Source of the DNA: a bacterium
GTDB lineage: Bacteria > Patescibacteriota > Minisyncoccia > Phycocordibacterales > Zambryskibacteraceae
Assembly: GCA_030649135.1 (NCBI GenBank)
Contig: JAUSGI010000004.1
Span: 34,089-98,088, forward strand
Length of the DNA stretch: 64,000 nt
Direction: 5' to 3'
Shown: piece by piece, positions 1 to 64,000 of the stretch
Layout: every line of letters begins with the position of its first letter
Position numbering within the stretch: the stretch's first letter is position 1
The notes under the pieces: generated by a model
Database searches by the model: none
Told to the model about the DNA's origin: nothing
What the model saw: only the letters and a program-made list of their open reading frames with translations
Made by a program: the position numbers and the translations under genes

Positions 1-65
1 TTGGTCGGACATGCCTCTCTTAACGCCAAAAGTTTCAAGACTATCGCCGAATCACTTATTCGAAA

Positions 66-1067
66 ATGAACCCCAAATCAATTACTGAAGCAGGAGATTT
101 GAAAGGCAAGAGAGTGCTCGTTAGAGTAGATTGGAATGTGCCGATAGAGGATGGCAAAGTGATTGATGATTTTCGTATCAAAAAATCTTTACCGACCCTC
201 GAATATTTGAAAAACGCCGGGGCAAAGGTGACAATTATTACTCACTTGGAACCGAAAGGCACTTCGGTTGAATTTCTCAAGATGTATGTACCGGAAGGCA
301 TGGAGCTTCTCGAAAACTTACGAGATAATCTGGGGGAAGAAAGCAATTCGGAGGCATTCGCCAAAGAATTGGCATCTGGAGCCGATATTTATGTGAACGA
401 AGCTTTCTCGGTAGCGCATCGCAGACATGCTTCGATAGTAGGAGTGCCCTCGCTTCTGCCGAGTTTCATTGGCCTGCAATTCGCTCTCGAAATCAAAGAA
501 CTTTCTAAAGCCTTCTACCCTAAGAAGCCGTTCCTCTTCATTCTTGGAGGCGCCAAATTTGATACCAAACTGCCACTTCTGAAAAAATTTATCCATATTG
601 CCGACTATATTTTTGTCGGGGGCGCTTTAGCCAATAATTTTTTCAAAGAGCAGGGTATGGATGTTGACGGTTCGCTAGTGAAAGAAGGAAACTTTGGGCT
701 TAAAGAACTTTTGAAGACCGGTAAAATTATTTTGCCGGAGGACACTATCGTAAAAGACGGCAAAATTCTTGATGCCGGTCCTAAGGCTATGGAGAACTTG
801 AAGCCCATAATTTCTGCTTCGAAGCTGGTGTTGTGGAACGGTCCTTTGGGAGGTTACGAGCATGGTTACAATGTGGCCACACTTGCTTTGGCCCAAATGA
901 TTTCTGAGTTTGCAAGTGAGTCTATCATAGGAGGAGGGGATACGATTGCGGCCATAAGGGAATTAAATCTTTTTGACAAATTTTCTTTTGTTTCGACAGG
1001 CGGCGGCGCGATGCTTGATTTCCTGGCCACCGGTACTTTGCCCGGCATTGAGGCTATGAAACAATAG
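66..1067 (+). CDS. pgk: phosphoglycerate kinase (short form, 333 aa)
   Basis: N-terminal PGK signature (GKRVLVRVDWNVP, substrate-binding region); length shorter than typical. Confidence 0.8.
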   Translation: MNPKSITEAGDLKGKRVLVRVDWNVPIEDGKVIDDFRIKKSLPTLEYLKNAGAKVTIITHLEPKGTSVEFLKMYVPEGMELLENLRDNLGEESNSEAFAKELASGADIYVNEAFSVAHRRHASIVGVPSLLPSFIGLQFALEIKELSKAFYPKKPFLFILGGAKFDTKLPLLKKFIHIADYIFVGGALANNFFKEQGMDVDGSLVKEGNFGLKELLKTGKIILPEDTIVKDGKILDAGPKAMENLKPIISASKLVLWNGPLGGYEHGYNVATLALAQMISEFASESIIGGGDTIAAIRELNLFDKFSFVSTGGGAMLDFLATGTLPGIEAMKQ

Positions 1068-1425
1068 CTTGACGGATTTTCTCGGAGTTAGCTACAAAAT
1101 CTTTTGCGTTGCCTGAAACACTAGGGTCCGGAAAGACCCAAATGTGCGCGTGCTCCACTTCGTCGCCGATTATTTTGGAAAGTATAAAATCTGTGCCAAA
1201 CGCCTTTTGTTGAGCTAGGGCAATCTTCTTTACAACTTCGAAATACTCGCCCGCATTAGGCACATCCCAAACCCATCTGTGGTGTTTTTTAGTAACCACT
1301 TGAGTGTGTCCGGGAGACTGCGGGTTAATGTCGAGGAATGCCAGAAAATTTTCGTCCTCGTAGACCTTATGTGAAGGAATTTCGCCACTGACAATTTTAC
1401 AAAATACGCAGTTCGTGTCCGCCAT
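1054..1425 (-). CDS. HIT-family nucleotide hydrolase
   Basis: histidine-triad motif HxHxHxx (EHAHIWVFP) and N-terminal CVFCKI motif. Confidence 0.75.
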   Translation of the reverse strand: MADTNCVFCKIVSGEIPSHKVYEDENFLAFLDINPQSPGHTQVVTKKHHRWVWDVPNAGEYFEVVKKIALAQQKAFGTDFILSKIIGDEVEHAHIWVFPDPSVSGNAKDFVANSEKIRQAIVS

Positions 1426-1430
1426 TTTAT

Positions 1431-2342
1431 TTAGTAAGTATAATCATCTGCCAATCGGCCTAGTTGGTCGAACAATTCTATAGTCTCATACTTTTGGGCC
1501 CACATTTCCCAGCCCTTGCCGAGAAATATTCGCCATGTCCGGCCGAAAAAATTCGAGTCGGTGGAATGATTGGCAATACAAGCACTATAATTGAAATGGC
1601 TTTTGATAAAGGCGACACAAGAACCGGAAAATAATTTACCATCCACGCAGTTGTAGCAAATATCTCCTTCCGCGTTGCGGGTATTGAATTCTGGCGTACG
1701 GCAAGGTGATAGCCTTTCTATAAATTCTCGACACTCGTTTTCAAGCGCGTTGACTCCGGGTTCATTGGCCGGTACGGGGCAATTGCGTGTGAGCGCCGGG
1801 GTAAATGTGTATTCGGACAAGTCTTCCAAGAAGCCCGAACAAATATTTTCTTTGAAGCTGACAATTTTGTATGGTGACTGCGGTCCGGCCGAGCCGGTAG
1901 TGACGACGGCTGTCTCACCGCTTTGGAGTACTGCGTTCTGTAAGATATTGGAACCGGTTGGTGAGACATAGAGCGCTGCCTGACCGATAACCGCGGTGTC
2001 CGCCGGGAAATATCGAAGCACACCACCGGAATTGTAGGCGCGCTTATCTTTACCGTTTTTCAGTTGCCAGCCGGTAATGTTGACCGGCTCTCTGTCCCTG
2101 TTGTCTATGGTAATGTACTCCTCGTATGGTTGATAAGCATAGGACGCGTTGCCGGCGCCAAGAGAAACATTTCGTACTTGGGACGAGCCCAGTGTAGTCG
2201 TATTAGCGCCGATACTGGTATTACCGGAAGGACTGGATGGATTGGCCGTGAGGTTGGGCGCTCCCTTGGGTGTCACTAATATGATGACAATGAGTACGGC
2301 CAAAATCACGATGCCTTCCGCGGTGCCGTTGCCGTCTTTCAT
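1431..2342 (-). CDS. secreted/membrane-anchored hypothetical protein with lamin-tail-like domain
   Basis: N-terminal hydrophobic segment; ITIDNRDREPVNITGWQLKNG resembles LTD motif; no enzymatic motifs. Confidence 0.4.
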   Translation of the reverse strand: MKDGNGTAEGIVILAVLIVIILVTPKGAPNLTANPSSPSGNTSIGANTTTLGSSQVRNVSLGAGNASYAYQPYEEYITIDNRDREPVNITGWQLKNGKDKRAYNSGGVLRYFPADTAVIGQAALYVSPTGSNILQNAVLQSGETAVVTTGSAGPQSPYKIVSFKENICSGFLEDLSEYTFTPALTRNCPVPANEPGVNALENECREFIERLSPCRTPEFNTRNAEGDICYNCVDGKLFSGSCVAFIKSHFNYSACIANHSTDSNFFGRTWRIFLGKGWEMWAQKYETIELFDQLGRLADDYTY

Positions 2343-2376
2343 AAGTCTATCTTAATACGCGTGCTAGAATAGTCCA

Positions 2377-4011
2377 ATGCAGCATTTCCCTGAATTATTT
2401 GAGACCCTGCTTAAACAGCGAGGCATCCTACCGGAGGAACAAGAAGATTTTTTGAGTCCTGACTATGAGAAGCTTTATGACCCCTTACTTCTGCCGGATA
2501 TGCTCAAAGCTCGTGACAGAGTAATTAAAGCTATTAAGAACAATGAGCATATTGTCATCTTCTCCGACTATGACTGTGACGGCTTGCCGGGCGCGGTGGT
2601 ATTCTCTGATTTTTTTGTGAGGATGAATTATGAAAACGTATCATTCTATATTCCACACAGGCATGATGAAGGCTTCGGTCTCAATCTCGGCGCGATAGAA
2701 GAAATCGCCGCCCGTGGCGCCGGACTCATGATTACTATCGATTGCGGTATCGCCAATACGGCGGAAGTGGCGTTCGCCAACGATAAGGGTATTGATGTTA
2801 TCATCACCGACCATCACAAACCGAACCCGACTCTGCCGGCGGCTTATGCTGTCGTCAATCAGAATAGGGAAGATTCAGATTATCCGTTCAAAGGACTCTG
2901 CGGCGCAGCCGTGGCGTTCAAGTTGGTGCAGGCTATAACCGCCCACGAAACTTTCGGCGTGAAGCCGGGTATGGAAAAGTGGTCTCTTGATATGGTGGCC
3001 ATCGCCACACTCTCGGATATGGTACCGCTGACGGGTGAGAACAGAATTCTCGCAAGCTTTGGACTTAGTGTCTTGCGCAAATCTCCGCGACCCGGTCTGG
3101 CGGCACTTTTCAAAAGAATGAATCTCGACCAGAGAACTGTTTCGGAGGACGATGTTACATTCATGATTACCCCGCGCATTAATGCCGCCTCGCGCATGGG
3201 TATGCCGGAGGATGCCTTCAAACTCTTGAAGACCAAAGACCACGAAGAAGCCGAGAGACTGGCTCTTCACCTAGAGAAAATCAACAATGAACGCAAAGGG
3301 GTGGTAGCAAGCGTTGTAAAAGAAGCTAAGTCACATTTAGCAAAACGCGAAGTGATTACCGATGTGATTGTGATCGGTAATCCGGATTGGCGTCCCGCGC
3401 TTCTGGGTTTGGTAGCAAATTCTTTGGTTGAGGAATATGAGAGGCCGGCATTTGTCTGGGGTCGAAGCGGTGACGGAACACTTAAAGGTTCGTGCCGTTC
3501 GTACAATGGCCATGACCTGTTTGCTCTGATGAGTGTTACTGGTGATGCATTCGTGGAGTTTGGCGGACATGCCGGAGCTGGCGGCTTTTCTGTCACCCTC
3601 GAGAGTCTCACTACGCTTGAAGAGAGGCTGTCCCAAGCTCTACCCGATTTGGGGGCCGGACTCACAGAGGCAGATGTGCCCGCTCTCCATATAAAATTGG
3701 ACGATATCGGGGACCACCTCTGGAGTCTCGTCTCACGATTTGCGCCGTTCGGCATGGGAAACGAGAAACCTGTTTTTAAAATTCCGCAAGCGGAAATCAA
3801 ATCGGTAAAAAGATTTGGCAAGGAGAATAATCATCTGGAACTTATGTTTAACGGCGGAGTCAAGGCTATTTCTTTTTTCTCCGACCCTGCTTCATACTCC
3901 GTCCTCCTTACTCCCGGCACTCGTATTTCTCTGCTTGCCAATCTAGAAAAATCTTTTTTCCGTAATCGTCCCGAATTGCGCTTGAGGATTGTTGATATCG
4001 TAGAATCATGA
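2377..4011 (+). CDS. recJ: single-stranded-DNA-specific exonuclease RecJ (DHH/DHHA1)
   Basis: DHH motifs (FSDYDCDG, ITDHH) and GGH...G DHHA1-type C-terminal region. Confidence 0.8.
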   Translation: MQHFPELFETLLKQRGILPEEQEDFLSPDYEKLYDPLLLPDMLKARDRVIKAIKNNEHIVIFSDYDCDGLPGAVVFSDFFVRMNYENVSFYIPHRHDEGFGLNLGAIEEIAARGAGLMITIDCGIANTAEVAFANDKGIDVIITDHHKPNPTLPAAYAVVNQNREDSDYPFKGLCGAAVAFKLVQAITAHETFGVKPGMEKWSLDMVAIATLSDMVPLTGENRILASFGLSVLRKSPRPGLAALFKRMNLDQRTVSEDDVTFMITPRINAASRMGMPEDAFKLLKTKDHEEAERLALHLEKINNERKGVVASVVKEAKSHLAKREVITDVIVIGNPDWRPALLGLVANSLVEEYERPAFVWGRSGDGTLKGSCRSYNGHDLFALMSVTGDAFVEFGGHAGAGGFSVTLESLTTLEERLSQALPDLGAGLTEADVPALHIKLDDIGDHLWSLVSRFAPFGMGNEKPVFKIPQAEIKSVKRFGKENNHLELMFNGGVKAISFFSDPASYSVLLTPGTRISLLANLEKSFFRNRPELRLRIVDIVES

Positions 4012-4466
4012 CTATTATTTACACAGATGGGGCGTCGAGGGGAAACCCTGGACCGGGGGGGTGGGGGGCAATAATTTCGAACGACAATTCCGTGGTAGAA
4101 ATTGGCGGAAGGGAAGAGCATACGACAAATAACCGCATGGAACTTACGGCGGCAATCAAAGCTCTAGAATCGACACCGGATAAAGAAGTTACCGTTTACG
4201 CGGATTCGGAATATGTGACGAAGGGCATGACCGAATGGATCAAGAGATGGCAACAGAAAGGCTGGAGGACGGCAGGTAAGAAGCCGGTACTCAGCCAAGA
4301 TTTATGGCAGAAACTCCTCGAGCTTACGGAGGGAAGACGAGTGGAGTGGAAATATGTGGCAGGACATGCCGGTGTGCCTCTCAATGAGCGCGCGGACGAG
4401 ATAGCTACCACTTTTGCCGATAATCTTCTACCCAAACTTTATAATGGACCAAGAGGTAAGTACTAA
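4008..4466 (+). CDS. rnhA: ribonuclease HI
   Basis: YTDGASRGNPGPGGWG N-terminus and conserved RNase H fold residues; overlaps recJ stop by 4 nt. Confidence 0.85.
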   Translation: MTIIYTDGASRGNPGPGGWGAIISNDNSVVEIGGREEHTTNNRMELTAAIKALESTPDKEVTVYADSEYVTKGMTEWIKRWQQKGWRTAGKKPVLSQDLWQKLLELTEGRRVEWKYVAGHAGVPLNERADEIATTFADNLLPKLYNGPRGKY

Positions 4467-5895
4467 AAGTATTTTCGTATTTATATTTGGTTCTATCTTC
4501 GGTATTCTGATTTCTTCTTTTGTTTTTATTGCTCCGCTGGTGGGCGTTTTGTTTATCATTATCGGTTCGGCCTTACTTAATGTGGAGAAACTTTGGAATA
4601 AAATAATAAATAAAGAAGTTTTATTTCTCTCTCTTGCGTTTCTATCGTTCGGCCTCGGTGTCCTGCGTTATTCGATTAAAGATTTTCACGAGCCGCTCGT
4701 TCCAACTTTCCAAGGCGTTGTTATAAGCGAGCCGGAACAGGGAGAAAATACTACTCGTTTTGTCTTGCGGACAGACAATGGCGAAAAAGTTTTAGTGAGT
4801 ACGGATTTGTATAGTGCTGTGCAGTATGGAGATGATGTTAAGGCCGCAGGTAAGCTGGAAAAGCCGGGTATTATTGATAATGATACCGGCCGGCCGTTTA
4901 ATTATGCCGAGTATCTTTCGAAAGACGATATTTATTACACTCTAAGTTTTGCGAAAGTCGAAATTTTGTCACACGACCACGGCAATCCCGCGAAGAGCAT
5001 TCTCTTGAAGATAAAAAGGAGTTTCGTAGCCAAAACCAAAGAAATTCTGGCCGAGCCATATGCTAGCCTGCTTTCTGGTCTCATTGTTTCAGGCAAGGAA
5101 GCGATGCCGAAAAATATTCTCGAAGAGTTTCGTCGGGCCGGCATCATACATATCGTGGTACTCTCCGGCTATAACATCACTATCATTGCGGAGTTTGTGA
5201 GAACGGTGTTTAGAAGCGCAGGGTTCTCTATCGTAGGAATTATTCTCTTTGTCATTATGACGGGAGCGCAAGCCACGGTTGTGCGCGCGGCACTTATGGT
5301 ACTTGCGGTGATTCTCGCTAAGGTTTTTCATAGAAAGTTTTCGGCTCCCAGAGCGCTTCTCGTTGCGGCCTTCTTAATGCTTCTCCAGAATCCGAAAATT
5401 CTTGTCTTTGACCCGTCTTTTCAACTTTCGTTTCTTGCGACTCTCGGCTTAATTTATGTTGTGCCTATAGTCGACCGGTATTTAAAATGGATACCGGGGA
5501 AGTGGGGTCTGCGGGTGGCCATTGCCACTACCTTAGCTACCCAAGTGACCGTTCTGCCCTTCCTCATCTATTCTATGGGTAATGTTTCTTTAGTGTCGCT
5601 TCCTGCCAATATTATGATTTTGCTCATCATACCCGCCACCATGCTTGCGGGCTTTGTCGCAACACTTGTTGCATACGTAAGTTCTGTCTTAGCCTTACCA
5701 TTTTCTTACATAGCCCATCTTCTTTTGGCTTGGATTCTCGGTGTTTCTCACTATCTCGGTAGTTTTTCTTTCGCTTCTATTGCTGTTCCACCTGTGCCCT
5801 GGTGGTTAGTGGTTTTGATTTACCTTGCGATAGTTATTTTTATACAGCGTTGGAAACCTAACGGAGTGGCATATGATACTGTAAACAAGATATGA
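4414..5895 (+). CDS. ComEC/Rec2-like polytopic membrane protein (competence domain only)
   Basis: multi-TM protein with soluble N-terminal OB-like segment; start overlaps rnhA, so a later Met (4444) may be the true start. Confidence 0.5.
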   Translation: MPIIFYPNFIMDQEVSTKSIFVFIFGSIFGILISSFVFIAPLVGVLFIIIGSALLNVEKLWNKIINKEVLFLSLAFLSFGLGVLRYSIKDFHEPLVPTFQGVVISEPEQGENTTRFVLRTDNGEKVLVSTDLYSAVQYGDDVKAAGKLEKPGIIDNDTGRPFNYAEYLSKDDIYYTLSFAKVEILSHDHGNPAKSILLKIKRSFVAKTKEILAEPYASLLSGLIVSGKEAMPKNILEEFRRAGIIHIVVLSGYNITIIAEFVRTVFRSAGFSIVGIILFVIMTGAQATVVRAALMVLAVILAKVFHRKFSAPRALLVAAFLMLLQNPKILVFDPSFQLSFLATLGLIYVVPIVDRYLKWIPGKWGLRVAIATTLATQVTVLPFLIYSMGNVSLVSLPANIMILLIIPATMLAGFVATLVAYVSSVLALPFSYIAHLLLAWILGVSHYLGSFSFASIAVPPVPWWLVVLIYLAIVIFIQRWKPNGVAYDTVNKI

Positions 5896-6551
5896 CTTAC
5901 TATGATACTCGAGAACAAATCACTAGGGGGCTTCCTCTGGAGGAAATTAAGAAAATTAATATCATCGAAACTAATGAGCCATTGGTTGAAATTATTGAGA
6001 ATGATAGAATCAAGCTTTTAAGTGATCATAAATATTTGTCTCCCAATTTACGTAAAAGTGCCAGAGATATTTTATATATAGCAGCTGGCAATTTGCCACC
6101 AGACAATAAATTACTCATTGTTACGGCGTATCGGTCTATTCAGATGCAAAAAGAATTGTATAACTCTAGATTAAAGCAACTTGCGATGAAACACCCATTC
6201 AAAATGGTATTTGATTACAAAGGATGGAAGAAAACAGTTGGCCTCTATACATCTCCACCAGGGGGATCATCTCACCAGTCTGGGGGGGCTCTGGATTTAA
6301 CAGTAATCGATGCGGAAGGCGATAGACTAGATATGGGAACGGAACTAACCGATTTTGGAGTGAAGGTTCATACTGAAAATAATTTGATTACAGATGAGCA
6401 GAGAAAAAATAGGAAGATATTGTATGACGCAATGACGAAAGCTGGCTTTGTAAACTATCCGCTCGAGTGGTGGCACTATTCTTATGGGGACAGAATGTGG
6501 GCTGCTTATAGCAGGAGAGAAGAATGTTTTTACGGACCCATTCCTGACTAG
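5892..6551 (+). CDS. D-Ala-D-Ala dipeptidase, M15 (VanX-like)
   Basis: SxHxxGxAxD zinc-ligand motif (SSHQSGGALDL) and EWWHYSYGD C-terminal motif. Confidence 0.7.
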   Translation: MTYYDTREQITRGLPLEEIKKINIIETNEPLVEIIENDRIKLLSDHKYLSPNLRKSARDILYIAAGNLPPDNKLLIVTAYRSIQMQKELYNSRLKQLAMKHPFKMVFDYKGWKKTVGLYTSPPGGSSHQSGGALDLTVIDAEGDRLDMGTELTDFGVKVHTENNLITDEQRKNRKILYDAMTKAGFVNYPLEWWHYSYGDRMWAAYSRREECFYGPIPD

Positions 6552-6646
6552 CAGTTTTAAAATTCTTCTCCACCCCAGTAGTAGAGCAAAGCTCACTACG
6601 GGGCAGGCATTCTGCCAATTGAGATTTCCCCCAAAAGCTTTGATGC

Positions 6647-7420
6647 TCACCCTTCGATGCAAGCAAGTATTCTGCTTATATGCTCTTTAGAAATTCTAGT
6701 TTTAAAATATTCCTTAGTCAGAGTCTTAGGATAATGATCGATGGGCTCCGACGCAATATGTAACTCATGAAGATTTTTGATGAACACTTCTACTACGTGG
6801 TCAAAGTTGATCGTTGTATCCGCAAAATTGCCAATGAGAAAATGTGGTAGAAGATGAAATTTTGGCCTTTTTCTATAATTTAGTAAGGTGGCAGCAACCG
6901 AAAAGAAAGTTTTAGGGTCAATGTGTTCAATGATAATATTTACGCGTTCGGCAGGATAATCCGACTGCCTTTGGAGGTATTCATTAAACCATTTGGATTT
7001 CCAGATGTAGTCTTCCGCTCCAAGTACATGAATAAGCTTCATTAAGCCAATGATTAGGGCGTACTTCCTTTGTTTCCAGAATGGGATACTTAAACACTCG
7101 GTATTTATGAAAGGCTCCATTGCCAGTATGGCTTTACAGTTTTTGCCTAGCTTTGCCTTGTTCACTACCAGAAAGCCAAAGGAAATGCCTCCAACCACGT
7201 ATTTATCGGAGTTTAAATCAGCTATTTTCTGGTCAAGGTAATTCGCAAATTTTTCTACAGTTATAGGCCACTTTAATGGGGGAATATCCCTATGAAACCC
7301 AGGCAGGTCGACGAAATGGACAGTAAAGTAGTCAGAAAGAAATTCAGTTAGCCCATGCAGTAACACGCTGTTTGTTGGAAAAGAGTGTACAAGGAGCAAG
7401 TCCGGTTTTGGGGAATACAT
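6647..7420 (-). CDS. alpha/beta-fold hydrolase
   Basis: HG oxyanion region near N-terminus, nucleophile-elbow-like GGISFG, overall alpha/beta hydrolase pattern. Confidence 0.55.
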   Translation of the reverse strand: MYSPKPDLLLVHSFPTNSVLLHGLTEFLSDYFTVHFVDLPGFHRDIPPLKWPITVEKFANYLDQKIADLNSDKYVVGGISFGFLVVNKAKLGKNCKAILAMEPFINTECLSIPFWKQRKYALIIGLMKLIHVLGAEDYIWKSKWFNEYLQRQSDYPAERVNIIIEHIDPKTFFSVAATLLNYRKRPKFHLLPHFLIGNFADTTINFDHVVEVFIKNLHELHIASEPIDHYPKTLTKEYFKTRISKEHISRILACIEG

Positions 7421-7436
7421 TGGGAATTTTCAGTTA

Positions 7437-8033
7437 TTATTTTGCATCTAAAAAATTTTGTTCGACGTTACCCCAGTTCAGGTTCTCGAAGAAGGCTTCA
7501 ATGTATTTCTTTTTTTCCGCGGGAGTGTAGTCGATAAAATATGCATGTTCCCACATGTCGAGCACCAGAATCGGTGCAGGGCCAACGAGTTGACCCAGAT
7601 GATGTTCGTCCACCCAAGCGTTTAGAAGTCTTTTAGTATGAGGGTCGTAATAAAGGATGGCCCAGCCGATACCGCGGGTGAGCGCAATGGATTTGAATCT
7701 ATTTAACCACTTATCGAAGTCGCCCCATTCTTCCTCGACTGCTTTTTTGAGAGAACTTTCTACGGTAAGTGCGGTCGAACCATTCTCAAAATGCGCGAAA
7801 TAGTATTCGTGATTCCTCATGCCATCGAATTCGAAAGCGAATCGGCGTTGGATTTCCCCGAGAGCGTAAGCGTTAGCTTCGGCATTTTCCGCATACTCAT
7901 CTATTTTCGTCAGGATAGTGTTGGTGTTTTTCACATAACCCGAATAGAGGCCGAGATGTATCTCAATCGCTTTCTCGCTAATGCCATTGAGTTTGGGAAT
8001 ATTAAACTTCTTTTCTTCAAATAATTTGGTCAT
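7437..8033 (-). CDS. sodA: Fe/Mn superoxide dismutase
   Basis: DxWEHAYY metal-ligand signature and N-terminal H...H motifs. Confidence 0.9.
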   Translation of the reverse strand: MTKLFEEKKFNIPKLNGISEKAIEIHLGLYSGYVKNTNTILTKIDEYAENAEANAYALGEIQRRFAFEFDGMRNHEYYFAHFENGSTALTVESSLKKAVEEEWGDFDKWLNRFKSIALTRGIGWAILYYDPHTKRLLNAWVDEHHLGQLVGPAPILVLDMWEHAYFIDYTPAEKKKYIEAFFENLNWGNVEQNFLDAK

Positions 8034-8056
8034 AGTGCCTAGATTATACTATAGGT

Positions 8057-8914
8057 ATGGATTTCCTGAAAAAGTATTCCCAAGAAGCAGTTTTGGCGGT
8101 ACTTGTTCTCTCGAATATCTTTGTATGGTTTGCGGTCTACCAAAGACAGCCGAGTAATATTCTTAGCGTCTATTTCCTCGACATTGGCCAGGGTGATGCT
8201 ATTTTTATCGACTCACCCGCGCATGGTCGTCTGCTTCTTGATGGCGGTAAGAACAGGTCAGTATTGACGGAACTAGGCAAAATTTTGCCTTTTGCCGACA
8301 AGCGTATAGATGTGATGATTGAATCTCATCCCGACGCTGACCACATTGGCGGTCTGCCGGAAGTAGTTTCGAGATACGATGTCGGAATGTTTCTTGAACC
8401 CGGGGTGGAATCTGATAATAGTATTGATGACGAACTTCACAGGCGAGTAGATGAGAAAAATATTCCGAAAATACTTGCGAGAAGGGGAATGGTGGTGAAC
8501 TTTGGTGACGGTGCGAAGCTCCAGATACTTTTTCCTAATCAAGGTGTTTCTAATTGGGAGACAAATAGAGCCTCTATTGTGGCAAAATTGGTGTACGGAA
8601 ACAAATCTTTCTTGCTGACAGGAGATTCGCCCATAGCGATTGAAAATGTTTTAATTAATCTTGACCAAAAAATCTTAGATTCTGATGTTTTGAAAGCCGG
8701 TCATCACGGTTCACGCACCTCTACCTCTCTAGTTTATGCTCAAGCTGTATCGCCAGAATATGCCGTCATTTCTGCCGGCAAAGATAATACTTATGGTCAT
8801 CCGCACAAAGAAGTGCTCGATATTTTACAAAAAGTCGGCGCGAAGGTGGTTAGTACCGCCTCCTCCGGCACCATCAAATTTGAAACGGACGGAAAAAATT
8901 TAAAATCTAAATGA
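8057..8914 (+). CDS. metallo-beta-lactamase-fold hydrolase (ComEC C-terminal-domain-like)
   Basis: HxHxDH motif (ESHPDADHIGG) and distal GHHGS; N-terminal TM. Confidence 0.65.
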   Translation: MDFLKKYSQEAVLAVLVLSNIFVWFAVYQRQPSNILSVYFLDIGQGDAIFIDSPAHGRLLLDGGKNRSVLTELGKILPFADKRIDVMIESHPDADHIGGLPEVVSRYDVGMFLEPGVESDNSIDDELHRRVDEKNIPKILARRGMVVNFGDGAKLQILFPNQGVSNWETNRASIVAKLVYGNKSFLLTGDSPIAIENVLINLDQKILDSDVLKAGHHGSRTSTSLVYAQAVSPEYAVISAGKDNTYGHPHKEVLDILQKVGAKVVSTASSGTIKFETDGKNLKSK

Positions 8915-8917
8915 AGA

Positions 8918-8945
8918 GGGCGTCACCGTGTGACCGGCGACGCCC
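8918..8945. terminator. bidirectional GC-rich hairpin between convergent genes
   Basis: GGGCGTCACCGTGTGACCGGCGACGCCC stem-loop between 8057..8914(+) and 8956..10416(-). Confidence 0.5.
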
Positions 8946-8955
8946 TTGTGTCGGA

Positions 8956-10416
8956 CTAGAGTCCGAGTTTCTGCTTCCATCGTTCCGCAACAGCCCTCGC
9001 TTTCTTGGGGGCGATGCCGATATAGAGTGATGGATTCGAGATGACGCTTCGCTGGCGTGGCGTCATCTTCTCGAGGTAGTCCGCCAACTCCGCATCACCC
9101 ATGACCACCTCCTCGAGTGGTCGCGATTCGCGTCTAGCTTGGCGCGCCAGGATTCGCACCTTCTCGTGGGCATGAGAATGTCCCAGCGCGGAGAGAATGA
9201 GCTGTAACGGCTCGGCGGCAGTCCCTCCCTTCGTCATGTTGAGATTTCTCTGAAGGTTTTCATGGTTCACCGTGAGTTTATTCATCACTCTCGTCAGGCG
9301 TTTAGCCATGGAAAAGACGTAGGCCACAACCTCGCCATAAGTTCGGGCCGAGGCGGAGTTCGTGAGGTCGCGTTGGTGTTCGCTGATCTGATCAAGGAAC
9401 ACAGTAATGATGCGCGGCATGACGACCTTCCAGAGACTCTTGGCGTTCTCAAAGTTGATGGGGTTCATCTTCTGCGGCATAGTCGAGGAGCCGACCTGGT
9501 CCTCTTCGACTGGTTCTCCTACCTCAGCGATTTCTGTGCGCTGGAGATGGCGCATATCGTCGGCGAGATTGGCCAGTATGCCGGCAGTAATGGTGACTTC
9601 ACAGAGAAGACGCGTCATCGCTTCGGGCGGTACAATCTGGGTTGAGTATTCGGCCGGGATGAGTCCCATCTCGGCAAGTACTTCAGCTTCGAAGACCTCT
9701 GGGTCGTCGAAGAAGAGCGAAGAAGCGTTGTATGCTCCGACTGCTCCCGAGAACTTCCCGGGGAGTTTATCAGCACGAAGCTTCAGCTCTTCGATTGAAC
9801 CGCCGATGCGACTGACGTACTCGGCGATTGCGAAGCCGAACGAGGTCGGGACCGCATGCTGACCATGGGTTCTTCCGGCTTGGGGTGTCTCGGCTTCGTT
9901 GTCGGCGAGTGTGATAAGGACTTTTTCCAACTCGATGAGCGCTGGGATGACCACAATTTCGACAACGTGCTTGTAGCGTGCAGCGTTGGCCGATTCGATG
10001 ATATCGAATGATGTTGCCGATAGATGGACAAACGGTTTCGCGCGATCGCTCAGTCTCGTCTGGATGCGATTCACGAGAGCTCGGATGTCATGCCCGATTC
10101 GACCTTCCTCATCGTACACTTCTTCGGTCACGACTTCGCCACAGGCCGCCACGATTTCACGCAAAGTGTCTTCGGAGCAAACTCCCCGGCGCTCTAATAC
10201 GGTTGCAAGTGCTCGCTCCACACGGAGCTTGTAACGGGTGAACCCGTTCTCGGAGAGATACTTCGCTACTTCGGCATCCCAGTATCGATAATCGATCGGT
10301 GAAAGGCTGTCGAACACATCACGCATTCTCATATCATCCTCCTGTAAAGGTGCGATTCTCGAAACAAAAACTTCGTGTTCCTCGCTAAACCTATCAGTTT
10401 CCACCCATCTTTTCAA
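8956..10416 (-). CDS. purB: adenylosuccinate lyase (fumarate-lyase superfamily)
   Basis: fumarate lyase signature GSSxMPxKxN (GSSTMPQKMNPINFE); PurB assignment preferred over other family members by length/pattern. Confidence 0.7.
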   Translation of the reverse strand: MKRWVETDRFSEEHEVFVSRIAPLQEDDMRMRDVFDSLSPIDYRYWDAEVAKYLSENGFTRYKLRVERALATVLERRGVCSEDTLREIVAACGEVVTEEVYDEEGRIGHDIRALVNRIQTRLSDRAKPFVHLSATSFDIIESANAARYKHVVEIVVIPALIELEKVLITLADNEAETPQAGRTHGQHAVPTSFGFAIAEYVSRIGGSIEELKLRADKLPGKFSGAVGAYNASSLFFDDPEVFEAEVLAEMGLIPAEYSTQIVPPEAMTRLLCEVTITAGILANLADDMRHLQRTEIAEVGEPVEEDQVGSSTMPQKMNPINFENAKSLWKVVMPRIITVFLDQISEHQRDLTNSASARTYGEVVAYVFSMAKRLTRVMNKLTVNHENLQRNLNMTKGGTAAEPLQLILSALGHSHAHEKVRILARQARRESRPLEEVVMGDAELADYLEKMTPRQRSVISNPSLYIGIAPKKARAVAERWKQKLGL

Positions 10417-10600
10417 TCAGCAGTCCGAGTTGCTCATGTATGACTTTTGCTTCGGCAAGGGTCACATTATTTTCCGTATTGGACGTGGGTCCTGATATAA
10501 AAATTGAGACTCCTTTGATACCTTCTATGTCTTTCGCACTTACTTGGACATCAATTGCGTTCCCAAGTTCGTTTATAAATTTTTTCTCGTATTTCTGCAT
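10394..10600 (-). CDS. small hypothetical protein (68 aa)
   Basis: ORF only; overlaps purB start. Confidence 0.25.
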   Translation of the reverse strand: MQKYEKKFINELGNAIDVQVSAKDIEGIKGVSIFISGPTSNTENNVTLAEAKVIHEQLGLLIEKMGGN

Positions 10601-10672
10601 ATTTTTTAATTGAATATTTATTTGTTATCCATCTGGCCTGCCTGCGCAGGTAGGGGTGATGTTTGAGTCAGT

Positions 10673-11470
10673 CTAAGTAGTTATAGGAAAGATTGCGGAG
10701 GGTCCTTCTGTAAAATCCTGAACTAAACTTCGACTACCAGCTATGAGGTCTGTGTTTCTATAATCATAGGAAGTGCTTCCTATATTAATTACCGTTCCCC
10801 CTGCTTCAGAAACCAATAGAGAACCTGGAGCAAAGTCATAATCTTTGCCGAATGGGTCAAAACATATCCTTCCTTCTATCTTGCCAGTGGCAACCAGAAC
10901 AAACTCGTAACCAGCGCTTATAGTTTGAAGCAAAAGAGATTTCGCCCGTATCTTATTTCGAATCTCCACATTTGCTGGCTTGGCTTGGTTGGTTTCGAGC
11001 GCCACAATCGACTGATTGGTTGGGCGATCACTGACACTAATCCTTTTTCCATCCTCAAATGCCCCTTTGCCTTTTTCTGCGTGATACATAATATCATTTC
11101 TGAAATCATAGATTGCAGAAAAGATAACCTGACCATCTTCAACCAAGGCAACCATAGTTGTACAAAACGGTATACCTCGTACAAAGTGCATAGTTCCATC
11201 TATCGGATCTACAAGCCATAATTTCTTACCATCCCGACTACCTCCAAATTCTTCGCCCACAAATTCTATTGTCGGATCAATTTTCTTGAATTCAGCTCTA
11301 AGATACTGCTCTACTTCATGATCCAGTTTCGTGACCACATTATGGGGAGACTCATCTTTTTGGCTTACGATTTCTACTTTGCCGTAAAAGGGTAAAGTGA
11401 TGCTTCTCGTGGAGCGAATAATTGATAAAGCTTCTTCGGTAACGGTTTTCATATCTTGAGAATACCACAA
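10673..11470 (-). CDS. inositol monophosphatase/CysQ-family phosphatase
   Basis: WLVDPIDGT metal-binding motif and distal DxxAG-like region. Confidence 0.7.
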   Translation of the reverse strand: MWYSQDMKTVTEEALSIIRSTRSITLPFYGKVEIVSQKDESPHNVVTKLDHEVEQYLRAEFKKIDPTIEFVGEEFGGSRDGKKLWLVDPIDGTMHFVRGIPFCTTMVALVEDGQVIFSAIYDFRNDIMYHAEKGKGAFEDGKRISVSDRPTNQSIVALETNQAKPANVEIRNKIRAKSLLLQTISAGYEFVLVATGKIEGRICFDPFGKDYDFAPGSLLVSEAGGTVINIGSTSYDYRNTDLIAGSRSLVQDFTEGPSAIFPITT

Positions 11471-11495
11471 GCTGGCTGTCTGGCACGATACAGAC

Positions 11496-11768
11496 CTATT
11501 TTAAGGAAATAATTTGGAGGCCTTTTTCGTCAATATCTTTGCGAGGATAGAATACAGTTAAGTCATCAATCTTCTTTCTGTCGACATAACTAACCTGTTT
11601 CTCCAACTCTCGACCGGTATAATTCTTAGCCACTGGGTCCCATTCTTTAAGAACCAAAGTGTCTCCTTCAGCAATGTCAAAATCATTTAAGCGTAATTCA
11701 AATGTCTTCTTGCCATCAAGAATGGCTTGGAAAGATTCCGGCCAAATTTTCTTTTCTACTTTTCTCAT
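11496..11768 (-). CDS. ASCH/DUF3850-like small protein
   Basis: resembles ASCH-fold small proteins (KTFELRLNDFDIAEGDTLVLKEW). Confidence 0.4.
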   Translation of the reverse strand: MRKVEKKIWPESFQAILDGKKTFELRLNDFDIAEGDTLVLKEWDPVAKNYTGRELEKQVSYVDRKKIDDLTVFYPRKDIDEKGLQIISLK

Positions 11769-11809
11769 AATCTAATTTTATACTACCTGCACAACGTGTT
11801 TCATGGATT

Positions 11810-12760
11810 CTACTTTTTTGTTCTGGCACGAGCCCCAGCAGAGCTTTTTGGCTGGACAACTGTTTTTTTGGGACCGGCGTCTTCCTTGGTAGAACCAAGT
11901 TTTTTGGGAGCAATTACATCTATGTAATGTGAGCTGGCATCATCATCTTTTTTATTAACAATATGTATAAGTTTTTTTAGTTCCGTTAAATATTCATCAG
12001 AATTTTTAGAATCTTCAATTTTAAGTCCCATATCTTTGCAGGCATCTCTGTCGTAACAGTGTCCATGAGAGAAAGTGTTTCTCGCAAGGTCTCTGGATAT
12101 GTCTCTTGCCACATTCTTGTCATAGCCAGCCAATTCTAATAGCTCATCAGCATAGAATTGTGCCTCCCACACTATTGTTTCCATCTCTCTGTAATGTACT
12201 ATGTCTATTTTTTCTACCATTTGTTTCCATGGTATAGGCATTTCGTCAGGTGTCATTTTCTTAAACTTGCGTTCGATGTCATTGACCTTTTCTATAATTC
12301 CATAGCTAGAAACCCATTCTCCTCTGTATCGTATCTGAGGGTCAATGGGGGTTAGGTATCCAAGATCGCCAAGAGTGATATTGTTACCCGCAAGTGACAT
12401 TAATGTGGCTCCGCTCGCTGCCTCATAAGGAACAAAAACATGCAAAAAATCAAATCTCTTCCTAAGAAATCTGGCTATATTATAGGCGGAAGAAAGACTA
12501 CCACCAGGGGAATGAAGAAGTAAAAATGCTTTTTTTACGTTCTGGCAGTTTTTATCCACTTCCTCCTCGAGTTTATATACATCATTGGTGGATATTGAGA
12601 CTGAACTGTAACTTGCAGGATTGATTCTTATTAATTTATCTGAGGCAATAAAAGTAATAACGGCAACTGCGTTTCTGTCTGCTATCTTTTGCAACGGCTC
12701 CAGTTCTTCTTCAGTAAACATAATCGAGTACATCCTTTCATAAAGGCAACTAATATTCAA
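11810..12760 (-). CDS. ClpP/crotonase-fold serine protease (S49/SDH-like) with Lys-rich C-terminal tail
   Basis: LHSPGG oxyanion/nucleophile region typical of ClpP-class peptidases; C-terminus KKTVVQPKSSAGARARTKK. Confidence 0.5.
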   Translation of the reverse strand: MNISCLYERMYSIMFTEEELEPLQKIADRNAVAVITFIASDKLIRINPASYSSVSISTNDVYKLEEEVDKNCQNVKKAFLLLHSPGGSLSSAYNIARFLRKRFDFLHVFVPYEAASGATLMSLAGNNITLGDLGYLTPIDPQIRYRGEWVSSYGIIEKVNDIERKFKKMTPDEMPIPWKQMVEKIDIVHYREMETIVWEAQFYADELLELAGYDKNVARDISRDLARNTFSHGHCYDRDACKDMGLKIEDSKNSDEYLTELKKLIHIVNKKDDDASSHYIDVIAPKKLGSTKEDAGPKKTVVQPKSSAGARARTKK

Positions 12761-12832
12761 CTCTCTCTAATTCTAAGTGCACCTAATTGACGCGTTATTG
12801 GCAGGGAGGCTCTAAAACAAGACTCTCAAAAC

Positions 12833-13075
12833 TTAAATCACCCCGGCTTTTTTGAGGACGGAGTGGGCGCCGCGTTTGTTAATGGTCTTGATGGCTCTGG
12901 TGGAGAGAATGAGAGTAATAGTCTTCTTCAGTTCCGGCACGTAAATGCGCTTTTTCTGGAGATTGGGGTACTTACGAACAGACCCGGTGGGGTTAAATTG
13001 GGTGGCACGGGTGCGGTTGGAATATCCGCCTCCCATCCTCGAACCCTTGCTGTTTATTGGACAAATTCTCGGCAT
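12833..13075 (-). CDS. rpmB: 50S ribosomal protein L28
   Basis: MPRICPI..GxxxGxxxSNR..T.R.F.PNLQ pattern. Confidence 0.75.
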   Translation of the reverse strand: MPRICPINSKGSRMGGGYSNRTRATQFNPTGSVRKYPNLQKKRIYVPELKKTITLILSTRAIKTINKRGAHSVLKKAGVI

Positions 13076-13107
13076 AATCGAGTTAATTTACATGATATAA
13101 TCGGCAA

Positions 13108-13716
13108 ATGCAAGTCGATTTTATCTTCCAAATCGCCATTCTCATCATGTCGGTGGTCATTCACGAAGTCTCTCACGGTTATGTCGCAAGCTATCTGGGG
13201 GACCAGACTGCCCGATATCAAGGTCGTCTGACCCTCAACCCCATCAAGCACCTCGATATGACTGGTTCAATATTGGTGCCAGCCCTTTCCTACTTTCTGG
13301 GTGGTTTCATTTTCGGTTGGGCCAAGCCCGTGCCATATAATCCCTACAACCTAAGGCCGGGACGCTGGTCGGAGGCGGCCGTGGCGGCCGCCGGTCCGGT
13401 CTCCAATCTTCTCCTGGCACTTATTTTCGGCCTGCTTCTACGCGTTGGTATTTCCGACGACCCTGCTTTTGTCAAAATCACGGCGATGATTGTCTTTATC
13501 AATATTCTGCTCGCCATCTTTAATCTGGTGCCCATCCCACCTCTTGATGGCTCTAAACTGCTTTTTGCCGTTTTTCCTAATAAACTCTTCCAAATCAGAG
13601 GATTCTTTGAGAGATACGGTCTCGTCCTTATCCTTTTCTTCATCTTCTTCCTCTGGCAGTTTATTTCCCCGGTCATTGTCCTACTCTTTCGCCTGATTAC
13701 CGGTATTGCAATTTAG
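13108..13716 (+). CDS. site-2 protease-family zinc metalloprotease (M50)
   Basis: HEVSHG (HExxH) in TM helix, multiple TM segments, PxxDG-like motif (IPPLDGSKL). Confidence 0.7.
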
Positions 13717-13763
13717 GCTACTGTTTAGTAGAGTTACGGTCTCCCGCTGGGAGCATTTTTGTA

Positions 13764-14177
13764 ATGAGCACCATCAATCAACTCATCAAGCGCAAAAGGA
13801 AAAAGATTGCCCGCAAAACCAAGGCAATTGCTTTGACGCGTGGCTTTAATACCATCAAGAACCGCCCTGTTTTCTACAAATCTCCCTTCAAGCGGGGAGT
13901 GGCTACTAAAGTAACAACCAAGACTCCCAAGAAACCAAACTCCGCCATCAGAAAGATTGCCAGAGTCCGTCTGACCAATGGTATGGAGGTCACCGCCTAT
14001 ATCCCCGGCATCGGGCACAATTTACAGGAGCACTCGGTGGTTGTGATTCGCGGCGGGCGCGTTAAGGATGTGGGTCTGCGTTACACTATTGTGCGCGGGG
14101 TGCTTGACGCCACTGGAGTTGAGAACAGGAAGCAGACCCGAAGTCAGTACGGAGTCAAAAAACCTAAAAATAAATGA
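13764..14177 (+). CDS. rpsL: 30S ribosomal protein S12
   Basis: [40 protein letters not shown]. Confidence 0.95.
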
Positions 14178-14644
14178 GACGCAAACTTAAAGCCAAGCCC
14201 AAGATAAATCCCGATTTCGTTTATGATTCGGAGAAAGTCACGAAGTTTATTAACTACTGCATGGAACGCGGCAAGAAGACTACCGCCCGCAAAATTGTCT
14301 ACCAATCTTTTGATGTAATAAAAGAGAAGACCAAGAACCCGAACCCCTTGGAAGTCTTTGAGTCAGCGCTCAAAAATACCGGTCCGACCATGGAAGTACG
14401 CTCAAGACGTGTCGGCGGAGCCAACTATCAGATTCCCCGCGAAGTACGTCCGGAACGCCGCCAATTTCTCTCGATGATGTGGATTATCGATGCCGCTCGC
14501 CACAAGAAAGGTAAACCCATGCATGAAAAATTAGCCGAAGAAATTATTGCCGCTTCCAATAATGAAGGTGACGCAGTCCGCAAGCGCGAGAATACTCACA
14601 AAATGGCGGAAGCCAACAAGGCCTTCGCCCACTTCGCGTGGTGA
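14174..14644 (+). CDS. rpsG: 30S ribosomal protein S7
   Basis: position after rpsL; S7 motifs ([23 protein letters not shown]). Confidence 0.95.
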
Positions 14645-14670
14645 GGGTCTGAAAGACCCCACCCCGCCAT

Positions 14671-14688
14671 GGCGGGGTCTAAGATTTT
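14671..14688. repeat. GC-rich palindromic hairpin ACCCCGCC-ATG-GCGGGGT (member of a small repeat family)
   Basis: similar palindromes at 23885..23902 and in inverted, expanded form at ~35519..35558. Confidence 0.4.
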
Positions 14689-14719
14689 ATAATTCATTTC
14701 ATTCATAATAAAATCTAAG

Positions 14720-16888
14720 ATGGAACGAGACTATCCTTTAGAACGCGTCAGAAATTTTGGAATAATTGCGCATATTGACGCTGGTAAGACCACCACTTCC
14801 GAACGAGTACTTTTTTATACCGGTTCACAGCACGATATTGGCGAAGTGCATGAGGGAGATACCACTACCGACTGGATGGAACAAGAACGCGAACGCGGTA
14901 TCACTATCACTGCCGCTGCCATTACCTGTTTCTGGGCGCCGACTTATCTAACCGAAGCTGAAAGACTGAAAAAAGAAAATAAGTTTCGTTTCAATATTAT
15001 CGATACCCCCGGCCACATCGACTTTACCGTGGAAGTGAAGCGCTCGCTTAGGGTGCTTGACGGCGCGGTGGTCGTTTTCGACGGGGTGGCCGGTGTGGAA
15101 CCGCAGTCCGAGACCAACTGGCGTTATGCCGAAGAAGCTCTGGTACCTCGTATTTGCTTCGTCAATAAACTGGACCGCACCGGCGCATCCTTCGAGCGCT
15201 CATACAAATCAATTCTTGACCGGCTTTCCAAAAAAGCGGTGCGCATGCAGATTCCGATAGGGGAAGAAGCCAAACACGAGGGTGTAATAGATTTGCTCAA
15301 AATGAAAGCTTATTATTTCGAAGGTAATATGGGCAACTTGGTGATTGAGAAAGAAATTCCGGAAAATCTGCGTGCCGATGCGGAAAAGTATCGTGCCGAA
15401 TTGGTGGAAAAGGTGGCGGAGAGTGATGAAGTGCTTATGAACATGTATCTCGAAGGCAAAGAGAAAGAGATTAGTCTTGATGCTCTTAAAGCGACCCTTC
15501 GTAAAGCGGTTATCGCCAATAAAATTTTCCCGGTCTTTGCCGGCTCGGCTCTCAAGAATAAAGGCGTCCAGCTTGTACTTGATTCGGTGGTAGATTTCCT
15601 GCCTTCTCCTCTCGACATTCCTAGCATTCGCGGTATTGACCCTCGCACCGGAGAGGAAGTAGAGCGCCATGCATCGGATAGTGAACCATTCTCGGCCTTG
15701 GCATTCAAACTCCAGTCCGACCCGTTCGTTGGTCAACTGACTTTCTTCCGCGTCTATTCCGGCACGATTGAATCCGGCACTTATTTGCATAATTCAACCA
15801 CTGGCGAGAACGAGCGACTCGGCCGCATCGTACGTCTGCAGGCTAATCAGCGGGAGGAGGTTAAAAAAGTTTTTGCCGGAGAAATTGCCGCCGCTGTTGG
15901 TCTAAAGAATGCCAAGACTTCGCATACTTTCTCAGACGAAGCTCACCCCATTATTCTCGGAGAGATTTCATTCCCGGAACCGGTCATCTCTCTGCGCATC
16001 GAACCGAAGACTAAGGCTGACCAAGAGAAAATGGGTATGGCTCTCAAGCGATTATCCGATGAGGACCCGACTTTCAAAATTAAATCGGACCAGGAGACCG
16101 GCGAGACGGTCATCATGGGTATGGGCGAACTTCATCTCGAAATTATTGTGGACCGTATGAAGCGGGAATTTTCCGTTGAAGCTAATGTTGGCAAACCACA
16201 AGTGGCGTACAAAGAGACCATTACAGGCGAAGCGGAGGTGGAAAATAAATATATCAAGCAAACCGGAGGTAAGGGTCAGTACGGACACGTCAAAATTAAG
16301 ATTAAGCCTCTGCCTAAATATGACCCTGAAGAAAAAGTGCCGAAGAATGCTTCTCGCGAGCCCGGATTCGAATTTATTAATGCTATTAAAGGAGGTGTCA
16401 TCCCGCAGGAATTTATTCCAGCTGTGGAGAAAGGTATTAGAGAAGCTATGGACAGAGGTATCGTGGCTGGCTATAAGATGACGGATATTTCGGCCGAACT
16501 TAATTACGGTTCTTACCACGACGTTGACTCTTCAGAAATTGCCTACAAAATTGCGGCCTCGCAGGCTTTCCAAGAAGCGGCAAGGAAAGCCAAACCGGTG
16601 CTCCTCGAACCTATTATGAAAGTAGAAGTAGTAATGCCGGAGAAGTTTATGGGCGATATCACCGGTAATCTCTCTGGCAAGCGGGCCCAAATCGAAGCTA
16701 TGGAAGATAGGGGAGAACTCAAAGTAGTCCGGGCCAAAGTGCCTCTCTCCGAAATGTTCGGTTATGTCACCTCGCTTCGCTCTATGACCGAAGGCCGCGG
16801 TTCCTCGACTATGGAATTCGACCACTATGCCATCGTGCCGACAAACGTTGCTCTAACTATCATCGAAGCGAGAACAGGCGGGAAATAG
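14720..16888 (+). CDS. fusA: elongation factor G
   Basis: GTPase G1-G4 (AHIDAGKTT, DTPGHIDF, NKLD) and EF-G domain IV/V. Confidence 0.95.
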   Translation: MERDYPLERVRNFGIIAHIDAGKTTTSERVLFYTGSQHDIGEVHEGDTTTDWMEQERERGITITAAAITCFWAPTYLTEAERLKKENKFRFNIIDTPGHIDFTVEVKRSLRVLDGAVVVFDGVAGVEPQSETNWRYAEEALVPRICFVNKLDRTGASFERSYKSILDRLSKKAVRMQIPIGEEAKHEGVIDLLKMKAYYFEGNMGNLVIEKEIPENLRADAEKYRAELVEKVAESDEVLMNMYLEGKEKEISLDALKATLRKAVIANKIFPVFAGSALKNKGVQLVLDSVVDFLPSPLDIPSIRGIDPRTGEEVERHASDSEPFSALAFKLQSDPFVGQLTFFRVYSGTIESGTYLHNSTTGENERLGRIVRLQANQREEVKKVFAGEIAAAVGLKNAKTSHTFSDEAHPIILGEISFPEPVISLRIEPKTKADQEKMGMALKRLSDEDPTFKIKSDQETGETVIMGMGELHLEIIVDRMKREFSVEANVGKPQVAYKETITGEAEVENKYIKQTGGKGQYGHVKIKIKPLPKYDPEEKVPKNASREPGFEFINAIKGGVIPQEFIPAVEKGIREAMDRGIVAGYKMTDISAELNYGSYHDVDSSEIAYKIAASQAFQEAARKAKPVLLEPIMKVEVVMPEKFMGDITGNLSGKRAQIEAMEDRGELKVVRAKVPLSEMFGYVTSLRSMTEGRGSSTMEFDHYAIVPTNVALTIIEARTGGK

Positions 16889-16982
16889 CTTTTAATACGG
16901 AAAATTTGACATTGTGATTAGTTTGTGACAGAGTGAAAGTAGACGTACGGCCCTGCGGGCCAAATTCAAGGAGGACACTATC

Positions 16983-17249
16983 ATGTTGCGTTGGGGTGCT
17001 ATGCTCTTCATCGGCGTGCTGATCTTTCTGTGCGGGGTGTTTGTGTCAGACAGGTGGGTGGTCGTCGGTAAGGCAGAGGCCATATCATCCGGCCGTCCAC
17101 ACTGTCAGGCGTACATGGACCACGCCGTTCGGGCGGTCCAGGAAAGTGAGCATCAGTATGGAGCGCCGAACTACGCGAAAGCAGTAGCATCGACGGCCTG
17201 GAGTGCCATCTACCGTAACTGCATGGGGGGGGCCCTACTAGTCCGGTAA
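16983..17249 (+). CDS. G+C-rich ORFan (88 aa) with N-terminal hydrophobic segment
   Basis: compositionally anomalous vs flanks; RBS AAGGAGG upstream; hairpin+T-run downstream (~17290..17330). Confidence 0.35.
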   Translation: MLRWGAMLFIGVLIFLCGVFVSDRWVVVGKAEAISSGRPHCQAYMDHAVRAVQESEHQYGAPNYAKAVASTAWSAIYRNCMGGALLVR

Positions 17250-17433
17250 GGGACTTCCAATGCGCTAATCTTTTTTCATGTTCGCCGCCGGTCTGCTTAC
17301 CCAGACCGGCTTTATTATTTCTTACTTTGAAGATTGCACATTCAGAATTTTCGGTTGACGAATTTTATATTAAGTCTTATAATATAGGAAGGAACGAACA
17401 CGAGTTAACCCTCTATCCATAAAGGGGGAAGAG

Positions 17434-17715
17434 ATGAAAAAGGTTATCGTCCTCTTACTGCTTCTCGGCACCGATTACTGGATTGACCAAGACAACCGAA
17501 TCATCTTCGGCAGGACGCCGAAGATCGTGAACGAGATTTGCTTCATGAGGGGAGGGGCGTTTTTCGGAAAAAACGGCAGAAGGCTCGTCTGGGCCGACGG
17601 CTGTCATGACCCGTGGGACGATGTAATGATTCTCCCGCTCGAGGCCCGGAGCCCCGAGCACTACATTCACAGGCACGAACTCAAGCACCGTCTCGACGGT
17701 GCTTGGCATGACTGA
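17434..17715 (+). CDS. G+C-rich ORFan (93 aa), signal-peptide-like N-terminus
   Basis: anomalous composition; followed by CCCCGGCACGCACGCGTGCCGGGG-TTTT terminator. Confidence 0.35.
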   Translation: MKKVIVLLLLLGTDYWIDQDNRIIFGRTPKIVNEICFMRGGAFFGKNGRRLVWADGCHDPWDDVMILPLEARSPEHYIHRHELKHRLDGAWHD

Positions 17716-17732
17716 CAATGAGGGAGCTGGAC

Positions 17733-17760
17733 CCCCGGCACGCACGCGTGCCGGGGTTTT
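17733..17760 (+). terminator. rho-independent terminator
   Basis: perfect GC hairpin CCCCGGCACG/CGTGCCGGGG followed by TTTT. Confidence 0.55.
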
Positions 17761-17903
17761 CGCTGGATTGACTATTTCTGCCCTTTTGTATACCATAGCC
17801 CTTACGCGTTAACGTTTGTTGGTACTTTGATATTTTCTTCATAGACCATATAGCGGTTTAGTGCGTTAAAACATTAATATCTATTCAATAATAATTTACT
17901 AAT

Positions 17904-19097
17904 ATGGCAGCAGAATTTGATCGCTCCAAACCGCACATCAACGTAGGCACCATCGGCCACGTTGACCACGGCAAGACCACTCTTACCGCGGCTATTCTTA
18001 ATGTGCTTCACCGCGCAGGCAAGAATGCCACGATTAAGAGCGTTGACCAAATCGATAACTCTCCGGAAGAAAAAGCTCGGGGCATTACCATCGCCCTTTC
18101 CCACTCGGAATACGAGACCGACTTGCGCCACTACGCACACGTTGATGCTCCCGGCCACGCGGACTACATAAAGAACATGATTACCGGTGCCGCCCAAATG
18201 GACGGAGCTATTCTCGTGGTTGCCGCTACCGATGGTGTGATGCCTCAGACTCGCGAACACATTCTGCTTGCCAAACAGGTTGGAGTGCCGAAGATTGTAG
18301 TTTTCCTCAACAAGTGCGACATGGTTCCCGACAAGGAACTCATTGCTCTAGTCGAAGAAGAAGTTCGCGACCTCTTGAAGAAATATGACTATGACGGTGC
18401 CAATGCGCCGATTATCCAAGGTTCGGCCCTTAAAGCTCTGGAAGCCACCGGTATTGACGACGAATGGTCAAAGAAAATCTTGGAACTTACAGATGCTCTC
18501 GACACCTATTTCCCAATTCCGGTGCGCGAAACCGACAAGCCATTCCTCATGCCTATTGAAGACATCTTCTCCATTGAAGGCCGCGGCACGGTTGTGACCG
18601 GTCGTATCGAGCGAGGCAAGGTGAAAGTGGGTGAAGAAGTCGAAATTGTGGGTATCAAGGATACTGCCAAAACTACGGTGACGGGTATCGAGATGTTTAA
18701 CAAGTCTCTCCAAGAGGGTCTGGCTGGAGATAATGCCGGCGTTCTCTTGCGAGGTGTGAAGAAGGAAGATTTGCACCGAGGACAAGTCTTGTCCAAACCT
18801 GGTTCCGTTACCCCTCATACCAACTTTACTGCCGAGGTCTACATTCTGAAAAAGGAAGAAGGTGGTCGACACACGCCATTCTTTACCGGCTACAAACCGC
18901 AGTTCTACATTCGTACTACTGACGTAACCGGAGAAGTTACTTTGGCTGAAGGTGTAGAGATGGTTATGCCCGGAGATACCGCCACCTTTACGGTTAAGCT
19001 GGTTGCGCCTGTCGCTCTCGAAAATGAACAGCGCTTTGCCATCCGCGAAGGTGGTAAGACTGTCGGAGCCGGCGTGGTTACCAAAGTCATCGCGTAA
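17904..19097 (+). CDS. tuf: elongation factor Tu
   Basis: [22 protein letters not shown]; full-length EF-Tu. Confidence 0.97.
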
Positions 19098-19102
19098 ATT
19101 AC

Positions 19103-19495
19103 GTGCCCAAAAAAGTACCTCTAAAACCAAAAAGGGTTCTTAAACCTAAAGTTCCTAAGGCTCCCAAAGTTCCCAAAGCGGAAGAAGTAACCTCGCGTCT
19201 GCGTATCCGAGTGATGGCTTATGAGTCCAAGCTTTTGGACCTCTCGGTCAAACAAATCATAGACACAGCACTCCGTTATGACGCCAAGGTGCAAGGTCCG
19301 ATTCCTCTGCCAACGGGAATCAAGAAATACACGGTTAATCGTGCCGCATTTATCTACAAAAATGCGCGTGAGCAGTTCGAGATGCGGATTCACAAGCGGT
19401 TAATCGATATTCTGAATCCCACTCCCAAGATTATCGAGTCGCTCACCAACTTGAGTTTGCCGAGTGGGGTCAACATTGATGTCAAGCTCATATGA
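19103..19495 (+). CDS. rpsJ: 30S ribosomal protein S10 with Lys/Pro-rich N-terminal extension
   Basis: conserved S10 core starts at ~RLRIRVMAYESKLLD; ~28 aa KPK-rich extension precedes it. Confidence 0.85.
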   Translation: MPKKVPLKPKRVLKPKVPKAPKVPKAEEVTSRLRIRVMAYESKLLDLSVKQIIDTALRYDAKVQGPIPLPTGIKKYTVNRAAFIYKNAREQFEMRIHKRLIDILNPTPKIIESLTNLSLPSGVNIDVKLI

Positions 19496-19965
19496 AAAAG
19501 CTTATTGCCAAGAAGGTAAATATGACCCAAATTTTCGGCGAAACCGGGGAGGTTTACCCTGTGACTGTGGTCATGCCAGTAGAAAAAGGTCAGACCTTAA
19601 GTACTGATTCCCAAGGTCTGACCTTGGATACTGGCGACGATTTCCAGGAGGGTGAAATGGTCAATGTCTCCGGTACATCGAAAGGCAAGGGTTTCCAGGG
19701 AGTAGTTAAGAGGCACAAGTTTGAAGGCGGCCGCCGCTCGCACGGACAGAAACATTCCGAGCGTGAAGCGGGTTCCATCGGCGGCGGCGGCCGCGCGGGA
19801 GGCCGGGTCATCAAGGGTATGCGCATGGCTGGTCGGATGGGCAACGAGCGAGTGACGGTCAAGAACCTGAAAATTATCAAGATTCTTCCCGAAACACGAG
19901 AAATCTTCATTCAGGGAGCCATTCCCGGCCGACGAGGCAGTACGGTTGAGATTAAAGCCAGATAA
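19492..19965 (+). CDS. rplC: 50S ribosomal protein L3 (short)
   Basis: MTQIFGE.G..YPVTVV and GKGFQGVVKRH motifs. Confidence 0.9.
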   Translation: MKKLIAKKVNMTQIFGETGEVYPVTVVMPVEKGQTLSTDSQGLTLDTGDDFQEGEMVNVSGTSKGKGFQGVVKRHKFEGGRRSHGQKHSEREAGSIGGGGRAGGRVIKGMRMAGRMGNERVTVKNLKIIKILPETREIFIQGAIPGRRGSTVEIKAR

Positions 19966-20617
19966 AATTATGGACGCAACAGTCTATAGCATCGATGGCA
20001 AGAAGTCCGGTACGGTATCCCTGCCGGAGAACGTCTTCGGTATTCATTGGAACGCTGACTTGGTCAAACAAGTGGCAGATTCACTGCTTTCAGCAAAGCG
20101 TAAAAATGTTGCCCACACCAAGGACCGAAGCGAGGTGCGGGGTGGAGGCAAGAAGCCGTGGAAACAGAAAGGTACCGGTCGCGCGCGGCACGGTTCCATC
20201 CGTTCTCCCATCTGGGTGGGTGGCGGTGTGACCGGTGGCCCGAGAAATGAAAAAAATTTCGAGCGTAAGGTTTCAAAGAAAATGAGGACCAAGGCACTCT
20301 ACACCATTCTCTCCCGCAAATGGCATGATGGCGAAATACTTTTTGTTGATTCGGTGGCGCTTGCCGAGCCCAAGACGAGAGTGGCCGTGAAGGCCCTCCA
20401 GTCTCTCTCTGGCATCAAGGGGTTTGAAAGTATTTTTTCGAAGAGAAACAACGCAACAGTTATCGCTCTGTCGGGTAAAAATAAGGAAACCGAACGCGCC
20501 TTCGATAATCTCGGTAATATTGAAGTGGTCGAAGCAAGAAACTTAAACCCTCTCTTGCTGCTTGAGCACAAATATTTAATAATCGAGAATCCCAAATTGA
20601 TTTATGGCAAATCTTAA
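19946..20617 (+). CDS. rplD: 50S ribosomal protein L4
   Basis: order and KxGTGRARHGSIRSPxWxGGG motif. Confidence 0.9.
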   Translation: MRLKPDKIMDATVYSIDGKKSGTVSLPENVFGIHWNADLVKQVADSLLSAKRKNVAHTKDRSEVRGGGKKPWKQKGTGRARHGSIRSPIWVGGGVTGGPRNEKNFERKVSKKMRTKALYTILSRKWHDGEILFVDSVALAEPKTRVAVKALQSLSGIKGFESIFSKRNNATVIALSGKNKETERAFDNLGNIEVVEARNLNPLLLLEHKYLIIENPKLIYGKS

Positions 20618-20897
20618 TTTAAAGCCGAATAATGTTCTCTTGCGCCCTCGTATTACCGAGAAGGCCGCTTTGGGAGCCGACAAGTCCAATGTCTATGTTT
20701 TTGAGGTGACAACGGACGCCACCAAAAAGTCCATCAGCGCTTCCGTTCGCGATGCTTACGGAGTGACGCCCAAACAGGTGCATGTTGCCGCCATTCCTTC
20801 CAAACGAGTTTTTGTCCGGGGCAAAAGAGGGGTAAAGGGTGGAGGCAAGAAAGCGTATGTCTATCTGAAGAAGGGGGATAAAATCGAACTAATATAA
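20604..20897 (+). CDS. rplW: 50S ribosomal protein L23
   Basis: order; L23 N-terminal pattern (LRPRITEKA, FEV...A.K..I). Confidence 0.85.
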   Translation: MANLNLKPNNVLLRPRITEKAALGADKSNVYVFEVTTDATKKSISASVRDAYGVTPKQVHVAAIPSKRVFVRGKRGVKGGGKKAYVYLKKGDKIELI

Positions 20898-21736
20898 TGA
20901 AAAAGTACCGACCAACAACAGATTCCCGTCGCCATATGTCTGGCATAGACTTCCGCAAGATTCTTACTTCAGATAAACCTGAAAAGTCTCTGACTAGTGG
21001 CTTCAGGCGTGGTACCGGTCGGAATAATCGTGGTCGTATTACCACTCGGCATAAAGGCGGGGGTCATAAACGTCTTTTTCGGGAGGTTGATTTTTCCTAC
21101 GATAAGTATGACGTACCCTTTACCATAAAGACCATCGAATATGATCCCAATCGTTCCGGTTTTATCGGGCTCGCGGTCTACCGAGACGGGGAGAAGAGAT
21201 ATGTGCTTTTGCACAATAGCGCGCGAGTCGGGCAAACTTTTGTGGTTTCCGAGAATGCTCCACAAGTGCCTGGTAATCGTTTGCCTCTCGGCAATATCTC
21301 TGTCGGCACTTTTGTTTATAACGTTGAACTTAAACACAAGGGTGGCGCGAAAATTGCCCGCTCTGGAGGTGATTATGTAGAAATATTGGCTAAGGAGGGG
21401 GGCTTTGTTGATTTGAAAATGCCTTCAAGCGAGGTGCGTAAAGTGCCTATTAACGCCTGGGCCTCTATCGGGGAAGTTTCTAATAATGAAAATCGTTTGG
21501 TAACCATCGGCAAGGCCGGTCGTTCACGTTGGCTTGGTATCCGCCCACACGTCCGCGGTACCGCTATGAATCCGGTAGACCATCCGCACGGAGGTGGAGA
21601 AGGCCGTTCCGGCCGAGGTCGCAGGCGTGCTATTTCTTACTACGGTAAACCGACTGGCAAGGGTCAGAAATCTCGCCGAACCAAAAAATATTCAAACAAG
21701 TTTATGGTCAGTCGCCGAAAAGTAGGGAAGAGGTAG
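20897..21736 (+). CDS. rplB: 50S ribosomal protein L2
   Basis: GRNN.GRIT.RH.GGGHKR and RG.AMNPVDHPHGGGEG motifs. Confidence 0.95.
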   Translation: MKKYRPTTDSRRHMSGIDFRKILTSDKPEKSLTSGFRRGTGRNNRGRITTRHKGGGHKRLFREVDFSYDKYDVPFTIKTIEYDPNRSGFIGLAVYRDGEKRYVLLHNSARVGQTFVVSENAPQVPGNRLPLGNISVGTFVYNVELKHKGGAKIARSGGDYVEILAKEGGFVDLKMPSSEVRKVPINAWASIGEVSNNENRLVTIGKAGRSRWLGIRPHVRGTAMNPVDHPHGGGEGRSGRGRRRAISYYGKPTGKGQKSRRTKKYSNKFMVSRRKVGKR

Positions 21737-21742
21737 GTAATG

Positions 21743-21771
21743 TTGACGCCAGCTTCTCGTTAGTGTATAAT
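21743..21771 (+). promoter_or_regulatory. sigma70-like promoter of G+C-rich ORFan
   Basis: TTGACG-17 nt-TATAAT followed by RBS GGAGGGGGG before ATG 21809. Confidence 0.5.
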
Positions 21772-21808
21772 GTAGGTAGGAGTACCAAGAATTACCAGGA
21801 GGGGGGAC

Positions 21809-22234
21809 ATGACAGTTGCGGGAACGTTGTTTAACAAGTTGTTGAGGGTGTGCGGCAAGCGGGTGGTCGACTCCGCTAGCAACAGGAAGGAGTTCGTCGA
21901 CAACGGCACCTTGTTTCCGGTGCCCAACATCGGCCAGGAGATGTACCTATTCCCGGTCACTCGCCGTCTCACCGGTGATGAGGCAGAGGACGCCTATGCA
22001 TCTTTTGGCCTCGAAGCTGCCGGGTGGGAGGAGCTCGCTCTGGCCAATGACGCCAACCCTGCCATGGCGTCAGAGAGACCCAACGCCACTCAATGGCGGG
22101 ATCGGGGGCGGTGGTGCTACATCACCTTCTCCGAGCCTGGGGAGAACTATCTCCTTCGGGCGGGGAAGGTCGATAGGTGGGACCCCGGGTGGTGGCTCGC
22201 AGGTCGTCCCATCAAGTGGGACGAGTACCGGTAA
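21809..22234 (+). CDS. G+C-rich ORFan (141 aa) inserted between rplB and rplJ
   Basis: strong compositional contrast; own promoter and terminator. Confidence 0.4.
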   Translation: MTVAGTLFNKLLRVCGKRVVDSASNRKEFVDNGTLFPVPNIGQEMYLFPVTRRLTGDEAEDAYASFGLEAAGWEELALANDANPAMASERPNATQWRDRGRWCYITFSEPGENYLLRAGKVDRWDPGWWLAGRPIKWDEYR

Positions 22235-22244
22235 TTCGGGGTCT

Positions 22245-22282
22245 GGGCGTTCGGACAGTCGTCCGAACGCCCTTTTCGTTTG
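22245..22282 (+). terminator. rho-independent terminator
   Basis: GGGCGTTCGGAC-AGTC-GTCCGAACGCCC hairpin + TTTTCGTTT. Confidence 0.6.
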
Positions 22283-22391
22283 TATACTTGCATTAAATTT
22301 TTATTCCTGTAAGGTATTTCTCCATAAGGTCAAAGACAGTAGGCATCCATAAGCCCTACCGAGACTAAACCACTCTGGCCTTATTAAATTA

Positions 22392-22880
22392 ATGGCCATT
22401 TCGAAAGCCAAAAAGGGAGAAGTGCTCACGAAGCTTAAGGCGGCCTTCAAAAGTGCCAAGTCTTTGGTGTTCATTAACTTTAAGGGCTTGAATGTGGCCA
22501 ATGCCACTCAAATGCGCCGTGCTCTCAAAAGTGAAGGTATTTCTTACACGGTTGCCAAAAAGACTCTAACCAACTTAGCGCTTGAGGGAGAGAAGTTTCA
22601 GGGCACAGCACCAGTGCTCGAAGGTGAGTTAGCTCTTGCGTGGGGAGAAGACTTGGTGGCTCCGGCTCGCGGAGTTTATGGTTTCCAGAAAAAGTTTCCG
22701 GAGAGTCTCAAGATTATGGGTGGAGTCTTCGAAGGTCGTTTTATGACGGCAGTCGAAATGGAGGAGATTGCCCAGATTCCTACGCTCGAGGTGCTTCGCG
22801 GCAAGTTCGTCAATATTATTAATTCCCCGATACAGCGCTTTGTGATTGGGCTTAATGAAATTAGTAAGATTAAGAGTTAA
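22392..22880 (+). CDS. rplJ: 50S ribosomal protein L10
   Basis: L10 N-terminal pattern (KxxVxxLxxxxxxAxSxVxxxYxGLxVxxxxxLR). Confidence 0.85.
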   Translation: MAISKAKKGEVLTKLKAAFKSAKSLVFINFKGLNVANATQMRRALKSEGISYTVAKKTLTNLALEGEKFQGTAPVLEGELALAWGEDLVAPARGVYGFQKKFPESLKIMGGVFEGRFMTAVEMEEIAQIPTLEVLRGKFVNIINSPIQRFVIGLNEISKIKS

Positions 22881-22884
22881 AAAC

Positions 22885-23298
22885 ATGGAAGATACACAAA
22901 ATACAAATACCGAAATAGTTAAGGAAGTTCCTACAAAGTTCAAAAAGATTGTTGAAGAAGTTGAGACCATGTCGGTACTTGAACTCAATGAACTGGTGAA
23001 AGTTTTCGAAAACAAGTTCGGAGTTTCTGCTACAGCTGTAGCCGCGCCCGCCTCCGCGCAAGGCTCCGGCGAGGCAATAGAAGAGAAATTGACAGCAAGC
23101 GTGGAGCTCACTAATAGCGGTGCCAACAAAATCGCCATCATCAAGGTGGTCAAAGAAGTGCTCGGCCTCGGTCTCAAAGAAGCTAAGGACCTCGTCGATG
23201 CTGCTCCCTCGATGCTTAAAGCAGACATGAAGAAAGAAGAGGCAGAAGCGCTCAAAAAGCAGATAGAAGACGCTGGTGGTAAAGTGACGCTCAAGTAG
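22885..23298 (+). CDS. rplL: 50S ribosomal protein L7/L12
   Basis: C-terminal KVIKEVRxxTGLGLKEAKDLVDxAP...EAEALKKQLEDAGA-like domain; start moved to Met after rplJ stop (ORF track begins at 22846). Confidence 0.85.
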   Translation: MEDTQNTNTEIVKEVPTKFKKIVEEVETMSVLELNELVKVFENKFGVSATAVAAPASAQGSGEAIEEKLTASVELTNSGANKIAIIKVVKEVLGLGLKEAKDLVDAAPSMLKADMKKEEAEALKKQIEDAGGKVTLK

Positions 23299-23310
23299 TA
23301 GAATGGGCGC

Positions 23311-23868
23311 ATGAAATCCGTTTCCCACATCTTCGGCGGAGAGGCCAAAGTAAAGATTATGCGCCTGTTTATCTTTAACCCAGGTCTCACTTTTACTTCC
23401 GCTGAAGTGGCCCACCGTGCCAAAGAGAGACCTCATACGGCCCGCAAGGAACTTAGAATTCTCGCCAAGGCGGGTCTCATCAAGCGACGCACGAAGGGCT
23501 TTGCTCTCAACTCTTCCTACCTGTATCTTCCCGCGATTGAAAATTTTCTGATAGATGCCACGCCCATCACGGAGAAAGAGATAATCCAGAAAGTTTCTCG
23601 CGCCGGCAACATCAGACTTGTCTTAATTTCCGGTGTCTTTCTACATGACCGTGATTCTCGTGTGGACATCCTCGTCGTGGGGGACCATCTCAAAGGAGCC
23701 AAACTCTTGTCGGCTATATCATCGATTGAAGCTCTCTTGGGCAAGGAGTTGCGTTATGCCGCTTTCGAGACCGCCGATTTCCGATATCGTCTGGGTATCT
23801 ACGACAAGCTTATTAGAGATATTCTGGACTACCAGCACGAGAAGATTCTTAATAAATTGGGTATTTAA
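23311..23868 (+). CDS. hypothetical protein, possible winged-helix N-terminus
   Basis: ORF with good context; no confident family. Confidence 0.3.
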   Translation: MKSVSHIFGGEAKVKIMRLFIFNPGLTFTSAEVAHRAKERPHTARKELRILAKAGLIKRRTKGFALNSSYLYLPAIENFLIDATPITEKEIIQKVSRAGNIRLVLISGVFLHDRDSRVDILVVGDHLKGAKLLSAISSIEALLGKELRYAAFETADFRYRLGIYDKLIRDILDYQHEKILNKLGI

Positions 23869-24028
23869 CCCCGCTTCACCCCGCCTTGGCGGGGCAAGCG
23901 GCGGGGCAGGATTATCCACACCCCAATAAACCTCGTATTTTATAGGTGTATAATGAATCGCGTACCCCTTTTAGAGTGGTCACAATTAGAAGCTAAGTGC
24001 ATTTGCACAGACATCGAGCTAAGAATAT

Positions 24029-24727
24029 ATGTTATTAAACACATGGGGAGAAGTGCTAACCCTTTCCTTCCAGAATCTTTGGGTAGGAGTGGTTAACTTT
24101 GTCCCGAACCTTGTTATTGCTATCGTCATCCTTATCCTAGGATGGTTAGTTGGCGCGCTTATCGGCCGAGCAATTTGGCAAGTGTTCAAGTCTCTGAAAG
24201 TTGATGACGCTCTTCGCCAGGCGGGATTCGACTCTTTTGTGCGTCGTGGAGGTATTGACCTTGATTCCGGCGCGTTTGTTGGTGGTTTGGTGAAGTGGTT
24301 TGTGATAGTGATGTTTTTAGTGGCAGCTCTGGATGTTTTAGGCCTTTCACAAGTCAACTTCTTCCTCCAAGACGTAGTACTTGGCTATTTGCCTCGTGTA
24401 CTCGCTGCGGCTTTGGTTCTCTTGGTGGCTGGCGTTATCGGTGATGTCACCGGACGTGTGGTTGTCACAGCAGCTCGGACGGCAGGTATTGATTCAGCAC
24501 ATTTTGTGGGTGCTGTGGCCAAGTGGGCCATCTGGATTTTCGCCATTCTCGTAGCTCTTTCCCAACTGGGTATTGCTGCGGCGTTTAGTCAGACTCTCTT
24601 CACAGGCATTGTCATCGCGGTCTCTCTCGCCCTCGGTCTCTCCTTCGGTCTCGGCGGACAGGAAGCGGCATCTCGCTTCCTCGAAAAGCTTCGCGGAGAA
24701 ATGAGTGGTAAAAACCACAACGGTTAA
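24029..24727 (+). CDS. integral membrane protein (repeated conserved-TM-helix type)
   Basis: 4-5 predicted TM helices with repeated WxVxxLVxxLxxxLxVLGLxQ-like units. Confidence 0.4.
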   Translation: MLLNTWGEVLTLSFQNLWVGVVNFVPNLVIAIVILILGWLVGALIGRAIWQVFKSLKVDDALRQAGFDSFVRRGGIDLDSGAFVGGLVKWFVIVMFLVAALDVLGLSQVNFFLQDVVLGYLPRVLAAALVLLVAGVIGDVTGRVVVTAARTAGIDSAHFVGAVAKWAIWIFAILVALSQLGIAAAFSQTLFTGIVIAVSLALGLSFGLGGQEAASRFLEKLRGEMSGKNHNG

Positions 24728-24769
24728 CCTCGAGGTATTACTTAGCTAGATAATACCCGGATAATCTGT

Positions 24770-24797
24770 AGGGAAGAGCCCGTTTTCGGGCTCTTTT
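24770..24797 (+). terminator. rho-independent terminator
   Basis: GAAGAGCCCG-TTTT-CGGGCTCTTT hairpin + T-run after 24727 stop. Confidence 0.5.
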
Positions 24798-24805
24798 CTG
24801 TTCTA

Positions 24806-24834
24806 TTGACTTTTAAACCTCATTGTGATATGAT
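24806..24834 (+). promoter_or_regulatory. sigma70-like promoter of G+C-rich ORFan
   Basis: TTGACT-17 nt-TATGAT, RBS AGGAGAG before ATG 24909. Confidence 0.45.
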
Positions 24835-24908
24835 TAGGGCAGGATGGGCATTGGCCCATAAGACGATCTTCGTTTACTACCTTCAAGGCTACACCTTAGG
24901 AGAGTGTC

Positions 24909-25418
24909 ATGAGCGTAGTGGAGAAAGCCGAACTCTCGCCAATCCTGGGTAGCGTACCGGTCGTGATGTTTTTCTTCAACGTCACCGACAAGAGGCTCGT
25001 GCCTTGGTGGGCGAAGACCGTGTCGGGCCTCGAGCAGAAGCCGGCCACCGAAGGTCAGCCCTCCGGTGTCGAGTTGATCAGGGGCAAGCACGTGAATCTC
25101 TATTCCGTTCTCGACGAGATCGGAGAGCAGGGATTCATTCCGGTCCGGCTCCTCGTCATCGAGAGGGGTCAAGGTAGGGTTCGTATGGCCCTGGTGTGCG
25201 TTCACTCGGATCACCTGAAAGAGGGCGATCGACGGATGCCCCGGAGAGAGGAAGCTGATGTACGGGGGCTTCTCAAGAAGCTCTGGGACGTTCGGGTTCA
25301 TCGTAACCCGGGCGAGCACGGAGGGAACTTCATCATCGGGTGTGCCTACCCGGCGATGGGGAATTCCAGGGGCAAGCTGCTCGTCGCCGACGGGCAGTTC
25401 CGGTTGGAGACGAAGTAG
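24909..25418 (+). CDS. G+C-rich ORFan (169 aa) inserted upstream of rpsS
   Basis: compositional contrast; own promoter/terminator. Confidence 0.4.
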   Translation: MSVVEKAELSPILGSVPVVMFFFNVTDKRLVPWWAKTVSGLEQKPATEGQPSGVELIRGKHVNLYSVLDEIGEQGFIPVRLLVIERGQGRVRMALVCVHSDHLKEGDRRMPRREEADVRGLLKKLWDVRVHRNPGEHGGNFIIGCAYPAMGNSRGKLLVADGQFRLETK

Positions 25419-25429
25419 CTGTGAGGTCT

Positions 25430-25470
25430 GGACCGGGGGCGCAACGCGCGCTCCCGGTCCTTTACTTTTT
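25430..25470 (+). terminator. rho-independent terminator
   Basis: GGACCGGGGGCGC...GCGCTCCCGGTCC hairpin + TTTACTTTTT. Confidence 0.55.
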
Positions 25471-25525
25471 ACGTTGATTTATATACTATATCCCGCATAG
25501 CTCGCTCGAGCTTTTTCATTTAATA

Positions 25526-25867
25526 ATGACCAGGTCATCTAAAAAAGGTCCATACGTCGACCCTCGAGTACTCAAGAAGTTAGAGGGCAAAAGCCCCACG
25601 ACCGCTGGGGTTATAAAGACGTGGTCGAGGGCCTGCCAAATTGCTCCGGAGATGGTTGGTTTTACCTTCGGGGTTCATAATGGTAAGGACCACGTAGCGG
25701 TGTTTGTCAGCGAAGACATGGTCGGACATCGCCTTGGCGAGTTTTCGCTAACGCGCAAATTTACAAGACACGGCGGTAGAATGCAGAAGGACCTTGAACA
25801 GAAGCAAAAGGAGTCCGAAATTGCTGCCGCTAAGGCAGTCAAGGGTGCGGCGGAATCAAAGAAGTAG
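25526..25867 (+). CDS. rpsS: 30S ribosomal protein S19 with Lys/Ala-rich C-terminal extension
   Basis: KKGPYVD..L and GHRLGEF..TR.F.GH motifs. Confidence 0.9.
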
Positions 25868-25892
25868 ATTCAAGATTTAGAATTTAAGATTT

Positions 25893-26228
25893 ATGAATGA
25901 AGCAACAGCACAACTTAATAACTACCGACAATCTCCACGCAAGGTGCGTTTAGTGGTGGATACTCTGCGTGGCAAAAAAATAGAGGAAGCAATTACTCTA
26001 CTCTCGTTTATCCCAAGGCGTTCCGCCCTGCCACTTCAGAAACTTTTGACCTCGGCTTTGGCAAATGCCAAAGACCTTGCTTTGCCTACGGAAGATTTAA
26101 TTGTCAAAGAGATTAGAGTTGATGCCGGTGGCACCCTTTACCGCCGCCGCCCGCGTTCGAAAGGTATGGCCAACCCGATTCGTAAAAGGACGTCGCGTAT
26201 TCGCGTAACGCTTGCTCCCAAGAAATAA
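25893..26228 (+). CDS. rplV: 50S ribosomal protein L22
   Basis: order; SPRK.RLV.D.IRG pattern. Confidence 0.9.
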   Translation: MNEATAQLNNYRQSPRKVRLVVDTLRGKKIEEAITLLSFIPRRSALPLQKLLTSALANAKDLALPTEDLIVKEIRVDAGGTLYRRRPRSKGMANPIRKRTSRIRVTLAPKK

Positions 26229-26886
26229 TATGACACACACAGTACATCCATATTCACATCGTCTTGGTATCCTGCGGGATTGGAAATCGCGTTGGTTTGC
26301 GCCGAAGGGTAAATACAAATACATTTTGCGTGGTGATATTTTGATTAGGCAATATTTGGAGAAGAAACTTAAAGGATTTTTCGTGGCCGATGTTGAAATA
26401 GAGAGAAGTGAGAAGTCCTTGCGCATTATTGTCAGCTCCTCTCGTCCGGGCATGATTATCGGCCGTCAAGGTGACGGCGCGGAATTGCTTCGTAAAGAAA
26501 TTAAGTCATTCCTTTTGAAACATAAATTACTTGAGGAAAAAGTGGACGTCAGGCTCGACATCAAAGAAATTAAATCGGCCGAGACCAATGCCGCCATCGT
26601 GTCGCAGATGATAGTCGAGGGATTGGAGAAACGTTTGCCGTTCAGAAGGGTGATGAAGCAGATGCTTGAGAAGGTCATGGCTAATCGCGACGTGCTCGGG
26701 GTGCGAATCTTTCTGGCTGGCCGCTTGGGTGGTGCCACTATGAGCCGCACGGAAGACCGCAAGCTCGGCCGTATTCCTTTGCAGACTCTGCGCGCTGATG
26801 TTGACTACGCTCTTACCAAAGCAGTAATGCCCTACGGCACTATTGGGGTCAAGGTTTGGATATATAAAGGCGATATATTTAAATAA
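26212..26886 (+). CDS. rpsC: 30S ribosomal protein S3
   Basis: HP..HRLGI...W.S.W KH N-term, GRLGGAEIAR-like motif (GRLGGATMSR). Confidence 0.95.
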   Translation: MLPRNNMTHTVHPYSHRLGILRDWKSRWFAPKGKYKYILRGDILIRQYLEKKLKGFFVADVEIERSEKSLRIIVSSSRPGMIIGRQGDGAELLRKEIKSFLLKHKLLEEKVDVRLDIKEIKSAETNAAIVSQMIVEGLEKRLPFRRVMKQMLEKVMANRDVLGVRIFLAGRLGGATMSRTEDRKLGRIPLQTLRADVDYALTKAVMPYGTIGVKVWIYKGDIFK

Positions 26887-26887
26887 C

Positions 26888-27304
26888 ATGCTCTTTCCCA
26901 AAAAAGTTAAACATCGAAAGTGGCACACCATGCGAAGGAATCCATCGAGGGTCTCCGTGGCCACTCGTGGACTCTCGGTAGCGTTCGGCTCGTATGGATT
27001 GAAGGCACTCGGCTCCGCTCGTATCCGCTCCAATCAAATTGAATCTTCGAGGAAAGTCTTATCTCGCTCTGTAGGTAAGACCGGTCGCTTCTGGATTCGA
27101 ATTTTCCCGGACATGCCTTATACCACCAAGCCTGCGGAAGTGAAGCTCGGTAAGGGCAAGGGAGATTTGGCAGGTTATGCGGCGCCGGTTCTCCCCGGTA
27201 GAATCATTTTTGAGGTAGACGGTATCAGCGAGGTAGATGCCCGGGAAGCGCTTCGTAAAGCGGGTACTAAACTACCGGTCAAGACTAAAGTAGTAGCCAG
27301 ATAG
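26888..27304 (+). CDS. rplP: 50S ribosomal protein L16
   Basis: MLFPKKVKHRK N-term; start reset to Met after rpsC stop. Confidence 0.9.
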   Translation: MLFPKKVKHRKWHTMRRNPSRVSVATRGLSVAFGSYGLKALGSARIRSNQIESSRKVLSRSVGKTGRFWIRIFPDMPYTTKPAEVKLGKGKGDLAGYAAPVLPGRIIFEVDGISEVDAREALRKAGTKLPVKTKVVAR

Positions 27305-27328
27305 TTCGACAAGCTCACCATAAATAAT

Positions 27329-27511
27329 ATGAAGAAAACTATCTACATCGGCAAATCAAAACAGGATTTGGTAAAAGCCCTCGGAGAGAGGCGAGAAATT
27401 TTGCGTAAACTAAGATTCGGAGCTTCCGGTTCCAAGACCCGCAATGTGAAAGAAGGTATGGTTATCAGAAAAGATATTGCCCGTATCATGACTGAACTTA
27501 ATAAAGCGTAA
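27329..27511 (+). CDS. rpmC: 50S ribosomal protein L29
   Basis: position and size; ELR..RFQ.ATGQLENT-like pattern (weak). Confidence 0.7.
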   Translation: MKKTIYIGKSKQDLVKALGERREILRKLRFGASGSKTRNVKEGMVIRKDIARIMTELNKA

Positions 27512-27512
27512 T

Positions 27513-27761
27513 ATGGAAACTGACAAAACAAAAAAGCCCCAAATTTTTTCCGGCACGGTAGTCTCGGATAAAATGAAAGACACTATCGTGGTCTCGGTCG
27601 AGCGCTATGAAAAACATCCCCGATATTCCAAATTCATCAGGCGACGTAAGAAATTCAAGGTGCATGACGCTGGTAATACCGCCAAGGTGGGTGATAAAGT
27701 ACAAATCATCGCTACTAGGCCGATATCGAAGGATAAAAGTTTCAAATTGTTAACTTCCTAA
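27513..27761 (+). CDS. rpsQ: 30S ribosomal protein S17
   Basis: G.VVSDKM.KT.VV.VER...HP.Y.K..KR.KK..AHD pattern. Confidence 0.9.
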   Translation: METDKTKKPQIFSGTVVSDKMKDTIVVSVERYEKHPRYSKFIRRRKKFKVHDAGNTAKVGDKVQIIATRPISKDKSFKLLTS

Positions 27762-27764
27762 GCC

Positions 27765-28136
27765 ATGATTCAACCACAATCCATTGTGCAAATAGCAGAC
27801 AATTCCGGGGCAAAACTCGGTCGCGTTTTCAAGGTGCTTGGAAGCTCAAAAAAACGCTACGCTTCCATCGGAGAGCTGGTGGTGCTCTCGGTTCAAAAGG
27901 CCGAACCCAGGAAGCTGGTAAAGAAAAAGGATATTCTTTACGGGATAGTGGTGAGACAAAGGGCGCCTTTCCGACGCAAGGATGGTACGTATGTACGTTT
28001 TGACGAAAATGCCGTGGTTATCCTGGATAGTACCAAAAAGGAGCCAATGGCGGGCCGAGTTTTCGGCCCGGTACCCAGAGAAATTGGCGAAATGGGATTC
28101 CAGAAAATTATTTCTTTAGCGCCGGAAGTAGTTTAA
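27765..28136 (+). CDS. rplN: 50S ribosomal protein L14
   Basis: MIQ..S.L.VADNSGAK N-term. Confidence 0.95.
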
Positions 28137-28141
28137 ATATC

Positions 28142-28366
28142 ATGCATGTAAAAAAGGGAGACAACGTAATAGTTTTAACGGGAAAAGATAAAGGTAAGAT
28201 TGGTAAAATCTTGCGCGCCTTTCCAAAACAAGACCAAGTGCTGGTGGAAGGGGTGAATACCAAAAAGGTTCACGAACGGCCGAAAAAGAGTGGCGCCAAA
28301 GGTACCATTATCGAAAAGAATTTTCCCATTCACGTCTCTAATGTAAAAATCCATGGAAAATCTTAG
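28142..28366 (+). CDS. rplX: 50S ribosomal protein L24
   Basis: KKGD.V.V..GKDKGK.G.V KOW motif. Confidence 0.85.
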
Positions 28367-28865
28367 AGAAAAATCAAAAACGATTCCGGGTTATAAAAAC
28401 CCCATGCAGGCGCCACGAGTTTTGAAGGTGGTGGTCTCTTCCGGAGTCGGTTCATTTAAAGACAAGAACAAATTTAAAGTAGTGGAAGACCGTCTGGCGC
28501 GTATTACCGGACAGAAAGCAGCCCCACGAGGAGCTAAAATTTCGATCGCTACTTTCAAATCTCGACAAGGAGACATTGTGGGCTACCAAGTAACTTTGCG
28601 TGGCAAGCGTATGTACGATTTTTTGGACAGATTAGTACATCTTGCCCTTCCGCGCACCAAAGACTTCCGTGGTATTTCCCCGAACGCTGTTGATGAGATG
28701 GGCAATTATACTTTGGGTATCAAAGAACACAACATTTTTCCCGAAACTTCCGACGAAGAGCTTAAAGACGTCTTCGGTCTCGCTGTGACCATCGTCACTA
28801 CCGCCAAGTCCAAAGAAGAAGTGCTCGCTTTCCTTGCCCATCTCGGTTTCCCGTTCAAGAAGTAG
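28353..28865 (+). CDS. rplE: 50S ribosomal protein L5
   Basis: order; L5 central/C-terminal motifs (RGISP...[15 protein letters not shown]). Confidence 0.9.
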
Positions 28866-28945
28866 AAGTTATCTACATTATATAAAATAGAAAAATCCCC
28901 GCGCACAGTGCTCTGTGCGCGGGGGTCTGAAATTGTGACGGATAG

Positions 28946-29542
28946 CTATGAGTCCGACAGGATGCGAACATCCGCTTCTGCCGTCGGGCCCTTTTGTGTC
29001 AGGAAAGCGATGGCGCGGGCGAGTAACGCCGGGCTGTCCCGGAACATGGATAGTCCCATGTTGCAGAGCTTGCAGAGCAATGCCATTCTTCTCGCGCCGT
29101 AGTGCGCCGCCCCATAGAGCGAAAGTGGCAATGCCTGCCCAATCTCATCGCATGAGGTTTCGGGCTGGCTGCAGATCGCGCACCGACCACCCTGCTTCTT
29201 GAAGAGTTCATTGTAGTGACCGTTCATTTTCACGGCAGGGTGCGGATGGGTCTGCGCAAGTGGCGGAGCTGCTGATATGACAGCAGGCAATCCCGTGCTC
29301 ACACCATCGTGGAGCTTGCAGTTTTGTCTGGTCCTGATGCTACCCCCATATGGGTATGTCCCAAACTCCTCGATTGGCCTGTTTTCTCCGCACTCCTTGC
29401 AAGGTCTTGTTTCCATACCAACCTGCTTTCCTTCCTGAACGTGAAGGTTGCAATCTCGCTGTGCACGACCTCCCGCACCAAGCTTGAAACTGTCCAATGG
29501 CCTCATTTTCTCGCACTTAATGCAGTATCTTTTCCCTCCCAT
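28946..29542 (-). CDS. G+C-rich Cys-rich protein (zinc-ribbon repeats; C-terminal CxxC...LLCxxCNxGL segment reminiscent of endonuclease VII/HNH-like nucleases)
   Basis: multiple CxxC pairs (CIKC, CKEC, CAIC, CKLC); opposite strand to spc operon; GC-hairpin terminator at ~28896..28925. Confidence 0.4.
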   Translation of the reverse strand: MGGKRYCIKCEKMRPLDSFKLGAGGRAQRDCNLHVQEGKQVGMETRPCKECGENRPIEEFGTYPYGGSIRTRQNCKLHDGVSTGLPAVISAAPPLAQTHPHPAVKMNGHYNELFKKQGGRCAICSQPETSCDEIGQALPLSLYGAAHYGARRMALLCKLCNMGLSMFRDSPALLARAIAFLTQKGPTAEADVRILSDS

Positions 29543-29707
29543 GCCATGCTCCCTTCTTTAGGGACGGCAACCAATATGGTCGTCTGAACTTGAGTCTGGC
29601 GCGAATCCTACATTGTGTCCACGGGTATGGCAAGTCTAAGGTTTGACAATACCCCTTTCAGTTGATAAGCTGAAACGCGAGCTTTTCGAAGCTTTTTTAG
29701 TTTAATT

Positions 29708-29893
29708 ATGGCCAAAACGTCAGTTATTGCTCGGTCGAAAAAGAAGCCCAAGTTCTCCACTAGGGCGACTTCACGCTGTTTCCGTTGCGGCAGGGGCCGC
29801 GGTTACATGCGCGACTTCGACCTTTGTCGTATCTGCTTTCGGGAGCTTGCCAATGAAGGTAAGATTCCGGGTGTAAAAAAGTCTTCTTGGTAA
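29708..29893 (+). CDS. rpsZ: 30S ribosomal protein S14 type Z (zinc-binding)
   Basis: 61 aa, C..C...C..C motif ([20 protein letters not shown]). Confidence 0.9.
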
Positions 29894-29899
29894 TTTCAT

Positions 29900-30286
29900 A
29901 TGGATACGATTTCAAACATGATTATCCAAATCAAGAATGCCGGTCTCACCGGGCATGACCGTGTATTGGTGCCTTACTCCAAACTGAGACACTCCATAGC
30001 GGAGGCGTTGAAGAAAGAGCACTTCATCAAAGATGTCGAAACCGAATCAGAGAAAGGTAGGAAAATGTTGGCCGTAGGTTTGTTCATGGAAAATCGCGTG
30101 CCGAAAATTAAGGGAGTGAAGCGTATTTCCAAACCTTCCAGACGAATTTACAAGAAAGCTTCCGAGATTCGCGGGGTGAAAAGTGGTTACGGCGCCCTGA
30201 TACTTTCCACCTCTAAAGGCATTATGTCCGGTCGCGAGGCCAAGCGGGCCAGTCTTGGCGGCGAAGCTCTGTTTCAAATCTGGTAA
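29900..30286 (+). CDS. rpsH: 30S ribosomal protein S8
   Basis: D.I.NM...IKNA N-term; order. Confidence 0.9.
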   Translation: MDTISNMIIQIKNAGLTGHDRVLVPYSKLRHSIAEALKKEHFIKDVETESEKGRKMLAVGLFMENRVPKIKGVKRISKPSRRIYKKASEIRGVKSGYGALILSTSKGIMSGREAKRASLGGEALFQIW

Positions 30287-30293
30287 AAAATTT

Positions 30294-30827
30294 ATGTCAC
30301 GCATAGGAAAAAAAATTATTATTTTGCCGGCAAACACCGAGCTTAAAGTTGCCGGTGATAGGGTGCTGGTCAAAGGTCCTTTGGGCGAACTATCACGCGC
30401 GCTTCATCCGGTTATTGAGGTCAGGGTTAGTGGCAATGAAGTGACTGTCCATCCGAAAAAGACTTCTATCGAGTCGAGGGCTCTGTGGGGTACTTATGCT
30501 TCGCACATTACCAACATGATTTCCGGCGTCAATAAGTTGTTTGAAAAGGGGTTGATTCTCGAAGGCGTTGGTTTTAAATCCGAAGTGCAAGGTAATAAAA
30601 TTAATCTGGCCCTCGGATTCTCTCATCCGGTCATTGTCCCGATTCCAGAGGGTTTGAAAGTGACTGCCGAAAAAAATGTTATCACCGTATCAGGCAAAGA
30701 TAAGGAGGAAGTTGGCCAGTTTACTTCGAGACTTCGCTCGCTCAAGAAACCGGAACCGTACAAAGGCAAGGGTATGCGTTATAGAGATGAGATTATTAGG
30801 CGTAAGCAGGGTAAAAAATTAGTATAA
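30294..30827 (+). CDS. rplF: 50S ribosomal protein L6
   Basis: MSRIGKK.I..P N-term; start reset after rpsH stop. Confidence 0.9.
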   Translation: MSRIGKKIIILPANTELKVAGDRVLVKGPLGELSRALHPVIEVRVSGNEVTVHPKKTSIESRALWGTYASHITNMISGVNKLFEKGLILEGVGFKSEVQGNKINLALGFSHPVIVPIPEGLKVTAEKNVITVSGKDKEEVGQFTSRLRSLKKPEPYKGKGMRYRDEIIRRKQGKKLV

Positions 30828-31132
30828 TGGAATCCCGACGCGATAGAATTCATAAAAAGATTAGGGCCAAAGTTTCCGGCACTTCCGCTTGCCCACGTCT
30901 GGCCGTTTATAAATCCAATACTGCCATCTACGCCCAGCTTATCGACGACGATAAGGCTGTAACCTTGGCTTCCGCCAAAGGAACCGATGCTTCCAAGGTA
31001 GGTGCGGAAATCGCCAAAAAAGCGATAGCAAAAAAAATTGAAAAGGTGGCTTTCGACCGGGGTGGCTATATTTATACCGGTAAGGTTCGAGCCTTGGCTG
31101 AGAGTGCGCGCAAGCTTGGATTAAAATTCTAA
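30827..31132 (+). CDS. rplR: 50S ribosomal protein L18
   Basis: order; RL.V.KSN..IYAQ..DD pattern. Confidence 0.85.
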   Translation: MESRRDRIHKKIRAKVSGTSACPRLAVYKSNTAIYAQLIDDDKAVTLASAKGTDASKVGAEIAKKAIAKKIEKVAFDRGGYIYTGKVRALAESARKLGLKF

Positions 31133-31133
31133 T

Positions 31134-31766
31134 ATGGATGAAATAACAAATACAATTATTCCCGTTGACCCGGCTCCGACTATTCCCGTTCCTGCTAAAA
31201 GCCATGATAGCCGAGACAATAGGCCTGCCCGCCCTCACGATAGTTCGGGAGCAGGCGGGGGGGATAAAGGGAAGAGACCGGGACGTCGTTCGTCACGACG
31301 CGATACGCGCACCAAGCCGGAATTTGACCAAAAAATTGTCAGTCTTCGCCGTGTGACTCGCGTGATGGCCGGTGGCAGACGTTTCAGTTTTTCGGTTTGC
31401 TTAGTGGCAGGCAACAGAAAAGGGTCTGTGGGTGTCGGTCAGGGCAAGGCCTCGGATACGCCGCTTGCGATAGAGAAAGCTTTTCGTGATGCCAAGAAAC
31501 ATATGATTACGGTCAATACCACCAAGGAGATGTCCATTCCGCACGAGGTGGAAGCGAAATATGCTTCTTCGCGCGTTAAAATTATGCCGGCACGGGGTAA
31601 GGGGATTCTGGCCGGTAGTTCCGTGCGCACAGTACTCGAGCTTGCCGGTCTTCGGGAGATAGGCGCCAAGCTTTTCTCCAGAAGCAAAAATAGCGCCAAC
31701 AATGCCTACGTGGCCATCAAAGCGCTTAAACAACTCGAGGCTACTAAAATAAGAGACTATAAATAG
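31134..31766 (+). CDS. rpsE: 30S ribosomal protein S5 with ~55-aa Pro/Arg-rich N-terminal extension
   Basis: conserved core V..RRV.RV..GGRRFSF; extension is G+C-richer than core. Confidence 0.9.
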   Translation: MDEITNTIIPVDPAPTIPVPAKSHDSRDNRPARPHDSSGAGGGDKGKRPGRRSSRRDTRTKPEFDQKIVSLRRVTRVMAGGRRFSFSVCLVAGNRKGSVGVGQGKASDTPLAIEKAFRDAKKHMITVNTTKEMSIPHEVEAKYASSRVKIMPARGKGILAGSSVRTVLELAGLREIGAKLFSRSKNSANNAYVAIKALKQLEATKIRDYK

Positions 31767-31767
31767 T

Positions 31768-32040
31768 ATGCAATTTCATAATCTTCAAGCTCGGACGAAG
31801 AGGAAATATTCACGACAAGTGGGGCGTGGCGGTACTCGTGGCAAAACATCCGGCCGCGGCACTAAGGGTCAGAATGCCCGCGCCGGTCGGAAAAAGCGAC
31901 CGGAGTTACGCGATATTATTAAACGCATACCGAAACTACGCGGTCGTGGCAAGTCATCTCTAAAGTCCTTCCAACCAAGGCTTGATGGACGAGCCCTTAA
32001 GGAATTTTTGGCCAAAAAGAAACTTAATGTTAAAACTTAG
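31768..32040 (+). CDS. rplO: 50S ribosomal protein L15 (truncated/short, 90 aa)
   Basis: Gly/Arg-rich L15 N-terminal domain (RGGTRGKTSGRGTKGQ); C-terminal part absent; overlaps secY start. Confidence 0.65.
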   Translation: MQFHNLQARTKRKYSRQVGRGGTRGKTSGRGTKGQNARAGRKKRPELRDIIKRIPKLRGRGKSSLKSFQPRLDGRALKEFLAKKKLNVKT

Positions 32041-33298
32041 TGAGAAATTAAGACTGATTGTCCGGGATGAGTCGCTGCGAAAGCGGTTGCTTTTTGTGCT
32101 CGGCATTCTGGCCGTGACGCGCTTGTTTGCCATTGTTCCCATTCCGGGGATTGATACTTCGCGCCTCCAGAGTCTCTTCGCCGGGTCTGAATTTCTCAAC
32201 CTGTTGAATGTCTTCTCCGGTGGCGGCCTGTCGAATCTATCCATCGTTATGCTCGGAGTTGGTCCATACATCACGGCCTCGATTATCATGCAATTGCTAA
32301 CTGTCATGGTGCCGAAGTTCAAGGCGCTTAGTCAAGAAGAAGGAGAGGCGGGTCGACGTCGGTTCGCTCAATATTCTCGGCTTCTGACGGTGCCTTTGGC
32401 GGTCATCCAAGGCTATACCTTTATCAAATTACTCCAGGGGCAGAACATATTGCCGCCACTTCCTATCAATATTTTCTTGGTGGATATCCTGGTGATTGTA
32501 GCCGGGTCGATGCTCTTGATGTGGCTTGGCGAGCTTATTACGGAATTCGGGGTAGGTAATGGTGTTTCCCTCATCATTTTTGCCGGTATTATTTCACGAC
32601 TGCCTACGGTGGCTGGCCAACTGATTTTTACCTTTGATCTGGCGCAACTGCCGATTTATCTCGTGGGTCTCGCCGTAACACTTCTTGTCATCTGGGGCGT
32701 GGTTGTGGTAACGGAGGCAGAGCGGCCGATACCAATTACTTACGCCAAACAAGTCAGAGGAGGGCGCAGTTATAGCGGTCTTTCCACCTATTTGCCCTTA
32801 CGCGTCAATCAGGCCGGCGTTATCCCTATTATTTTTGCCCTCTCGATTCTGCTTTTTCCTCAAATGATTTTCCAATTTTTAACCCAATCGACTGTGGCTG
32901 TCATAGCGGATGCCGCCAGTTTTGCGCTGGTACTGCTCTCTAATAATTGGTTTTACACTTCCGCCTACTTCGTGCTGGTCTTCCTTTTCACTTACTTCTA
33001 CACCGCCGTTACTTTCGACCCTGACTCCATCGCCACCAATCTCCAGAAATCCGGCGCCTTTGTTCCCGGGGTGCGACCGGGCACGGCTACCTCCGAATAT
33101 ATCTCACGCGTGCTTATCCGACTGACATTGGTCGGGGCGCTCTTCTTGGGCGTAATCGCTATCTTGCCCCTCATTTTACGCTCCCTGACAGGCATTCAAG
33201 CCTTGGCTATCGGAGGTACCGCCCTTCTTATCGTGGTCTCGGTAGTGATTGATTTAATAAAAAAGGTGGACGCCCAGGTTTCGGCACGCGAGTACTAA
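32027..33298 (+). CDS. secY: preprotein translocase SecY
   Basis: 10-TM SecY pattern; start reset to Met at 32027 (ORF track begins 31982). Confidence 0.9.
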   Translation: MLKLSEKLRLIVRDESLRKRLLFVLGILAVTRLFAIVPIPGIDTSRLQSLFAGSEFLNLLNVFSGGGLSNLSIVMLGVGPYITASIIMQLLTVMVPKFKALSQEEGEAGRRRFAQYSRLLTVPLAVIQGYTFIKLLQGQNILPPLPINIFLVDILVIVAGSMLLMWLGELITEFGVGNGVSLIIFAGIISRLPTVAGQLIFTFDLAQLPIYLVGLAVTLLVIWGVVVVTEAERPIPITYAKQVRGGRSYSGLSTYLPLRVNQAGVIPIIFALSILLFPQMIFQFLTQSTVAVIADAASFALVLLSNNWFYTSAYFVLVFLFTYFYTAVTFDPDSIATNLQKSGAFVPGVRPGTATSEYISRVLIRLTLVGALFLGVIAILPLILRSLTGIQALAIGGTALLIVVSVVIDLIKKVDAQVSAREY

Positions 33299-33317
33299 TT
33301 TGGACTATAATAGATAG

Positions 33318-33917
33318 ATGCTTCATACGATTGTTTTCATCGGTCGTTCCGGTTGCGGCAAGGGTACGCAAGCAGACCTGCTTAAAAATCATATCGCGCG
33401 CCTTGATTCCGACAAACACCAGATTCTCTATGTGGAAACCGGCGAACGCTTTCGTAGATTCATCGGTGGCGAAAGTTTTTCCTCCAAGCTTTCCAAAGAA
33501 ATCTATGAAAAGGATGAACGTCAGCCGGATTTTCTCGCTTGTTTGATGTGGGCGAGTATGCTCTCGGAAGAACTGGAGCCCGGGATGCATCTGGTTTTCG
33601 ACGGCGCCCCGCGGTCTCACACCGAAGCGGCTTTGCTTACCACCGCGCTCAAGTTTTATCAAAGAACACGTCCCACGATAATTTATCTCAATGTCAGCCG
33701 GAAGTGGTCCGAGGACCGTCTACTTAGCCGTGGCAGACAAGATGACCGGACCCTTCAGAAAATTAATAAACGTCTGGACTGGTTTGAGGCCGATACTTGG
33801 CCGGCTGTCGAATATTTTAAAACCAATAATTTTTACCGCTTTCTTGAAATTGACGGTGAACAGCCGATTAAGAAAGTGCATGCCGATATCATTGCTGCTT
33901 ATGACCAGTCGTCTTAA
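33318..33917 (+). CDS. adk: adenylate kinase
   Basis: P-loop GRSGCGKGTQ and spc-operon position. Confidence 0.85.
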   Translation: MLHTIVFIGRSGCGKGTQADLLKNHIARLDSDKHQILYVETGERFRRFIGGESFSSKLSKEIYEKDERQPDFLACLMWASMLSEELEPGMHLVFDGAPRSHTEAALLTTALKFYQRTRPTIIYLNVSRKWSEDRLLSRGRQDDRTLQKINKRLDWFEADTWPAVEYFKTNNFYRFLEIDGEQPIKKVHADIIAAYDQSS

Positions 33918-34677
33918 AACTCCCGAAGAAATAAAAATTCTCAAAGAAGGAGGCCAGAGGCTCGCGGAAATTCTTGCACTTCTTGCTTCCAAGGTTAAAC
34001 CCGGCATCTCGACCCTTCTTCTCGAAGAAGAAGCCATGCGACTGATAAAAGAGGGCGGTGATAAGCCAGCCTTCTTGGGATATCGGCCACAAGGCGCCAA
34101 GCGTCCGTTTCCCGCGTCACTTTGCGTGTCCATCAACGAAGAGATTGTCCATGGTATACCAAACGAAATTGAGAAAATTATCAAAGAGGGAGATATTGTC
34201 TCTCTGGATTTCGGCATCGTGCATCGCGGTCTCATTACCGATGCCGCCGTCACCGTGCCGGCCGGTACTATTGACGAAGAATCACGAAAGCTCATTGAGG
34301 TTACGAGAGAGGCTTTGGCAAGCGGTATTAAGGCCGCCTTGCCCGGTTCCACTATTGGCGATATTGGCGCCGCTATAAGCAGAGTTGTCCGGGCGAGCGG
34401 TTTTACTCTGGCGGATGACTTGGTTGGTCATGGTGTCGGTTATGCCGTCCACGAGGACCCGTTTGTGCCGAATGTTGGTATCGAAGGTAAAGGAGAGAGA
34501 CTGGTTCCCGGGCTAGTGATTGCTCTTGAGCCGATGGTCAATGTCGGGAAATCCGGCATTAAAGTATTACCGGATGGTTATACTATCGTTACTCGCGACG
34601 GCTCCAGGAGCGCCCACTTTGAGCACTCGATTGCAATTACAGAGAAAGGCAATATAATTCTCACATCCAATGAATAA
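33901..34677 (+). CDS. map: methionine aminopeptidase type I
   Basis: metal ligands D..D...H...E..E pattern; start reset to MTSRLKTPEE (ORF track 33691 extension overlaps adk). Confidence 0.9.
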   Translation: MTSRLKTPEEIKILKEGGQRLAEILALLASKVKPGISTLLLEEEAMRLIKEGGDKPAFLGYRPQGAKRPFPASLCVSINEEIVHGIPNEIEKIIKEGDIVSLDFGIVHRGLITDAAVTVPAGTIDEESRKLIEVTREALASGIKAALPGSTIGDIGAAISRVVRASGFTLADDLVGHGVGYAVHEDPFVPNVGIEGKGERLVPGLVIALEPMVNVGKSGIKVLPDGYTIVTRDGSRSAHFEHSIAITEKGNIILTSNE

Positions 34678-35278
34678 GCATCCCAAAAAAGAACAAACAT
34701 TTGTGGCGATAAAGCCGGATGGTATCGAGAGGGGTCTTGTCGGCGAAATCATCTCCAGATTTGAAAGAGTGGGCTTGAAACTGGTGGCCATGAAAATGAT
34801 TGTAGTGGATGAGCATCAAGTCGAAAAACACTATACTCTAGACCCGGAGTGGCGCCGCATTACGGGGGAAAAGACTATTGCGGGTTATCTCTCCAAAGGT
34901 CTGAAACCGCCGCTGGAGGACCCTCTAGCCATTACCGCCATCATCCTGGAGAACCTGAAGAAATATATGACCAGTGGCCCTGTCTTGGCGATGGTGTGGG
35001 AAGGAGCCCACGCGGTAGCTATTGTACGTAAGCTTGTCGGCGGCACCGAGCCCTTAGTATCGGATGTTGGCTCTATCAGGGGGGATTTTGTACTCGATTC
35101 GTACACTATGTCCGATGCCGACGGCAGGTCTGTACGTAACCTGGTGCACGCCTCCGGTTCGGTAGCGGAAGCGGAGAAGGAAATCAATCTGTGGTTTAAG
35201 GCGGAGGAGATCATCAATTACCGTCTGGTAGCCGAAGAGATACTTTATGACGTTAATCTGGACGGTATTTTGGAATAG
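34670..35278 (+). CDS. ndk: nucleoside diphosphate kinase with internal insertion
   Basis: FVAIKPDG..RGLVGEII.R.E..G N-term and NxxHGSD-like catalytic His region (NLVHASGS). Confidence 0.75.
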   Translation: MNKHPKKEQTFVAIKPDGIERGLVGEIISRFERVGLKLVAMKMIVVDEHQVEKHYTLDPEWRRITGEKTIAGYLSKGLKPPLEDPLAITAIILENLKKYMTSGPVLAMVWEGAHAVAIVRKLVGGTEPLVSDVGSIRGDFVLDSYTMSDADGRSVRNLVHASGSVAEAEKEINLWFKAEEIINYRLVAEEILYDVNLDGILE

Positions 35279-35574
35279 CACGATTTCAACAATAGGAATA
35301 AGGAGAAATACGAAATATTTTTAGCGGTAAGTCTATACAATATCAACAGGCAGGTTTATTTTTACGAGTTATAATGTATGCAGGGTTATTTGAGGTATTA
35401 TCTAGCTAAAATATTTTTAGGGAGTCCTAATTGTTTCGTCCCTTGGGATGAATCTGCGGACACCCACCTAGTTTTGAAACTAGGGTATACCAAAATAACC
35501 CTCCAAAAGTCCTCCGCCTTGCCCCGCCTAGATCAGGTCGGGGTGAAGCGGAGAATTTTTGTTAAAATGAATCA

Positions 35575-35967
35575 ATGAGAAAATCTTCCCTCCTCTATAC
35601 CGCTTTCGGCCTAATGGTCGCGCTTGGAACGCTGCATTTTGTCGCGGAGGCGTTTTATTTCTATTGGATTTTTTGGTGGTATGACATCATGATGCATCTC
35701 TTGGCGGGATTAGTTGGAGGACTCTTGATTGTATGGTTCGCCCGACCAGACAGCTTTTTAAAATCGATTTTCTTTGCCATCGTTTGCATGCTTGCCATAG
35801 GTATAGTCTGGGAAGTATTCGAATATGTTTACCACATAGCGCAAACCTCGGATTATTGGCAGGACACGACGCTCGACCTAATCGCGGACGTGGTAGGGGC
35901 GGCGCTGGCCTGCTTTTATGCTAGCGAACAGCGTCCAAAATCTTCTTTAGAGTCTCCGGATATTTGA
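35575..35967 (+). CDS. small membrane protein (VanZ-like?)
   Basis: 4 TM helices; weak resemblance to VanZ-like family. Confidence 0.35.
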   Translation: MRKSSLLYTAFGLMVALGTLHFVAEAFYFYWIFWWYDIMMHLLAGLVGGLLIVWFARPDSFLKSIFFAIVCMLAIGIVWEVFEYVYHIAQTSDYWQDTTLDLIADVVGAALACFYASEQRPKSSLESPDI

Positions 35968-36265
35968 GGGCGGTTTCGGCAAGAATTTTTCTATCCAGAG
36001 CGATGCCTTTCTTCTTTAACAGATAAATAAATTTTGAGTATGAAGTGCCGTTTTGTTTGAGTAGGGCAGAGAGGCGCACATTCCAGAGACGGCGGAAGTC
36101 GCCCTTCTTGTCCCTTCGGTGCTCAAAGGAATAAGTCCCGGCATGCATAATAGCTTCGTTGGCCTGTCTCTCTTTGGTCGAGCGGCCGTGTCGGTAGCCT
36201 TTCACCTTGCGGAGAATATTTTTTCTGCTCTTGAGTGCGTTTACGCCTTTCTTGACTCTTGTCAT
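35921..36265 (-). CDS. rplT: 50S ribosomal protein L20
   Basis: RVK.G....RK....AKG...R...Y..A pattern. Confidence 0.9.
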   Translation of the reverse strand: MTRVKKGVNALKSRKNILRKVKGYRHGRSTKERQANEAIMHAGTYSFEHRRDKKGDFRRLWNVRLSALLKQNGTSYSKFIYLLKKKGIALDRKILAETALKYPETLKKILDAVR

Positions 36266-36269
36266 TGGA

Positions 36270-36461
36270 CTAAAAATTAACTAAATAACGGCTTCTGGAT
36301 TTGTTGCTCATATGGAATTCGGTATCACGATTTTTGACCGACTTGACCGCGTGGCGCTCCTTGGCGTTGAAATGGTTTTGTCCGGACTTGCGCGCCAAAA
36401 GCTTGCCCGATTTGGTGAGCTTGAGGCGCTTGGTATAAGACTTATTGGTTTTCATGCTCAT
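36270..36461 (-). CDS. rpmI: 50S ribosomal protein L35
   Basis: 63-aa basic protein upstream of rplT in infC-rpmI-rplT order. Confidence 0.8.
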   Translation of the reverse strand: MSMKTNKSYTKRLKLTKSGKLLARKSGQNHFNAKERHAVKSVKNRDTEFHMSNKSRSRYLVNF

Positions 36462-36523
36462 ATTGAGCCCTACATACTACTGATTTCTGTCTGGATGTCC
36501 AGCTCGCCTGCCGATAGAGAGGT

Positions 36524-37027
36524 TTAGGCTCTCTCGATAATGGCCGTCATGCCCTTGGGGCTCTTTTTGGCAGGGTCGGCAACTTTGTAGTCGACACTCA
36601 CGAATTTGAGCATACGCTCGATGCGTTCCTTGAGGAATTTCTCATCTAGGTACTTGGCCCGCCCTGGTAAGAAGAGATCCACCTTGACGCGATTACCTTC
36701 TGTGAGCCATTCGCTGGTCTTTTTAGCTTTAAGAATTAAGTCGTGGTCACCGGTGCCGAGTTTGACCTGCACGGTCTTTACTTCTGCAGAGTGAGCTTTC
36801 TTGACCTGTTTAGACTTCTTGTTTTCTTCGTAGAGATAGCGGCCGAAGTCGGCAATCTTAGCCACCGGCGGGACGGCGTTGGGGGAAATCTCAATAAGGT
36901 CAAGTCCGAGCTCCTCGGTTTTTTTCAGAGCTTCCTCAAGAGTGAGGACACCCAGGTTTTCTCCTTTTGACCCGATAATACGCAGTTCGCGCGCTCTTAT
37001 CTGTTGATTAATACGAGGTTGTTGCAA
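36524..37027 (-). CDS. infC: translation initiation factor IF-3
   Basis: RIN..IRA.E.R.IG..GE.LGV N-term and C-terminal IF3_C; true start may be a non-AUG codon, as is usual for infC. Confidence 0.85.
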   Translation of the reverse strand: MQQPRINQQIRARELRIIGSKGENLGVLTLEEALKKTEELGLDLIEISPNAVPPVAKIADFGRYLYEENKKSKQVKKAHSAEVKTVQVKLGTGDHDLILKAKKTSEWLTEGNRVKVDLFLPGRAKYLDEKFLKERIERMLKFVSVDYKVADPAKKSPKGMTAIIERA

Positions 37028-37070
37028 CGTCTATGTATGACTTAGTATTAATACTATTGTACACTATTAT

Positions 37071-37529
37071 ATGATGGAATACAAACACAACCCGCCCACT
37101 CTAGCCGAATTGAGGCAATACCGAAAGCCCGTAAGGCATCCTTACAGAGAAGCCAAAATTTCTTTCTCTCCCTTGGAGCGTTTTGCAGTTGGTATTACTC
37201 GTGGCGTTGGTACTATGGGTTTCTTTTTTCTGCTTGTTCTCTGGACAGTGGTCTGGCTTCTCTGGAATCTCTACGGGCCTACAGAACTACGCTTCGACCC
37301 GGCGCCGGCCTTTGTCATTTGGCTCTTTGCCTCCAATATTATTCAATTGGTGCTCCTGCCACTTATCATGGTGGGGCAGAATTTGGAAGGCAAGTTTGCC
37401 GAGCATCGCGCCGAGGCGGACTTCGAGATCAATCAGAAAGCGGAACATGAAATTGAGGTCATCATTGCTCACCTCGAGAATCAAAACGAGCTTTTATTGG
37501 AATTAATCCGTAAAATAGATAGGAAATAA
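37071..37529 (+). CDS. DUF1003-family membrane protein
   Basis: 2 TM + C-terminal coiled segment typical of DUF1003. Confidence 0.45.
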   Translation: MMEYKHNPPTLAELRQYRKPVRHPYREAKISFSPLERFAVGITRGVGTMGFFFLLVLWTVVWLLWNLYGPTELRFDPAPAFVIWLFASNIIQLVLLPLIMVGQNLEGKFAEHRAEADFEINQKAEHEIEVIIAHLENQNELLLELIRKIDRK

Positions 37530-37544
37530 TTATAAAACAATACT

Positions 37545-37817
37545 ATGAAAACAATAATCCTCATTGTCTTGTTGGGTAGCCTAGTGGCTATTGGCCTAAT
37601 ATTCTACATTTCCCCTGACTTGACCATTCGTTCATTTCGCGAAGTGATTCTGCCGCAAGACACCCAGCAAGAAGGTGTGGTAGCGTGTCGAAGTATTGCC
37701 GACTGCCCATCGGGTCTTGATTGCTTTAAGCAGGCTGAAGAAACGACTGGTCTCTGTTACAAAAATGGACAAATGAGCCTTCCTACTCCTGTAGACCGAG
37801 AACCTAGCATATGGTAG
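37545..37817 (+). CDS. small secreted Cys-containing hypothetical protein
   Basis: signal-peptide-like N-terminus, 4 Cys. Confidence 0.3.
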   Translation: MKTIILIVLLGSLVAIGLIFYISPDLTIRSFREVILPQDTQQEGVVACRSIADCPSGLDCFKQAEETTGLCYKNGQMSLPTPVDREPSIW

Positions 37818-37917
37818 AAAATTTTCTCCGAAGATGATAAGAAGTAATTAAGTAGAAAAAACGAAAAGGCCTCTCGCGGTGATGCTATCACTGCGAGAGA
37901 CCCTGAACTGCCGGCTG

Positions 37918-38073
37918 CTACGGTTCGTCGACCTTGAGTACCCGGTGGTCGCCGCTCTTGACCAGGGACTCGTTGTGCGGCCGTGGTCCGAGCGGGAAAG
38001 AGATGATGAGGTAGACGAGGGTGGAGGCGATGATGAAACCAACGAGAACACTTACCAGATTATTCCAATTCAT
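37918..38073 (-). CDS. small single-TM peptide (51 aa)
   Basis: shares duplicated 5' leader/RBS (TCAACAGAAAGGAACAA..ACATG) with peptide at 38221..38346; hairpin+T-run terminator at ~37862..37900. Confidence 0.35.
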   Translation of the reverse strand: MNWNNLVSVLVGFIIASTLVYLIISFPLGPRPHNESLVKSGDHRVLKVDEP

Positions 38074-38220
38074 GTTCTTGTTCCTTTCTGTTGATTGGGT
38101 TGTCTCACATCCGGTTAGGCCACCGTGGACCAGAACTTCTGCCACACAGTGTATCTTATTTCTATCAGTTTGTCAAGTAATCAAACCGTGCTCAAAGTTG
38201 GATTGGAGTGGGCTGGTCAC

Positions 38221-38346
38221 CTACGGTCTGGTTACCAAGAAGGTGATTCCTACGGCCATCCCGACTGCAACAACGGCGAACGCAAGAAAAATAGCGATAA
38301 CTACGATGACTGAACTTCTAAGCGATCTCTGGCACCTCGTATCCAT
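38221..38346 (-). CDS. small single-TM peptide (41 aa, MDTRCQRSLRSSVIVVIAIFLAFAVVAVGMAVGITFLVTRP)
   Basis: not in ORF track (<60 aa); same leader as 37918..38073. Confidence 0.35.
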   Translation of the reverse strand: MDTRCQRSLRSSVIVVIAIFLAFAVVAVGMAVGITFLVTRP

Positions 38347-38483
38347 GTTTGTTCCTTTCTGTTGAGTTGGCGTTGTCACTGACTACAATGTTCTGCTTTG
38401 AACACTATACTTTTCTTCTAAAAATACAACAAACCGCCCGCTATTATTGTGCAAGAACCGTTCTTGCATAATTACTAAATTGA

Positions 38484-38915
38484 TTATCCTAATCTATCTT
38501 TATATAGAGCTAGAAAGTTTGGAAATTGGGAGTGGAGAGGGTGGGGTAGGGAATCTAATTTAAACCATTGCACGTCGTCAAACTTATGAGGTTCGCCGTT
38601 CTTAACCTTGTCCTTATCCACCAAAACTTTGAAGTCCAAAGCAATCCAATGAGTTTTCTTGCCATTGTGAGTTCTATGGGCGTCCCTGTAGCCGAGGAAT
38701 TCGTATCCTAAAACATCTGTGCAATATTCTTCGAAAATCTCTTTTTTGAGTGTTTCCTCTACCGTATCTCCGAATTCCAGGCTGCCACCGCCCGGATCCC
38801 AAGCGCCATGTTCGTCACGACAGTTCACACTCCTTTTGTTAAGAAGGATATTGCCGTTACCGTCATGGCAACAGTAAACGATTGTTACTCCTGTATAGTC
38901 CTCTCCTTTTTTCAT
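38484..38915 (-). CDS. NUDIX hydrolase
   Basis: Nudix box GGSLEFGDTVEETLKKEIFEE. Confidence 0.8.
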   Translation of the reverse strand: MKKGEDYTGVTIVYCCHDGNGNILLNKRSVNCRDEHGAWDPGGGSLEFGDTVEETLKKEIFEEYCTDVLGYEFLGYRDAHRTHNGKKTHWIALDFKVLVDKDKVKNGEPHKFDDVQWFKLDSLPHPLHSQFPNFLALYKDRLG

Positions 38916-38940
38916 ATGGCTATTGTATCAAAAACAAAAA

Positions 38941-38956
38941 ACACCCGATTAGGTGT
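38941..38956 (-). terminator. terminator hairpin downstream of tmRNA (bidirectional context)
   Basis: ACACCCGATTAGGTGT flanked by A-run (left) and T-run (right). Confidence 0.5.
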
Positions 38957-38972
38957 TTTTTGTTTTCTACCG

Positions 38973-39381
38973 TGGTGGAGATGGCGCGAATCGAACGCGC
39001 GTGCAAGAAGAAATCGGAGTGAAGTCTACGCGAAGTAGTTTGCTTCATTTGATTCAAGAAATGAGGTACAAAACAAACAAAAGCCCTCAAATCTCTATCC
39101 TCTAAGTTTTGAAATAAGGCGAGGAGATCTTATTCCGTAAGTCCCGTCTGAATTACACAGCTTCCCGGGCATGAGACACTCCCAGAGGCTACGTCGCAAG
39201 GCTCGAGTTAAACTCGAACGTAAGCGAAAGCGAAGTCGTTTCTCGTAAAATACGGAGAAACAATTGACTTCACTCGTGAGACAATTGAGTCTGCACTTAA
39301 ATTTTGAAGCAGATTAAAGAGTTACTTCAGCTCTTTCGCGCATCAATCCGATGAATCTCCCTGTCTAGGCCGATCATCCCC
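38973..39381 (-). ncRNA. ssrA: tmRNA (ssrA)
   Basis: 5' GGGGATG pairs with 3' CATCTCC-A-CCA including G3:U wobble; T-arm GCGCG-TTCGATT-CGCGC; sits directly downstream of smpB; internal tag-like region ...AACGACTTCGCTTTCGCTTACGTTCGAGTTTAA. Confidence 0.7.
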
Positions 39382-39426
39382 ATATTCAAATCATCGCCGA
39401 AGGCGAGATCCCGCCATAGGCGGTGA

Positions 39427-39885
39427 TTACAATGTTCTCTTCAGGTCTCTCTCGACGTCCCGCTTTTTAATCGCTTGGCGCTTATCGAATTTCTTTTTAC
39501 CACGGGCGATAGCGATGTCGAGCTTCAGAAACCTACCCTTATTATACACCGAAAGAGGGACAATTGTCAATCCTTTGGTTCCTTCCGCTATTCTTAACTC
39601 TTCCAGTTCGTCTCTGGAGAGCAGAAGTTTGCGAGTTCGCATGGGGTCATAATCTTTTGGCGCATTTTTGGGTTGATAGGCGGGAATACTGGCACCAATC
39701 AAAAAGGCTTCACCACCGCCAAGGCGGGGCAAGTTGCCTCGTATCGCCACGAATGTCCCCCTCAAACTGCATTTCCCGTCTCGCACGGACTTCACTTCCA
39801 TACCTAAAAGTTCCATGCCAGCCGTGAAGTGCTTGAGAATCTCGTAATCAAATAATGCCTTGGAATTATCCGCCAATCTTGCCAT
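39427..39885 (-). CDS. smpB: SsrA-binding protein SmpB
   Basis: SmpB core (NKKA.FDYEIL...G.EL.G.EVKS); start reset to MARLADN. Confidence 0.85.
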   Translation of the reverse strand: MARLADNSKALFDYEILKHFTAGMELLGMEVKSVRDGKCSLRGTFVAIRGNLPRLGGGEAFLIGASIPAYQPKNAPKDYDPMRTRKLLLSRDELEELRIAEGTKGLTIVPLSVYNKGRFLKLDIAIARGKKKFDKRQAIKKRDVERDLKRTL

Positions 39886-39939
39886 GACAGAATAATAGCA
39901 AAAAATAGTCAAATCTCATTTTTTCAGTATAATGCCACT

Positions 39940-41871
39940 ATGAAGATGCCGCTCAATAAACCCAAGAAATTTATCATCACCAAGTCGCCCAAGGGCAGCG
40001 GCACTCCGCCCGGCCGAGCTCTTTTAAAACAGGTATTTCTTGTCCTCGTTATTTTCTTATCTTTGGTTAGTATCTATTCGTTAATTTCCGATGTTTCCAA
40101 GTCGGTCGAAGAAATTCCTCTCTCCACTCTGGCTCAAGAAATAGCTCTCGGTAAAGTTTCGTCCATCACCATTGTTGGTGATAAGCTCGAGATTGTCTTT
40201 ATTGAAGGCGAAGATAAAGTTTCTAAGAAGGAAGCCGGTACCGCTCTCTCCACCACGCTTAAAAATTATAATGTTTCTCCGGAGGCGCTCTCTAAGGTGG
40301 ATATTGAAGTCAAAAATGACCAAGGGCTTTTGTATTGGTTCGTTTCGCTTGCTCCCATTATTTTGCCCATCGCTTTTATAGTTTTCTTCCTGTGGTTTCT
40401 TTCAAGACAAGTGAAAGGTGCCGGTATGCAGGCCTTTACCTTCGGTCAATCGAAGGCGCGCATGACCCATCCGGATGATAAGAGCCAGAAGGTTACTTTC
40501 AAGGATGTGGCCGGGTGCAAAGAAGCCAAGGAAGAACTTCGCGAGATAGTGGATTTCCTCAAGAATCCTAAAAAGTTTCTCGACATCGGGGCGCGTATTC
40601 CCAAAGGCATACTTCTTATGGGGGCGCCGGGTACGGGCAAGACCCTGCTTGCCCGCGCGGTCGCGGGCGAGGCGGGGGTATCATTCTTTTCCATCTCCGG
40701 TTCGGAGTTTGTAGAAATGTTTGTGGGAGTGGGCGCTTCACGTGTGCGCGACCTCTTTGACTTGGCCAAGAAGGCGGCCCCGGCTATTATTTTTGTTGAC
40801 GAAATAGATGCGGTTGGTCGAGTGCGAGGCACTGGAGTCGGGGGCGGCAACGACGAGCGCGAGCAGACTCTCAATCAGATTCTGGTCGAGCTTGACGGTT
40901 TCGAGCCCAATGAAAAAGTTATTGTCATGGCGGCCACCAATCGTCCCGACGTGCTCGACCCGGCGCTTCTACGTCCGGGGCGATTTGATAGGCGGGTAAC
41001 GCTTGATTTGCCTGACCGTAAAGACAGGGAAGAAATTCTTTTGATACACGCGCGACAAAAACCGTTTGCCGAAGATGTCAATCTGGTTTTAATCGCCGAG
41101 CGGACGCCCGGCTTTTCCGGCGCCGACCTCTATTCGCTGATGAATGAGGCGGCGATTCTTGCGGCGCGCGAAGAGCGTAGCAAAGTCTCGCAATTTGACC
41201 TCATCCGTTCAATTGAGAAGGTGATGCTCGGTCCGGAAAGGAAGAGTCACATCCTTTCCCGGAAAGAAAAAGAGTTGACCGCTTTCCACGAAGCCGGCCA
41301 CGCGGTGACTGCTTCCGTGCTTCCATATGCCGACCCGGTTCATAAAATTTCTATCATTTCCCGTGGCCGCGTGGCCGGCTATGTTTTGAAGTTGCCGTTC
41401 GAAGACCGCAAACTCCAGTCCAAAAAAGAATTTCTGGATGATATCGCGGTAGGACTCGGCGGTTACGTGGTGGAGAAAACTATTTTCAACGATTTAACCA
41501 CCGGTCCGTCAAATGACCTCCAAGTTGCTACGGCTCTGGCGCGCGATATGGTGACCAAGTACGGTATGAGCGAGAAGATGGGGCCAATCGCGCTTGAGGG
41601 TGCCGGCGGCAAACCGCTCTTTGGTCTTGGTGTCGGGGACAAAGAATATTCGGAGAAAGTGGGAGCCGAAATTGATGCCGAAGTCTACAAGATTATGAAC
41701 GAGGCGATGAAGAAGGTGGAGAAGATTATTAAAGAGCATCGAAAAGTGCTTGATACCATCGCTCGGCGACTGATTGAAGTCGAAACTATTGAACGAAAAG
41801 AGTTTGAAGAAATACTGGTGGCACACGGTATTGTGCCGAAGAAGAAGAAAGATATCGAGCACCAATCATAA
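39940..41871 (+). CDS. ftsH: ATP-dependent zinc metalloprotease FtsH
   Basis: Walker [19 protein letters not shown] zinc motif, N-terminal TM pair. Confidence 0.95.
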
Positions 41872-41887
41872 TTCGGGTTAGAATAAG

Positions 41888-42817
41888 GTGATGTATAAGA
41901 GGCCCGCTCTCCTGGTTCTTCTCGCTCTGGTAGCTTTTTTGGCTGTGGCTAAGCCTCACTTGTCCCTATACGAAGATACTCGTAATTTTCTGGCCGCTAC
42001 TTTTTTCGTGCCAAGTATTACTATGAGCGATTTGAAGCATAAGTATCTTGAGGCAGAACGGACAGGCGAGAAGATTAGGATAGTTTTGGTGCCGGGCCAT
42101 GAGCCCCACTTTGGCGGAGCTGAGTTCGGCAAACTCAAGGAGCGTGACATGAACGTGGACCTGGCTCAAGAGCTTAAAGATAAGCTCGAGAGTGATAAGC
42201 GTTTCGAAATTATCATGACTCGTGACAAGGATAACTGGAATCCGAAGTTGGAAAAATATTTTGATGCTAACTGGGAAGCTATCAAGGATTTCACCAAGGT
42301 TAAAAAGACGGAGATGAACCTGCTCGTCGCCGAAGGCAAGGTTAAGAAAGTGTTGAGCGGCATAGAACACAATACCGCGCCCGGTGACGTGGCTTACAGA
42401 CTCTTCGGTATTAACCGCTGGTCAAGGGATATTGGCGCAGACGTTCTCATACACATACACTTCAACGATTATCCTCGCTCACGCGCTTATTTGCCTGGAA
42501 GACATAAGGGCTTTGCCATCTATATACCCGATAAACAGTATTCAAATTCCGTGGCTACCAAGGAAATTGCAACCAATATATTTGAAAGACTGGAGAACTT
42601 TTTCGTGATAAGTGATTTGCCGGAGGAGGACATTGGCATTATTGAAAGTCAAGACTTGATTGCAGTAGGGCAGAGTAATAGTCTCGATGCCGCGAGTATC
42701 CTCATCGAATACGGGTATATCTACAGGCCGCAGTTTACCCGCCAAGTTTCCCGCGCGAGTCTCATTGAACAGATGGCGGAACAGACCTATCTGGGACTGG
42801 AAGATTCTTTTAAATGA
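41888..42817 (+). CDS. N-acetylmuramoyl-L-alanine amidase (Amidase_3 family), secreted
   Basis: signal peptide; RIVLVPGHEPHFGG...DMNVDLA...IMTRD and ADVLIHIHFN motifs parallel the Amidase_3 zinc-site regions. Confidence 0.6.
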   Translation: MMYKRPALLVLLALVAFLAVAKPHLSLYEDTRNFLAATFFVPSITMSDLKHKYLEAERTGEKIRIVLVPGHEPHFGGAEFGKLKERDMNVDLAQELKDKLESDKRFEIIMTRDKDNWNPKLEKYFDANWEAIKDFTKVKKTEMNLLVAEGKVKKVLSGIEHNTAPGDVAYRLFGINRWSRDIGADVLIHIHFNDYPRSRAYLPGRHKGFAIYIPDKQYSNSVATKEIATNIFERLENFFVISDLPEEDIGIIESQDLIAVGQSNSLDAASILIEYGYIYRPQFTRQVSRASLIEQMAEQTYLGLEDSFK

Positions 42818-42823
42818 CGAATC

Positions 42824-43027
42824 TCACATTCCTCCTTGAGGGGAGCAATTGCGACAGAGTCCTTTGTGGCTGAAGATTTCGTAAAGGGCCGAAAGGGCGA
42901 CTAGGACGTAGATGGCTGTGGCTACTCCGCTCGGCACGTAGTTGCCGATGCCGTAATTAGCAGCCTCGAGACCCCAGTTAAGACCACCGATGATAAGCAG
43001 AACAAATGTAATCTTGTGAATTTTCAT
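42824..43027 (-). CDS. DUF378 small membrane protein
   Basis: two-TM 67-aa protein with GGLNWGL motif. Confidence 0.55.
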   Translation of the reverse strand: MKIHKITFVLLIIGGLNWGLEAANYGIGNYVPSGVATAIYVLVALSALYEIFSHKGLCRNCSPQGGM

Positions 43028-43087
43028 ACAATTAATTAGCTGCTAAGTTAATCGCTCACCGATATTCATTATATCAGAATATGCACG

Positions 43088-43684
43088 CTAGATATCCCAA
43101 TGGTTCTCCCCGTCCTGTTTCGTCTGAAGGTTTGCCTTGACTCCGGTATGACTTGAGGCGGTAATCTGCATAATGATATCTTTCACTTTATCGGGTCTGG
43201 GAATCTGGTGAAAGACGAAATGTTTTTCCGACGCGGCGGTTTGAACCGTTACATCTCCGAATCGAAGCATGGTTTCCACAAACCCGTTGGTATGCGTGGA
43301 GACATCCTGTATGCGGTGGCTGTGTAGTTCGGAAATCTTCTGGTTGAAAAGGCCGCGCTGGTCGCTGTCAATGATACGGCTGTCGGTAATGATGACGATG
43401 TTAAGCGTATAGATAGTCAGGACGTGGAAGATAGCCAGCCACAAGCCTAGATACCAGATGCTTGATACGAAAAGGAAAAAGTCGAGCCAGCCGTACGCCG
43501 AAATGTATGACAAAAACATGGAACCGGCAACGACCGGTACAAGACCAGCTACGGTGAAAAATCCAACTCGCACCGAGACATTGAAGAGGTGCTGTCGCAG
43601 AAGTAACAAGACTTTTTCACCCTCTTTTTGTCCCTCGAAGGAATTTGCGGATTCTTGAAAGATTGAGAAAAGCGATTTTATCAT
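43088..43684 (-). CDS. membrane protein with bacterial PH-like (YdbS/YdbT-type) domain
   Basis: 2 TM followed by soluble domain; weak family resemblance. Confidence 0.35.
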   Translation of the reverse strand: MIKSLFSIFQESANSFEGQKEGEKVLLLLRQHLFNVSVRVGFFTVAGLVPVVAGSMFLSYISAYGWLDFFLFVSSIWYLGLWLAIFHVLTIYTLNIVIITDSRIIDSDQRGLFNQKISELHSHRIQDVSTHTNGFVETMLRFGDVTVQTAASEKHFVFHQIPRPDKVKDIIMQITASSHTGVKANLQTKQDGENHWDI

Positions 43685-43899
43685 TGTGGTAAGAGAGCGT
43701 TGATATCGATACTCACAAACAGGACTATCGCCGCGCCGGAAAGGACGACCGAACCGAAAAGGAAGACGGCGGCAAACCTTTTCGGCTGAACACCGATGCC
43801 GAAGCGGGTGAGATGGTAGAGGATGATGAAAGTCGCACCCCAGTAGACGAGGAATACGAACGCGGCTAGAAAGTTAAAAATGATTTCTAAAGAGAGCAT
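43681..43899 (-). CDS. small membrane protein
   Basis: 2 TM helices; overlaps downstream gene start by 4 nt. Confidence 0.3.
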   Translation of the reverse strand: MLSLEIIFNFLAAFVFLVYWGATFIILYHLTRFGIGVQPKRFAAVFLFGSVVLSGAAIVLFVSIDINALLPQ

Positions 43900-43932
43900 G
43901 AATGTTGGGCTTATATTTATTTTAACATCATT

Positions 43933-45258
43933 TCAGCTGTTCTTGTGCCACCCAACAAGCCTGTCAGAAATATTTGTAATACTCCCGGCTCCCATAAAAA
44001 GTAAGACATCCCCATTAGCAACCTCATTTTTAATTGTATGGAGTACATCTTTGAAATTTCTCACAAATCTAGTGGGTTGAGAAAGGGCAATTTTTTGGGC
44101 CAGACTTTTCGCGCCTCGATTTTTTTTAGAATCCGATTCGCGGCCCAGAACCGTATAAGTTTCGAGGATTATCACTTGGTCAGCTTCGTGGAAGGCCTTA
44201 GCAAAATCCGAAAAAAGTAAGGATAGACGTTCCGCTAGATGTGGCTGGAATATAACCCAAATTTTAGCTTTAGGAAATTTTTCTCTGGCACCGGATAATG
44301 TTGCTTTAATTTCCGTCGGGTGATGTGCATAATCATCGTAAATCTTCGCTTTTCTATATATACCGCGGTACTCGAATCTGCGCCACGTTCCCATAAATCT
44401 AGAAAATACCTTGTCTCGAACCAAAACTGGAATACCTAGAAAACTTCCCAATGTATCACAAGCCATTGCGTTTGAATGATTATGTGCTCCCGGAATTTTC
44501 AAGAGGGATTTTACTTTTGCTGCTCGTGCTCCTTGCCGATCATAATATGCTATCTTTGTCTTGGTCTTTAATTGTAACGATGCAAGATTTTTGTCTTCGT
44601 GGTTCAATACCAGATACCCATTCTCCTTCACCCTGCTGATAAAAGTACGGAAGGCTTTTTTAATATTTTCGAACGTCTTATAAAACTCAAGATGCTCCCG
44701 GTCAATATTGGTAATAATAGCTGCAAATGGAGTGTAATGAAGAAACGAGCCGTGGAACTCATCTGCCTCCAAAACAAGCCATTCTGACTTTCCCTTCCGA
44801 AAATTAGAATCACCAAACGCCTTTAGTCTCGTTCCCACTATGATAGTGGGGTCAAAGCCGGCTTTCAGAAGCATCAATCCTACTAACGCTGTCGTTGTGG
44901 ACTTTCCATGAGCGCCGGCGACTGCGATTGTCTTATAATTTTTCGTCAGCTCGCCAAGCGCTTCGGCGTAGGAAAATTGTGGAATTTTGAGTGACGTTGC
45001 CTTTTTACGTTCGGAATTTTCTTTTTTAACAGCGACACTATAAATCACACGCGAAACATCAGGACTAAGCCAGTTAGCGTTATGGAGGCCAGTATGTATT
45101 ACCGCACCATGACGAATTAAATTATTGGTGATAGGTGAACGAATAGCATCGGAGCCGGTAACATGCCAACCTTCCGAAAGATACCACTGTGCCAAAGCAG
45201 AGACACCAATACCACCAATCCCGACAAAATGTACTCTCCGGTTTTTTGCTTGGCTCAT
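43933..45258 (-). CDS. murC: UDP-N-acetylmuramate--L-alanine ligase
   Basis: VHFVGIGGIGVSALA N-terminal Mur ligase motif, central GTNGKTTT-like P-loop (GAHGKSTTT); start moved to MSQAKNRR because the ORF-track N-terminus translates the adjacent tRNA. Confidence 0.85.
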   Translation of the reverse strand: MSQAKNRRVHFVGIGGIGVSALAQWYLSEGWHVTGSDAIRSPITNNLIRHGAVIHTGLHNANWLSPDVSRVIYSVAVKKENSERKKATSLKIPQFSYAEALGELTKNYKTIAVAGAHGKSTTTALVGLMLLKAGFDPTIIVGTRLKAFGDSNFRKGKSEWLVLEADEFHGSFLHYTPFAAIITNIDREHLEFYKTFENIKKAFRTFISRVKENGYLVLNHEDKNLASLQLKTKTKIAYYDRQGARAAKVKSLLKIPGAHNHSNAMACDTLGSFLGIPVLVRDKVFSRFMGTWRRFEYRGIYRKAKIYDDYAHHPTEIKATLSGAREKFPKAKIWVIFQPHLAERLSLLFSDFAKAFHEADQVIILETYTVLGRESDSKKNRGAKSLAQKIALSQPTRFVRNFKDVLHTIKNEVANGDVLLFMGAGSITNISDRLVGWHKNS

Positions 45259-45268
45259 AGATAACGTG

Positions 45269-45342
45269 TCCACCCTCTTGGATTCGAACCAAGGACCCCA
45301 GAGGTATAAGCTCTGTGCTCTAACCAGCTGAGCTAAGGGTGG
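45269..45342 (-). tRNA. tRNA-Ile(UAU) (no encoded CCA; C1:G72)
   Basis: cloverleaf: acceptor CCACCCT/AGGGTGG, D-stem GCTC/GAGC, anticodon stem CAGAG/CTCTG with loop CTTATAC (anticodon TAT), T-arm CTTGG-TTCGAAT-CCAAG. Confidence 0.7.
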
Positions 45343-45370
45343 TATCAACACAATATCTCAAAATAGCGGT

Positions 45371-47506
45371 TTATTCAAAATGAATTTTGGTGGCGGAAGA
45401 TTCGAGGCGTTCTTTCAGTAGCGGAAATTTTGAAAGTTCTGAATCATTTGCGATAAGTTTAATTGCCTCCGCGCGTGCCGCTTCAACCATCTTGATATTT
45501 TTAATCGCTTCCATGCCGAGGTCAGAGATACCCCATTGTTTTCTCCCTGCCAGTTCGCCCGCGCCTCTTTGGACCAAATCAAATTCCGCCAATTCAAAAC
45601 CATTTTTCGCCGTTACCAAAGCTTTGAGCCTTTCTCTTGATTTCTCGCCTTGGCTTTCCGTAAACACATAACAATATGCCTGGTGATTGGAGCGGATGAC
45701 TCTGCCTCGGAGTTGATGGAGTTGCGCCAAGCCGAATCGTTCCGCGCCCTCTATCACGATAAGTGAAGCATTTTCGACATTGACGCCCACCTCTACCACT
45801 GATGTCGCTACTAAGATATCAATCTTTTTATCTTCGAAATCGCGCATCACCTTTTCTTTTTCCACCGGTCGCATTTTGCTGTGGAGAATTCCAATCTCGT
45901 ATTCCGGAAAAATTTCTTTTTTAAGTCGCTTAGCTTCTTCTTTAACCGACTTGGCCTGGACGGCTAATTCTTTGGTCGGGTCGGGTTCATCTATTCTCGG
46001 GCAAATGACGTAGAGTTGCCGGCCGGCCTCCAGCTCCAATCTAATTTTTTCATACGCACCACCTCTTCTTTCTGGAGTGACGACTTCAGTAATAATTTTC
46101 TTCCGGCCGATAGGCATCTCGTCGATAAGTGACAAGTCTAGGTCGCCGTAAAGTGTCAGTGCAAGTGTGCGGGGGATGGGAGTGGCGGTCATTGATAATA
46201 AATGCGGAGTAATCTCATGTTTATTGACGAGTTTTTGCCTTTGAGCGGTGCCGAAGCGGTGTTGCTCATCCACAATCACTAGCGCGAGGTGTTTGAATTT
46301 GACACTCTTTTGAATCAGGGCATGAGTACCGATGAGAACGGCAATCTCACCGGAGGCAACCCATTTTAATAATTGCGTTCTAGAAATATCCGTCCATCCA
46401 TCCGGGTTTAACTTAGATGGAAATTTGCGACAGCCGGAACCAGTAATGAGAGCAATGTTTACAGGCAGATGCTTAAAATATTTTATGAAAGATTCGAAGT
46501 GTTGCTGGGCAAGGATTTCGGTCGGTGCCATGTAAGCCGACTGGAGGGTGCCGAAGTCCTGACCTTTCGGCTTGGAAGTGGTTATGGCATAAACTGCCGT
46601 GGCGGCGATGGCCGTTTTGCCGGAGCCCACGTCCCCCTCGAGTAGTCGGCTCATGGGATGTCCGCGGTGAAAGTCGTCAAGAATGTGCTGGATAGACCTC
46701 TTTTGTGTCGCTGTAGCCTCGAACGGAAATCTTTTTACAAATTTTTCCAGTTCCTCTTCACTTTTTTCTATGATAAAAGCGTTGCGCTCCTTGAATTCAT
46801 GACGTACTTTCTGTCTTTCTAGCTGGATGAAGAATATTTCTTCGAACGCGAAGCGTTTGCGCGCCATTTGCGCGTGCTCCTCTTTTTTCGGTGTATGGAT
46901 ATAAATGAGAGAAGTGCGGAGGTCTGGTAGACTATATTTTTTCAAAATCTCTGCCGGTATAGGGTCTACAATCTCATCAAGAATCTTGGAAACAAAGAGA
47001 TTTTGGATTTTGTGGTAAATCCAGTTGGAAGTGAGTCCTCGCGTTTCCGGATAAATAGGATAGAGAGAATGCGTTCGGCTAGTTTGAGTAAACAAATCTG
47101 GTGCGCTTTCAACTTTTGGGTTCGAGAAATATAACTGACCATTTCTCTCCGAAACTTTTCCTTCCACTCGGACATTTGAACCTTCGGCTATCATTTTGGC
47201 CAGGTAGGCTTGATGGAACCAAATAATTTTTATTTTACCCGTATCGTCTTCTACCACTCCTTCGGCCATGGGAATTTTCTTCCGGAAAGCTTTAGAAGTT
47301 TTCAGTCCGGAGATGTTGCCAAAGATGACAGCGACACTTCCTTTTGTAAGCGTCTCAATTTTTTGCACTTGTGCCGTATCGCCGTAGCGCGCGGGGACGT
47401 GATAGAGCAAGTCTTTAATACTCGTAATCCCGAGCTTCTTTAACGCTTTCTGTTGTACCGGCAAAATGCGAAACGAGCTCAAGAGAGAATCATCCAATTT
47501 CATCAT
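45371..47506 (-). CDS. recG: ATP-dependent DNA helicase RecG
   Basis: wedge/OB N-terminal domain, helicase motifs (GDVGSGKT, DEQHRFG, SATPIPRT). Confidence 0.9.
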   Translation of the reverse strand: MMKLDDSLLSSFRILPVQQKALKKLGITSIKDLLYHVPARYGDTAQVQKIETLTKGSVAVIFGNISGLKTSKAFRKKIPMAEGVVEDDTGKIKIIWFHQAYLAKMIAEGSNVRVEGKVSERNGQLYFSNPKVESAPDLFTQTSRTHSLYPIYPETRGLTSNWIYHKIQNLFVSKILDEIVDPIPAEILKKYSLPDLRTSLIYIHTPKKEEHAQMARKRFAFEEIFFIQLERQKVRHEFKERNAFIIEKSEEELEKFVKRFPFEATATQKRSIQHILDDFHRGHPMSRLLEGDVGSGKTAIAATAVYAITTSKPKGQDFGTLQSAYMAPTEILAQQHFESFIKYFKHLPVNIALITGSGCRKFPSKLNPDGWTDISRTQLLKWVASGEIAVLIGTHALIQKSVKFKHLALVIVDEQHRFGTAQRQKLVNKHEITPHLLSMTATPIPRTLALTLYGDLDLSLIDEMPIGRKKIITEVVTPERRGGAYEKIRLELEAGRQLYVICPRIDEPDPTKELAVQAKSVKEEAKRLKKEIFPEYEIGILHSKMRPVEKEKVMRDFEDKKIDILVATSVVEVGVNVENASLIVIEGAERFGLAQLHQLRGRVIRSNHQAYCYVFTESQGEKSRERLKALVTAKNGFELAEFDLVQRGAGELAGRKQWGISDLGMEAIKNIKMVEAARAEAIKLIANDSELSKFPLLKERLESSATKIHFE

Positions 47507-47584
47507 GCCATTGTACTCTAGAGCCGGAATCCGCCCAAAGAAAATGCCCCACCCTCCGGGAGGGTGGGGCGCGCTTGCGGGTGG

Positions 47585-48268
47585 TCAGTACGGGAAGTAT
47601 CCCCGTGTATAGAACAAAATCCTGTCCGGCATGGCCTTGTCCGCATTCGCTAAGAGGTACTTCTCGAGGGCTCCCGCCGTATTGCAGACGGAAGAGTCTT
47701 TGATGCAGAACTCATGGACCCAGGTCATGCCACCGTCGCTGAAGGCGACATGCGTTGCCGTGCCGGGTATGTCATGCTCGAGGGCGCCACGCGCGTCGAG
47801 ACGTCCGCCAGCGGACATCTCGTCCATGTCTTTCTTGCTCATCCGCAGAGACATGTTCACCTGAAGCCAGCCATCAGGGCTGGTATAGGCGAACCAGTGG
47901 AACTTCTCGCCATTGTACCAACCGACGCCCCAGCCGACCGACCTGTCGAGAGCTCGACCTTTGTCATCGTGGGTCTCGAAGGCAAGGAACTGATACCTTA
48001 CCCAGGGGTGCAGTTGGGGTGCCAATGCCCGGAGCCGTTGGTCTTGCAGGTCCATGATAATGGTGTCGTTGCGCGCCTTCTCGGTAGGGGTGAGCTCCGG
48101 TGCCGTCTCGAGTTGAGCGGCATTTGCCGAGGCAGCATTCGCCCGGGGGGCGGCTGCCCGTATGACCGGTTCGGGCTGTGGCGACGGCGGTGTTGAGCTG
48201 ATACTTTGGTGCACTACGACTGTGAGTAGGCCTAAGCTAACAAGCAGTGCGCCACGCGACAGTGTCAT
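47585..48268 (-). CDS. G+C-rich secreted hypothetical protein (227 aa)
   Basis: signal peptide + Pro/Ala-rich linker; compositional anomaly; terminator hairpin CCCCACCCTCC-CGG-AGGGTGGGG downstream (47540..47565). Confidence 0.4.
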   Translation of the reverse strand: MTLSRGALLVSLGLLTVVVHQSISSTPPSPQPEPVIRAAAPRANAASANAAQLETAPELTPTEKARNDTIIMDLQDQRLRALAPQLHPWVRYQFLAFETHDDKGRALDRSVGWGVGWYNGEKFHWFAYTSPDGWLQVNMSLRMSKKDMDEMSAGGRLDARGALEHDIPGTATHVAFSDGGMTWVHEFCIKDSSVCNTAGALEKYLLANADKAMPDRILFYTRGYFPY

Positions 48269-48547
48269 CTGAGTCCTCCTCGGTAAGTGATATATGAGCT
48301 ACGGGTTTGTCTTGTAACTTAATACCATTAAATATCGCCGTCTGTCAATGATACGAATGTTCCAAACAGGATTGAGGATTAGTGTATAATAATTTCATGA
48401 TGCGATATGGATTCGGCTACGGAGGTGAGATGGCCGGAGGAGCGGGAATCTTCATGAGCCTTGTCTGGCTTATGCTTGTGATTGATCTCATCCTCGTCGG
48501 TGTCTGGCTCTGGAAGCAGATAAACAAATAAGAATTTCCGATTCAGT

Positions 48548-48793
48548 TTAGTTTTTAATCTCAAAGACTTTTCTTTTCGACGTGGCGCCAGAGATAAGTC
48601 GTACTTGAGAGTGTGGAACCTTGAAGTGCTCTGCGATAAGTTTCGTAATGGCTTGGTTCGCCTTGCCTTCCGCCGGCCTTTCTTTAACCGAGACGGTATA
48701 CCAATCTTCCGCGTCCGGCATGAGTTTCAATGGCGGAGGAATAACTTTATTTTCTTTTGCGTTTGGCTTGGCTTTTACAAAAATTCTGGTCAT
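48548..48793 (-). CDS. DUF167 (YggU-like) protein
   Basis: 81 aa, ...AEGKAN.A...L....V....V.L.SG..S..K.. pattern. Confidence 0.55.
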   Translation of the reverse strand: MTRIFVKAKPNAKENKVIPPPLKLMPDAEDWYTVSVKERPAEGKANQAITKLIAEHFKVPHSQVRLISGATSKRKVFEIKN

Positions 48794-48801
48794 TCAATTT
48801 C

Positions 48802-48830
48802 CTTATTCTCCTATTCGAGCGAATTAGAGA
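48802..48830. promoter_or_regulatory. operator-like inverted repeat copy 1 (TCTCCTATTCG-AG-CGAATTAGAGA)
   Basis: one of 4 near-identical copies; lies between ArsR gene stop and DUF167 gene start. Confidence 0.5.
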
Positions 48831-49074
48831 TATATTTTGAGATGTGGTGGGGTTGCGAGGGGAGTCGGTACCACATTTGAAGGCCCCTTTGTTCTTTCTC
48901 CACAATATCCACTGCGGCCAGCACATGGAGATGTTTGGAAGTAGCCTTGAATGAGAGTTTGATATGCTCGGCGATGTCCCCGACGGTAGCTTCCTTGCTC
49001 TTTTTCAAATATTTAATAATAGTCAGGCGTCTCTGATTGGCTAAAGCTTTAAGTAGTCTTTCGAGATTTTTCAT
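48811..49074 (-). CDS. ArsR/SmtB-family transcriptional regulator
   Basis: LKALANQRRLTIIKYL...ATVGDIAEHIKLSFKATSKHLHVL wHTH signature. Confidence 0.7.
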   Translation of the reverse strand: MKNLERLLKALANQRRLTIIKYLKKSKEATVGDIAEHIKLSFKATSKHLHVLAAVDIVEKEQRGLQMWYRLPSQPHHISKYISNSLE

Positions 49075-49097
49075 ACCTATATTGTAAACTGCTTTGG

Positions 49098-49135
49098 CTT
49101 ATTCTCCTATTCGCGCGAATTAGAGAATAGATTTG
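49098..49135. promoter_or_regulatory. operator-like inverted repeat copy 2 (perfect core ATTCGCGCGAAT)
   Basis: 24 bp upstream of ArsR-family gene start, in divergent region with 49172..49447. Confidence 0.5.
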
Positions 49136-49171
49136 GATGATTTGATGATAAAATAAGGGAGGAGGTGTCAT

Positions 49172-49447
49172 ATGGATGAAGGTGAGCAGGCAACCGAGTT
49201 CTGGTTGGACAAGAATCTCAGTTGTACCGAGTTCATCAAGGCGTTTGAGTCTCACTTTCAGGGAGGTCGGGTCGAAAGCCTATCCTTGGTGCGGGTTGCC
49301 AAGCCGGGGTACATGCTTTTCCATCTGAGTGTGCCGCTCGAGAGAAAAGGGGAGCTCCTCGTGTTTCTCCATGAGTACGCCGAGACACGCGACGCCGACA
49401 GCGATTGGAAGACGGCGGGCGTCCATCCATTCAATCTATTTTCATAA
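49172..49447 (+). CDS. small hypothetical protein, paralogue of 50949..51242
   Basis: shared EF(I/V)KAF..(H/Y)F.GG motif and near-identical upstream RBS context (GAGGAGGTGT.ATATG); G+C-richer. Confidence 0.35.
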   Translation: MDEGEQATEFWLDKNLSCTEFIKAFESHFQGGRVESLSLVRVAKPGYMLFHLSVPLERKGELLVFLHEYAETRDADSDWKTAGVHPFNLFS

Positions 49448-49501
49448 CCACGCGTCGGACGGAGCATCGCGCTCCGTCCGACGCGGTTTTGTTTTTAGTA
49501 A

Positions 49502-50350
49502 TTATAGATTGCTGGGATTTGCAGGGTTTGGAGAGTGCGGAGATTTTCTTCCCACGATATAACCAAGTACTCCACCCACGAGAAGGAGAGCTGCCATCAA
49601 TATTATTTTAGTATCGAGATTTTTTTGTGGAGTAGATGAAGTAGGTGACGCGGTGGCATAAACTACCATGTTGCCTGTGTTTGGTTCAGTCGCACCATTT
49701 CCCTTAACACTCCTGATGATATTTGTATCGTAATATTTTATCCCCTTAACGACAGAAAGATTCTCTTTGACATACCCACCTTCGAAACAATCTCCCTTGT
49801 TGGAAATGAGAATGGCCATAGCATCTGTATTGGGAATTCCATATCCCTCAAAGATATGAGGTTGATCTTCGGCACAGCCACGGAAGTCCAGTTTGGCTAC
49901 TTCTTTATTGTCTTGAGTAAGAGTGGCGCGGAATTCAGTCCAATATTTCTCACCATTCTCAATGCGTTCGGAAAGGACTTCGACACGAACAGCAATATTA
50001 TTATTTTTTAGACTGACACTACCGAGATATGGAAGACTTTGGTAAGTATCTGTAATAAATTGACTGTACTTTTGTTCCCCACTTTCACCAGAGAAGAATT
50101 GTTGGAATACCTCGTCACAAGTTTTCACCTCAACGTCTTTGTTTGTGGCGAGGGAAATCGAATGAATAATAGACGGGCATCCTTTCCCACCCATATCACT
50201 TTCAAGATAATAGACTGAATTGTCCGAAGCTTTATAGGCAATTTGAGAAAGGTATGTTGGCCCACCTACAGTGGCCAAGACCTGCTCGCTTGAAATTAAG
50301 AGTAATAATGTGGCCAAGGAAAAAGATAACAATATATAATTTTTATTCAT
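49502..50350 (-). CDS. secreted hypothetical protein with C-terminal TM anchor
   Basis: signal peptide, C-terminal hydrophobic helix + basic tail. Confidence 0.4.
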   Translation of the reverse strand: MNKNYILLSFSLATLLLLISSEQVLATVGGPTYLSQIAYKASDNSVYYLESDMGGKGCPSIIHSISLATNKDVEVKTCDEVFQQFFSGESGEQKYSQFITDTYQSLPYLGSVSLKNNNIAVRVEVLSERIENGEKYWTEFRATLTQDNKEVAKLDFRGCAEDQPHIFEGYGIPNTDAMAILISNKGDCFEGGYVKENLSVVKGIKYYDTNIIRSVKGNGATEPNTGNMVVYATASPTSSTPQKNLDTKIILMAALLLVGGVLGYIVGRKSPHSPNPANPSNL

Positions 50351-50398
50351 ACCATAATGATAACATCTGGGGCTTTGTTTTATATAGGATTGGTTCGG

Positions 50399-50436
50399 CT
50401 TATTCTCCTATTCGAGCGAATTAGAGAATAGATTTG
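50399..50436. promoter_or_regulatory. operator-like inverted repeat copy 3
   Basis: ~50 bp upstream of 49502..50350 start. Confidence 0.45.
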
Positions 50437-50502
50437 TATAAATAGAAAATCGGGTTCCGCGAGGCGCGGAACCCGATTCGAATCGTCGGCCAGTCTTCTA
50501 TG

Positions 50503-50859
50503 CTACAGGACGGTCCACTCGTCTGGGTCGGGCTGCTTGAAGCGCCCAGCGAAAGGGCCATCTGGCCGCCGCATGGCGTGCTGTTTGTGGGGAATGACGT
50601 GTTCCCCAAGCGCGCGAAGAAGCTCGTGCGGGGAACTCGCATACCCGGCGCTGACTTTCCGCTCGAAGCGTCGCCCAAGGTGCAGGACGAATGCTTCGGA
50701 GTTGCCCATCTTGATATCATCGTCCTCTTCCCAGATGAACACTCTTCGCTTTACCGTGGGGTTGCCCGGCACTGGGTCGACACCTACATAGGCATCGACG
50801 ATATACCCCAGTACCTCACCTTTTCCCAACCAATCGTAGAAGCCGATCTCGTTGGCCAT
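50503..50859 (-). CDS. G+C-rich ORFan (118 aa)
   Basis: compositional anomaly; hairpin AAATCGGGTTCCGCG-AGG-CGCGGAACCCGATT downstream. Confidence 0.3.
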   Translation of the reverse strand: MANEIGFYDWLGKGEVLGYIVDAYVGVDPVPGNPTVKRRVFIWEEDDDIKMGNSEAFVLHLGRRFERKVSAGYASSPHELLRALGEHVIPHKQHAMRRPDGPFAGRFKQPDPDEWTVL

Positions 50860-50948
50860 GTGGCCTCCCGGCGCGCCTGAATTTCATTCCTCTCATATTA
50901 TACCATATATCAATATATTATACAAGTAGATAAGGTGCTCATTTTTTA

Positions 50949-51242
50949 GTGATAAGGTATGAGAGGAGGTGTGATATGAGAGATGATATGCGGGTGAGCG
51001 AGTTCAGATTAGATGAAGATTTCGACCGTGACGAGTTCGTAAAGGCGTTCAAGACCTACTTCGAGGGAGGTGATGCCAAAGATCTGGAAGTTGTTCCCGA
51101 CGCGATTTTGTTTTATAAAGGACGAGTGTCGCTTATTCTACTATTCGCACGAATTAGAGATGTAGAGGGGGGGGATTGGGTTGACAATTCAAATAATATA
51201 TCATACACTTTTGAAAGAGCCACATGCGTGGCTATGCTCTAA
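50949..51242 (+). CDS. small hypothetical protein (paralogue of 49172..49447), C-terminal part overwritten by operator-repeat copy 4
   Basis: N-terminal 60 aa alignable to 49172 product; repeat copy at 51132..51160 lies inside the reading frame. Confidence 0.3.
   Translation: MIRYERRCDMRDDMRVSEFRLDEDFDRDEFVKAFKTYFEGGDAKDLEVVPDAILFYKGRVSLILLFARIRDVEGGDWVDNSNNISYTFERATCVAML
51132..51160. promoter_or_regulatory. operator-like inverted repeat copy 4 (variant core ATTCGCACGAAT)
   Basis: sequence match to copies 1-3. Confidence 0.4.
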
Positions 51243-51270
51243 ACCCGAAACCACTTAATGAGGGAGGCAG

Positions 51271-51951
51271 ATGATGGTAATCAGGGGAGGCATCCCCGCG
51301 ATCGTGCGAAACGATGCTGGTTGCTACGAAGGCAACCTAGTGTCGTACTTCCAGATCCTCTGGAACCACGCACAGAACCTCAACAACCCGTACCACAACT
51401 TCCGGCACATCTGCCACGTCCTGTGGTTGTGCCACGAGGCGTGCCTGTACTACACGAAGTACTACCCGAGCGAGCTGACATTGCGGCAGAAGAGGAATCT
51501 ACTCATCGCAGCGCTTTTCCACGACTTCGATCACACCGGCAAGTCGGGACCCGACTGGATGAACATCGCGATAGCGATGAGGGCCATCGATCGGTTCCTT
51601 CTGCCGGAGGACCGTCCGTACCGCATGGACATCTCCCGTCTGGTTTCCTTCACGGAGTATCCGTACGCCGTGGGTCCAGAGGATCTCGACCTCTCGGCAC
51701 TCATCCTCCGCGATGCGGACATGGGCCAGGCGTTCAGCGTGGCCTGGATCCAGCAGGTCATCTTCGGTCTTGCTGCCGAGTGGGGCAAGACTCCGCTCGA
51801 GGTGGTCAAGATGCAAGGGCCGTTCCACGAGAAGGTTCGTTTCCACACCAAGTGGGGGCAGAAGATGTTCCCCGCTTCGGATGTGAGAACGAAGATCAAT
51901 GAGGCCACTGAGCTTCTCGAACTGCTCACCACCGAACCCGTTCTGGCCTGA
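51271..51951 (+). CDS. G+C-rich HD-domain phosphohydrolase-like protein
   Basis: H...H (FRHICH), HD (FHDFDH), distal D (RDAD) spacing typical of HD superfamily. Confidence 0.45.
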   Translation: MMVIRGGIPAIVRNDAGCYEGNLVSYFQILWNHAQNLNNPYHNFRHICHVLWLCHEACLYYTKYYPSELTLRQKRNLLIAALFHDFDHTGKSGPDWMNIAIAMRAIDRFLLPEDRPYRMDISRLVSFTEYPYAVGPEDLDLSALILRDADMGQAFSVAWIQQVIFGLAAEWGKTPLEVVKMQGPFHEKVRFHTKWGQKMFPASDVRTKINEATELLELLTTEPVLA

Positions 51952-51955
51952 GACA

Positions 51956-52009
51956 TCGCCCCGCCTGATGAATCGCCCCGCGGCTCATCAGGCGGGGCGA
52001 TTTTATTTT
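51956..52009 (+). terminator. rho-independent terminator
   Basis: long GC hairpin CGCCCCGCCTGATGA...TCATCAGGCGGGGCG + TTTTATTTT. Confidence 0.55.
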
Positions 52010-52019
52010 ATAGAGAGTA

Positions 52020-52049
52020 GGGTTTGTAAGTGCCCCAAATTTGTGGGAT
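52020..52049 (+). promoter_or_regulatory. conserved TTTGT-N12-TTTGTGGGAT element, copy 1 (upstream of dinB); extended -10 TGTATAAT at 52076..52083
   Basis: three co-oriented copies (52020, 53323, 54521), each immediately 5' of a gene. Confidence 0.45.
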
Positions 52050-52089
52050 AGGGTCGGAACAGGAATATAGTCCGCTGTATAATGCTCGG

Positions 52090-53322
52090 ATGGCGCGAGA
52101 AAAGACCATTTTACATATGGATGGAGATGCCTTCTTCGTCGCCTGTGAGGTCTCGAAGAATCCCAAGCTCAAGGGTAAAGCAGTGGTGACAGGCGAGGAG
52201 CGCGGGATAGTCTCGGCCCTCTCATACGAAGCGAAGGCGCTTGGGGTAGTTAGAGGCATGCCGATATTTTCCTTGCGCAAATCGTTTCCAAGTGTCTTAG
52301 TGCTGCCGGGAGATTATGCTTGTTACGCGCGACTCTCGGGAGAAATGTTTGACATCGTGAGGAGGTATGCCGACGAGGTCGAGGAGTACAGTATCGATGA
52401 GTGTTTCGCCGATCTCTCCGGCCTAGATAAGCCGCTTAAAATGAGTTATAGAGAAATTGCGGAGCGGATAAAGAAAGAAATCGAAAGCGAACTTAGACTC
52501 TCTGTCTCTATCGGGCTCGGGCCCTCAAAGGGGCTCGCCAAGGTGGCGTCGAAGTGGCAGAAGCCCAATGGTCTTACAGTGATAGAAGCAAAGACGGCCC
52601 CAGATTTTCTCAAAAAGACTCCGATTGAGAAAATCTGGGGCATCGGCCCGCGCACAGCAGAGTTTCTAAAGAAGAAAGGAATAGGAACTGCCGGCGAGTT
52701 CGCCTCGCGTGAACTCGCCTGGGTCAGAAAGGAACTTTCCAAACCTTACGAAGTTATTTGGAGAGAGCTCAACGGTGAATACATCATGGAGTTAGACCCC
52801 TTGCCGAAGACTGTCTATTCCTCTGTCCAGAAGACAAGGACATTTCACCCGGCGACAGGGGACAAAGTCTTTCTCCTCTCCGAACTTTCTAAGCATGTGG
52901 AAGAAGCGTGCCGCAAGGCGAGGTACTACCACCTCGTACCGAAGAAGTTTTCTTTTTTCCTCAAGAGCCAGAGCTTCAAATATTTCTCTTACAATATAAA
53001 TCTTCCCTCGCCCACTAATGCTCCGGAGACGCTGGTCGCTCTAGTCCGTAAACATTTCAAAGAAGTTTGGAGAGAGGGAATACTCTTCCGTACCACTGGA
53101 GTGGTGTTGCAAGAGCTTGCTCCGAGAGCGGCAATGCAGGGAGATTTGTTCGGAGGCTCCGATAGAGCCGGTAAGTTTGAAAAGATTCATGGTCAGATCG
53201 ACGCTCTGGAAGAGAAGTTCGGCAAGTCGGTAGTCTATCTCGCCTCCACTCACCAGTCCCTGAAGCGTAAAAAGGTCGGCACCGACTCCGACGACCTCGA
53301 CCGCAACCTGCTGTTTTTGTGA
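52090..53322 (+). CDS. dinB: DNA polymerase IV (Y-family, DinB)
   Basis: HMDGDAFFVACE N-term (catalytic D..D/F), SIDE motif (YSIDECFADL), little-finger domain; start set at MAREKT. Confidence 0.85.
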   Translation: MAREKTILHMDGDAFFVACEVSKNPKLKGKAVVTGEERGIVSALSYEAKALGVVRGMPIFSLRKSFPSVLVLPGDYACYARLSGEMFDIVRRYADEVEEYSIDECFADLSGLDKPLKMSYREIAERIKKEIESELRLSVSIGLGPSKGLAKVASKWQKPNGLTVIEAKTAPDFLKKTPIEKIWGIGPRTAEFLKKKGIGTAGEFASRELAWVRKELSKPYEVIWRELNGEYIMELDPLPKTVYSSVQKTRTFHPATGDKVFLLSELSKHVEEACRKARYYHLVPKKFSFFLKSQSFKYFSYNINLPSPTNAPETLVALVRKHFKEVWREGILFRTTGVVLQELAPRAAMQGDLFGGSDRAGKFEKIHGQIDALEEKFGKSVVYLASTHQSLKRKKVGTDSDDLDRNLLFL

Positions 53323-53352
53323 GGGTTTGTTTTAAGCCAAAATTTGTGGGAT
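53323..53352 (+). promoter_or_regulatory. conserved TTTGT-N12-TTTGTGGGAT element, copy 2 (upstream of ATPase gene)
   Basis: see copy 1. Confidence 0.45.
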
Positions 53353-53372
53353 TATTTTGTGCAAGTATATTT

Positions 53373-54518
53373 ATGGATGTAGAAATAAAGAAACAACCAA
53401 AAACCAGCATTACTGAGGATATTGATTGTGTAATTAAGCTTGAGCCACTTACAATTTTTGCTGGGAATAATAATTCAGGTAAGACTCATTTGATTAACGC
53501 TATAGGGAAAAAACTGTCTGAGAATGACATAAATGTTGTGCATATCCCAAGTGAGAGGATACTTGTAGAGAATGAATTGAAGACAGGAGCAGAAAAGGAT
53601 CCATTAAGAGCGGCTCTCGGTGATTTGATTGAGTTTGCTTTTGATGCCGACAGTTCAATCTCTAGTGATGTTTCTGATATCTCAGTAATACTTCCTGCTG
53701 AATTTATACAATATGGTATTGAGAATATAGATATTTCGGTAAAGACAAACACTCTCACTAACGATGAATATAAAAAAGCTTTAAAAGATGCTCACATAAA
53801 AAAGCTTATCGATTCCATAGTTATATCTGACAAATACTGTGGAGTTGAGGACATAAGTCCATCAAATGTGGGTCAAGGAACACAAAGAATGATTGTCGTT
53901 TCTCTAATTAGATATCTACAGCGTAAAAAATTTGAGAAGGATGGTCGAACAAGTAAACCAACATATATTATTTTTGAAGAACCAGAGATATACCTTCACC
54001 CAAAAATGAAGGCAACCTTGTATGCACTAATTCAAGCCATAGCTAATGATGGAAGATTGAATACTAAAGTTATCTTAACTACCCACGACCCATACTTTAT
54101 TGATATGGGTAGAAATGCAAAAATTTATCGGGTCTTTAGGGATCCTTTGAAGAATTTTTCTACACAATTAATGGATGTACAAAAAGACGTATTACTGTAC
54201 CCATCTTCTGCAGAAATAAACTATATTGTATTTGAGCAGGTTAGCCCTACTTATTTACTTGAATTGTATGAAAGTAAAAAACAAGAAACTGAATTAAAGC
54301 TTGGAAAGAAGTTGGGAGGTCTTAAGTATTATGAATTCGATCTAGCTTTATTTAATAAAATTGGAGAACCTCAATCTTCTACTGATGATGATGGACATCC
54401 CGTTACGTTTATAACTCGGATAAGGCATGATATGGCACACCCCTCTACCTCCATATTAGATTCTTTTGAGTCTAGAGGAAAGGAAGCTATTGAAAAATTA
54501 AGAAATTACAAAGCTTAA
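53373..54518 (+). CDS. ABC/SMC-type (AAA_21/OLD-like) ATPase
   Basis: Walker A GNNNSGKT, Walker B IIFEEPEIYLHP, H-loop ILTTHDPYF; start reset to MDVEIKK (ORF track 53319 would overlap dinB stop and the repeat element). Confidence 0.7.
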   Translation: MDVEIKKQPKTSITEDIDCVIKLEPLTIFAGNNNSGKTHLINAIGKKLSENDINVVHIPSERILVENELKTGAEKDPLRAALGDLIEFAFDADSSISSDVSDISVILPAEFIQYGIENIDISVKTNTLTNDEYKKALKDAHIKKLIDSIVISDKYCGVEDISPSNVGQGTQRMIVVSLIRYLQRKKFEKDGRTSKPTYIIFEEPEIYLHPKMKATLYALIQAIANDGRLNTKVILTTHDPYFIDMGRNAKIYRVFRDPLKNFSTQLMDVQKDVLLYPSSAEINYIVFEQVSPTYLLELYESKKQETELKLGKKLGGLKYYEFDLALFNKIGEPQSSTDDDGHPVTFITRIRHDMAHPSTSILDSFESRGKEAIEKLRNYKA

Positions 54519-54520
54519 AT

Positions 54521-54550
54521 CTGTTTGTAAAACTCTAAAATTTGTGGGAT
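54521..54550 (+). promoter_or_regulatory. conserved TTTGT-N12-TTTGTGGGAT element, copy 3 (upstream of HNH gene, followed by RBS GGAGG)
   Basis: see copy 1. Confidence 0.45.
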
Positions 54551-54565
54551 ATTTGGAGGACAAAC

Positions 54566-55753
54566 ATGGAAGATGAAATAAAGCGATATTTTGAGGGCAT
54601 AGATCTTGATATTCGGAAGCAATCTCGGGGCTATTCACGCTTCATGGATCAGAAAGTTGCTCCAGATGTCCTGTCTTTTATTGCTGATTCTGTAGTCAAT
54701 TCTATGGATGGAAAGGAGCCTGGTACCACCTTTACCATTGGTGATGTATGGGAGTTTCCTTACTTTGTAAAAAATACAGAAGCTGTATTCGGGAAACCCT
54801 CTCCAGAAAATGAAACCACGGAATCTGAGTATGATAAATTTATCGCCCAGCCCTTAAAAACCCTTGCTTTTGCTAAGATTCTGGAAGAAGAAAAAGTTGG
54901 AGGGAAAAATACATATAAGGTTCTAAGGCCCGATATTTTGGAGTATATTTCTCAAAGCGAGAAAAACGCCTTTATATTTTTAGTCCTCTATATTGAAAAG
55001 GTTTTATCTGACAGTGGATTCATAAAAAACTTCGAGGAATATAGGGAAAAGGCGCAGTCAAATAAACTAAAACCAGAAGATCTTGAAATATTAAAAAAAA
55101 GATTCCAAAAATTCATTTTGGGCAATACCAATATAAATGGCGTAATAGAAATAAATAGAGTATTTCCGAAAGTTCTAAATCCTTATGCAGCTTCACATCA
55201 AATTCCAGGAATAGAAAGGGGGCACATAACTTCTGGTAGATTTATTTACCCAGATCTCATGTATAACCGAGAAAATTTTAGGGACATTGGAAAAGACAAG
55301 ACTGTAAGTAGACAAGAAGCGTTAAGAGAAATTACTCAGCAGCCAGAAGTTGTTGAATATCGAGTTCAAAAAGCAAAAAGTATTATACGGCGCCATCATT
55401 CAAGTAGTGAGGTTAAGGATAGCTTGGCAGTAGGCGAAGCGACTCAGGTTCATCATATTTTTTCAGACCATGAATTTCCTGAAATATCTGATTATATTGA
55501 AAACCTTATTTTACTAACACCTCAGCAGCACAACACAAGAGCTCATCCAAAAAATAAAACAAATACCGTTGACGCAGAGTATCAAAGGGAATGCTTGTTA
55601 TCTAAAATTGATTCGATTGAGATGTCCGTAAGTAAGCGAGACAGCCTGTATTCTAAGGAAAGATTTATACACGTTGTGAATATTGGCTATGAACTTGATC
55701 TCTCGACAAATACTAGTTTTGAAGAATTGAGAGATATTATTCGAAAGAGATAG
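54566..55753 (+). CDS. HNH endonuclease-domain protein (C-terminal HNH, ~280-aa unknown N-terminal region)
   Basis: VHHIFSDHEFPE...ENLILLTPQQHNTRAH: H-N-H spacing; start reset to MEDEIKRYF after RBS. Confidence 0.6.
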   Translation: MEDEIKRYFEGIDLDIRKQSRGYSRFMDQKVAPDVLSFIADSVVNSMDGKEPGTTFTIGDVWEFPYFVKNTEAVFGKPSPENETTESEYDKFIAQPLKTLAFAKILEEEKVGGKNTYKVLRPDILEYISQSEKNAFIFLVLYIEKVLSDSGFIKNFEEYREKAQSNKLKPEDLEILKKRFQKFILGNTNINGVIEINRVFPKVLNPYAASHQIPGIERGHITSGRFIYPDLMYNRENFRDIGKDKTVSRQEALREITQQPEVVEYRVQKAKSIIRRHHSSSEVKDSLAVGEATQVHHIFSDHEFPEISDYIENLILLTPQQHNTRAHPKNKTNTVDAEYQRECLLSKIDSIEMSVSKRDSLYSKERFIHVVNIGYELDLSTNTSFEELRDIIRKR

Positions 55754-55757
55754 TTTT

Positions 55758-58277
55758 CTAGCGATTTATGCCAAAAAAGAATACTGAATTATTGTCGATG
55801 TTTAAAGATCTGGTACCGTGATTCCTTGCTACTCGATAAAATTGGGTGAATTCGTCTGTTCCAAAATAATCAAGGTCTTTTAGAGTTATCTTAGCTCCGG
55901 GTTCTTTTAGGGTGAGGATTGCCACAGACCCATCAACAAGCGTGTTCTCTGGTAAAAATGAAGCTCTGGGAGCATAGGTCAGGTTTGGCACCAAGACGCT
56001 ATTTTCTTTATTCCAAAACTTAGAGATTGATAACCCGTCTAACGAATCAACATAAGAGTCATAATTTGGAATGTTCAGGATCTCATTTCGTCCGATATTT
56101 CTTGATTTCAATATTCTTATTTTCCCCTTGTTTTTTGTTATCTTTTTTGTAATTTGTCGATCTCTGTAAGATGTAAATATATTGAATCGAAGTTTTTTTG
56201 CAACGAAGTCAAAGAATTCATTTCTGTACACCAACCAGTAAGGAAAATCTTTCGAACAAATATAAGATTGATCTTTATAACCAATTTCGTTTTTTACATA
56301 AGACTCAACGAGAGTCCGGGCCCCTTTATTACGAGTATTGATAATCAAACTGATTGTCTCAATCTTCACACCCCTGAACCCTTTTTCTCCATAGTCTGTG
56401 ATTTTTTCAATGGCAAATGACGAAGCAAGTTCTCTTGTTTTGTTAAATTCGGGTGCTGATAGAAAACTTTTGGGAATAATAAGACCTACGGTATCTCCTT
56501 GTTGCATTGCTTTCTCGAGAAAAAAAGAAAATAGATTATTTGTTTCGGCATTATATTTATTCTTCTTATAAGTGTTTAGGAGAACTTTATTTTCAGATAT
56601 ATCTCCGAATGGTGGATTGCCAATAACGATATCGTATCTTTTAGATTGGCCAAATAAATTAGTCTCTCCATGCAATAGAAAATCTGCGTTAATTAAATTG
56701 ATCTTGATATTTTTTGGAACATCAAGTTTTTTTAGTAAAAGTTTAAGAATCTCAATTGCATTTTTGTCGATATCAACTACATCAATAGTTACCTCCTTAA
56801 CTGTTTTATATTTTTGAACAAGAAGCGGGAGAAAATTACCAGCACCGACTGATGGTTCTAATATAGAAAGTTTTTCAAACTTTGATACATCAGGAAGATC
56901 TTTTACTATAGTGAAGCAAATGTCCTGTCTGGTGTAATACGCGGCGTGCTGAAGACGTTGGGCATTTGAAAGCTCGACGATTTTAGCTAATTCGGGGTAG
57001 CTAAAATTTTGCATATTCTCTTCGAGAAAAGTCTTAATATTTTCTTCTATATTAAGCCTTTCATCTTGGATTAATTTTTTTATTTGGATTTCATTATTTT
57101 CAACATTTCTAAGCTTTGACTTGATATTTTTAGCTATACCGTTGAATATAATTGTGGGGACTGCCTCACCTAGTGATTGTCTTATATTTATCTCTTCTTT
57201 CTTGAGAATTTTCCTCTTTTCTTCATTTGACAACTTATTTAATTCATCAAGCGGAGTAGATACCCAATTAAAAGAATCTGGTACGGACATCATTCTCATT
57301 AACTCTCTAATACTAAATACCCTGTTATCTTTTGGATGAATGGTTGCTTGGCTCGCAAATATATCGTTTCGGGTATGTATACAAGGAGCAACTTTATCCC
57401 AATAACATCGTGAGTATTTATCTCCGTTCTTGTTTTCATTGTGTACAATCTTTCCGTTTATGATTTGGTGAGGTCGCTTTTTGGCATCAGTATTATCAAA
57501 CGCAGATTGTCCCTCCTTGGTATTCTCAATCCAAGAAAGCATATGCTCAGCGTACGGACGAAAATTGTGATAGATGTCCTTTTTATCAATCTCACCCATA
57601 TTTTTAAGAGATGAAAGGTTGCCTATCGTATCACGCAAGGTACCACCATCTTTCAATACTGGCATTAGATCAAGAGGTGTAACTTCTTGAATATCTTTTC
57701 GTACTCCTATAACGAGTGTTCGGGTTCTACTCGATGGATTACCATAATCTTTGAAATTGATTACTTGATAGTGGATGTTATATTTACCTCCAAGATTTAC
57801 TTCAATTGCTTCACGAATTTGTTTTTGTTTCTTATCGATGTCAGTGCAGAGTGTAGATAGAAAAGCCCTCACATTCTCAAATATAAAAACTTTCGGTCTA
57901 ATTTCATCTACAATTTTTATTGATTCAACGACAAGAGAATTTCGTTCAAGCTCATCCCTTTTTTTGTGATTGGCTACAGACATACCCTGACATGGGGGTG
58001 TTGCCAATAAAACTTCAACTTCTTTTAAACCTTGCTTTGATTTCCAGAGATCAATTTCTGAAAATATTTTTTCTTGAGTGGCTTTTTTTGTGATGTCATC
58101 AGCAATATAACCACTTGGATATAAACACTTATTATTATGTCTTTGCACATCCAAACGTCTGTTCATAAGTTCAACAGTTGCAACACAATCAAATCCTTCT
58201 TTAGAAAAACCATAGCAACCAACGCCGGCGCTACTGAATAAACTTATATATGTTAATTTTTTATTTTGGTTTTTCAT
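55758..58277 (-). CDS. bifunctional DNA methyltransferase: N-terminal C5-cytosine MTase fused to C-terminal gamma-class N6-adenine MTase (Eco57I/TaqI-like)
   Basis: C5 motifs I (LFSSAGVGCYG), IV (PPCQGMS), VI (ENV), VIII (SRTRT), X (GEAVP); then adenine-MTase motif I (LEPSVGAGNFL) and IV (NPPFGD) + TaqI-C-like TRD. Confidence 0.8.
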   Translation of the reverse strand: MKNQNKKLTYISLFSSAGVGCYGFSKEGFDCVATVELMNRRLDVQRHNNKCLYPSGYIADDITKKATQEKIFSEIDLWKSKQGLKEVEVLLATPPCQGMSVANHKKRDELERNSLVVESIKIVDEIRPKVFIFENVRAFLSTLCTDIDKKQKQIREAIEVNLGGKYNIHYQVINFKDYGNPSSRTRTLVIGVRKDIQEVTPLDLMPVLKDGGTLRDTIGNLSSLKNMGEIDKKDIYHNFRPYAEHMLSWIENTKEGQSAFDNTDAKKRPHQIINGKIVHNENKNGDKYSRCYWDKVAPCIHTRNDIFASQATIHPKDNRVFSIRELMRMMSVPDSFNWVSTPLDELNKLSNEEKRKILKKEEINIRQSLGEAVPTIIFNGIAKNIKSKLRNVENNEIQIKKLIQDERLNIEENIKTFLEENMQNFSYPELAKIVELSNAQRLQHAAYYTRQDICFTIVKDLPDVSKFEKLSILEPSVGAGNFLPLLVQKYKTVKEVTIDVVDIDKNAIEILKLLLKKLDVPKNIKINLINADFLLHGETNLFGQSKRYDIVIGNPPFGDISENKVLLNTYKKNKYNAETNNLFSFFLEKAMQQGDTVGLIIPKSFLSAPEFNKTRELASSFAIEKITDYGEKGFRGVKIETISLIINTRNKGARTLVESYVKNEIGYKDQSYICSKDFPYWLVYRNEFFDFVAKKLRFNIFTSYRDRQITKKITKNKGKIRILKSRNIGRNEILNIPNYDSYVDSLDGLSISKFWNKENSVLVPNLTYAPRASFLPENTLVDGSVAILTLKEPGAKITLKDLDYFGTDEFTQFYRVARNHGTRSLNIDNNSVFFFGINR

Positions 58278-58281
58278 GAAT

Positions 58282-58896
58282 TTATAGTGTTCTAATTATT
58301 TTTTCTACTATACCCCTAATCTCAACTTGTTTTCGGTAAAAAGGTTTGAGGTTTTTATTTGCAGGCTGTAATCTGATTTTCCCTTTTTCCTTATATATTT
58401 TTTTAAGTGTTACTTGATTGTCGTCAATGATGGCCACGGCAGTTTGTCCATTATCAGCTACGTTTTGAGATCGAATGACAACAATATCTCCATCAAAGAT
58501 TCCATCCTCAATCATACTGTCTCCTTTAACCTGTAGCGCATAGTGTTGAAAAGGTAGTTTGATATCACTTCTCGGGACGGTAATTGTTTTTTCGTTTATT
58601 TCCATTGCTTCAATAGGCTCTCCAGCTGCAATACTACCAAGCAGTGGAATTTCTACGGTCGATTTTTCTTTCATCGTAGAAATAGTTCTTGGTTGATTTT
58701 CTTCTTTTGTGAGTAAACCCTTTTTTTGTAAGTGTTTAATGTGGAAATGGGCTGTTGAGACGGAAGCAAGTTTAAAATTTTGCTGTATTTCTACTAAAGA
58801 GGGAGCATACCCATTCTTTTTTTGTGATTGCTTCACAAAATCTAGAACCATTTTTTGTTTTTTAGTAAGCATAGATATTGACATACTATTTATCAC
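58282..58896 (-). CDS. lexA: LexA repressor (HTH + S24 autopeptidase), translationally coupled to downstream MTase
   Basis: LexA DNA-binding wHTH, Ala-Gly cleavage site (SIAAGEP), catalytic Ser (GDSM) and Lys (TLKK); 4-nt gap to MTase start. Confidence 0.85.
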   Translation of the reverse strand: MINSMSISMLTKKQKMVLDFVKQSQKKNGYAPSLVEIQQNFKLASVSTAHFHIKHLQKKGLLTKEENQPRTISTMKEKSTVEIPLLGSIAAGEPIEAMEINEKTITVPRSDIKLPFQHYALQVKGDSMIEDGIFDGDIVVIRSQNVADNGQTAVAIIDDNQVTLKKIYKEKGKIRLQPANKNLKPFYRKQVEIRGIVEKIIRTL

Positions 58897-58997
58897 GGAG
58901 GTATACTTCCATTATAGAAGGAAAATAGAAGGTCTACAAGACCTACTTATCCACACCTCCTATATAAAGATCGAATTAGTAATAGTTCTAAAAAAAT

Positions 58998-59204
58998 ATG
59001 GCAAAACCTAAATACATAGCAAAGTCTGGTCAGCCTTGGGCTCCAGCTGAAGTAAAACAGTTGAAAAGCATGGGAGGCAGGGTGCCTACTGGCGTTATTG
59101 GTTTGAAACTTCAGAGACCAGTTGCAGGAGTACGGGCAAAAGCTCAAGAAATCGGCATGAGTTTGAAGCCGGTAAATAAATCGCCACGATCAAAGCTTAA
59201 ATAG
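58998..59204 (+). CDS. small basic hypothetical protein (68 aa)
   Basis: divergent from lexA; shares upstream block CTTATCCACACC.CTATAT.AAAGAT with the second lexA copy's divergent region. Confidence 0.3.
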   Translation: MAKPKYIAKSGQPWAPAEVKQLKSMGGRVPTGVIGLKLQRPVAGVRAKAQEIGMSLKPVNKSPRSKLK

Positions 59205-59322
59205 GTAAACCTGAGCAAAAGGAATGGTAGTAAGTCGCAAGAGCGGTTATCGCGGTATAATTTATTTATGTCTGAATATTACAACCAAAACAGAATAGAA
59301 TCTTGGAATTACATATCCTTGT

Positions 59323-59562
59323 ATGAACCAAGTTGAACGAGATTTAACATATAGATTGGATGCACTGAAAGCTACTTGTAATCAATACGGTCTACAGAGT
59401 TATGAGTGCAAGACTTCTATGGAGATATGGCAAGATCAACATGACTGGAATGTAATGTATGAAAAATATGGTGATTACTTTGGTATAGGCTCTTTGACTG
59501 CCTTATTAATTGTTTTCTTCTATTATTTGTGGTTAAGTTCACTAAATTTAAGTAATAAATAG
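59323..59562 (+). CDS. small membrane hypothetical protein
   Basis: C-terminal TM helix; weak. Confidence 0.25.
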   Translation: MNQVERDLTYRLDALKATCNQYGLQSYECKTSMEIWQDQHDWNVMYEKYGDYFGIGSLTALLIVFFYYLWLSSLNLSNK

Positions 59563-59563
59563 T

Positions 59564-60043
59564 ATGGATAAAAATAATACAAATGAATTGAGTGCTGTTT
59601 TATCTGGAGTAGCCGGGGAGTATTTTGTTGCCGGTGAGTTATCGAGAAGAGGATTTCTTGCTTCGATCACCCTTAGAAATACTAAAGGGGTTGATATCCA
59701 ATGTTCAAATGGAGACGCTAGTAAATCAGTCAGCATACAAGTAAAAACAAATAAGGGTTCATCTAGAAAATGGGTTATGAACCGCAAGGCCGAGGATTAT
59801 TATGCTGATAATCTTTTCTATATTTTTGTGAATCTAAATGACAATAAAAAATCTCCAGATTATTTTGTGGTACCGAGTAAAGTCGCTGCGGAATATACAA
59901 AAAAGAATCATATTGAATGGCTAGGAAGGCCAAGACGTGATGGTAATCCTCACAAAGATAACGACATGAGAAAATTTGTTGACTTAGAAGAAAGGTACTT
60001 AAATCGCTGGGAATTGCTTGGGCTGGATATTCAAATTATATAG
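59564..60043 (+). CDS. PD-(D/E)xK-like nuclease-fold protein (hypothetical)
   Basis: GEY...GVDI...SIQVKT arrangement matches E...D...(E/Q)xK restriction-endonuclease-like core. Confidence 0.3.
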   Translation: MDKNNTNELSAVLSGVAGEYFVAGELSRRGFLASITLRNTKGVDIQCSNGDASKSVSIQVKTNKGSSRKWVMNRKAEDYYADNLFYIFVNLNDNKKSPDYFVVPSKVAAEYTKKNHIEWLGRPRRDGNPHKDNDMRKFVDLEERYLNRWELLGLDIQII

Positions 60044-60110
60044 GGGTAAATTTGAATCTGACGGAATTGGAAAAGATTAGAAATAAAATGGCAAAATTTA
60101 AAATAAATCC

Positions 60111-60515
60111 ATGAACACCTACAACTGGTACTCACAATTAATTAAACCACTGTGGGCACCGCCGGCAGAAGTTTTCGGCCCAGTATGGACCGTGCTATAC
60201 GTCATTATCGCCATCTCTTTCGGCCTCGTATTCTACAGAGTGTGGAAAGGGGAGTTGCCCAAGATGGTTGCATTGCCATTTGCGCTGAACCTCGTCTTCA
60301 ACTTCGCCTTTACCCCCATTCAATTTGGACTCAAGAATAATCTGTTCGCCGCGCTTGATATCCTGCTTGTGCTTGCGACTCTCGTCTGGGCGCTTTACCT
60401 CCTCTGGCGCACTTCGAGCAAACTCCGCTCTGTTGTCTATGCCAATATCCCGTATCTGTTGTGGGTGACATTTGCGACCTATTTGCAATTAACCATCACT
60501 TATCTAAACAGATAA
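60111..60515 (+). CDS. tspO: TspO/MBR tryptophan-rich sensory protein
   Basis: 5-TM 134-aa protein, W-rich N-terminus (NWYSQLIKPLWAPP..FGPVWTVLY). Confidence 0.7.
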   Translation: MNTYNWYSQLIKPLWAPPAEVFGPVWTVLYVIIAISFGLVFYRVWKGELPKMVALPFALNLVFNFAFTPIQFGLKNNLFAALDILLVLATLVWALYLLWRTSSKLRSVVYANIPYLLWVTFATYLQLTITYLNR

Positions 60516-60578
60516 TGTAACTCGGCGGGTTCAGCTTAATGGGAAATGGCTTAAAAATATGCTAAATTGACGCTTACT

Positions 60579-60668
60579 GGAGCCGTCGCATAGTGGTCTA
60601 GTGCGCCTCACTGCTAACGAGGTAGGGTCTAAAAGCCCTCGAGGGTTCAAATCCCTCCGGCTCCGCCA
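60579..60668 (+). tRNA. tRNA-Ser(GCU), class II with long variable arm, CCA encoded
   Basis: acceptor GGAGCCG/CGGCTCC, 3-bp D-stem, anticodon loop CTGCTAA, variable arm GGG..CCC, T-arm GAGGG-TTCAAAT-CCCTC, discriminator G, CCA. Confidence 0.85.
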
Positions 60669-60716
60669 GATGACCAAGTTTGAACCGAAGCAAAATAAGG
60701 ATATATTACCCAAATT

Positions 60717-61418
60717 ATGACCCTACTAGAACTCAAACGAAAATTGAGAGCCATTCAAGCTCTCGGATTTGTAAAGACACATCGTACAGGTGATACAGGC
60801 ATTGGGAAAACGCTCGAGGATCTTCTTGGTATTAAAGAAAACAATATCCCACTTCCTGATATCGGCGAAATAGCAGAACTCAAAGCATATCGAAAAAATG
60901 CAACATCAATGCTGACGCTTTTTACGCTTGAACCTCGACCTAAAGGTGGAGATCGCGATCGAGTACTTCTGGATAGTTTTGGCTATTCAAAAAGAGATAA
61001 TGGTCGCTCAAAAGAATTGCATAGCACTCTTTCGTGTAAGCGTTACAACAATCAAGGTCTGAAGCTCAAGGTTGAGAAAGATAAAGTGCGAGTCGTTGGC
61101 AAAGGCAGGAGATTAAATATTTACTGGGACATGGAGGATCTCCAAAAGAAATTCGAGGCAAAATTGCCAGCCTTAGTATATGCACTAGCAGACTGTAAAG
61201 AAGTAAGAGGTGTCGAGCATTTCCATTTTAACCAAGCTTTCTTTTTAGAGGGCTTCGATTTTGAACACTTCAAAAGTCTGGTAAAGAAAGACGCCATTGT
61301 TGTAGATTTTAGAATGTTTTATCGTCCAAGTGGCTCCGTCCGTAATCACGGCACTGGTTTTAGGGTAAAAATAAAACAACTCTATAACTGCTTCGACACA
61401 AAGGTTGAGCTGATTTAA
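60717..61418 (+). CDS. MvaI/BcnI-family type II restriction endonuclease (candidate)
   Basis: 233 aa (family is monomeric ~230-260 aa); GIKENNIPLPDIGEIAELK matches the family's ENN..L.D.GE.ELK PD-ExK region as I recall it; convergent/overlapping with an SPPY MTase. Confidence 0.5.
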   Translation: MTLLELKRKLRAIQALGFVKTHRTGDTGIGKTLEDLLGIKENNIPLPDIGEIAELKAYRKNATSMLTLFTLEPRPKGGDRDRVLLDSFGYSKRDNGRSKELHSTLSCKRYNNQGLKLKVEKDKVRVVGKGRRLNIYWDMEDLQKKFEAKLPALVYALADCKEVRGVEHFHFNQAFFLEGFDFEHFKSLVKKDAIVVDFRMFYRPSGSVRNHGTGFRVKIKQLYNCFDTKVELI

Positions 61419-63280
61419 TTTTTTCTCAAAACAACAATACTTTCTTTGTTCATCGTTTCCTCTAATGCACCCACGATATTTGTCGGAGAGTTTTTGATCG
61501 GCATTCTTTTGCCGGGAATATTTCGAACTATTATATCTTCGCAAGTAAATCCTATTTTTTCTGCTAATTCAGCAATAATAAAATCGGTGGGAATTCGCAC
61601 TTGTTTAACTAATCTATTTCCAACAACGAGACAGAAGTACTTTTTTGGTTTGAGTACCCTATGTGCTTGTTTCAAGCATTCATTTAAGCCTATATTAAAA
61701 CTCAATACATCTCTTGCTCTTGCCTCATCTTGCTTGGCGATTTTTTCTAATGATTCTTTGAGATAATCGGATGAAAGTATATGAGTTAGATTCTTGCTGG
61801 CTCTACCCCCAAGAAGATTATTGTCTACAGCAGAAGCATCGTTTGGATCATCAAAAACATCAATCCACTGCGCCGAAAGGCGAGAAAACTGTCCATAAGC
61901 AACTGTAGTGCGACTATCGCCATATGGAGGTGAGGTAATGATGCAATCAATAGAATTTGCTTTTATACCACTATCTTTCGACGAATCGCCGTAGATGATT
62001 TTTGTCCACGTATCCTTTTTTGCATCTTTATAAAAGGCAGTCATTCCGGCAATATTTTTCTCTGCATTTTTTCGAAATATGCCTAGAACATCAGGATCAT
62101 GCTTCTCTAGTTTTTCTCCCTTAACACGCACTAACTTGAATTCACCGGTCTTTGTGTTTGAGGAATACCGAACTGTCTCACTAAAAGCAACCATCAAGAA
62201 ATTTTGAATGGTCTCGTCTTTTATTTCTCTTATAGCTTTCTTTAGTTTTGCAAGTTTAACTATTACCTTATCCTTGAACCAAAAATCAATATTCTTAAAA
62301 TCTGGTCTTTTTATTTCGTTATCCTTTATTTTTTCTACTCTGCTGAGCAGGGCAATGTATTCCTTCGTTAGTTTTTGTGGATTGATTGGAGTTGTTTTTG
62401 CTTTTGCAAGAAAAATGGCTAAAGGATTGAGATCAATGCCGTAGGCATTTCTTCCTATTAACCTACTTTCAACTAAAGCTGAACCAGAGCCACAAAAAAT
62501 ATCGCAAATGGTATCACCCTCCTTGCTATAAGTCTCTAACAATCTTCGTCCGACTTGTGGGATAAACATTGCCGGATAAGTATGTATTCCGTGCGTATGT
62601 GATTTTGTTTTTTCTCCCCTGTAATCCCATGAATAATCTATTTTACGCACATACTTTTCATCTCTCGACTGTCCTTGATCTAGTTGTGATTCAAGATTGC
62701 GAATAATCTTAACGACAACACCTCTCACTTCTACTTCATCACGATAAATTGGGAATAGAGTTGGGTTTGCCGGTTGTAATCTAAACTTTCCATTCTCACG
62801 ATATAATTTTTTGAGCGTTGCTTGGTTGTCGTCTATCACAGCTACGACGGTCTGACCATTTTCTGCTACCTCTTGTTTGCGTATAACAACAATATCACCG
62901 TCAAAAATACCTTCATCGATCATACTGCTACCTTGAACACGCAGGGCATAATGTTTACCTTGCTTTCCAATTTCATCTTTTGCTATTGTAATAGTCTCAT
63001 CGGAAATTTCCATGGCCTCAATGGGCTGTCCAGCAGCGATTGCTCCAAGAATAGGAATCTCGATCATCTGCTTTGCTTCCACTGTGGAAACAGCACGAGG
63101 TTGGTTGTGTTCTTTATTCAAAAAGCCAGCATCTTGGAGTTTGCTGATGTAATAGTGGGATGTCGAAACAGAGGCAAGCTTAAATTTCTTCTTGATCTCC
63201 TCAAGAGAGGGGGCGTAGCTGTGCTTTGCCATATAAGCTTTTATGAAATCTAGGACTTGTGTTTGCTTTTTTGTGAGCAT
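61415..63280 (-). CDS. LexA-DNA methyltransferase fusion: full LexA (aa 1-~200) fused in frame to SPPY-type (N4-C/N6-A) MTase (aa ~215-621)
   Basis: LexA part paralogous to 58282..58896 incl. AG cleavage site, Ser (GSSM) and Lys (TLKK); MTase motif X/I (HTYPAMFIPQ...DIFCGSGS) and motif IV (ITSPPYGD); single uninterrupted ORF. Confidence 0.75.
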   Translation of the reverse strand: MLTKKQTQVLDFIKAYMAKHSYAPSLEEIKKKFKLASVSTSHYYISKLQDAGFLNKEHNQPRAVSTVEAKQMIEIPILGAIAAGQPIEAMEISDETITIAKDEIGKQGKHYALRVQGSSMIDEGIFDGDIVVIRKQEVAENGQTVVAVIDDNQATLKKLYRENGKFRLQPANPTLFPIYRDEVEVRGVVVKIIRNLESQLDQGQSRDEKYVRKIDYSWDYRGEKTKSHTHGIHTYPAMFIPQVGRRLLETYSKEGDTICDIFCGSGSALVESRLIGRNAYGIDLNPLAIFLAKAKTTPINPQKLTKEYIALLSRVEKIKDNEIKRPDFKNIDFWFKDKVIVKLAKLKKAIREIKDETIQNFLMVAFSETVRYSSNTKTGEFKLVRVKGEKLEKHDPDVLGIFRKNAEKNIAGMTAFYKDAKKDTWTKIIYGDSSKDSGIKANSIDCIITSPPYGDSRTTVAYGQFSRLSAQWIDVFDDPNDASAVDNNLLGGRASKNLTHILSSDYLKESLEKIAKQDEARARDVLSFNIGLNECLKQAHRVLKPKKYFCLVVGNRLVKQVRIPTDFIIAELAEKIGFTCEDIIVRNIPGKRMPIKNSPTNIVGALEETMNKESIVVLRKN

Positions 63281-63352
63281 AATAGTATTATAGAAAATAA
63301 ATAGAAAGTATACAAATCAACTTATCCACACCCTATATTAAAGATTAAAAAA

Positions 63353-63874
63353 ATGAACAATCAAGAAAAACATAAGTATGCTTACGCACTTACGAGTGTA
63401 GCTTCTACGGGACTCTCTTTTATAGAAGACTCTTTATCTAGAGTAATGAATAATGCGACTGACATGGCTTATTTAAGGTCATTCTATATTTTGTTGTCCT
63501 ATAATTTTGAACTCATCTTAAAATCTAGAGTAGTAATGCTAAACAACTTTTCTGATAAAAACGATATCAATGATACTCTAAGAAAATTAGGTCACGATAT
63601 AACAAAAATAAGTGAGGCTCTTGTTGCCAATTTAGAAGAATTAGGCATAAAGGAAATAACCGAGAATGGTAGTCAATATAAAGTTATTACTACTGACAAC
63701 AAGGAAATTTATGTAGAGAATTTCACAAAGATTCGATATGATTTCCTTGATAACGTAATGCGTAATGTCGATAATCAAGAACATGAACGAATAAAAAAGT
63801 ACACCAAGACATTGACCGATGTAATTTTAAGAAAAGCGAAGCAGAAAAACGAAGAAGCAAAAAATCAGACATAA
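63353..63874 (+). CDS. hypothetical protein (173 aa), divergent from LexA-MTase
   Basis: AT-rich, Lys/Asn-rich; no recognisable motifs. Confidence 0.3.
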   Translation: MNNQEKHKYAYALTSVASTGLSFIEDSLSRVMNNATDMAYLRSFYILLSYNFELILKSRVVMLNNFSDKNDINDTLRKLGHDITKISEALVANLEELGIKEITENGSQYKVITTDNKEIYVENFTKIRYDFLDNVMRNVDNQEHERIKKYTKTLTDVILRKAKQKNEEAKNQT

Positions 63875-64000
63875 TATGGCGCCTAGCTGGGACTATTTAG
63901 ATCGAATACTCCACAACGTTCTTGCCATTATCTGATTTTGGTTTTGGTACTTCAAACCATTCAGGATGAACTTTGTAGATTGCCCTTAATTCACGTATAC

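Follow-up and report, generated by a model that had tools for sequence, protein, structure and literature searches.

A HpyAV/Hin4II-family restriction–modification pair with a LexA-linked methylase in a Patescibacteria genome

The window analyzed here, a 64,000-nucleotide stretch of contig JAUSGI010000004.1 (assembly GCA_030649135.1) from a member of the Patescibacteriota, contains five neighboring open reading frames that were all confirmed at the coordinates given in the original prediction. On the forward strand, dinB (52090..53322), encoding DNA polymerase IV with IMS, IMS_C, and HHH domains, is followed by a gene for an ABC-type ATPase that matches the Pfam profiles AAA_15/AAA_21 (53373..54518) and by a gene for a Type IIS restriction endonuclease (REase) of the HpyAV/Hin4II family, which consists of a winged-helix N-terminal part and a C-terminal HNH motif (54566..55753). 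The reverse strand encodes an 839-aa, M.HpyAV-like protein in which C5-cytosine and N6-adenine DNA methyltransferase (MTase) domains are fused (55758..58277), and a 196-aa LexA (58282..58872), the first gene of a lexA-MTase operon. The stop codons of the REase and MTase genes are convergent with 4 nt between them (55754-55757), and a spacer of 4 nt also separates the lexA stop codon from the MTase ATG (58278-58281); both spacings had been predicted. Comparison with the paralogue and homologues places the start of lexA at ATG 58872 rather than GTG 58896, and for dinB ATG 52090 is likelier than GTG 52030. Divergent from lexA is a 68-aa ORF (58998..59204, forward strand) that is kept beside lexA in two other loci (L011 and L013) at 90-96% and is possibly an accessory gene or a regulator. 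A tRNA-Ser(gct) gene (60579..60668, forward strand), an insertion landmark for these restriction–modification (R-M) modules, precedes a second R-M system, in which an MvaI/BcnI-family REase (60717..61418, forward strand) lies next to a 621-aa protein (61415..63280, reverse strand) composed of LexA (residues 1-196) and an N4/N6 methyltransferase of the PspGI/MvaI type. This second, methylase-fused LexA of the window had been overlooked.

The locus had been thought to match no named system, but the REase and MTase are a Type IIS R-M pair of the HpyAV/Hin4II family. Pfam places the C5 domain (DNA_methylase) at residues 9-340 of the MTase and the Eco57I/N6_Mtase domain at residues 443-652. End to end, this protein is matched by PADLOC profiles of 823, 387, and 445 positions (2e-231, 1e-149, and 6e-89, respectively), which are the lengths given for M.HpyAV, M1.Hin4II, and M2.Hin4II (PMC2816704). 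The REase is matched over its full length (5e-94) by PDLC03488, a REBASE-derived Type II REase profile in PADLOC that is unlabelled as to enzyme. Its HNH motif residues H296, H297, N313, H322, and H327 do not vary among 24 homologues, a strand-strand-helix is present at residues 294-326 in the structure model, and a PHROG HNH profile is matched at 4.5e-5. In each of the 80 loci whose contigs reach far enough, the REase gene adjoins that of the fused MTase. The HNH protein had been correctly recognized as an R-M nuclease partnered by a two-domain m5C/m6A MTase of the asymmetric Type IIS sort. The likeness to Esp3I/Eco31I proposed at the same time does not hold, as TIGR02987, the Esp3I/Eco31I/Alw26I adenine MTase family, gives only a partial match of 57.6 bits against a cutoff of 353.5 bits.

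HpyAV and Hin4II are Type IIS enzymes with the site CCTTC 6/5 (PMC2816704). Similar to the pair described here, they have an HNH endonuclease of ~390-420 aa with the motif near residues 287-325, a methylase with C5 and N6A domains, either in one protein (823 aa in M.HpyAV) or in two (387 and 445 aa), and homologues in Bacteroides and environmental samples. CCTTC is also the probable recognition site of the present pair, a specificity predicted from sequence because of family membership and conservation of the site; the module's own genes contain one CCTTC in 4.3 kb. Different from the known systems, in which M is followed by R in one direction, the genes of the window are convergent, the methylase is second in a LexA-headed operon, and the REase bears a host-type promoter element.

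According to the original prediction, the ATPase, HNH protein, MTase, and LexA would form a single damage-inducible, ATP-dependent restriction or Septu-like unit anchored at dinB. The genes are contiguous and co-oriented, dinB, ATPase, and REase have an upstream element in common, and homologues of the ATPase adjoin three unrelated R-M systems (three of five contexts). However, the comparison of neighborhoods in related genomes, which had been suggested along with the prediction, revealed neither the ATPase nor dinB next to the REase in any of 80 REase loci. The dinB linkage is specific to this genome, and the REase is absent from all loci of ATPase homologues (L005-L009), whose neighbors are DUF2779, EVE, or R-M genes. 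An ATPase+HNH unit is not indicated, because the ATPase adjoins the REase in none of the 80 loci, and the HNH protein is accompanied by its cognate MTase at every locus examined. The ABC fold of the ATPase and the adjoining HNH protein recall Septu (PtuA ATPase plus PtuB HNH), OLD, Gabija, and PARIS, whereas the pairing in the window is not conserved and domain searches found no nuclease or Toprim domain in the ATPase. Its matches are confined to the ATPase core (AriA profile positions 262-373; OLD structure 6p74 at 1e-7), and the ATPase reaches 18 bits with the PtuA model, whose cutoff is 500. Septu was rejected because a conserved, methylase-free ATPase/HNH pair was not found, the HNH protein of the window being an REase with a methylase partner, and OLD, Gabija GajA, and PARIS AriA were rejected because no Toprim or DUF4435 nuclease is joined to or paired with the ATPase. 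The neighborhood data largely refute the single-unit reading, which we regard as very improbable. The ATPase is an independent defence-island gene and not a conserved partner of the REase, and dinB, with a GC content of about 49% at the edge of the low-GC island, is a host gene outside the R-M module; the sole tie of both genes to the REase is the common promoter-like element.

Both LexA proteins of the window score above the cutoff of the lexA equivalog TIGR00498 (187.6 bits for the standalone and 175.3 bits for the fused protein; cutoff 110.95), with the winged-HTH LexA_DNA_bind and S24 domains found by Pfam. Residues A84, G85, S119, and K156 (E. coli numbering) are invariant in an alignment of six LexA sequences, and the Ala-Gly, Ser, and Lys self-cleavage residues are also visible in two more, different LexA-MTase fusions (L091 and L098). 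Of 17 convergent loci, 8 have lexA as the gene directly upstream of the MTase; the MTase-linked LexAs fall into two clades (78-97% and 34-36% identity) with differing flanks. The coupling of LexA and MTase that had been predicted is genuine: lexA-M-R travels as a unit among different Patescibacteria contexts, usually beside tRNA-Ser. Related modules without LexA also exist (L014, L019, L055, L069, and Saccharibacteria loci). For the second LexA of the window, fused to an m4C methylase and paired with the MvaI-like REase, over 120 clusters with identities of at least 89% span many Patescibacteria lineages. N-terminal LexA fusions, at least 378 aa long and with LexA at residues 1-196, account for 34 of the 50 closest LexA cluster representatives, and MTase domains of four kinds were identified in 8 of 10 sampled LexA fusions.

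These proteins could instead be general SOS repressors of the host, with the R-M genes adjacent by chance or as part of an addiction device that supplies the only LexA of the cell; the equivalog scores, the nearby dinB, and the small genomes of Patescibacteria, which may hold no other LexA, are consistent with such a role. We consider it unlikely, since lexA has the GC content of the island (~33-35%) and not that of the host (46-50%), the lexA-M-R trio recurs in unrelated flanks, two LexAs are found inside 5 kb with a methylase tied to each, the closest LexA relatives are mostly MTase fusions, and the dinB promoter lacks the motifs of the lexA promoters. No recA gene was identified in the window.

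The lexA-MTase promoter (58911..58955, reverse strand) comprises a -10 element TATAAT (58911-58916), a -35 element TTGTAG, two cognate CCTTC sites (GAAGG at 58917 and 58928 on the forward strand) that form a CTTC-N7-CTTC direct repeat, and a perfect DnaA-box 9-mer, TGTGGATAA (58947-58955). A strong divergent promoter, TTGACA-18-TATACT (58878..58907, forward strand), overlaps the lexA 5′ leader and faces the 68-aa ORF. The promoter of the LexA-MTase fusion (63293-63330) contains the same 9-mer together with a TTTC-N7-TTTC repeat. Among 14 LexA-methylase promoters, the 9-mer is present in 13 (shuffle mean 0.02) and a YTTC-N7-YTTC repeat in 11 (shuffle mean 0.42). Within the island this repeat occurs in promoter position solely at the two lexA promoters, and it was not found at dinB. 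A direct-repeat LexA box has been reported in Patescibacteria (PMC7739468), and on the basis of the motif YTTC-N7-YTTC is probably the LexA operator. A palindrome shared by several lexA leaders, AAGTATACTT, was also considered as an operator and rejected, being unenriched in the window (4 matches vs 1.7 expected). The DnaA-box 9-mer may have nothing to do with LexA, because it is present in the LexA-less promoter of L055 as well.

In 12 of 17 convergent loci, CCTTC is conserved at the -35 of the M promoter, no more than 120 nt from the MTase ATG (shuffle mean 1.6), and it lies exactly 20 nt before TATAAT in the convergent-locus promoters read individually; in co-directional loci it is depleted upstream of the MTase (1 site in 50 vs 5.9 expected). 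In LexA clade 1, the two CCTTC sites coincide with the direct repeat, so that one signal is inseparable from the other. The placement of CCTTC resembles that in CfrBI-type methylation-sensitive promoters, which reportedly have the cognate site in the -35 region of the methylase promoter. Different from CfrBI, the argument here comes solely from conservation, and the LexA operon has two CCTTC sites, between -35 and -10.

The conserved element that had been noted upstream of the ATPase and HNH genes is real, and a third copy, missed at the time, precedes dinB. AAAATTTGTGGGAT occurs exactly at 53339 and 54537 and with one mismatch at 52036 (3 matches vs 1.1 expected), and all three copies extend to the 28-nt form GTTTGT-N9-AAATTTGTGGGAT. 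They are located on the forward strand 40 nt upstream of the dinB ATG (52022..52049), 20 nt upstream of the ATPase ATG (53325..53352, sub-type B), and 15 nt upstream of the REase ATG (54523..54550, sub-type A), the last followed by a GGAGG Shine-Dalgarno sequence. The element search also identified copies before tag, a Bro-N/DinD-like gene, and MazG-like genes, in addition to dinB, and the element recurs as a putatively promoter-like module ahead of genes for repair proteins and nucleases. An RNA structure was rejected because the three copies fold differently (z-scores +1.4, -0.4, and -1.8), and a Bacteroidetes -33/-7 promoter or an integron attC site because spacing and core sites, judged by eye, do not fit. 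The element sequence TGTGGGATA and the lexA-promoter 9-mer are alike but differ by one inserted base, and were not treated as the same site.

This element raises the question of whether LexA represses the REase through it, so that damage or phage would induce not only dinB and other genes driven by the element but also restriction (SOS suicide or hyper-restriction). A copy stands ahead of the REase gene in the window module and in those of L091 and L098, three independent LexA-linked modules of which the latter two came from the element search and not from a LexA search, and the imperfect palindrome and TTTGT direct repeat of the element, as well as the repair-related genes that it precedes, would suit such a role. 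On the other hand, neither the lexA promoters nor any of the 89 loci gathered before the element search contain the element, and it resembles the 9-mer in part only, is found in longer loci without LexA (L102, L105, and L107), and reads equally well as a plain sigma-70-like promoter, TTGTAA-17-TGgGATAGT. SOS-induced restriction therefore seems quite improbable. The description of the locus as SOS-wired is plausible for the methylase operon, via LexA; with regard to the other three genes (dinB, ATPase, and REase), it comes down to the shared promoter-like element.

R-M systems are known to be controlled by C proteins or by methylases with an N-terminal regulatory HTH, as in the SsoII/Ecl18kI/EcoRII/MspI type. 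Similarly, a DNA-binding domain attached to or encoded beside the methylase would autoregulate M expression here, whereas the regulator is a full LexA with a winged HTH and an S24 self-cleaving domain, and therefore repression would be released by RecA and DNA damage. An input from RecA or DNA damage is not known for either C proteins or domains of the SsoII type. In clade-2 and MvaI-type relatives, R is still preceded by a classical C protein; in the window, neither R-M system has a small HTH_3 gene with a C-box ahead of its REase. Linking self-protection to the SOS signal by co-expressing or fusing LexA with a methylase appears not to have been described. No account of LexA tied to R-M systems or methylases came up in full-text searches or in a keyword search of Aravind 2013, which covered the literature on Patescibacteria SOS networks in part, and an earlier description may exist.

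The best explanation of the locus, to which we assign a probability of about 0.6, is a mobile HpyAV/Hin4II-family module whose methylase would be expressed from an autoregulated, LexA-headed operon that DNA damage de-represses, raising methylation. LexA would repress the lexA-M promoter from which it is itself expressed, the probable site being the YTTC-N7-YTTC repeat overlapping the spacer and the -10 element, and so hold the methylase at a low, constant level. With RecA, single-stranded DNA that results from breaks, from repair synthesis, or from cutting of under-methylated sites by the module's own nuclease may then trigger LexA self-cleavage at Ala-Gly, so that the operon would be de-repressed and methylation would increase. 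In a naive host without LexA, the methylase would be made first. The cognate CCTTC sites in the promoter may add methylation-dependent feedback, and the perfect DnaA box suggests a possible input from replication status. Such control would be a Type II counterpart of Type I restriction alleviation, in which HsdR is degraded by ClpXP after DNA damage. The proposed outcome, less self-restriction when repair yields unmethylated DNA, is similar, but the proposed route is transcriptional (LexA cleavage leading to more methylase) and not proteolysis of the nuclease. More tentatively, and at somewhat less than even odds, a Patescibacteria LexA clade may have been recruited as cleavable controllers of R-M methylases, either fused or translationally coupled, such that damage, including self-restriction, raises protective methylation and the promoter integrates LexA, cognate-site methylation, and DnaA.

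Patescibacteria are poor in CRISPR, and their main known defence consists of R-M systems. It has long been asked how Type II systems keep from killing their host once unmethylated DNA arises through repair, recombination, or establishment. If the proposed mechanism is true, a methylase wired or fused to a self-cleaving SOS repressor would be a simple and testable answer, and the LexA-methylase fusion proteins are compact and easily assayed in vitro. It would also represent a new function for LexA and a new class of R-M control element, extending R-M controllers beyond C proteins and SsoII-type domains. Our results suggest that many "LexA" annotations in candidate phyla may refer to R-M regulators rather than to global SOS regulators, which would affect regulon reconstructions.

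All five ORFs of the original prediction were found as described, and searches with Pfam, NCBIfam and PADLOC identified four of them as dinB (52090-53322, +), an AAA_15/AAA_21 ATPase (53373-54518, +), a fused two-domain C5 and Eco57I-type N6 methylase of 839 aa (55758-58277, -) and lexA (58282-58872, -; 196 aa), the last encoding a bona fide LexA (187 bits in a profile search with a cutoff of 111). The most likely start codons of dinB and lexA are at 52090 and 58872. As also predicted, 4 nt separate the convergent stop codons of the methylase gene and the fifth ORF, the "HNH protein" (54566-55753, +), and 4 nt lie between the lexA stop and the methylase ATG. The window derives from a 98-kb MAG contig, and its flanks have a GC content of 46-50% and include housekeeping genes such as those for FtsH, a Mur ligase and RecG; GC content drops to 34-40% from 53.3 kb on, which marks an island there. 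ARAGORN called a tRNA-Ile (45268-45342, -), whose anticodon, TAT, is unusual, inside the 5' end of the Mur ligase ORF (43933-45351), so the GTG start of this ORF is probably over-extended. Immediately before dinB, where the sequence is rich in GC, two small ORFs (49172-49447, 91 aa; 50949-51242, 97 aa) share the motif EF(I/V)KAF..(H/Y)F(Q/E)GG and look like paralogues.

The "HNH protein" had no match in the Pfam search and gave a full-length match (5e-94) to a PADLOC Type II REase profile; among its relatives (n=1233), a 24-sequence alignment revealed invariant H296, H297, N313, H322 and H327. The methylase matches end to end PADLOC profiles of 823, 387 and 445 positions, equal in length to M.HpyAV, M1.Hin4II and M2.Hin4II (PMC2816704), and the HpyAV and Hin4II endonucleases, at 418-419 aa, are of the HNH type and cleave CCTTC 6/5 (PMC2816704). 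Judged from these sequence features, the pair belongs to the named Type IIS family HpyAV/Hin4II, which it resembles in pairing an HNH endonuclease with a methylase that matches profiles of these lengths. The earlier view that no named system matched is thereby superseded, and NCBIfam model scoring indicated that the system is not of the suggested Esp3I/Eco31I type.

Eighty REase loci were collected from a scan of species-representative genomes, and their neighbours were searched by tblastn. The fused methylase adjoins the REase in every locus with a long enough contig, and flanking genes vary from locus to locus. Neither the ATPase (0/80) nor dinB (0/80) was found next to the REase, and the loci of ATPase homologues contained no HpyAV-like REase. 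We therefore reject the proposed Septu-like, ATP-dependent unit of ATPase and HNH protein, and the supposed link to dinB was not borne out. Homologues of the ATPase adjoin two N6_N4 methylases or an Eco57I-type MTase with a Tsp45I REase, follow an EVE gene, or lie next to a DUF2779 gene (twice). This 380-aa family (homologues in L005, L007, L008 and L009) recurs beside R-M systems unrelated to one another; in the two DUF2779 cases the homologue is directly upstream of a ~500-aa DUF2779 protein, near pheST, and the two may be a defence pair, one that the window lacks.

Bacteroidota loci encode methylase then REase in the same direction without LexA, and in Patescibacteria the two genes are convergent, with lexA directly upstream of the methylase in 8 of 17 convergent loci. 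These methylase-linked LexAs form clade 1 (78-97% identity; L010, L011, L013 and L016) and clade 2 (34-36% identity; L018, L023, L024 and L027), the latter with a classical C gene kept before the REase.

A second LexA in the window, 63% identical to the first, belongs to another R-M system directly after tRNA-Ser (60717-63280), in which the genes of an MvaI/BcnI-family REase (60717-61418, +) and a 621-aa protein (61415-63280, -) share 4 nt; the 621-aa protein is a fusion of a full LexA with an N4/N6 (PspGI/MvaI-type) methylase. This fusion occurs in >120 clusters at 89-100% identity across many Patescibacteria lineages, elsewhere accompanied by the same REase together with a C protein; three of these loci have a serine recombinase as well. 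Only one 5-mer of the window is more strongly depleted than CCWGG (observed/expected 0.61). When the 196-aa LexA was searched exhaustively, 45 of the 50 closest 50%-cluster representatives exceeded 255 aa, and 34 of those 45 have at least 378 aa, the LexA part being residues 1-196. Eight of ten sampled representatives carry DNA methylase domains, which fall into four kinds (N6_N4, D12, Eco57I/N6 with TaqI_C, and M.Eco57I_C), and the self-cleavage residues Ala84-Gly85, Ser119 and Lys156 are invariant. Searching with the upstream element discussed below yielded two other, distinct LexA-methylase fusions (475 and 485 aa; L091 and L098), and the gene of each converges on a putative nuclease gene. 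The fusions among its nearest relatives and the conserved cleavage residues identify the 196-aa LexA, at the level of sequence, as a member, in split form, of a large LexA family dedicated to methylases. No description of such a family was found in the literature searched, which covers Patescibacteria SOS work incompletely.

A tRNA-Ser gene also precedes the HpyAV-like REase in L010, L013 and L016, and L011 begins just past a tRNA 3' end. A conserved stretch just past the tRNA-Ser 3' end, CCGCCAGAT..CCAAGTTTGAAC..AAAATAAG (window 60579-60716; L010, L011, L013 and L016), is common to the tRNA-Ser/MvaI-REase junction of the window and the tRNA/HpyAV-like REase junctions of other genomes, which indicates that a single spot downstream of tRNA-Ser takes in different R-M modules. 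The MvaI-type REase in the window has lost the preceding C gene present elsewhere and kept the leader of the C gene. Between lexA and tRNA-Ser, a 159-aa ORF (59564-60043) matches phage protein family PHROG 29029 (5e-19).

We compared 14 lexA or lexA-MTase promoter regions with shuffled controls. A perfect DnaA-box 9-mer (TGTGGATAA/TTATCCACA) is present in 13 of them (shuffle mean 0.02), ~38-39 nt upstream of the -10 (L010-L112 set and window); the window copies of TGTGGATAA are at 58947-58955 and 63322-63330 on the - strand, in the lexA and lexA-MTase promoters. Because the 9-mer also occurs in a methylase promoter without LexA (L055), it may reflect a genuine input from DnaA and not belong to the LexA site, which hints that DnaA controls methylase expression. 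A YTTC-N7-YTTC direct repeat was detected in 11/14 promoters (shuffle mean 0.42) and, among promoters of the island, only in the two lexA promoters, where it overlaps the spacer and -10. Binding to a direct repeat has been reported for Patescibacteria LexA (PMC7739468), so this repeat is a candidate LexA operator. Its units in HpyAV/Hin4II-family lexA promoters are CCTTC, the recognition site of the family. Where the methylase of a convergent locus has its own promoter, the promoters inspected one by one carry a single CCTTC exactly 20 nt before TATAAT, overlapping the -35; CCTTC lies within 120 nt of the methylase ATG in 12/17 convergent loci (shuffle mean 1.6), whereas co-directional loci avoid it (1/50 versus 5.9 expected). 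This placement supports CCTTC specificity and methylation-sensitive autoregulation of the methylase. Overlapping the lexA leader is a strong divergent promoter (TTGACA-18-TATACT, 58878-58907) directed at a basic 68-aa ORF (58998-59204, +). This ORF shows 90-96% conservation beside lexA in both L011 and L013 and weakly matches a PHROG transcriptional regulator. The -10 boxes of the two promoters are 3 nt apart, so they are probably mutually exclusive.

The predicted upstream element was confirmed, with an additional, third copy before dinB; the 28-nt copies are at 52022-52049, 53325-53352 and 54523-54550, before dinB, ATPase and REase. GTTTGT-N9-AAATTTGTGGGAT was found in 19 metagenome contigs, ~12 of which share a longer consensus with two sub-types, and lies 6-22 nt upstream of start codons (L091-L107). 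The genes behind it have roles in repair or as nucleases and encode a Tag glycosylase, two MazG-like proteins, a Bro-N protein, an EndoVII-like nuclease, a TaqI-like REase, T5orf172 and PIN_8, and L094, L106 and the window contain co-directional arrays with one copy per gene. The element can be read as a sigma-70-like promoter (TTGTAA, 17 nt, TGgGATAGT) whose conserved spacer contains an imperfect palindrome; no consistent RNA fold was obtained across the copies folded. Because it is absent from all 89 loci collected before the element search, and thus from other HpyAV-like loci, the REase and ATPase of the window have acquired a host-type promoter that dinB also has.

The R-M family, the conserved lexA-methylase-REase unit with its fusions, the intact self-cleavage residues and the conserved promoter motifs are established here. 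In the circuit we propose, LexA would autorepress the methylase operon, RecA-stimulated cleavage would inactivate LexA, and DNA damage would thereby raise methylation, with further control from promoter methylation and possibly from DnaA. The core R-M system is already known and its LexA wiring appears to be new; if confirmed, this wiring would represent a new class of R-M control.

Follow-up and report, generated by a model that had tools for sequence, protein, structure and literature searches.

A conserved, portable promoter-like element of about 33 bp precedes dinB and neighbouring defence genes in Patescibacteria

The locus lies in a 64-kb stretch of Patescibacteria DNA (hereafter the window) and contains three consecutive genes on the + strand: dinB, encoding DNA polymerase IV (52090..53322; Pfam IMS, IMS_HHH and IMS_C), a gene for an AAA_15/AAA_21 (AbiEii/OLD-like) ATPase (53373..54518), and a gene for a 395-aa, weakly HNH-like protein (54566..55753; the HNH match is weak, with E = 0.021). 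GC content is ∼0.49 up to dinB and 0.33–0.40 from the ATPase gene onward. The HD/PDEase-like gene upstream of dinB is ended by a terminator-like hairpin that was read directly from the sequence (CGCCCCGCCTGATGA ... TCATCAGGCGGGGCG, then a T-run; 51957..52009, + strand); its loop exceeds the length allowed by our terminator scan, and it does not appear in the list from that scan. Convergent with the 395-aa gene is a minus-strand operon (55758..58872) made up of lexA1 (58282–58872) and the gene for an 839-aa C5+N6 methyltransferase (55758–58277). The 395-aa protein is the restriction-enzyme partner in a conserved lexA–methylase–endonuclease module, and its orthologues elsewhere are 64–74% identical, with a different promoter that sits behind a tRNA (9 other loci).

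Each of the three genes is preceded by a copy of a short element. In the window, GTTTGT-N12-TTTGTGGGAT is matched at three places, and at no others even with up to two mismatches tolerated (52022–52049, 53325–53352 and 54523–54550), all three on the + strand and all with 17 bp between the starts of the two TTTGT motifs, compared with 0.04 matches expected from shuffled window sequence, where three or more were reached in 0 of 100 shuffles. These counts bear out the original prediction of three co-oriented copies at this spacing, and its further statement that each copy lies 5′ of one gene also held. From the sequence and the pattern scan, copy 1 is a type A-like element on the + strand (GGGTTTGTAAGTGCCCCAAATTTGTGGGATAGG; 52020..52052) that begins 10 nt past the terminator-like hairpin, with a −35 TTGTAA at 52024–52029, TGTG at 52042–52045 and GATAGG in the −10 position at 52047–52052; its GGGAT ends at 52049, and the dinB ATG at 52090 is 40 nt further. 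The predicted extended −10 behind this copy was found as TGTATAAT (52076..52083, + strand), 6 nt before the ATG in a leaderless layout, and the same motif stands 5′ of dinB in loci L002, L111/L112 and L114.

Copy 2, delimited in the same way, is of type B (GGGTTTGTTTTAAGCCAAAATTTGTGGGATTAT; 53323..53355, + strand) and begins directly behind the dinB stop codon (TGA, 53320–53322), with a −35 TTGTTT at 53327–53332, TGTG at 53345–53348 and a −10 GATTAT at 53350–53355. The ATPase ATG at 53373 follows 20 nt after the end of its GGGAT at 53352, and a second TGTG-n-hexamer motif, TGTGCAAGTAT (53358..53368, + strand), lies 4 nt before that ATG. Copy 3, again delimited by sequence reading and pattern scan, is of type A (CTGTTTGTAAAACTCTAAAATTTGTGGGATATT; 54521..54553, + strand), with a −35 TTGTAA at 54525–54530, TGTG at 54543–54546 and a −10 GATATT at 54548–54553. 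It is followed directly by GGAGG at 54555–54559, and the ATG of the 395-aa protein at 54566 is 15 nt beyond the end of GGGAT at 54550.

We found ∼20 further places with the element in related Patescibacteria metagenome contigs. To assemble the family, we scanned metagenome contigs and included one Saccharibacteria genome assembly (MAG); this gave 18 distinct copies, which fall into two discrete subtypes, A and B, with different spacers. Position-weight-matrix scores are bimodal, with copies at 38–49 bits versus a background below 8. Of the conserved positions, 18 were set by the search pattern, and their conservation is partly circular. About 65 of the 86 metagenome matches are chance or coding matches, such as one sequence repeated in human-gut contigs; a scan of a genome collection returned four matches, approximately the chance number, among which L002 is the only true relative. 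Scans of phage and plasmid collections and of viral contigs for the element gave chance partial matches or none, and literature searches on the element motif, on Saccharibacteria promoters and on LexA–methylase fusions found nothing relevant.

The motif search that had been proposed as a check, carried out on the window and the metagenome contigs, showed that true copies are always intergenic and stand before repair and defence genes. The genes behind them include, by Pfam, tag, dinB, mazG, restriction enzymes, methylases, ATPases, PIN, Bro-N and T5orf172; with respect to core SOS genes, the element was found 5′ of dinB itself, 5′ of tag-dinB, and 5′ of a small gene that has dinB behind it. 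Co-orientation with the next ORF was seen in ∼22 of 23 distinct copies, and the distance from GGGAT to the start codon is mostly 6–22 nt, with a full spread of 3 to 100 nt. In four mazG promoters, conservation runs from GTTTGT to GGGATAnT and the upstream flanks cannot be aligned. The existence of two discrete sequence subtypes means that the copies share a common descent and did not arise by convergence.

Our preferred reading, which we consider reasonably probable from the sequence comparisons, is that the element is a conserved, portable promoter of ∼33 bp that would supply each downstream gene with a separate transcription start. Extended −10 promoters of the sigma-A/sigma-70 type, with a 'TRTGn' −16 region, are found in Bacillus subtilis and other Gram-positive bacteria, and the element resembles them in its TTG-type −35, its spacer of 17 bp, its TGTG and its hexamer, whose second base is A and sixth base T, as well as in lying co-oriented just upstream of its gene. 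The full layout is −35 TTGTAA, a 17-bp spacer, TGTG (−16) and −10 GATAGT, with TGTG one base before the hexamer (TGTG-G-GATAGT). All 18 copies that the pattern retrieved have TTGTAA or TTGTTT, 17 bp and GATnnT; the T that closes the hexamer, 3 nt past GGGAT and outside the search pattern, is present in 17 of the 18, missing only from copy 1 (GATAGG).

Variants of the element support the same geometry. TGTG is kept in independent variants as TGTG-G-TATCAT (L111), TGTG-G-AATGAT (L099) and TGTG-T-GATTAT (before tag in L002). The L111/L112 variant, found without the pattern, reads ACTGGTAAATTCTAAAAATTTGTGGTATCAT, then 6 nt and ATG; its first TTTGT is gone and its hexamer is improved to TATCAT. The L099 variant, likewise found without the pattern, reads GTTTGTAATACCTTAGGTTTTGTGGAATGAT and is followed by AGGAGG and a gene, and the L114 spacer has lost 1 nt, at 16 bp. 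Because variants lose the first TTTGT while keeping TGTG and the hexamer, the apparent direct repeat is mostly the −35 TTG plus the −16 TGTG. Promoters of the TTGTGG-TATAAT and TGnTAnnnT types, and the layout of a −10 hexamer, 6 nt and ATG, are common in the window and in relatives, and relatives also have plain TTGTGGTATAAT promoters. Among the three readings offered in the original prediction (a regulator site, a shared promoter module or a cassette boundary), the shared promoter module is the best supported, by geometry, by the T that was not searched for, by co-orientation and by the edges of conservation in the mazG promoters.

In mechanistic terms, the housekeeping RNA polymerase holoenzyme would recognise TTGTAA or TTGTTT as the −35 hexamer, followed by a 17-bp spacer that would carry the TGTG '−16' motif at its 3′-end and then by a −10 of GAT(A/T)(G/T/A)T. 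Transcription would start ∼10 nt past GGGAT, producing leaderless or short-leader mRNAs. Several observations count against the promoter reading. The −10 hexamer begins with G where extended −10 promoters have T; the element scores 8 of 12 against TTGACA/TATAAT, short of a close match (at least 9 of 12), and a sigma-70 scan calls no copy. In copy 3 and several relatives, a good Shine–Dalgarno sequence would be cut off by the predicted start, and copies 1 and 2 each have their own start-proximal −10 motif behind them. Two other assignments were tried and rejected. Compared with the consensus sequences of Bacteroidetes-type and sigma-B/F-type (GTTT...GGGTAT) promoters, the spacing is wrong and GGG is lost in variants (GGTAT, GGAAT). 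Placing the −10 at TAAAAT, with a start within GGGAT, leaves four copies without the critical A (CCAAAT, TCAAAT) and the promoter without a −35 hexamer.

A further difference from extended −10 promoters is that the whole 30 bp, spacer included, is near-invariant across genomes and unrelated genes. Contacts with polymerase alone do not account for such a near-invariant spacer or for the two discrete subtypes; the type A spacer (AAAT...TAAAATT) is more constrained than a plain promoter needs, and a further factor probably binds there too. This conservation beyond promoter needs is also what lends some weight to the possibility, which we nevertheless consider unlikely, that the element is mainly an operator, on which a regulator other than LexA would bind the TTTGT half-sites 17 bp apart to control a damage and defence regulon, possibly with a promoter beneath. 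Both TTTGT motifs occur at the exact spacing in at least 20 copies, and the downstream genes (tag, dinB, mazG, nucleases, restriction–modification genes and ATPases) are functionally coherent. In more distant Patescibacteria, moreover, the −10 of dinB is overlapped by GAAC-N4-GTTC, a canonical LexA box (L091, L093 and L113); this box was absent from the window and from the element-bearing loci searched, and this lineage has the element instead.

In contrast, the first TTTGT is gone in L111/L112 and shifted by 1 nt in L114, while TGTG and the hexamer stay. The position-weight-matrix scan shows no continuum of weaker sites, the spacers differ between types A and B, and 17 bp is a non-integral number of DNA helical turns. 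The only regulator that recurs as a neighbour is the lexA of restriction–modification modules, whose operator differs, and the regulator candidates considered, an ArsR-type gene (48811–49074) and a 91-aa family (49172, 50976, L111/L112), could not be tied to the element. In concept, a LexA-independent motif embedded in the promoters of repair genes recalls the RecA-NDp or PafBC-dependent damage promoters of Actinobacteria, which are LexA-independent, carry their motif within the promoter and are common to DNA-repair genes. The likeness is one of analogy only: the sequences themselves are not similar, and we saw no gene of the WYL/PafBC type.

Apart from its promoter-like features, the element has a consistent relation to the genes around it. 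The copies mark the 5′ edge of each putative gene cassette, and one sequence family stands before non-homologous genes of predicted repair, nucleotide-hygiene and defence functions, in a variable island near recG and dinB. Arrays of alternating element and gene occur in the window and in L002, L018 and L078, and the slot after dinB holds different genes in L002, L112 and the window. In L015, a 42-nt direct repeat (95% identical) brackets one low-GC Bro-N gene, and in L114 a 124-nt direct repeat (99% identical) brackets dinB; both end exactly at GGGAT, and L114 also has a terminal copy of the element without a gene behind it. Unrelated low-GC genes behind the copies and single genes bracketed by repeats thus lend support to the cassette boundary that had been proposed as one reading of the element, and we infer that the shared 30–40 bp may also serve as homology for cassette gain and replacement.

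The same arrays, exact repeat ends and gene-less terminal copy, together with a cargo of foreign composition, could suggest that the element is primarily an att-like recombination site for cassette insertion (compare attC/attI) and only secondarily resembles a promoter. We regard this as improbable. No integrase or transposase gene lies within the locus DNA examined, and no recombinase family was found among the called or annotated genes at any of these loci or in the window from 43 to 64 kb. The bracketing repeats, at 42 and 124 nt, are unequal, as would be expected of homologous recombination more than of a site-specific process, and the fixed orientation and proximity to start codons fit a promoter. 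Integron arrays (attC, IntI) are similar in that single-gene cassettes of foreign composition alternate with a repeated element, but here the repeat lies 5′ of the gene, on its promoter side, has neither an imperfect palindrome nor a GTTRRRY core, and has no integrase nearby. The copies are not self-complementary and their folding z-scores are ∼0, so that the element is without the hairpin of attC, an inverted repeat or a stable fold. A closer parallel is offered by the PeSL elements of T4-type phages, which Arbiol et al. in 2010 reportedly described as mobile promoter cassettes with an early promoter and a stem–loop flanking small ORFs. As with PeSL, a repeated promoter flanks accessory genes, and direct repeats bracket single accessory genes (L015 and L114), which would allow shuffling by recombination; unlike PeSL, the element sits on a Patescibacteria chromosome rather than in a phage and has no stem–loop.

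The presence of the element 5′ of dinB, a core SOS gene, and of lexA genes 1.3–3.7 kb from a copy in the window, L009, L042 and L048 raises the question of whether it serves this lineage as LexA (SOS) box, with LexA1 and/or the nearby LexA–methyltransferase fusion as the binding protein. It also shares with LexA boxes a direct-repeat look, and at dinB it occupies the position where other Patescibacteria have GAAC-N4-GTTC. The original prediction had set the direct repeat against a LexA box; the repeat is there in the sequence, but by itself it does not rule out such a box, as direct-repeat LexA motifs have been published, for example GTTC-N7-GTTC in Alphaproteobacteria and TTACACATATTTTWTACATA in Balneolaeota (PMC8565304, PMC7739468), and one is reported for Patescibacteria too (PMC7739468). 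We consider this role very improbable nonetheless, on account of the lexA promoters themselves. The element was absent from all lexA promoters in which it was sought (window lexA1, the LexA fusion, L009, L042, L048, L096, L099 and L103–L109); in those examined, the −10 is overlapped by TTCTAT-N5-TTCTAT(A)ATAGAA or by AACCGAA/TTCGG repeats. These repeats have a period of 11 bp, as opposed to the 17 bp of the element.

In the window, the lexA1 promoter (58914..58955, − strand) has TTCTAT-N5-TTCTAT(AAT) over its −10, which is probably the operator of LexA1, and the promoter of the gene for the 621-aa LexA–methyltransferase fusion (63290..63330, − strand) has TTCTAT-N5-TTCTAT at 63290–63306; the exact TTCTAT repeat occurs in the window only in these two promoters. 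The lexA–methylase–endonuclease module is found without the element in 9 other loci, and its endonuclease promoter in L099 carries ATAGAAT-AG-ATTCTAT. A GTGG(G)ATA core related to the element had also been proposed for both lexA promoters. It is present as TTATCCACA (58947–58955 and 63322–63330, both on the + strand), an exact DnaA-box 9-mer with putative DnaA binding that has three copies in the window versus 0.35 expected, but the proposed link to the element found no support, since the 9-mer is conserved in the lexA promoters of many loci without the element; it was also found in the lexA promoters of L009, L042, L048, L096, L099 and L103. As judged from these motifs, the element is not a LexA box, and the lexA-promoter motif is unrelated to it.

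The least credible reading, to which we give almost no weight, is that the element acts as RNA (a 5′-UTR structure, processing site or small RNA): it would lie in a dinB–ATPase–HNH read-through transcript, because the terminator scan found no terminator between these genes, but the folds of five flanked copies are no better than those of shuffled sequences (z from −1.3 to +1.3) and have no structure in common, and an Rfam search with the element returned no match.

Beyond the promoter reading, we put forward tentatively, as a possibility with the odds against it, a broader picture in which the element would belong to an undescribed cassette system of Patescibacteria. Every repair or defence gene would come with a copy of one 30-bp promoter, which would act both as an operator for the regulator of a LexA-independent stress or phage response and as homology arms for swaps with naturally transformed DNA near recG and dinB; in this lineage it would have displaced the canonical LexA box of dinB and the native promoter of a LexA-linked restriction enzyme. 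To our knowledge, the transcription signals and gene regulation of Patescibacteria (candidate phyla radiation, CPR) are almost unknown, because most members are uncultured. A sharply defined 33-bp element in front of DNA-repair genes (tag, dinB, mazG) and many defence genes would give a ready-made promoter for Patescibacteria genetics, a marker for variable defence islands in metagenomes, and a bait for a regulator that may have taken over from LexA at dinB in this lineage. Should cassettes also be exchanged through the repeats, these would represent a simple, integrase-free way of assembling defence islands in genomes of ∼1 Mb.

The pattern GTTTGT-N12-TTTGTGGGAT matches exactly three times in the 64-kb window (52022–52049, 53325–53352 and 54523–54550), always on the + strand, against a chance expectation of 0.04 copies in shuffled sequence, which bears out the original prediction of three co-oriented copies; inspection also confirmed that 17 bp separate the starts of the two TTTGT in all three. 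As had been proposed, the copies precede dinB (52090–53322, +), an AAA_15/AAA_21 ATPase gene (53373–54518, +) and the gene for a 395-aa protein (54566–55753, +), all assigned with Pfam; the last, described earlier as an HNH gene, has a weak HNH match (E = 0.021). On inspection, copy 2 abuts the dinB stop codon and copy 3 starts a few bases 3′ of the ATPase stop codon. The extended −10 expected after copy 1 is present as TGTATAAT at 52076–52083, 6 nt 5′ of the dinB ATG, and directly after dinB the GC content of the window falls from ∼0.49 to 0.33–0.40.

The window is chromosomal DNA with PGK, RecJ, ComEC, FtsH, recG (45371–47506) and a ribosomal-protein region as housekeeping genes; the nearest relatives of its dinB and lexA are labeled Saccharibacteria, Paceibacterota or Patescibacteria, from which we conclude that the source organism belongs to the Patescibacteria. 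Since a recG 78–82% identical to that of the window adjoins element-bearing genes in four other loci (L042, L064, L081 and L099), the element is part of a variable island in the recG–dinB neighbourhood. Between recG and a Mur-ligase gene lies a tRNA-Ile gene (45268–45342, −) with anticodon TAT, which is uncommon in bacteria. A family of ∼91-aa proteins, without a match in Pfam, is syntenic with dinB and the element, with two paralogues in the window (49172–49447 and 50976–51242) and members in L111 (4751–5026) and L112 (1532–1807). A palindromic ∼45-bp sequence (CTATTCTCTAATTCGCGCGAATAGGAGAATAAGCC) has two window copies (49075–49171 and 50351–50499) in divergent promoter regions adjoining an ArsR-type gene (48811–49074), and is also found in L114 (72–95 and 1493–1516), inside a 124-nt repeat that brackets dinB.

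Scanning one genome per species for the exact pattern gave four matches, about the chance number, one of which, the Saccharibacteria assembly L002, is syntenic with the window: one element precedes tag and dinB, a second an ATPase gene whose 520-aa product is unrelated to the window ATPase, and a third mazG. A scan of metagenome contigs returned 86 loci, of which ∼15 are true relatives. The true relatives pooled from both scans hold 18 distinct copies, which fall into two discrete subtypes, type A (GTTTGTAAAT-nCn-TAAAATTTGTGGGATAGTTG) and type B (GGGTTTGTTTTAAGCC(A/C)AAATTTGTGGGAT(T/A)(A/T)T), and position-weight-matrix scores are bimodal (38–49 bits for the element, below 8 for background, and just three copies in between). 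Copies are intergenic without exception, the next ORF has the same orientation in all but one, and its start codon mostly lies 6–22 nt 3′ of GGGAT. By Pfam, the genes that follow encode DinB, methyladenine glycosylase (twice), MazG-like proteins (four times), endonuclease VII, TaqI endonuclease, an EcoRI-type methylase, T5orf172 (then a D12 methylase and AlwI endonuclease), PIN_8, Bro-N, a queuosine-salvage protein and AbiEii/OLD-like ATPases; several of the proteins match no Pfam family.

With the copies aligned on GGGAT, the order along the element is TTGTAA (or TTGTTT), 17 bp, GAT(A/T)(G/T/A)T, with TGTG one base 5′ of the hexamer, and extended −10 (‘TRTGn’) sigma-70-type promoters have this same geometry. 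The final T of the −10 hexamer, which lies outside the search pattern, is present in 17 of the 18 copies. Variants reached independently of the pattern, via dinB or lexA homologues, keep TGTG and the hexamer and lose the ‘direct repeat’ (L111/L112, ACTGGTAAATTCTAAAAATTTGTGGTATCAT, 6 nt, ATG; L099, GTTTGTAATACCTTAGGTTTTGTGGAATGAT, then AGGAGG and a gene), and in the L114 element the spacer is 1 nt shorter. Promoters of the TTGTGGTATAAT type are common in the window genome and its relatives, and among four mazG promoters the upstream DNA is unalignable, invariance begins at GTTTGT and similarity decays past GGGATAnT. The geometry and four supporting results thus lead us to read the two TTTGT largely as the −35 TTG and the −16 TGTG. 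The leaderless layout of −10 hexamer, ∼6 nt and ATG is likewise common in the window genome and relatives, for instance at dinB, FtsH, an ArsR-like gene and the LexA fusion gene; in the window it recurs at many genes (38915, 39885, 39940, 49074, 50350, 52090 and 63280 among them), which suggests that leaderless mRNAs are common in this organism.

The shared promoter module, one of three readings originally offered, is accordingly the best explanation: with moderate confidence, we take the element to be a portable, lineage-specific extended −10 promoter heading each repair/defence cassette. It matches the promoter consensus at only 8/12, was not called by a promoter scan and has G as the first base of its hexamer, and for some copies the predicted start would exclude the Shine–Dalgarno sequence. 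Window copy 1 is without the final hexamer T and lies 27 bp 5′ of dinB's own TGTATAAT, while copy 2 has a second TGTG-n-hexamer motif downstream (53358–53368). Because the spacer (AAAT...TAAAATT) is more conserved than polymerase contacts explain, an additional bound factor is plausible, and the element probably makes an extra regulatory contact besides its promoter function. A dedicated operator, the regulator site of the original prediction, is compatible with the promoter reading and stands as a rather unlikely rival.

The 395-aa gene belongs to a three-gene module (54566–58872) of lexA1 (196 aa), a C5+N6 methylase (839 aa; ∼835 aa in relatives) and a convergent endonuclease-like protein (∼395 aa), which is widespread in Patescibacteria contigs (L096–L109) in varied chromosomal contexts. 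Elsewhere the endonuclease gene mostly follows a tRNA 3′ end (GATGTCCAAGTT(A/C)GAACC...AAATAAGGGTATTAT), and its promoter in other Patescibacteria module loci lacks the element. A second window system has the same layout, tRNA-Ser (60579–60668) and then MvaI/BcnI (60717–61418). A nuclease-like gene predicted to be element-driven is convergent with a lexA-methylase gene in the window and in L009, L042 and L048. These four loci carry a full-length LexA (DNA-binding domain and S24 peptidase) fused to an N4/N6 DNA methyltransferase (window 61415–63280, −, 621 aa; L009 6689–8116, 475 aa; L042 6940–8397, 485 aa; L048 6715–9378, 887 aa), each with a nuclease-like gene as convergent partner. RecA-triggered self-cleavage would part the DNA-binding domain from the methylase; our literature search found no description of such a fusion.

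The cassette boundary that had been proposed also gains support. The slot after dinB has different occupants in the window, L002 and L112, and, on sequence comparison, the native promoter of the 395-aa gene is replaced by the element up to the start codon. The L015 locus has a 930-bp, low-GC Bro-N gene amid high-GC DNA, with one copy of a 42-nt direct repeat on each side; the copies are 95% identical and comprise 14 nt of upstream flank and the element. In L114, whose dinB is the closest to that of the window (88% identical), the 124-nt repeat around dinB is 99% identical and no gene follows its downstream copy. Both repeats end precisely at GGGAT. Changed slots, replaced promoter and bracketing repeats together show that element copies mark the cassette edges. 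An att-like recombination site is improbable, as no recombinase gene was found in any locus compared and the repeat lengths are unequal; for these reasons we infer that homologous recombination between promoter copies is likelier than a site-specific system, with the element probably serving as recombination anchor.

That the element is a LexA box is very unlikely, even though it takes the place of one at dinB. In more distant Patescibacteria (dinB 72–73% identical), a canonical Gram-positive-type box (AGTGAAC-N4-GTTCACT) lies over the dinB −10 (L091 3760, L093 9968, L113 about 9975), whereas neither the window nor any element-bearing locus searched has GAAC-N4-GTTC; judged from these loci, the LexA box at dinB is lost in the element-carrying lineage. 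The lexA genes here are members of restriction-modification modules. Promoters of lexA in the lexA1 module (L096, L099, L103) are conserved, with TTCTAT-N5-TTCTATAATAGAA over the −10, and the two lexA promoters (58914–58930 and 63290–63306, −) are the only sites of exact TTCTAT-N5-TTCTAT (11-bp period) within the window. The L099 endonuclease promoter has ATAGAAT-AG-ATTCTAT; for the fusion genes in L009, L042 and L048 the repeats are AACCGAA/TTCGG, also of 11-bp period. These LexA proteins thus likely use a TTCTAT- or TTCG-type repeat as their operator rather than the element. A GTGG(G)ATA core at both lexA promoters, thought related to the element, proved unrelated: it is TTATCCACA, which has the sequence of the classical DnaA-box 9-mer and differs from TGTGGGAT by an extra G. 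Exact copies lie at 58947–58955, 63322–63330 and also 23912–23920, and the 9-mer is kept ∼55 nt 5′ of the lexA −10, in either orientation, at all restriction-modification-linked lexA promoters examined (window, L009, L042, L048, L096, L099, L103). The TTCTAT repeat is possibly the direct-repeat motif that PMC7739468 mentions for Patescibacteria. Near dinB in L093/L094, directly after a MazG-like gene, a 773-aa protein (4027–6348) has both a Schlafen-group-3-like helicase domain and an S24 (LexA-type) peptidase domain.

An RNA element is the least probable reading of all. Our literature search, whose reach did not extend to the possibly relevant Sanchez-Osuna et al. 2017, found no description of the element, which is chiefly of value as a way into transcription and defence-island dynamics in Patescibacteria.
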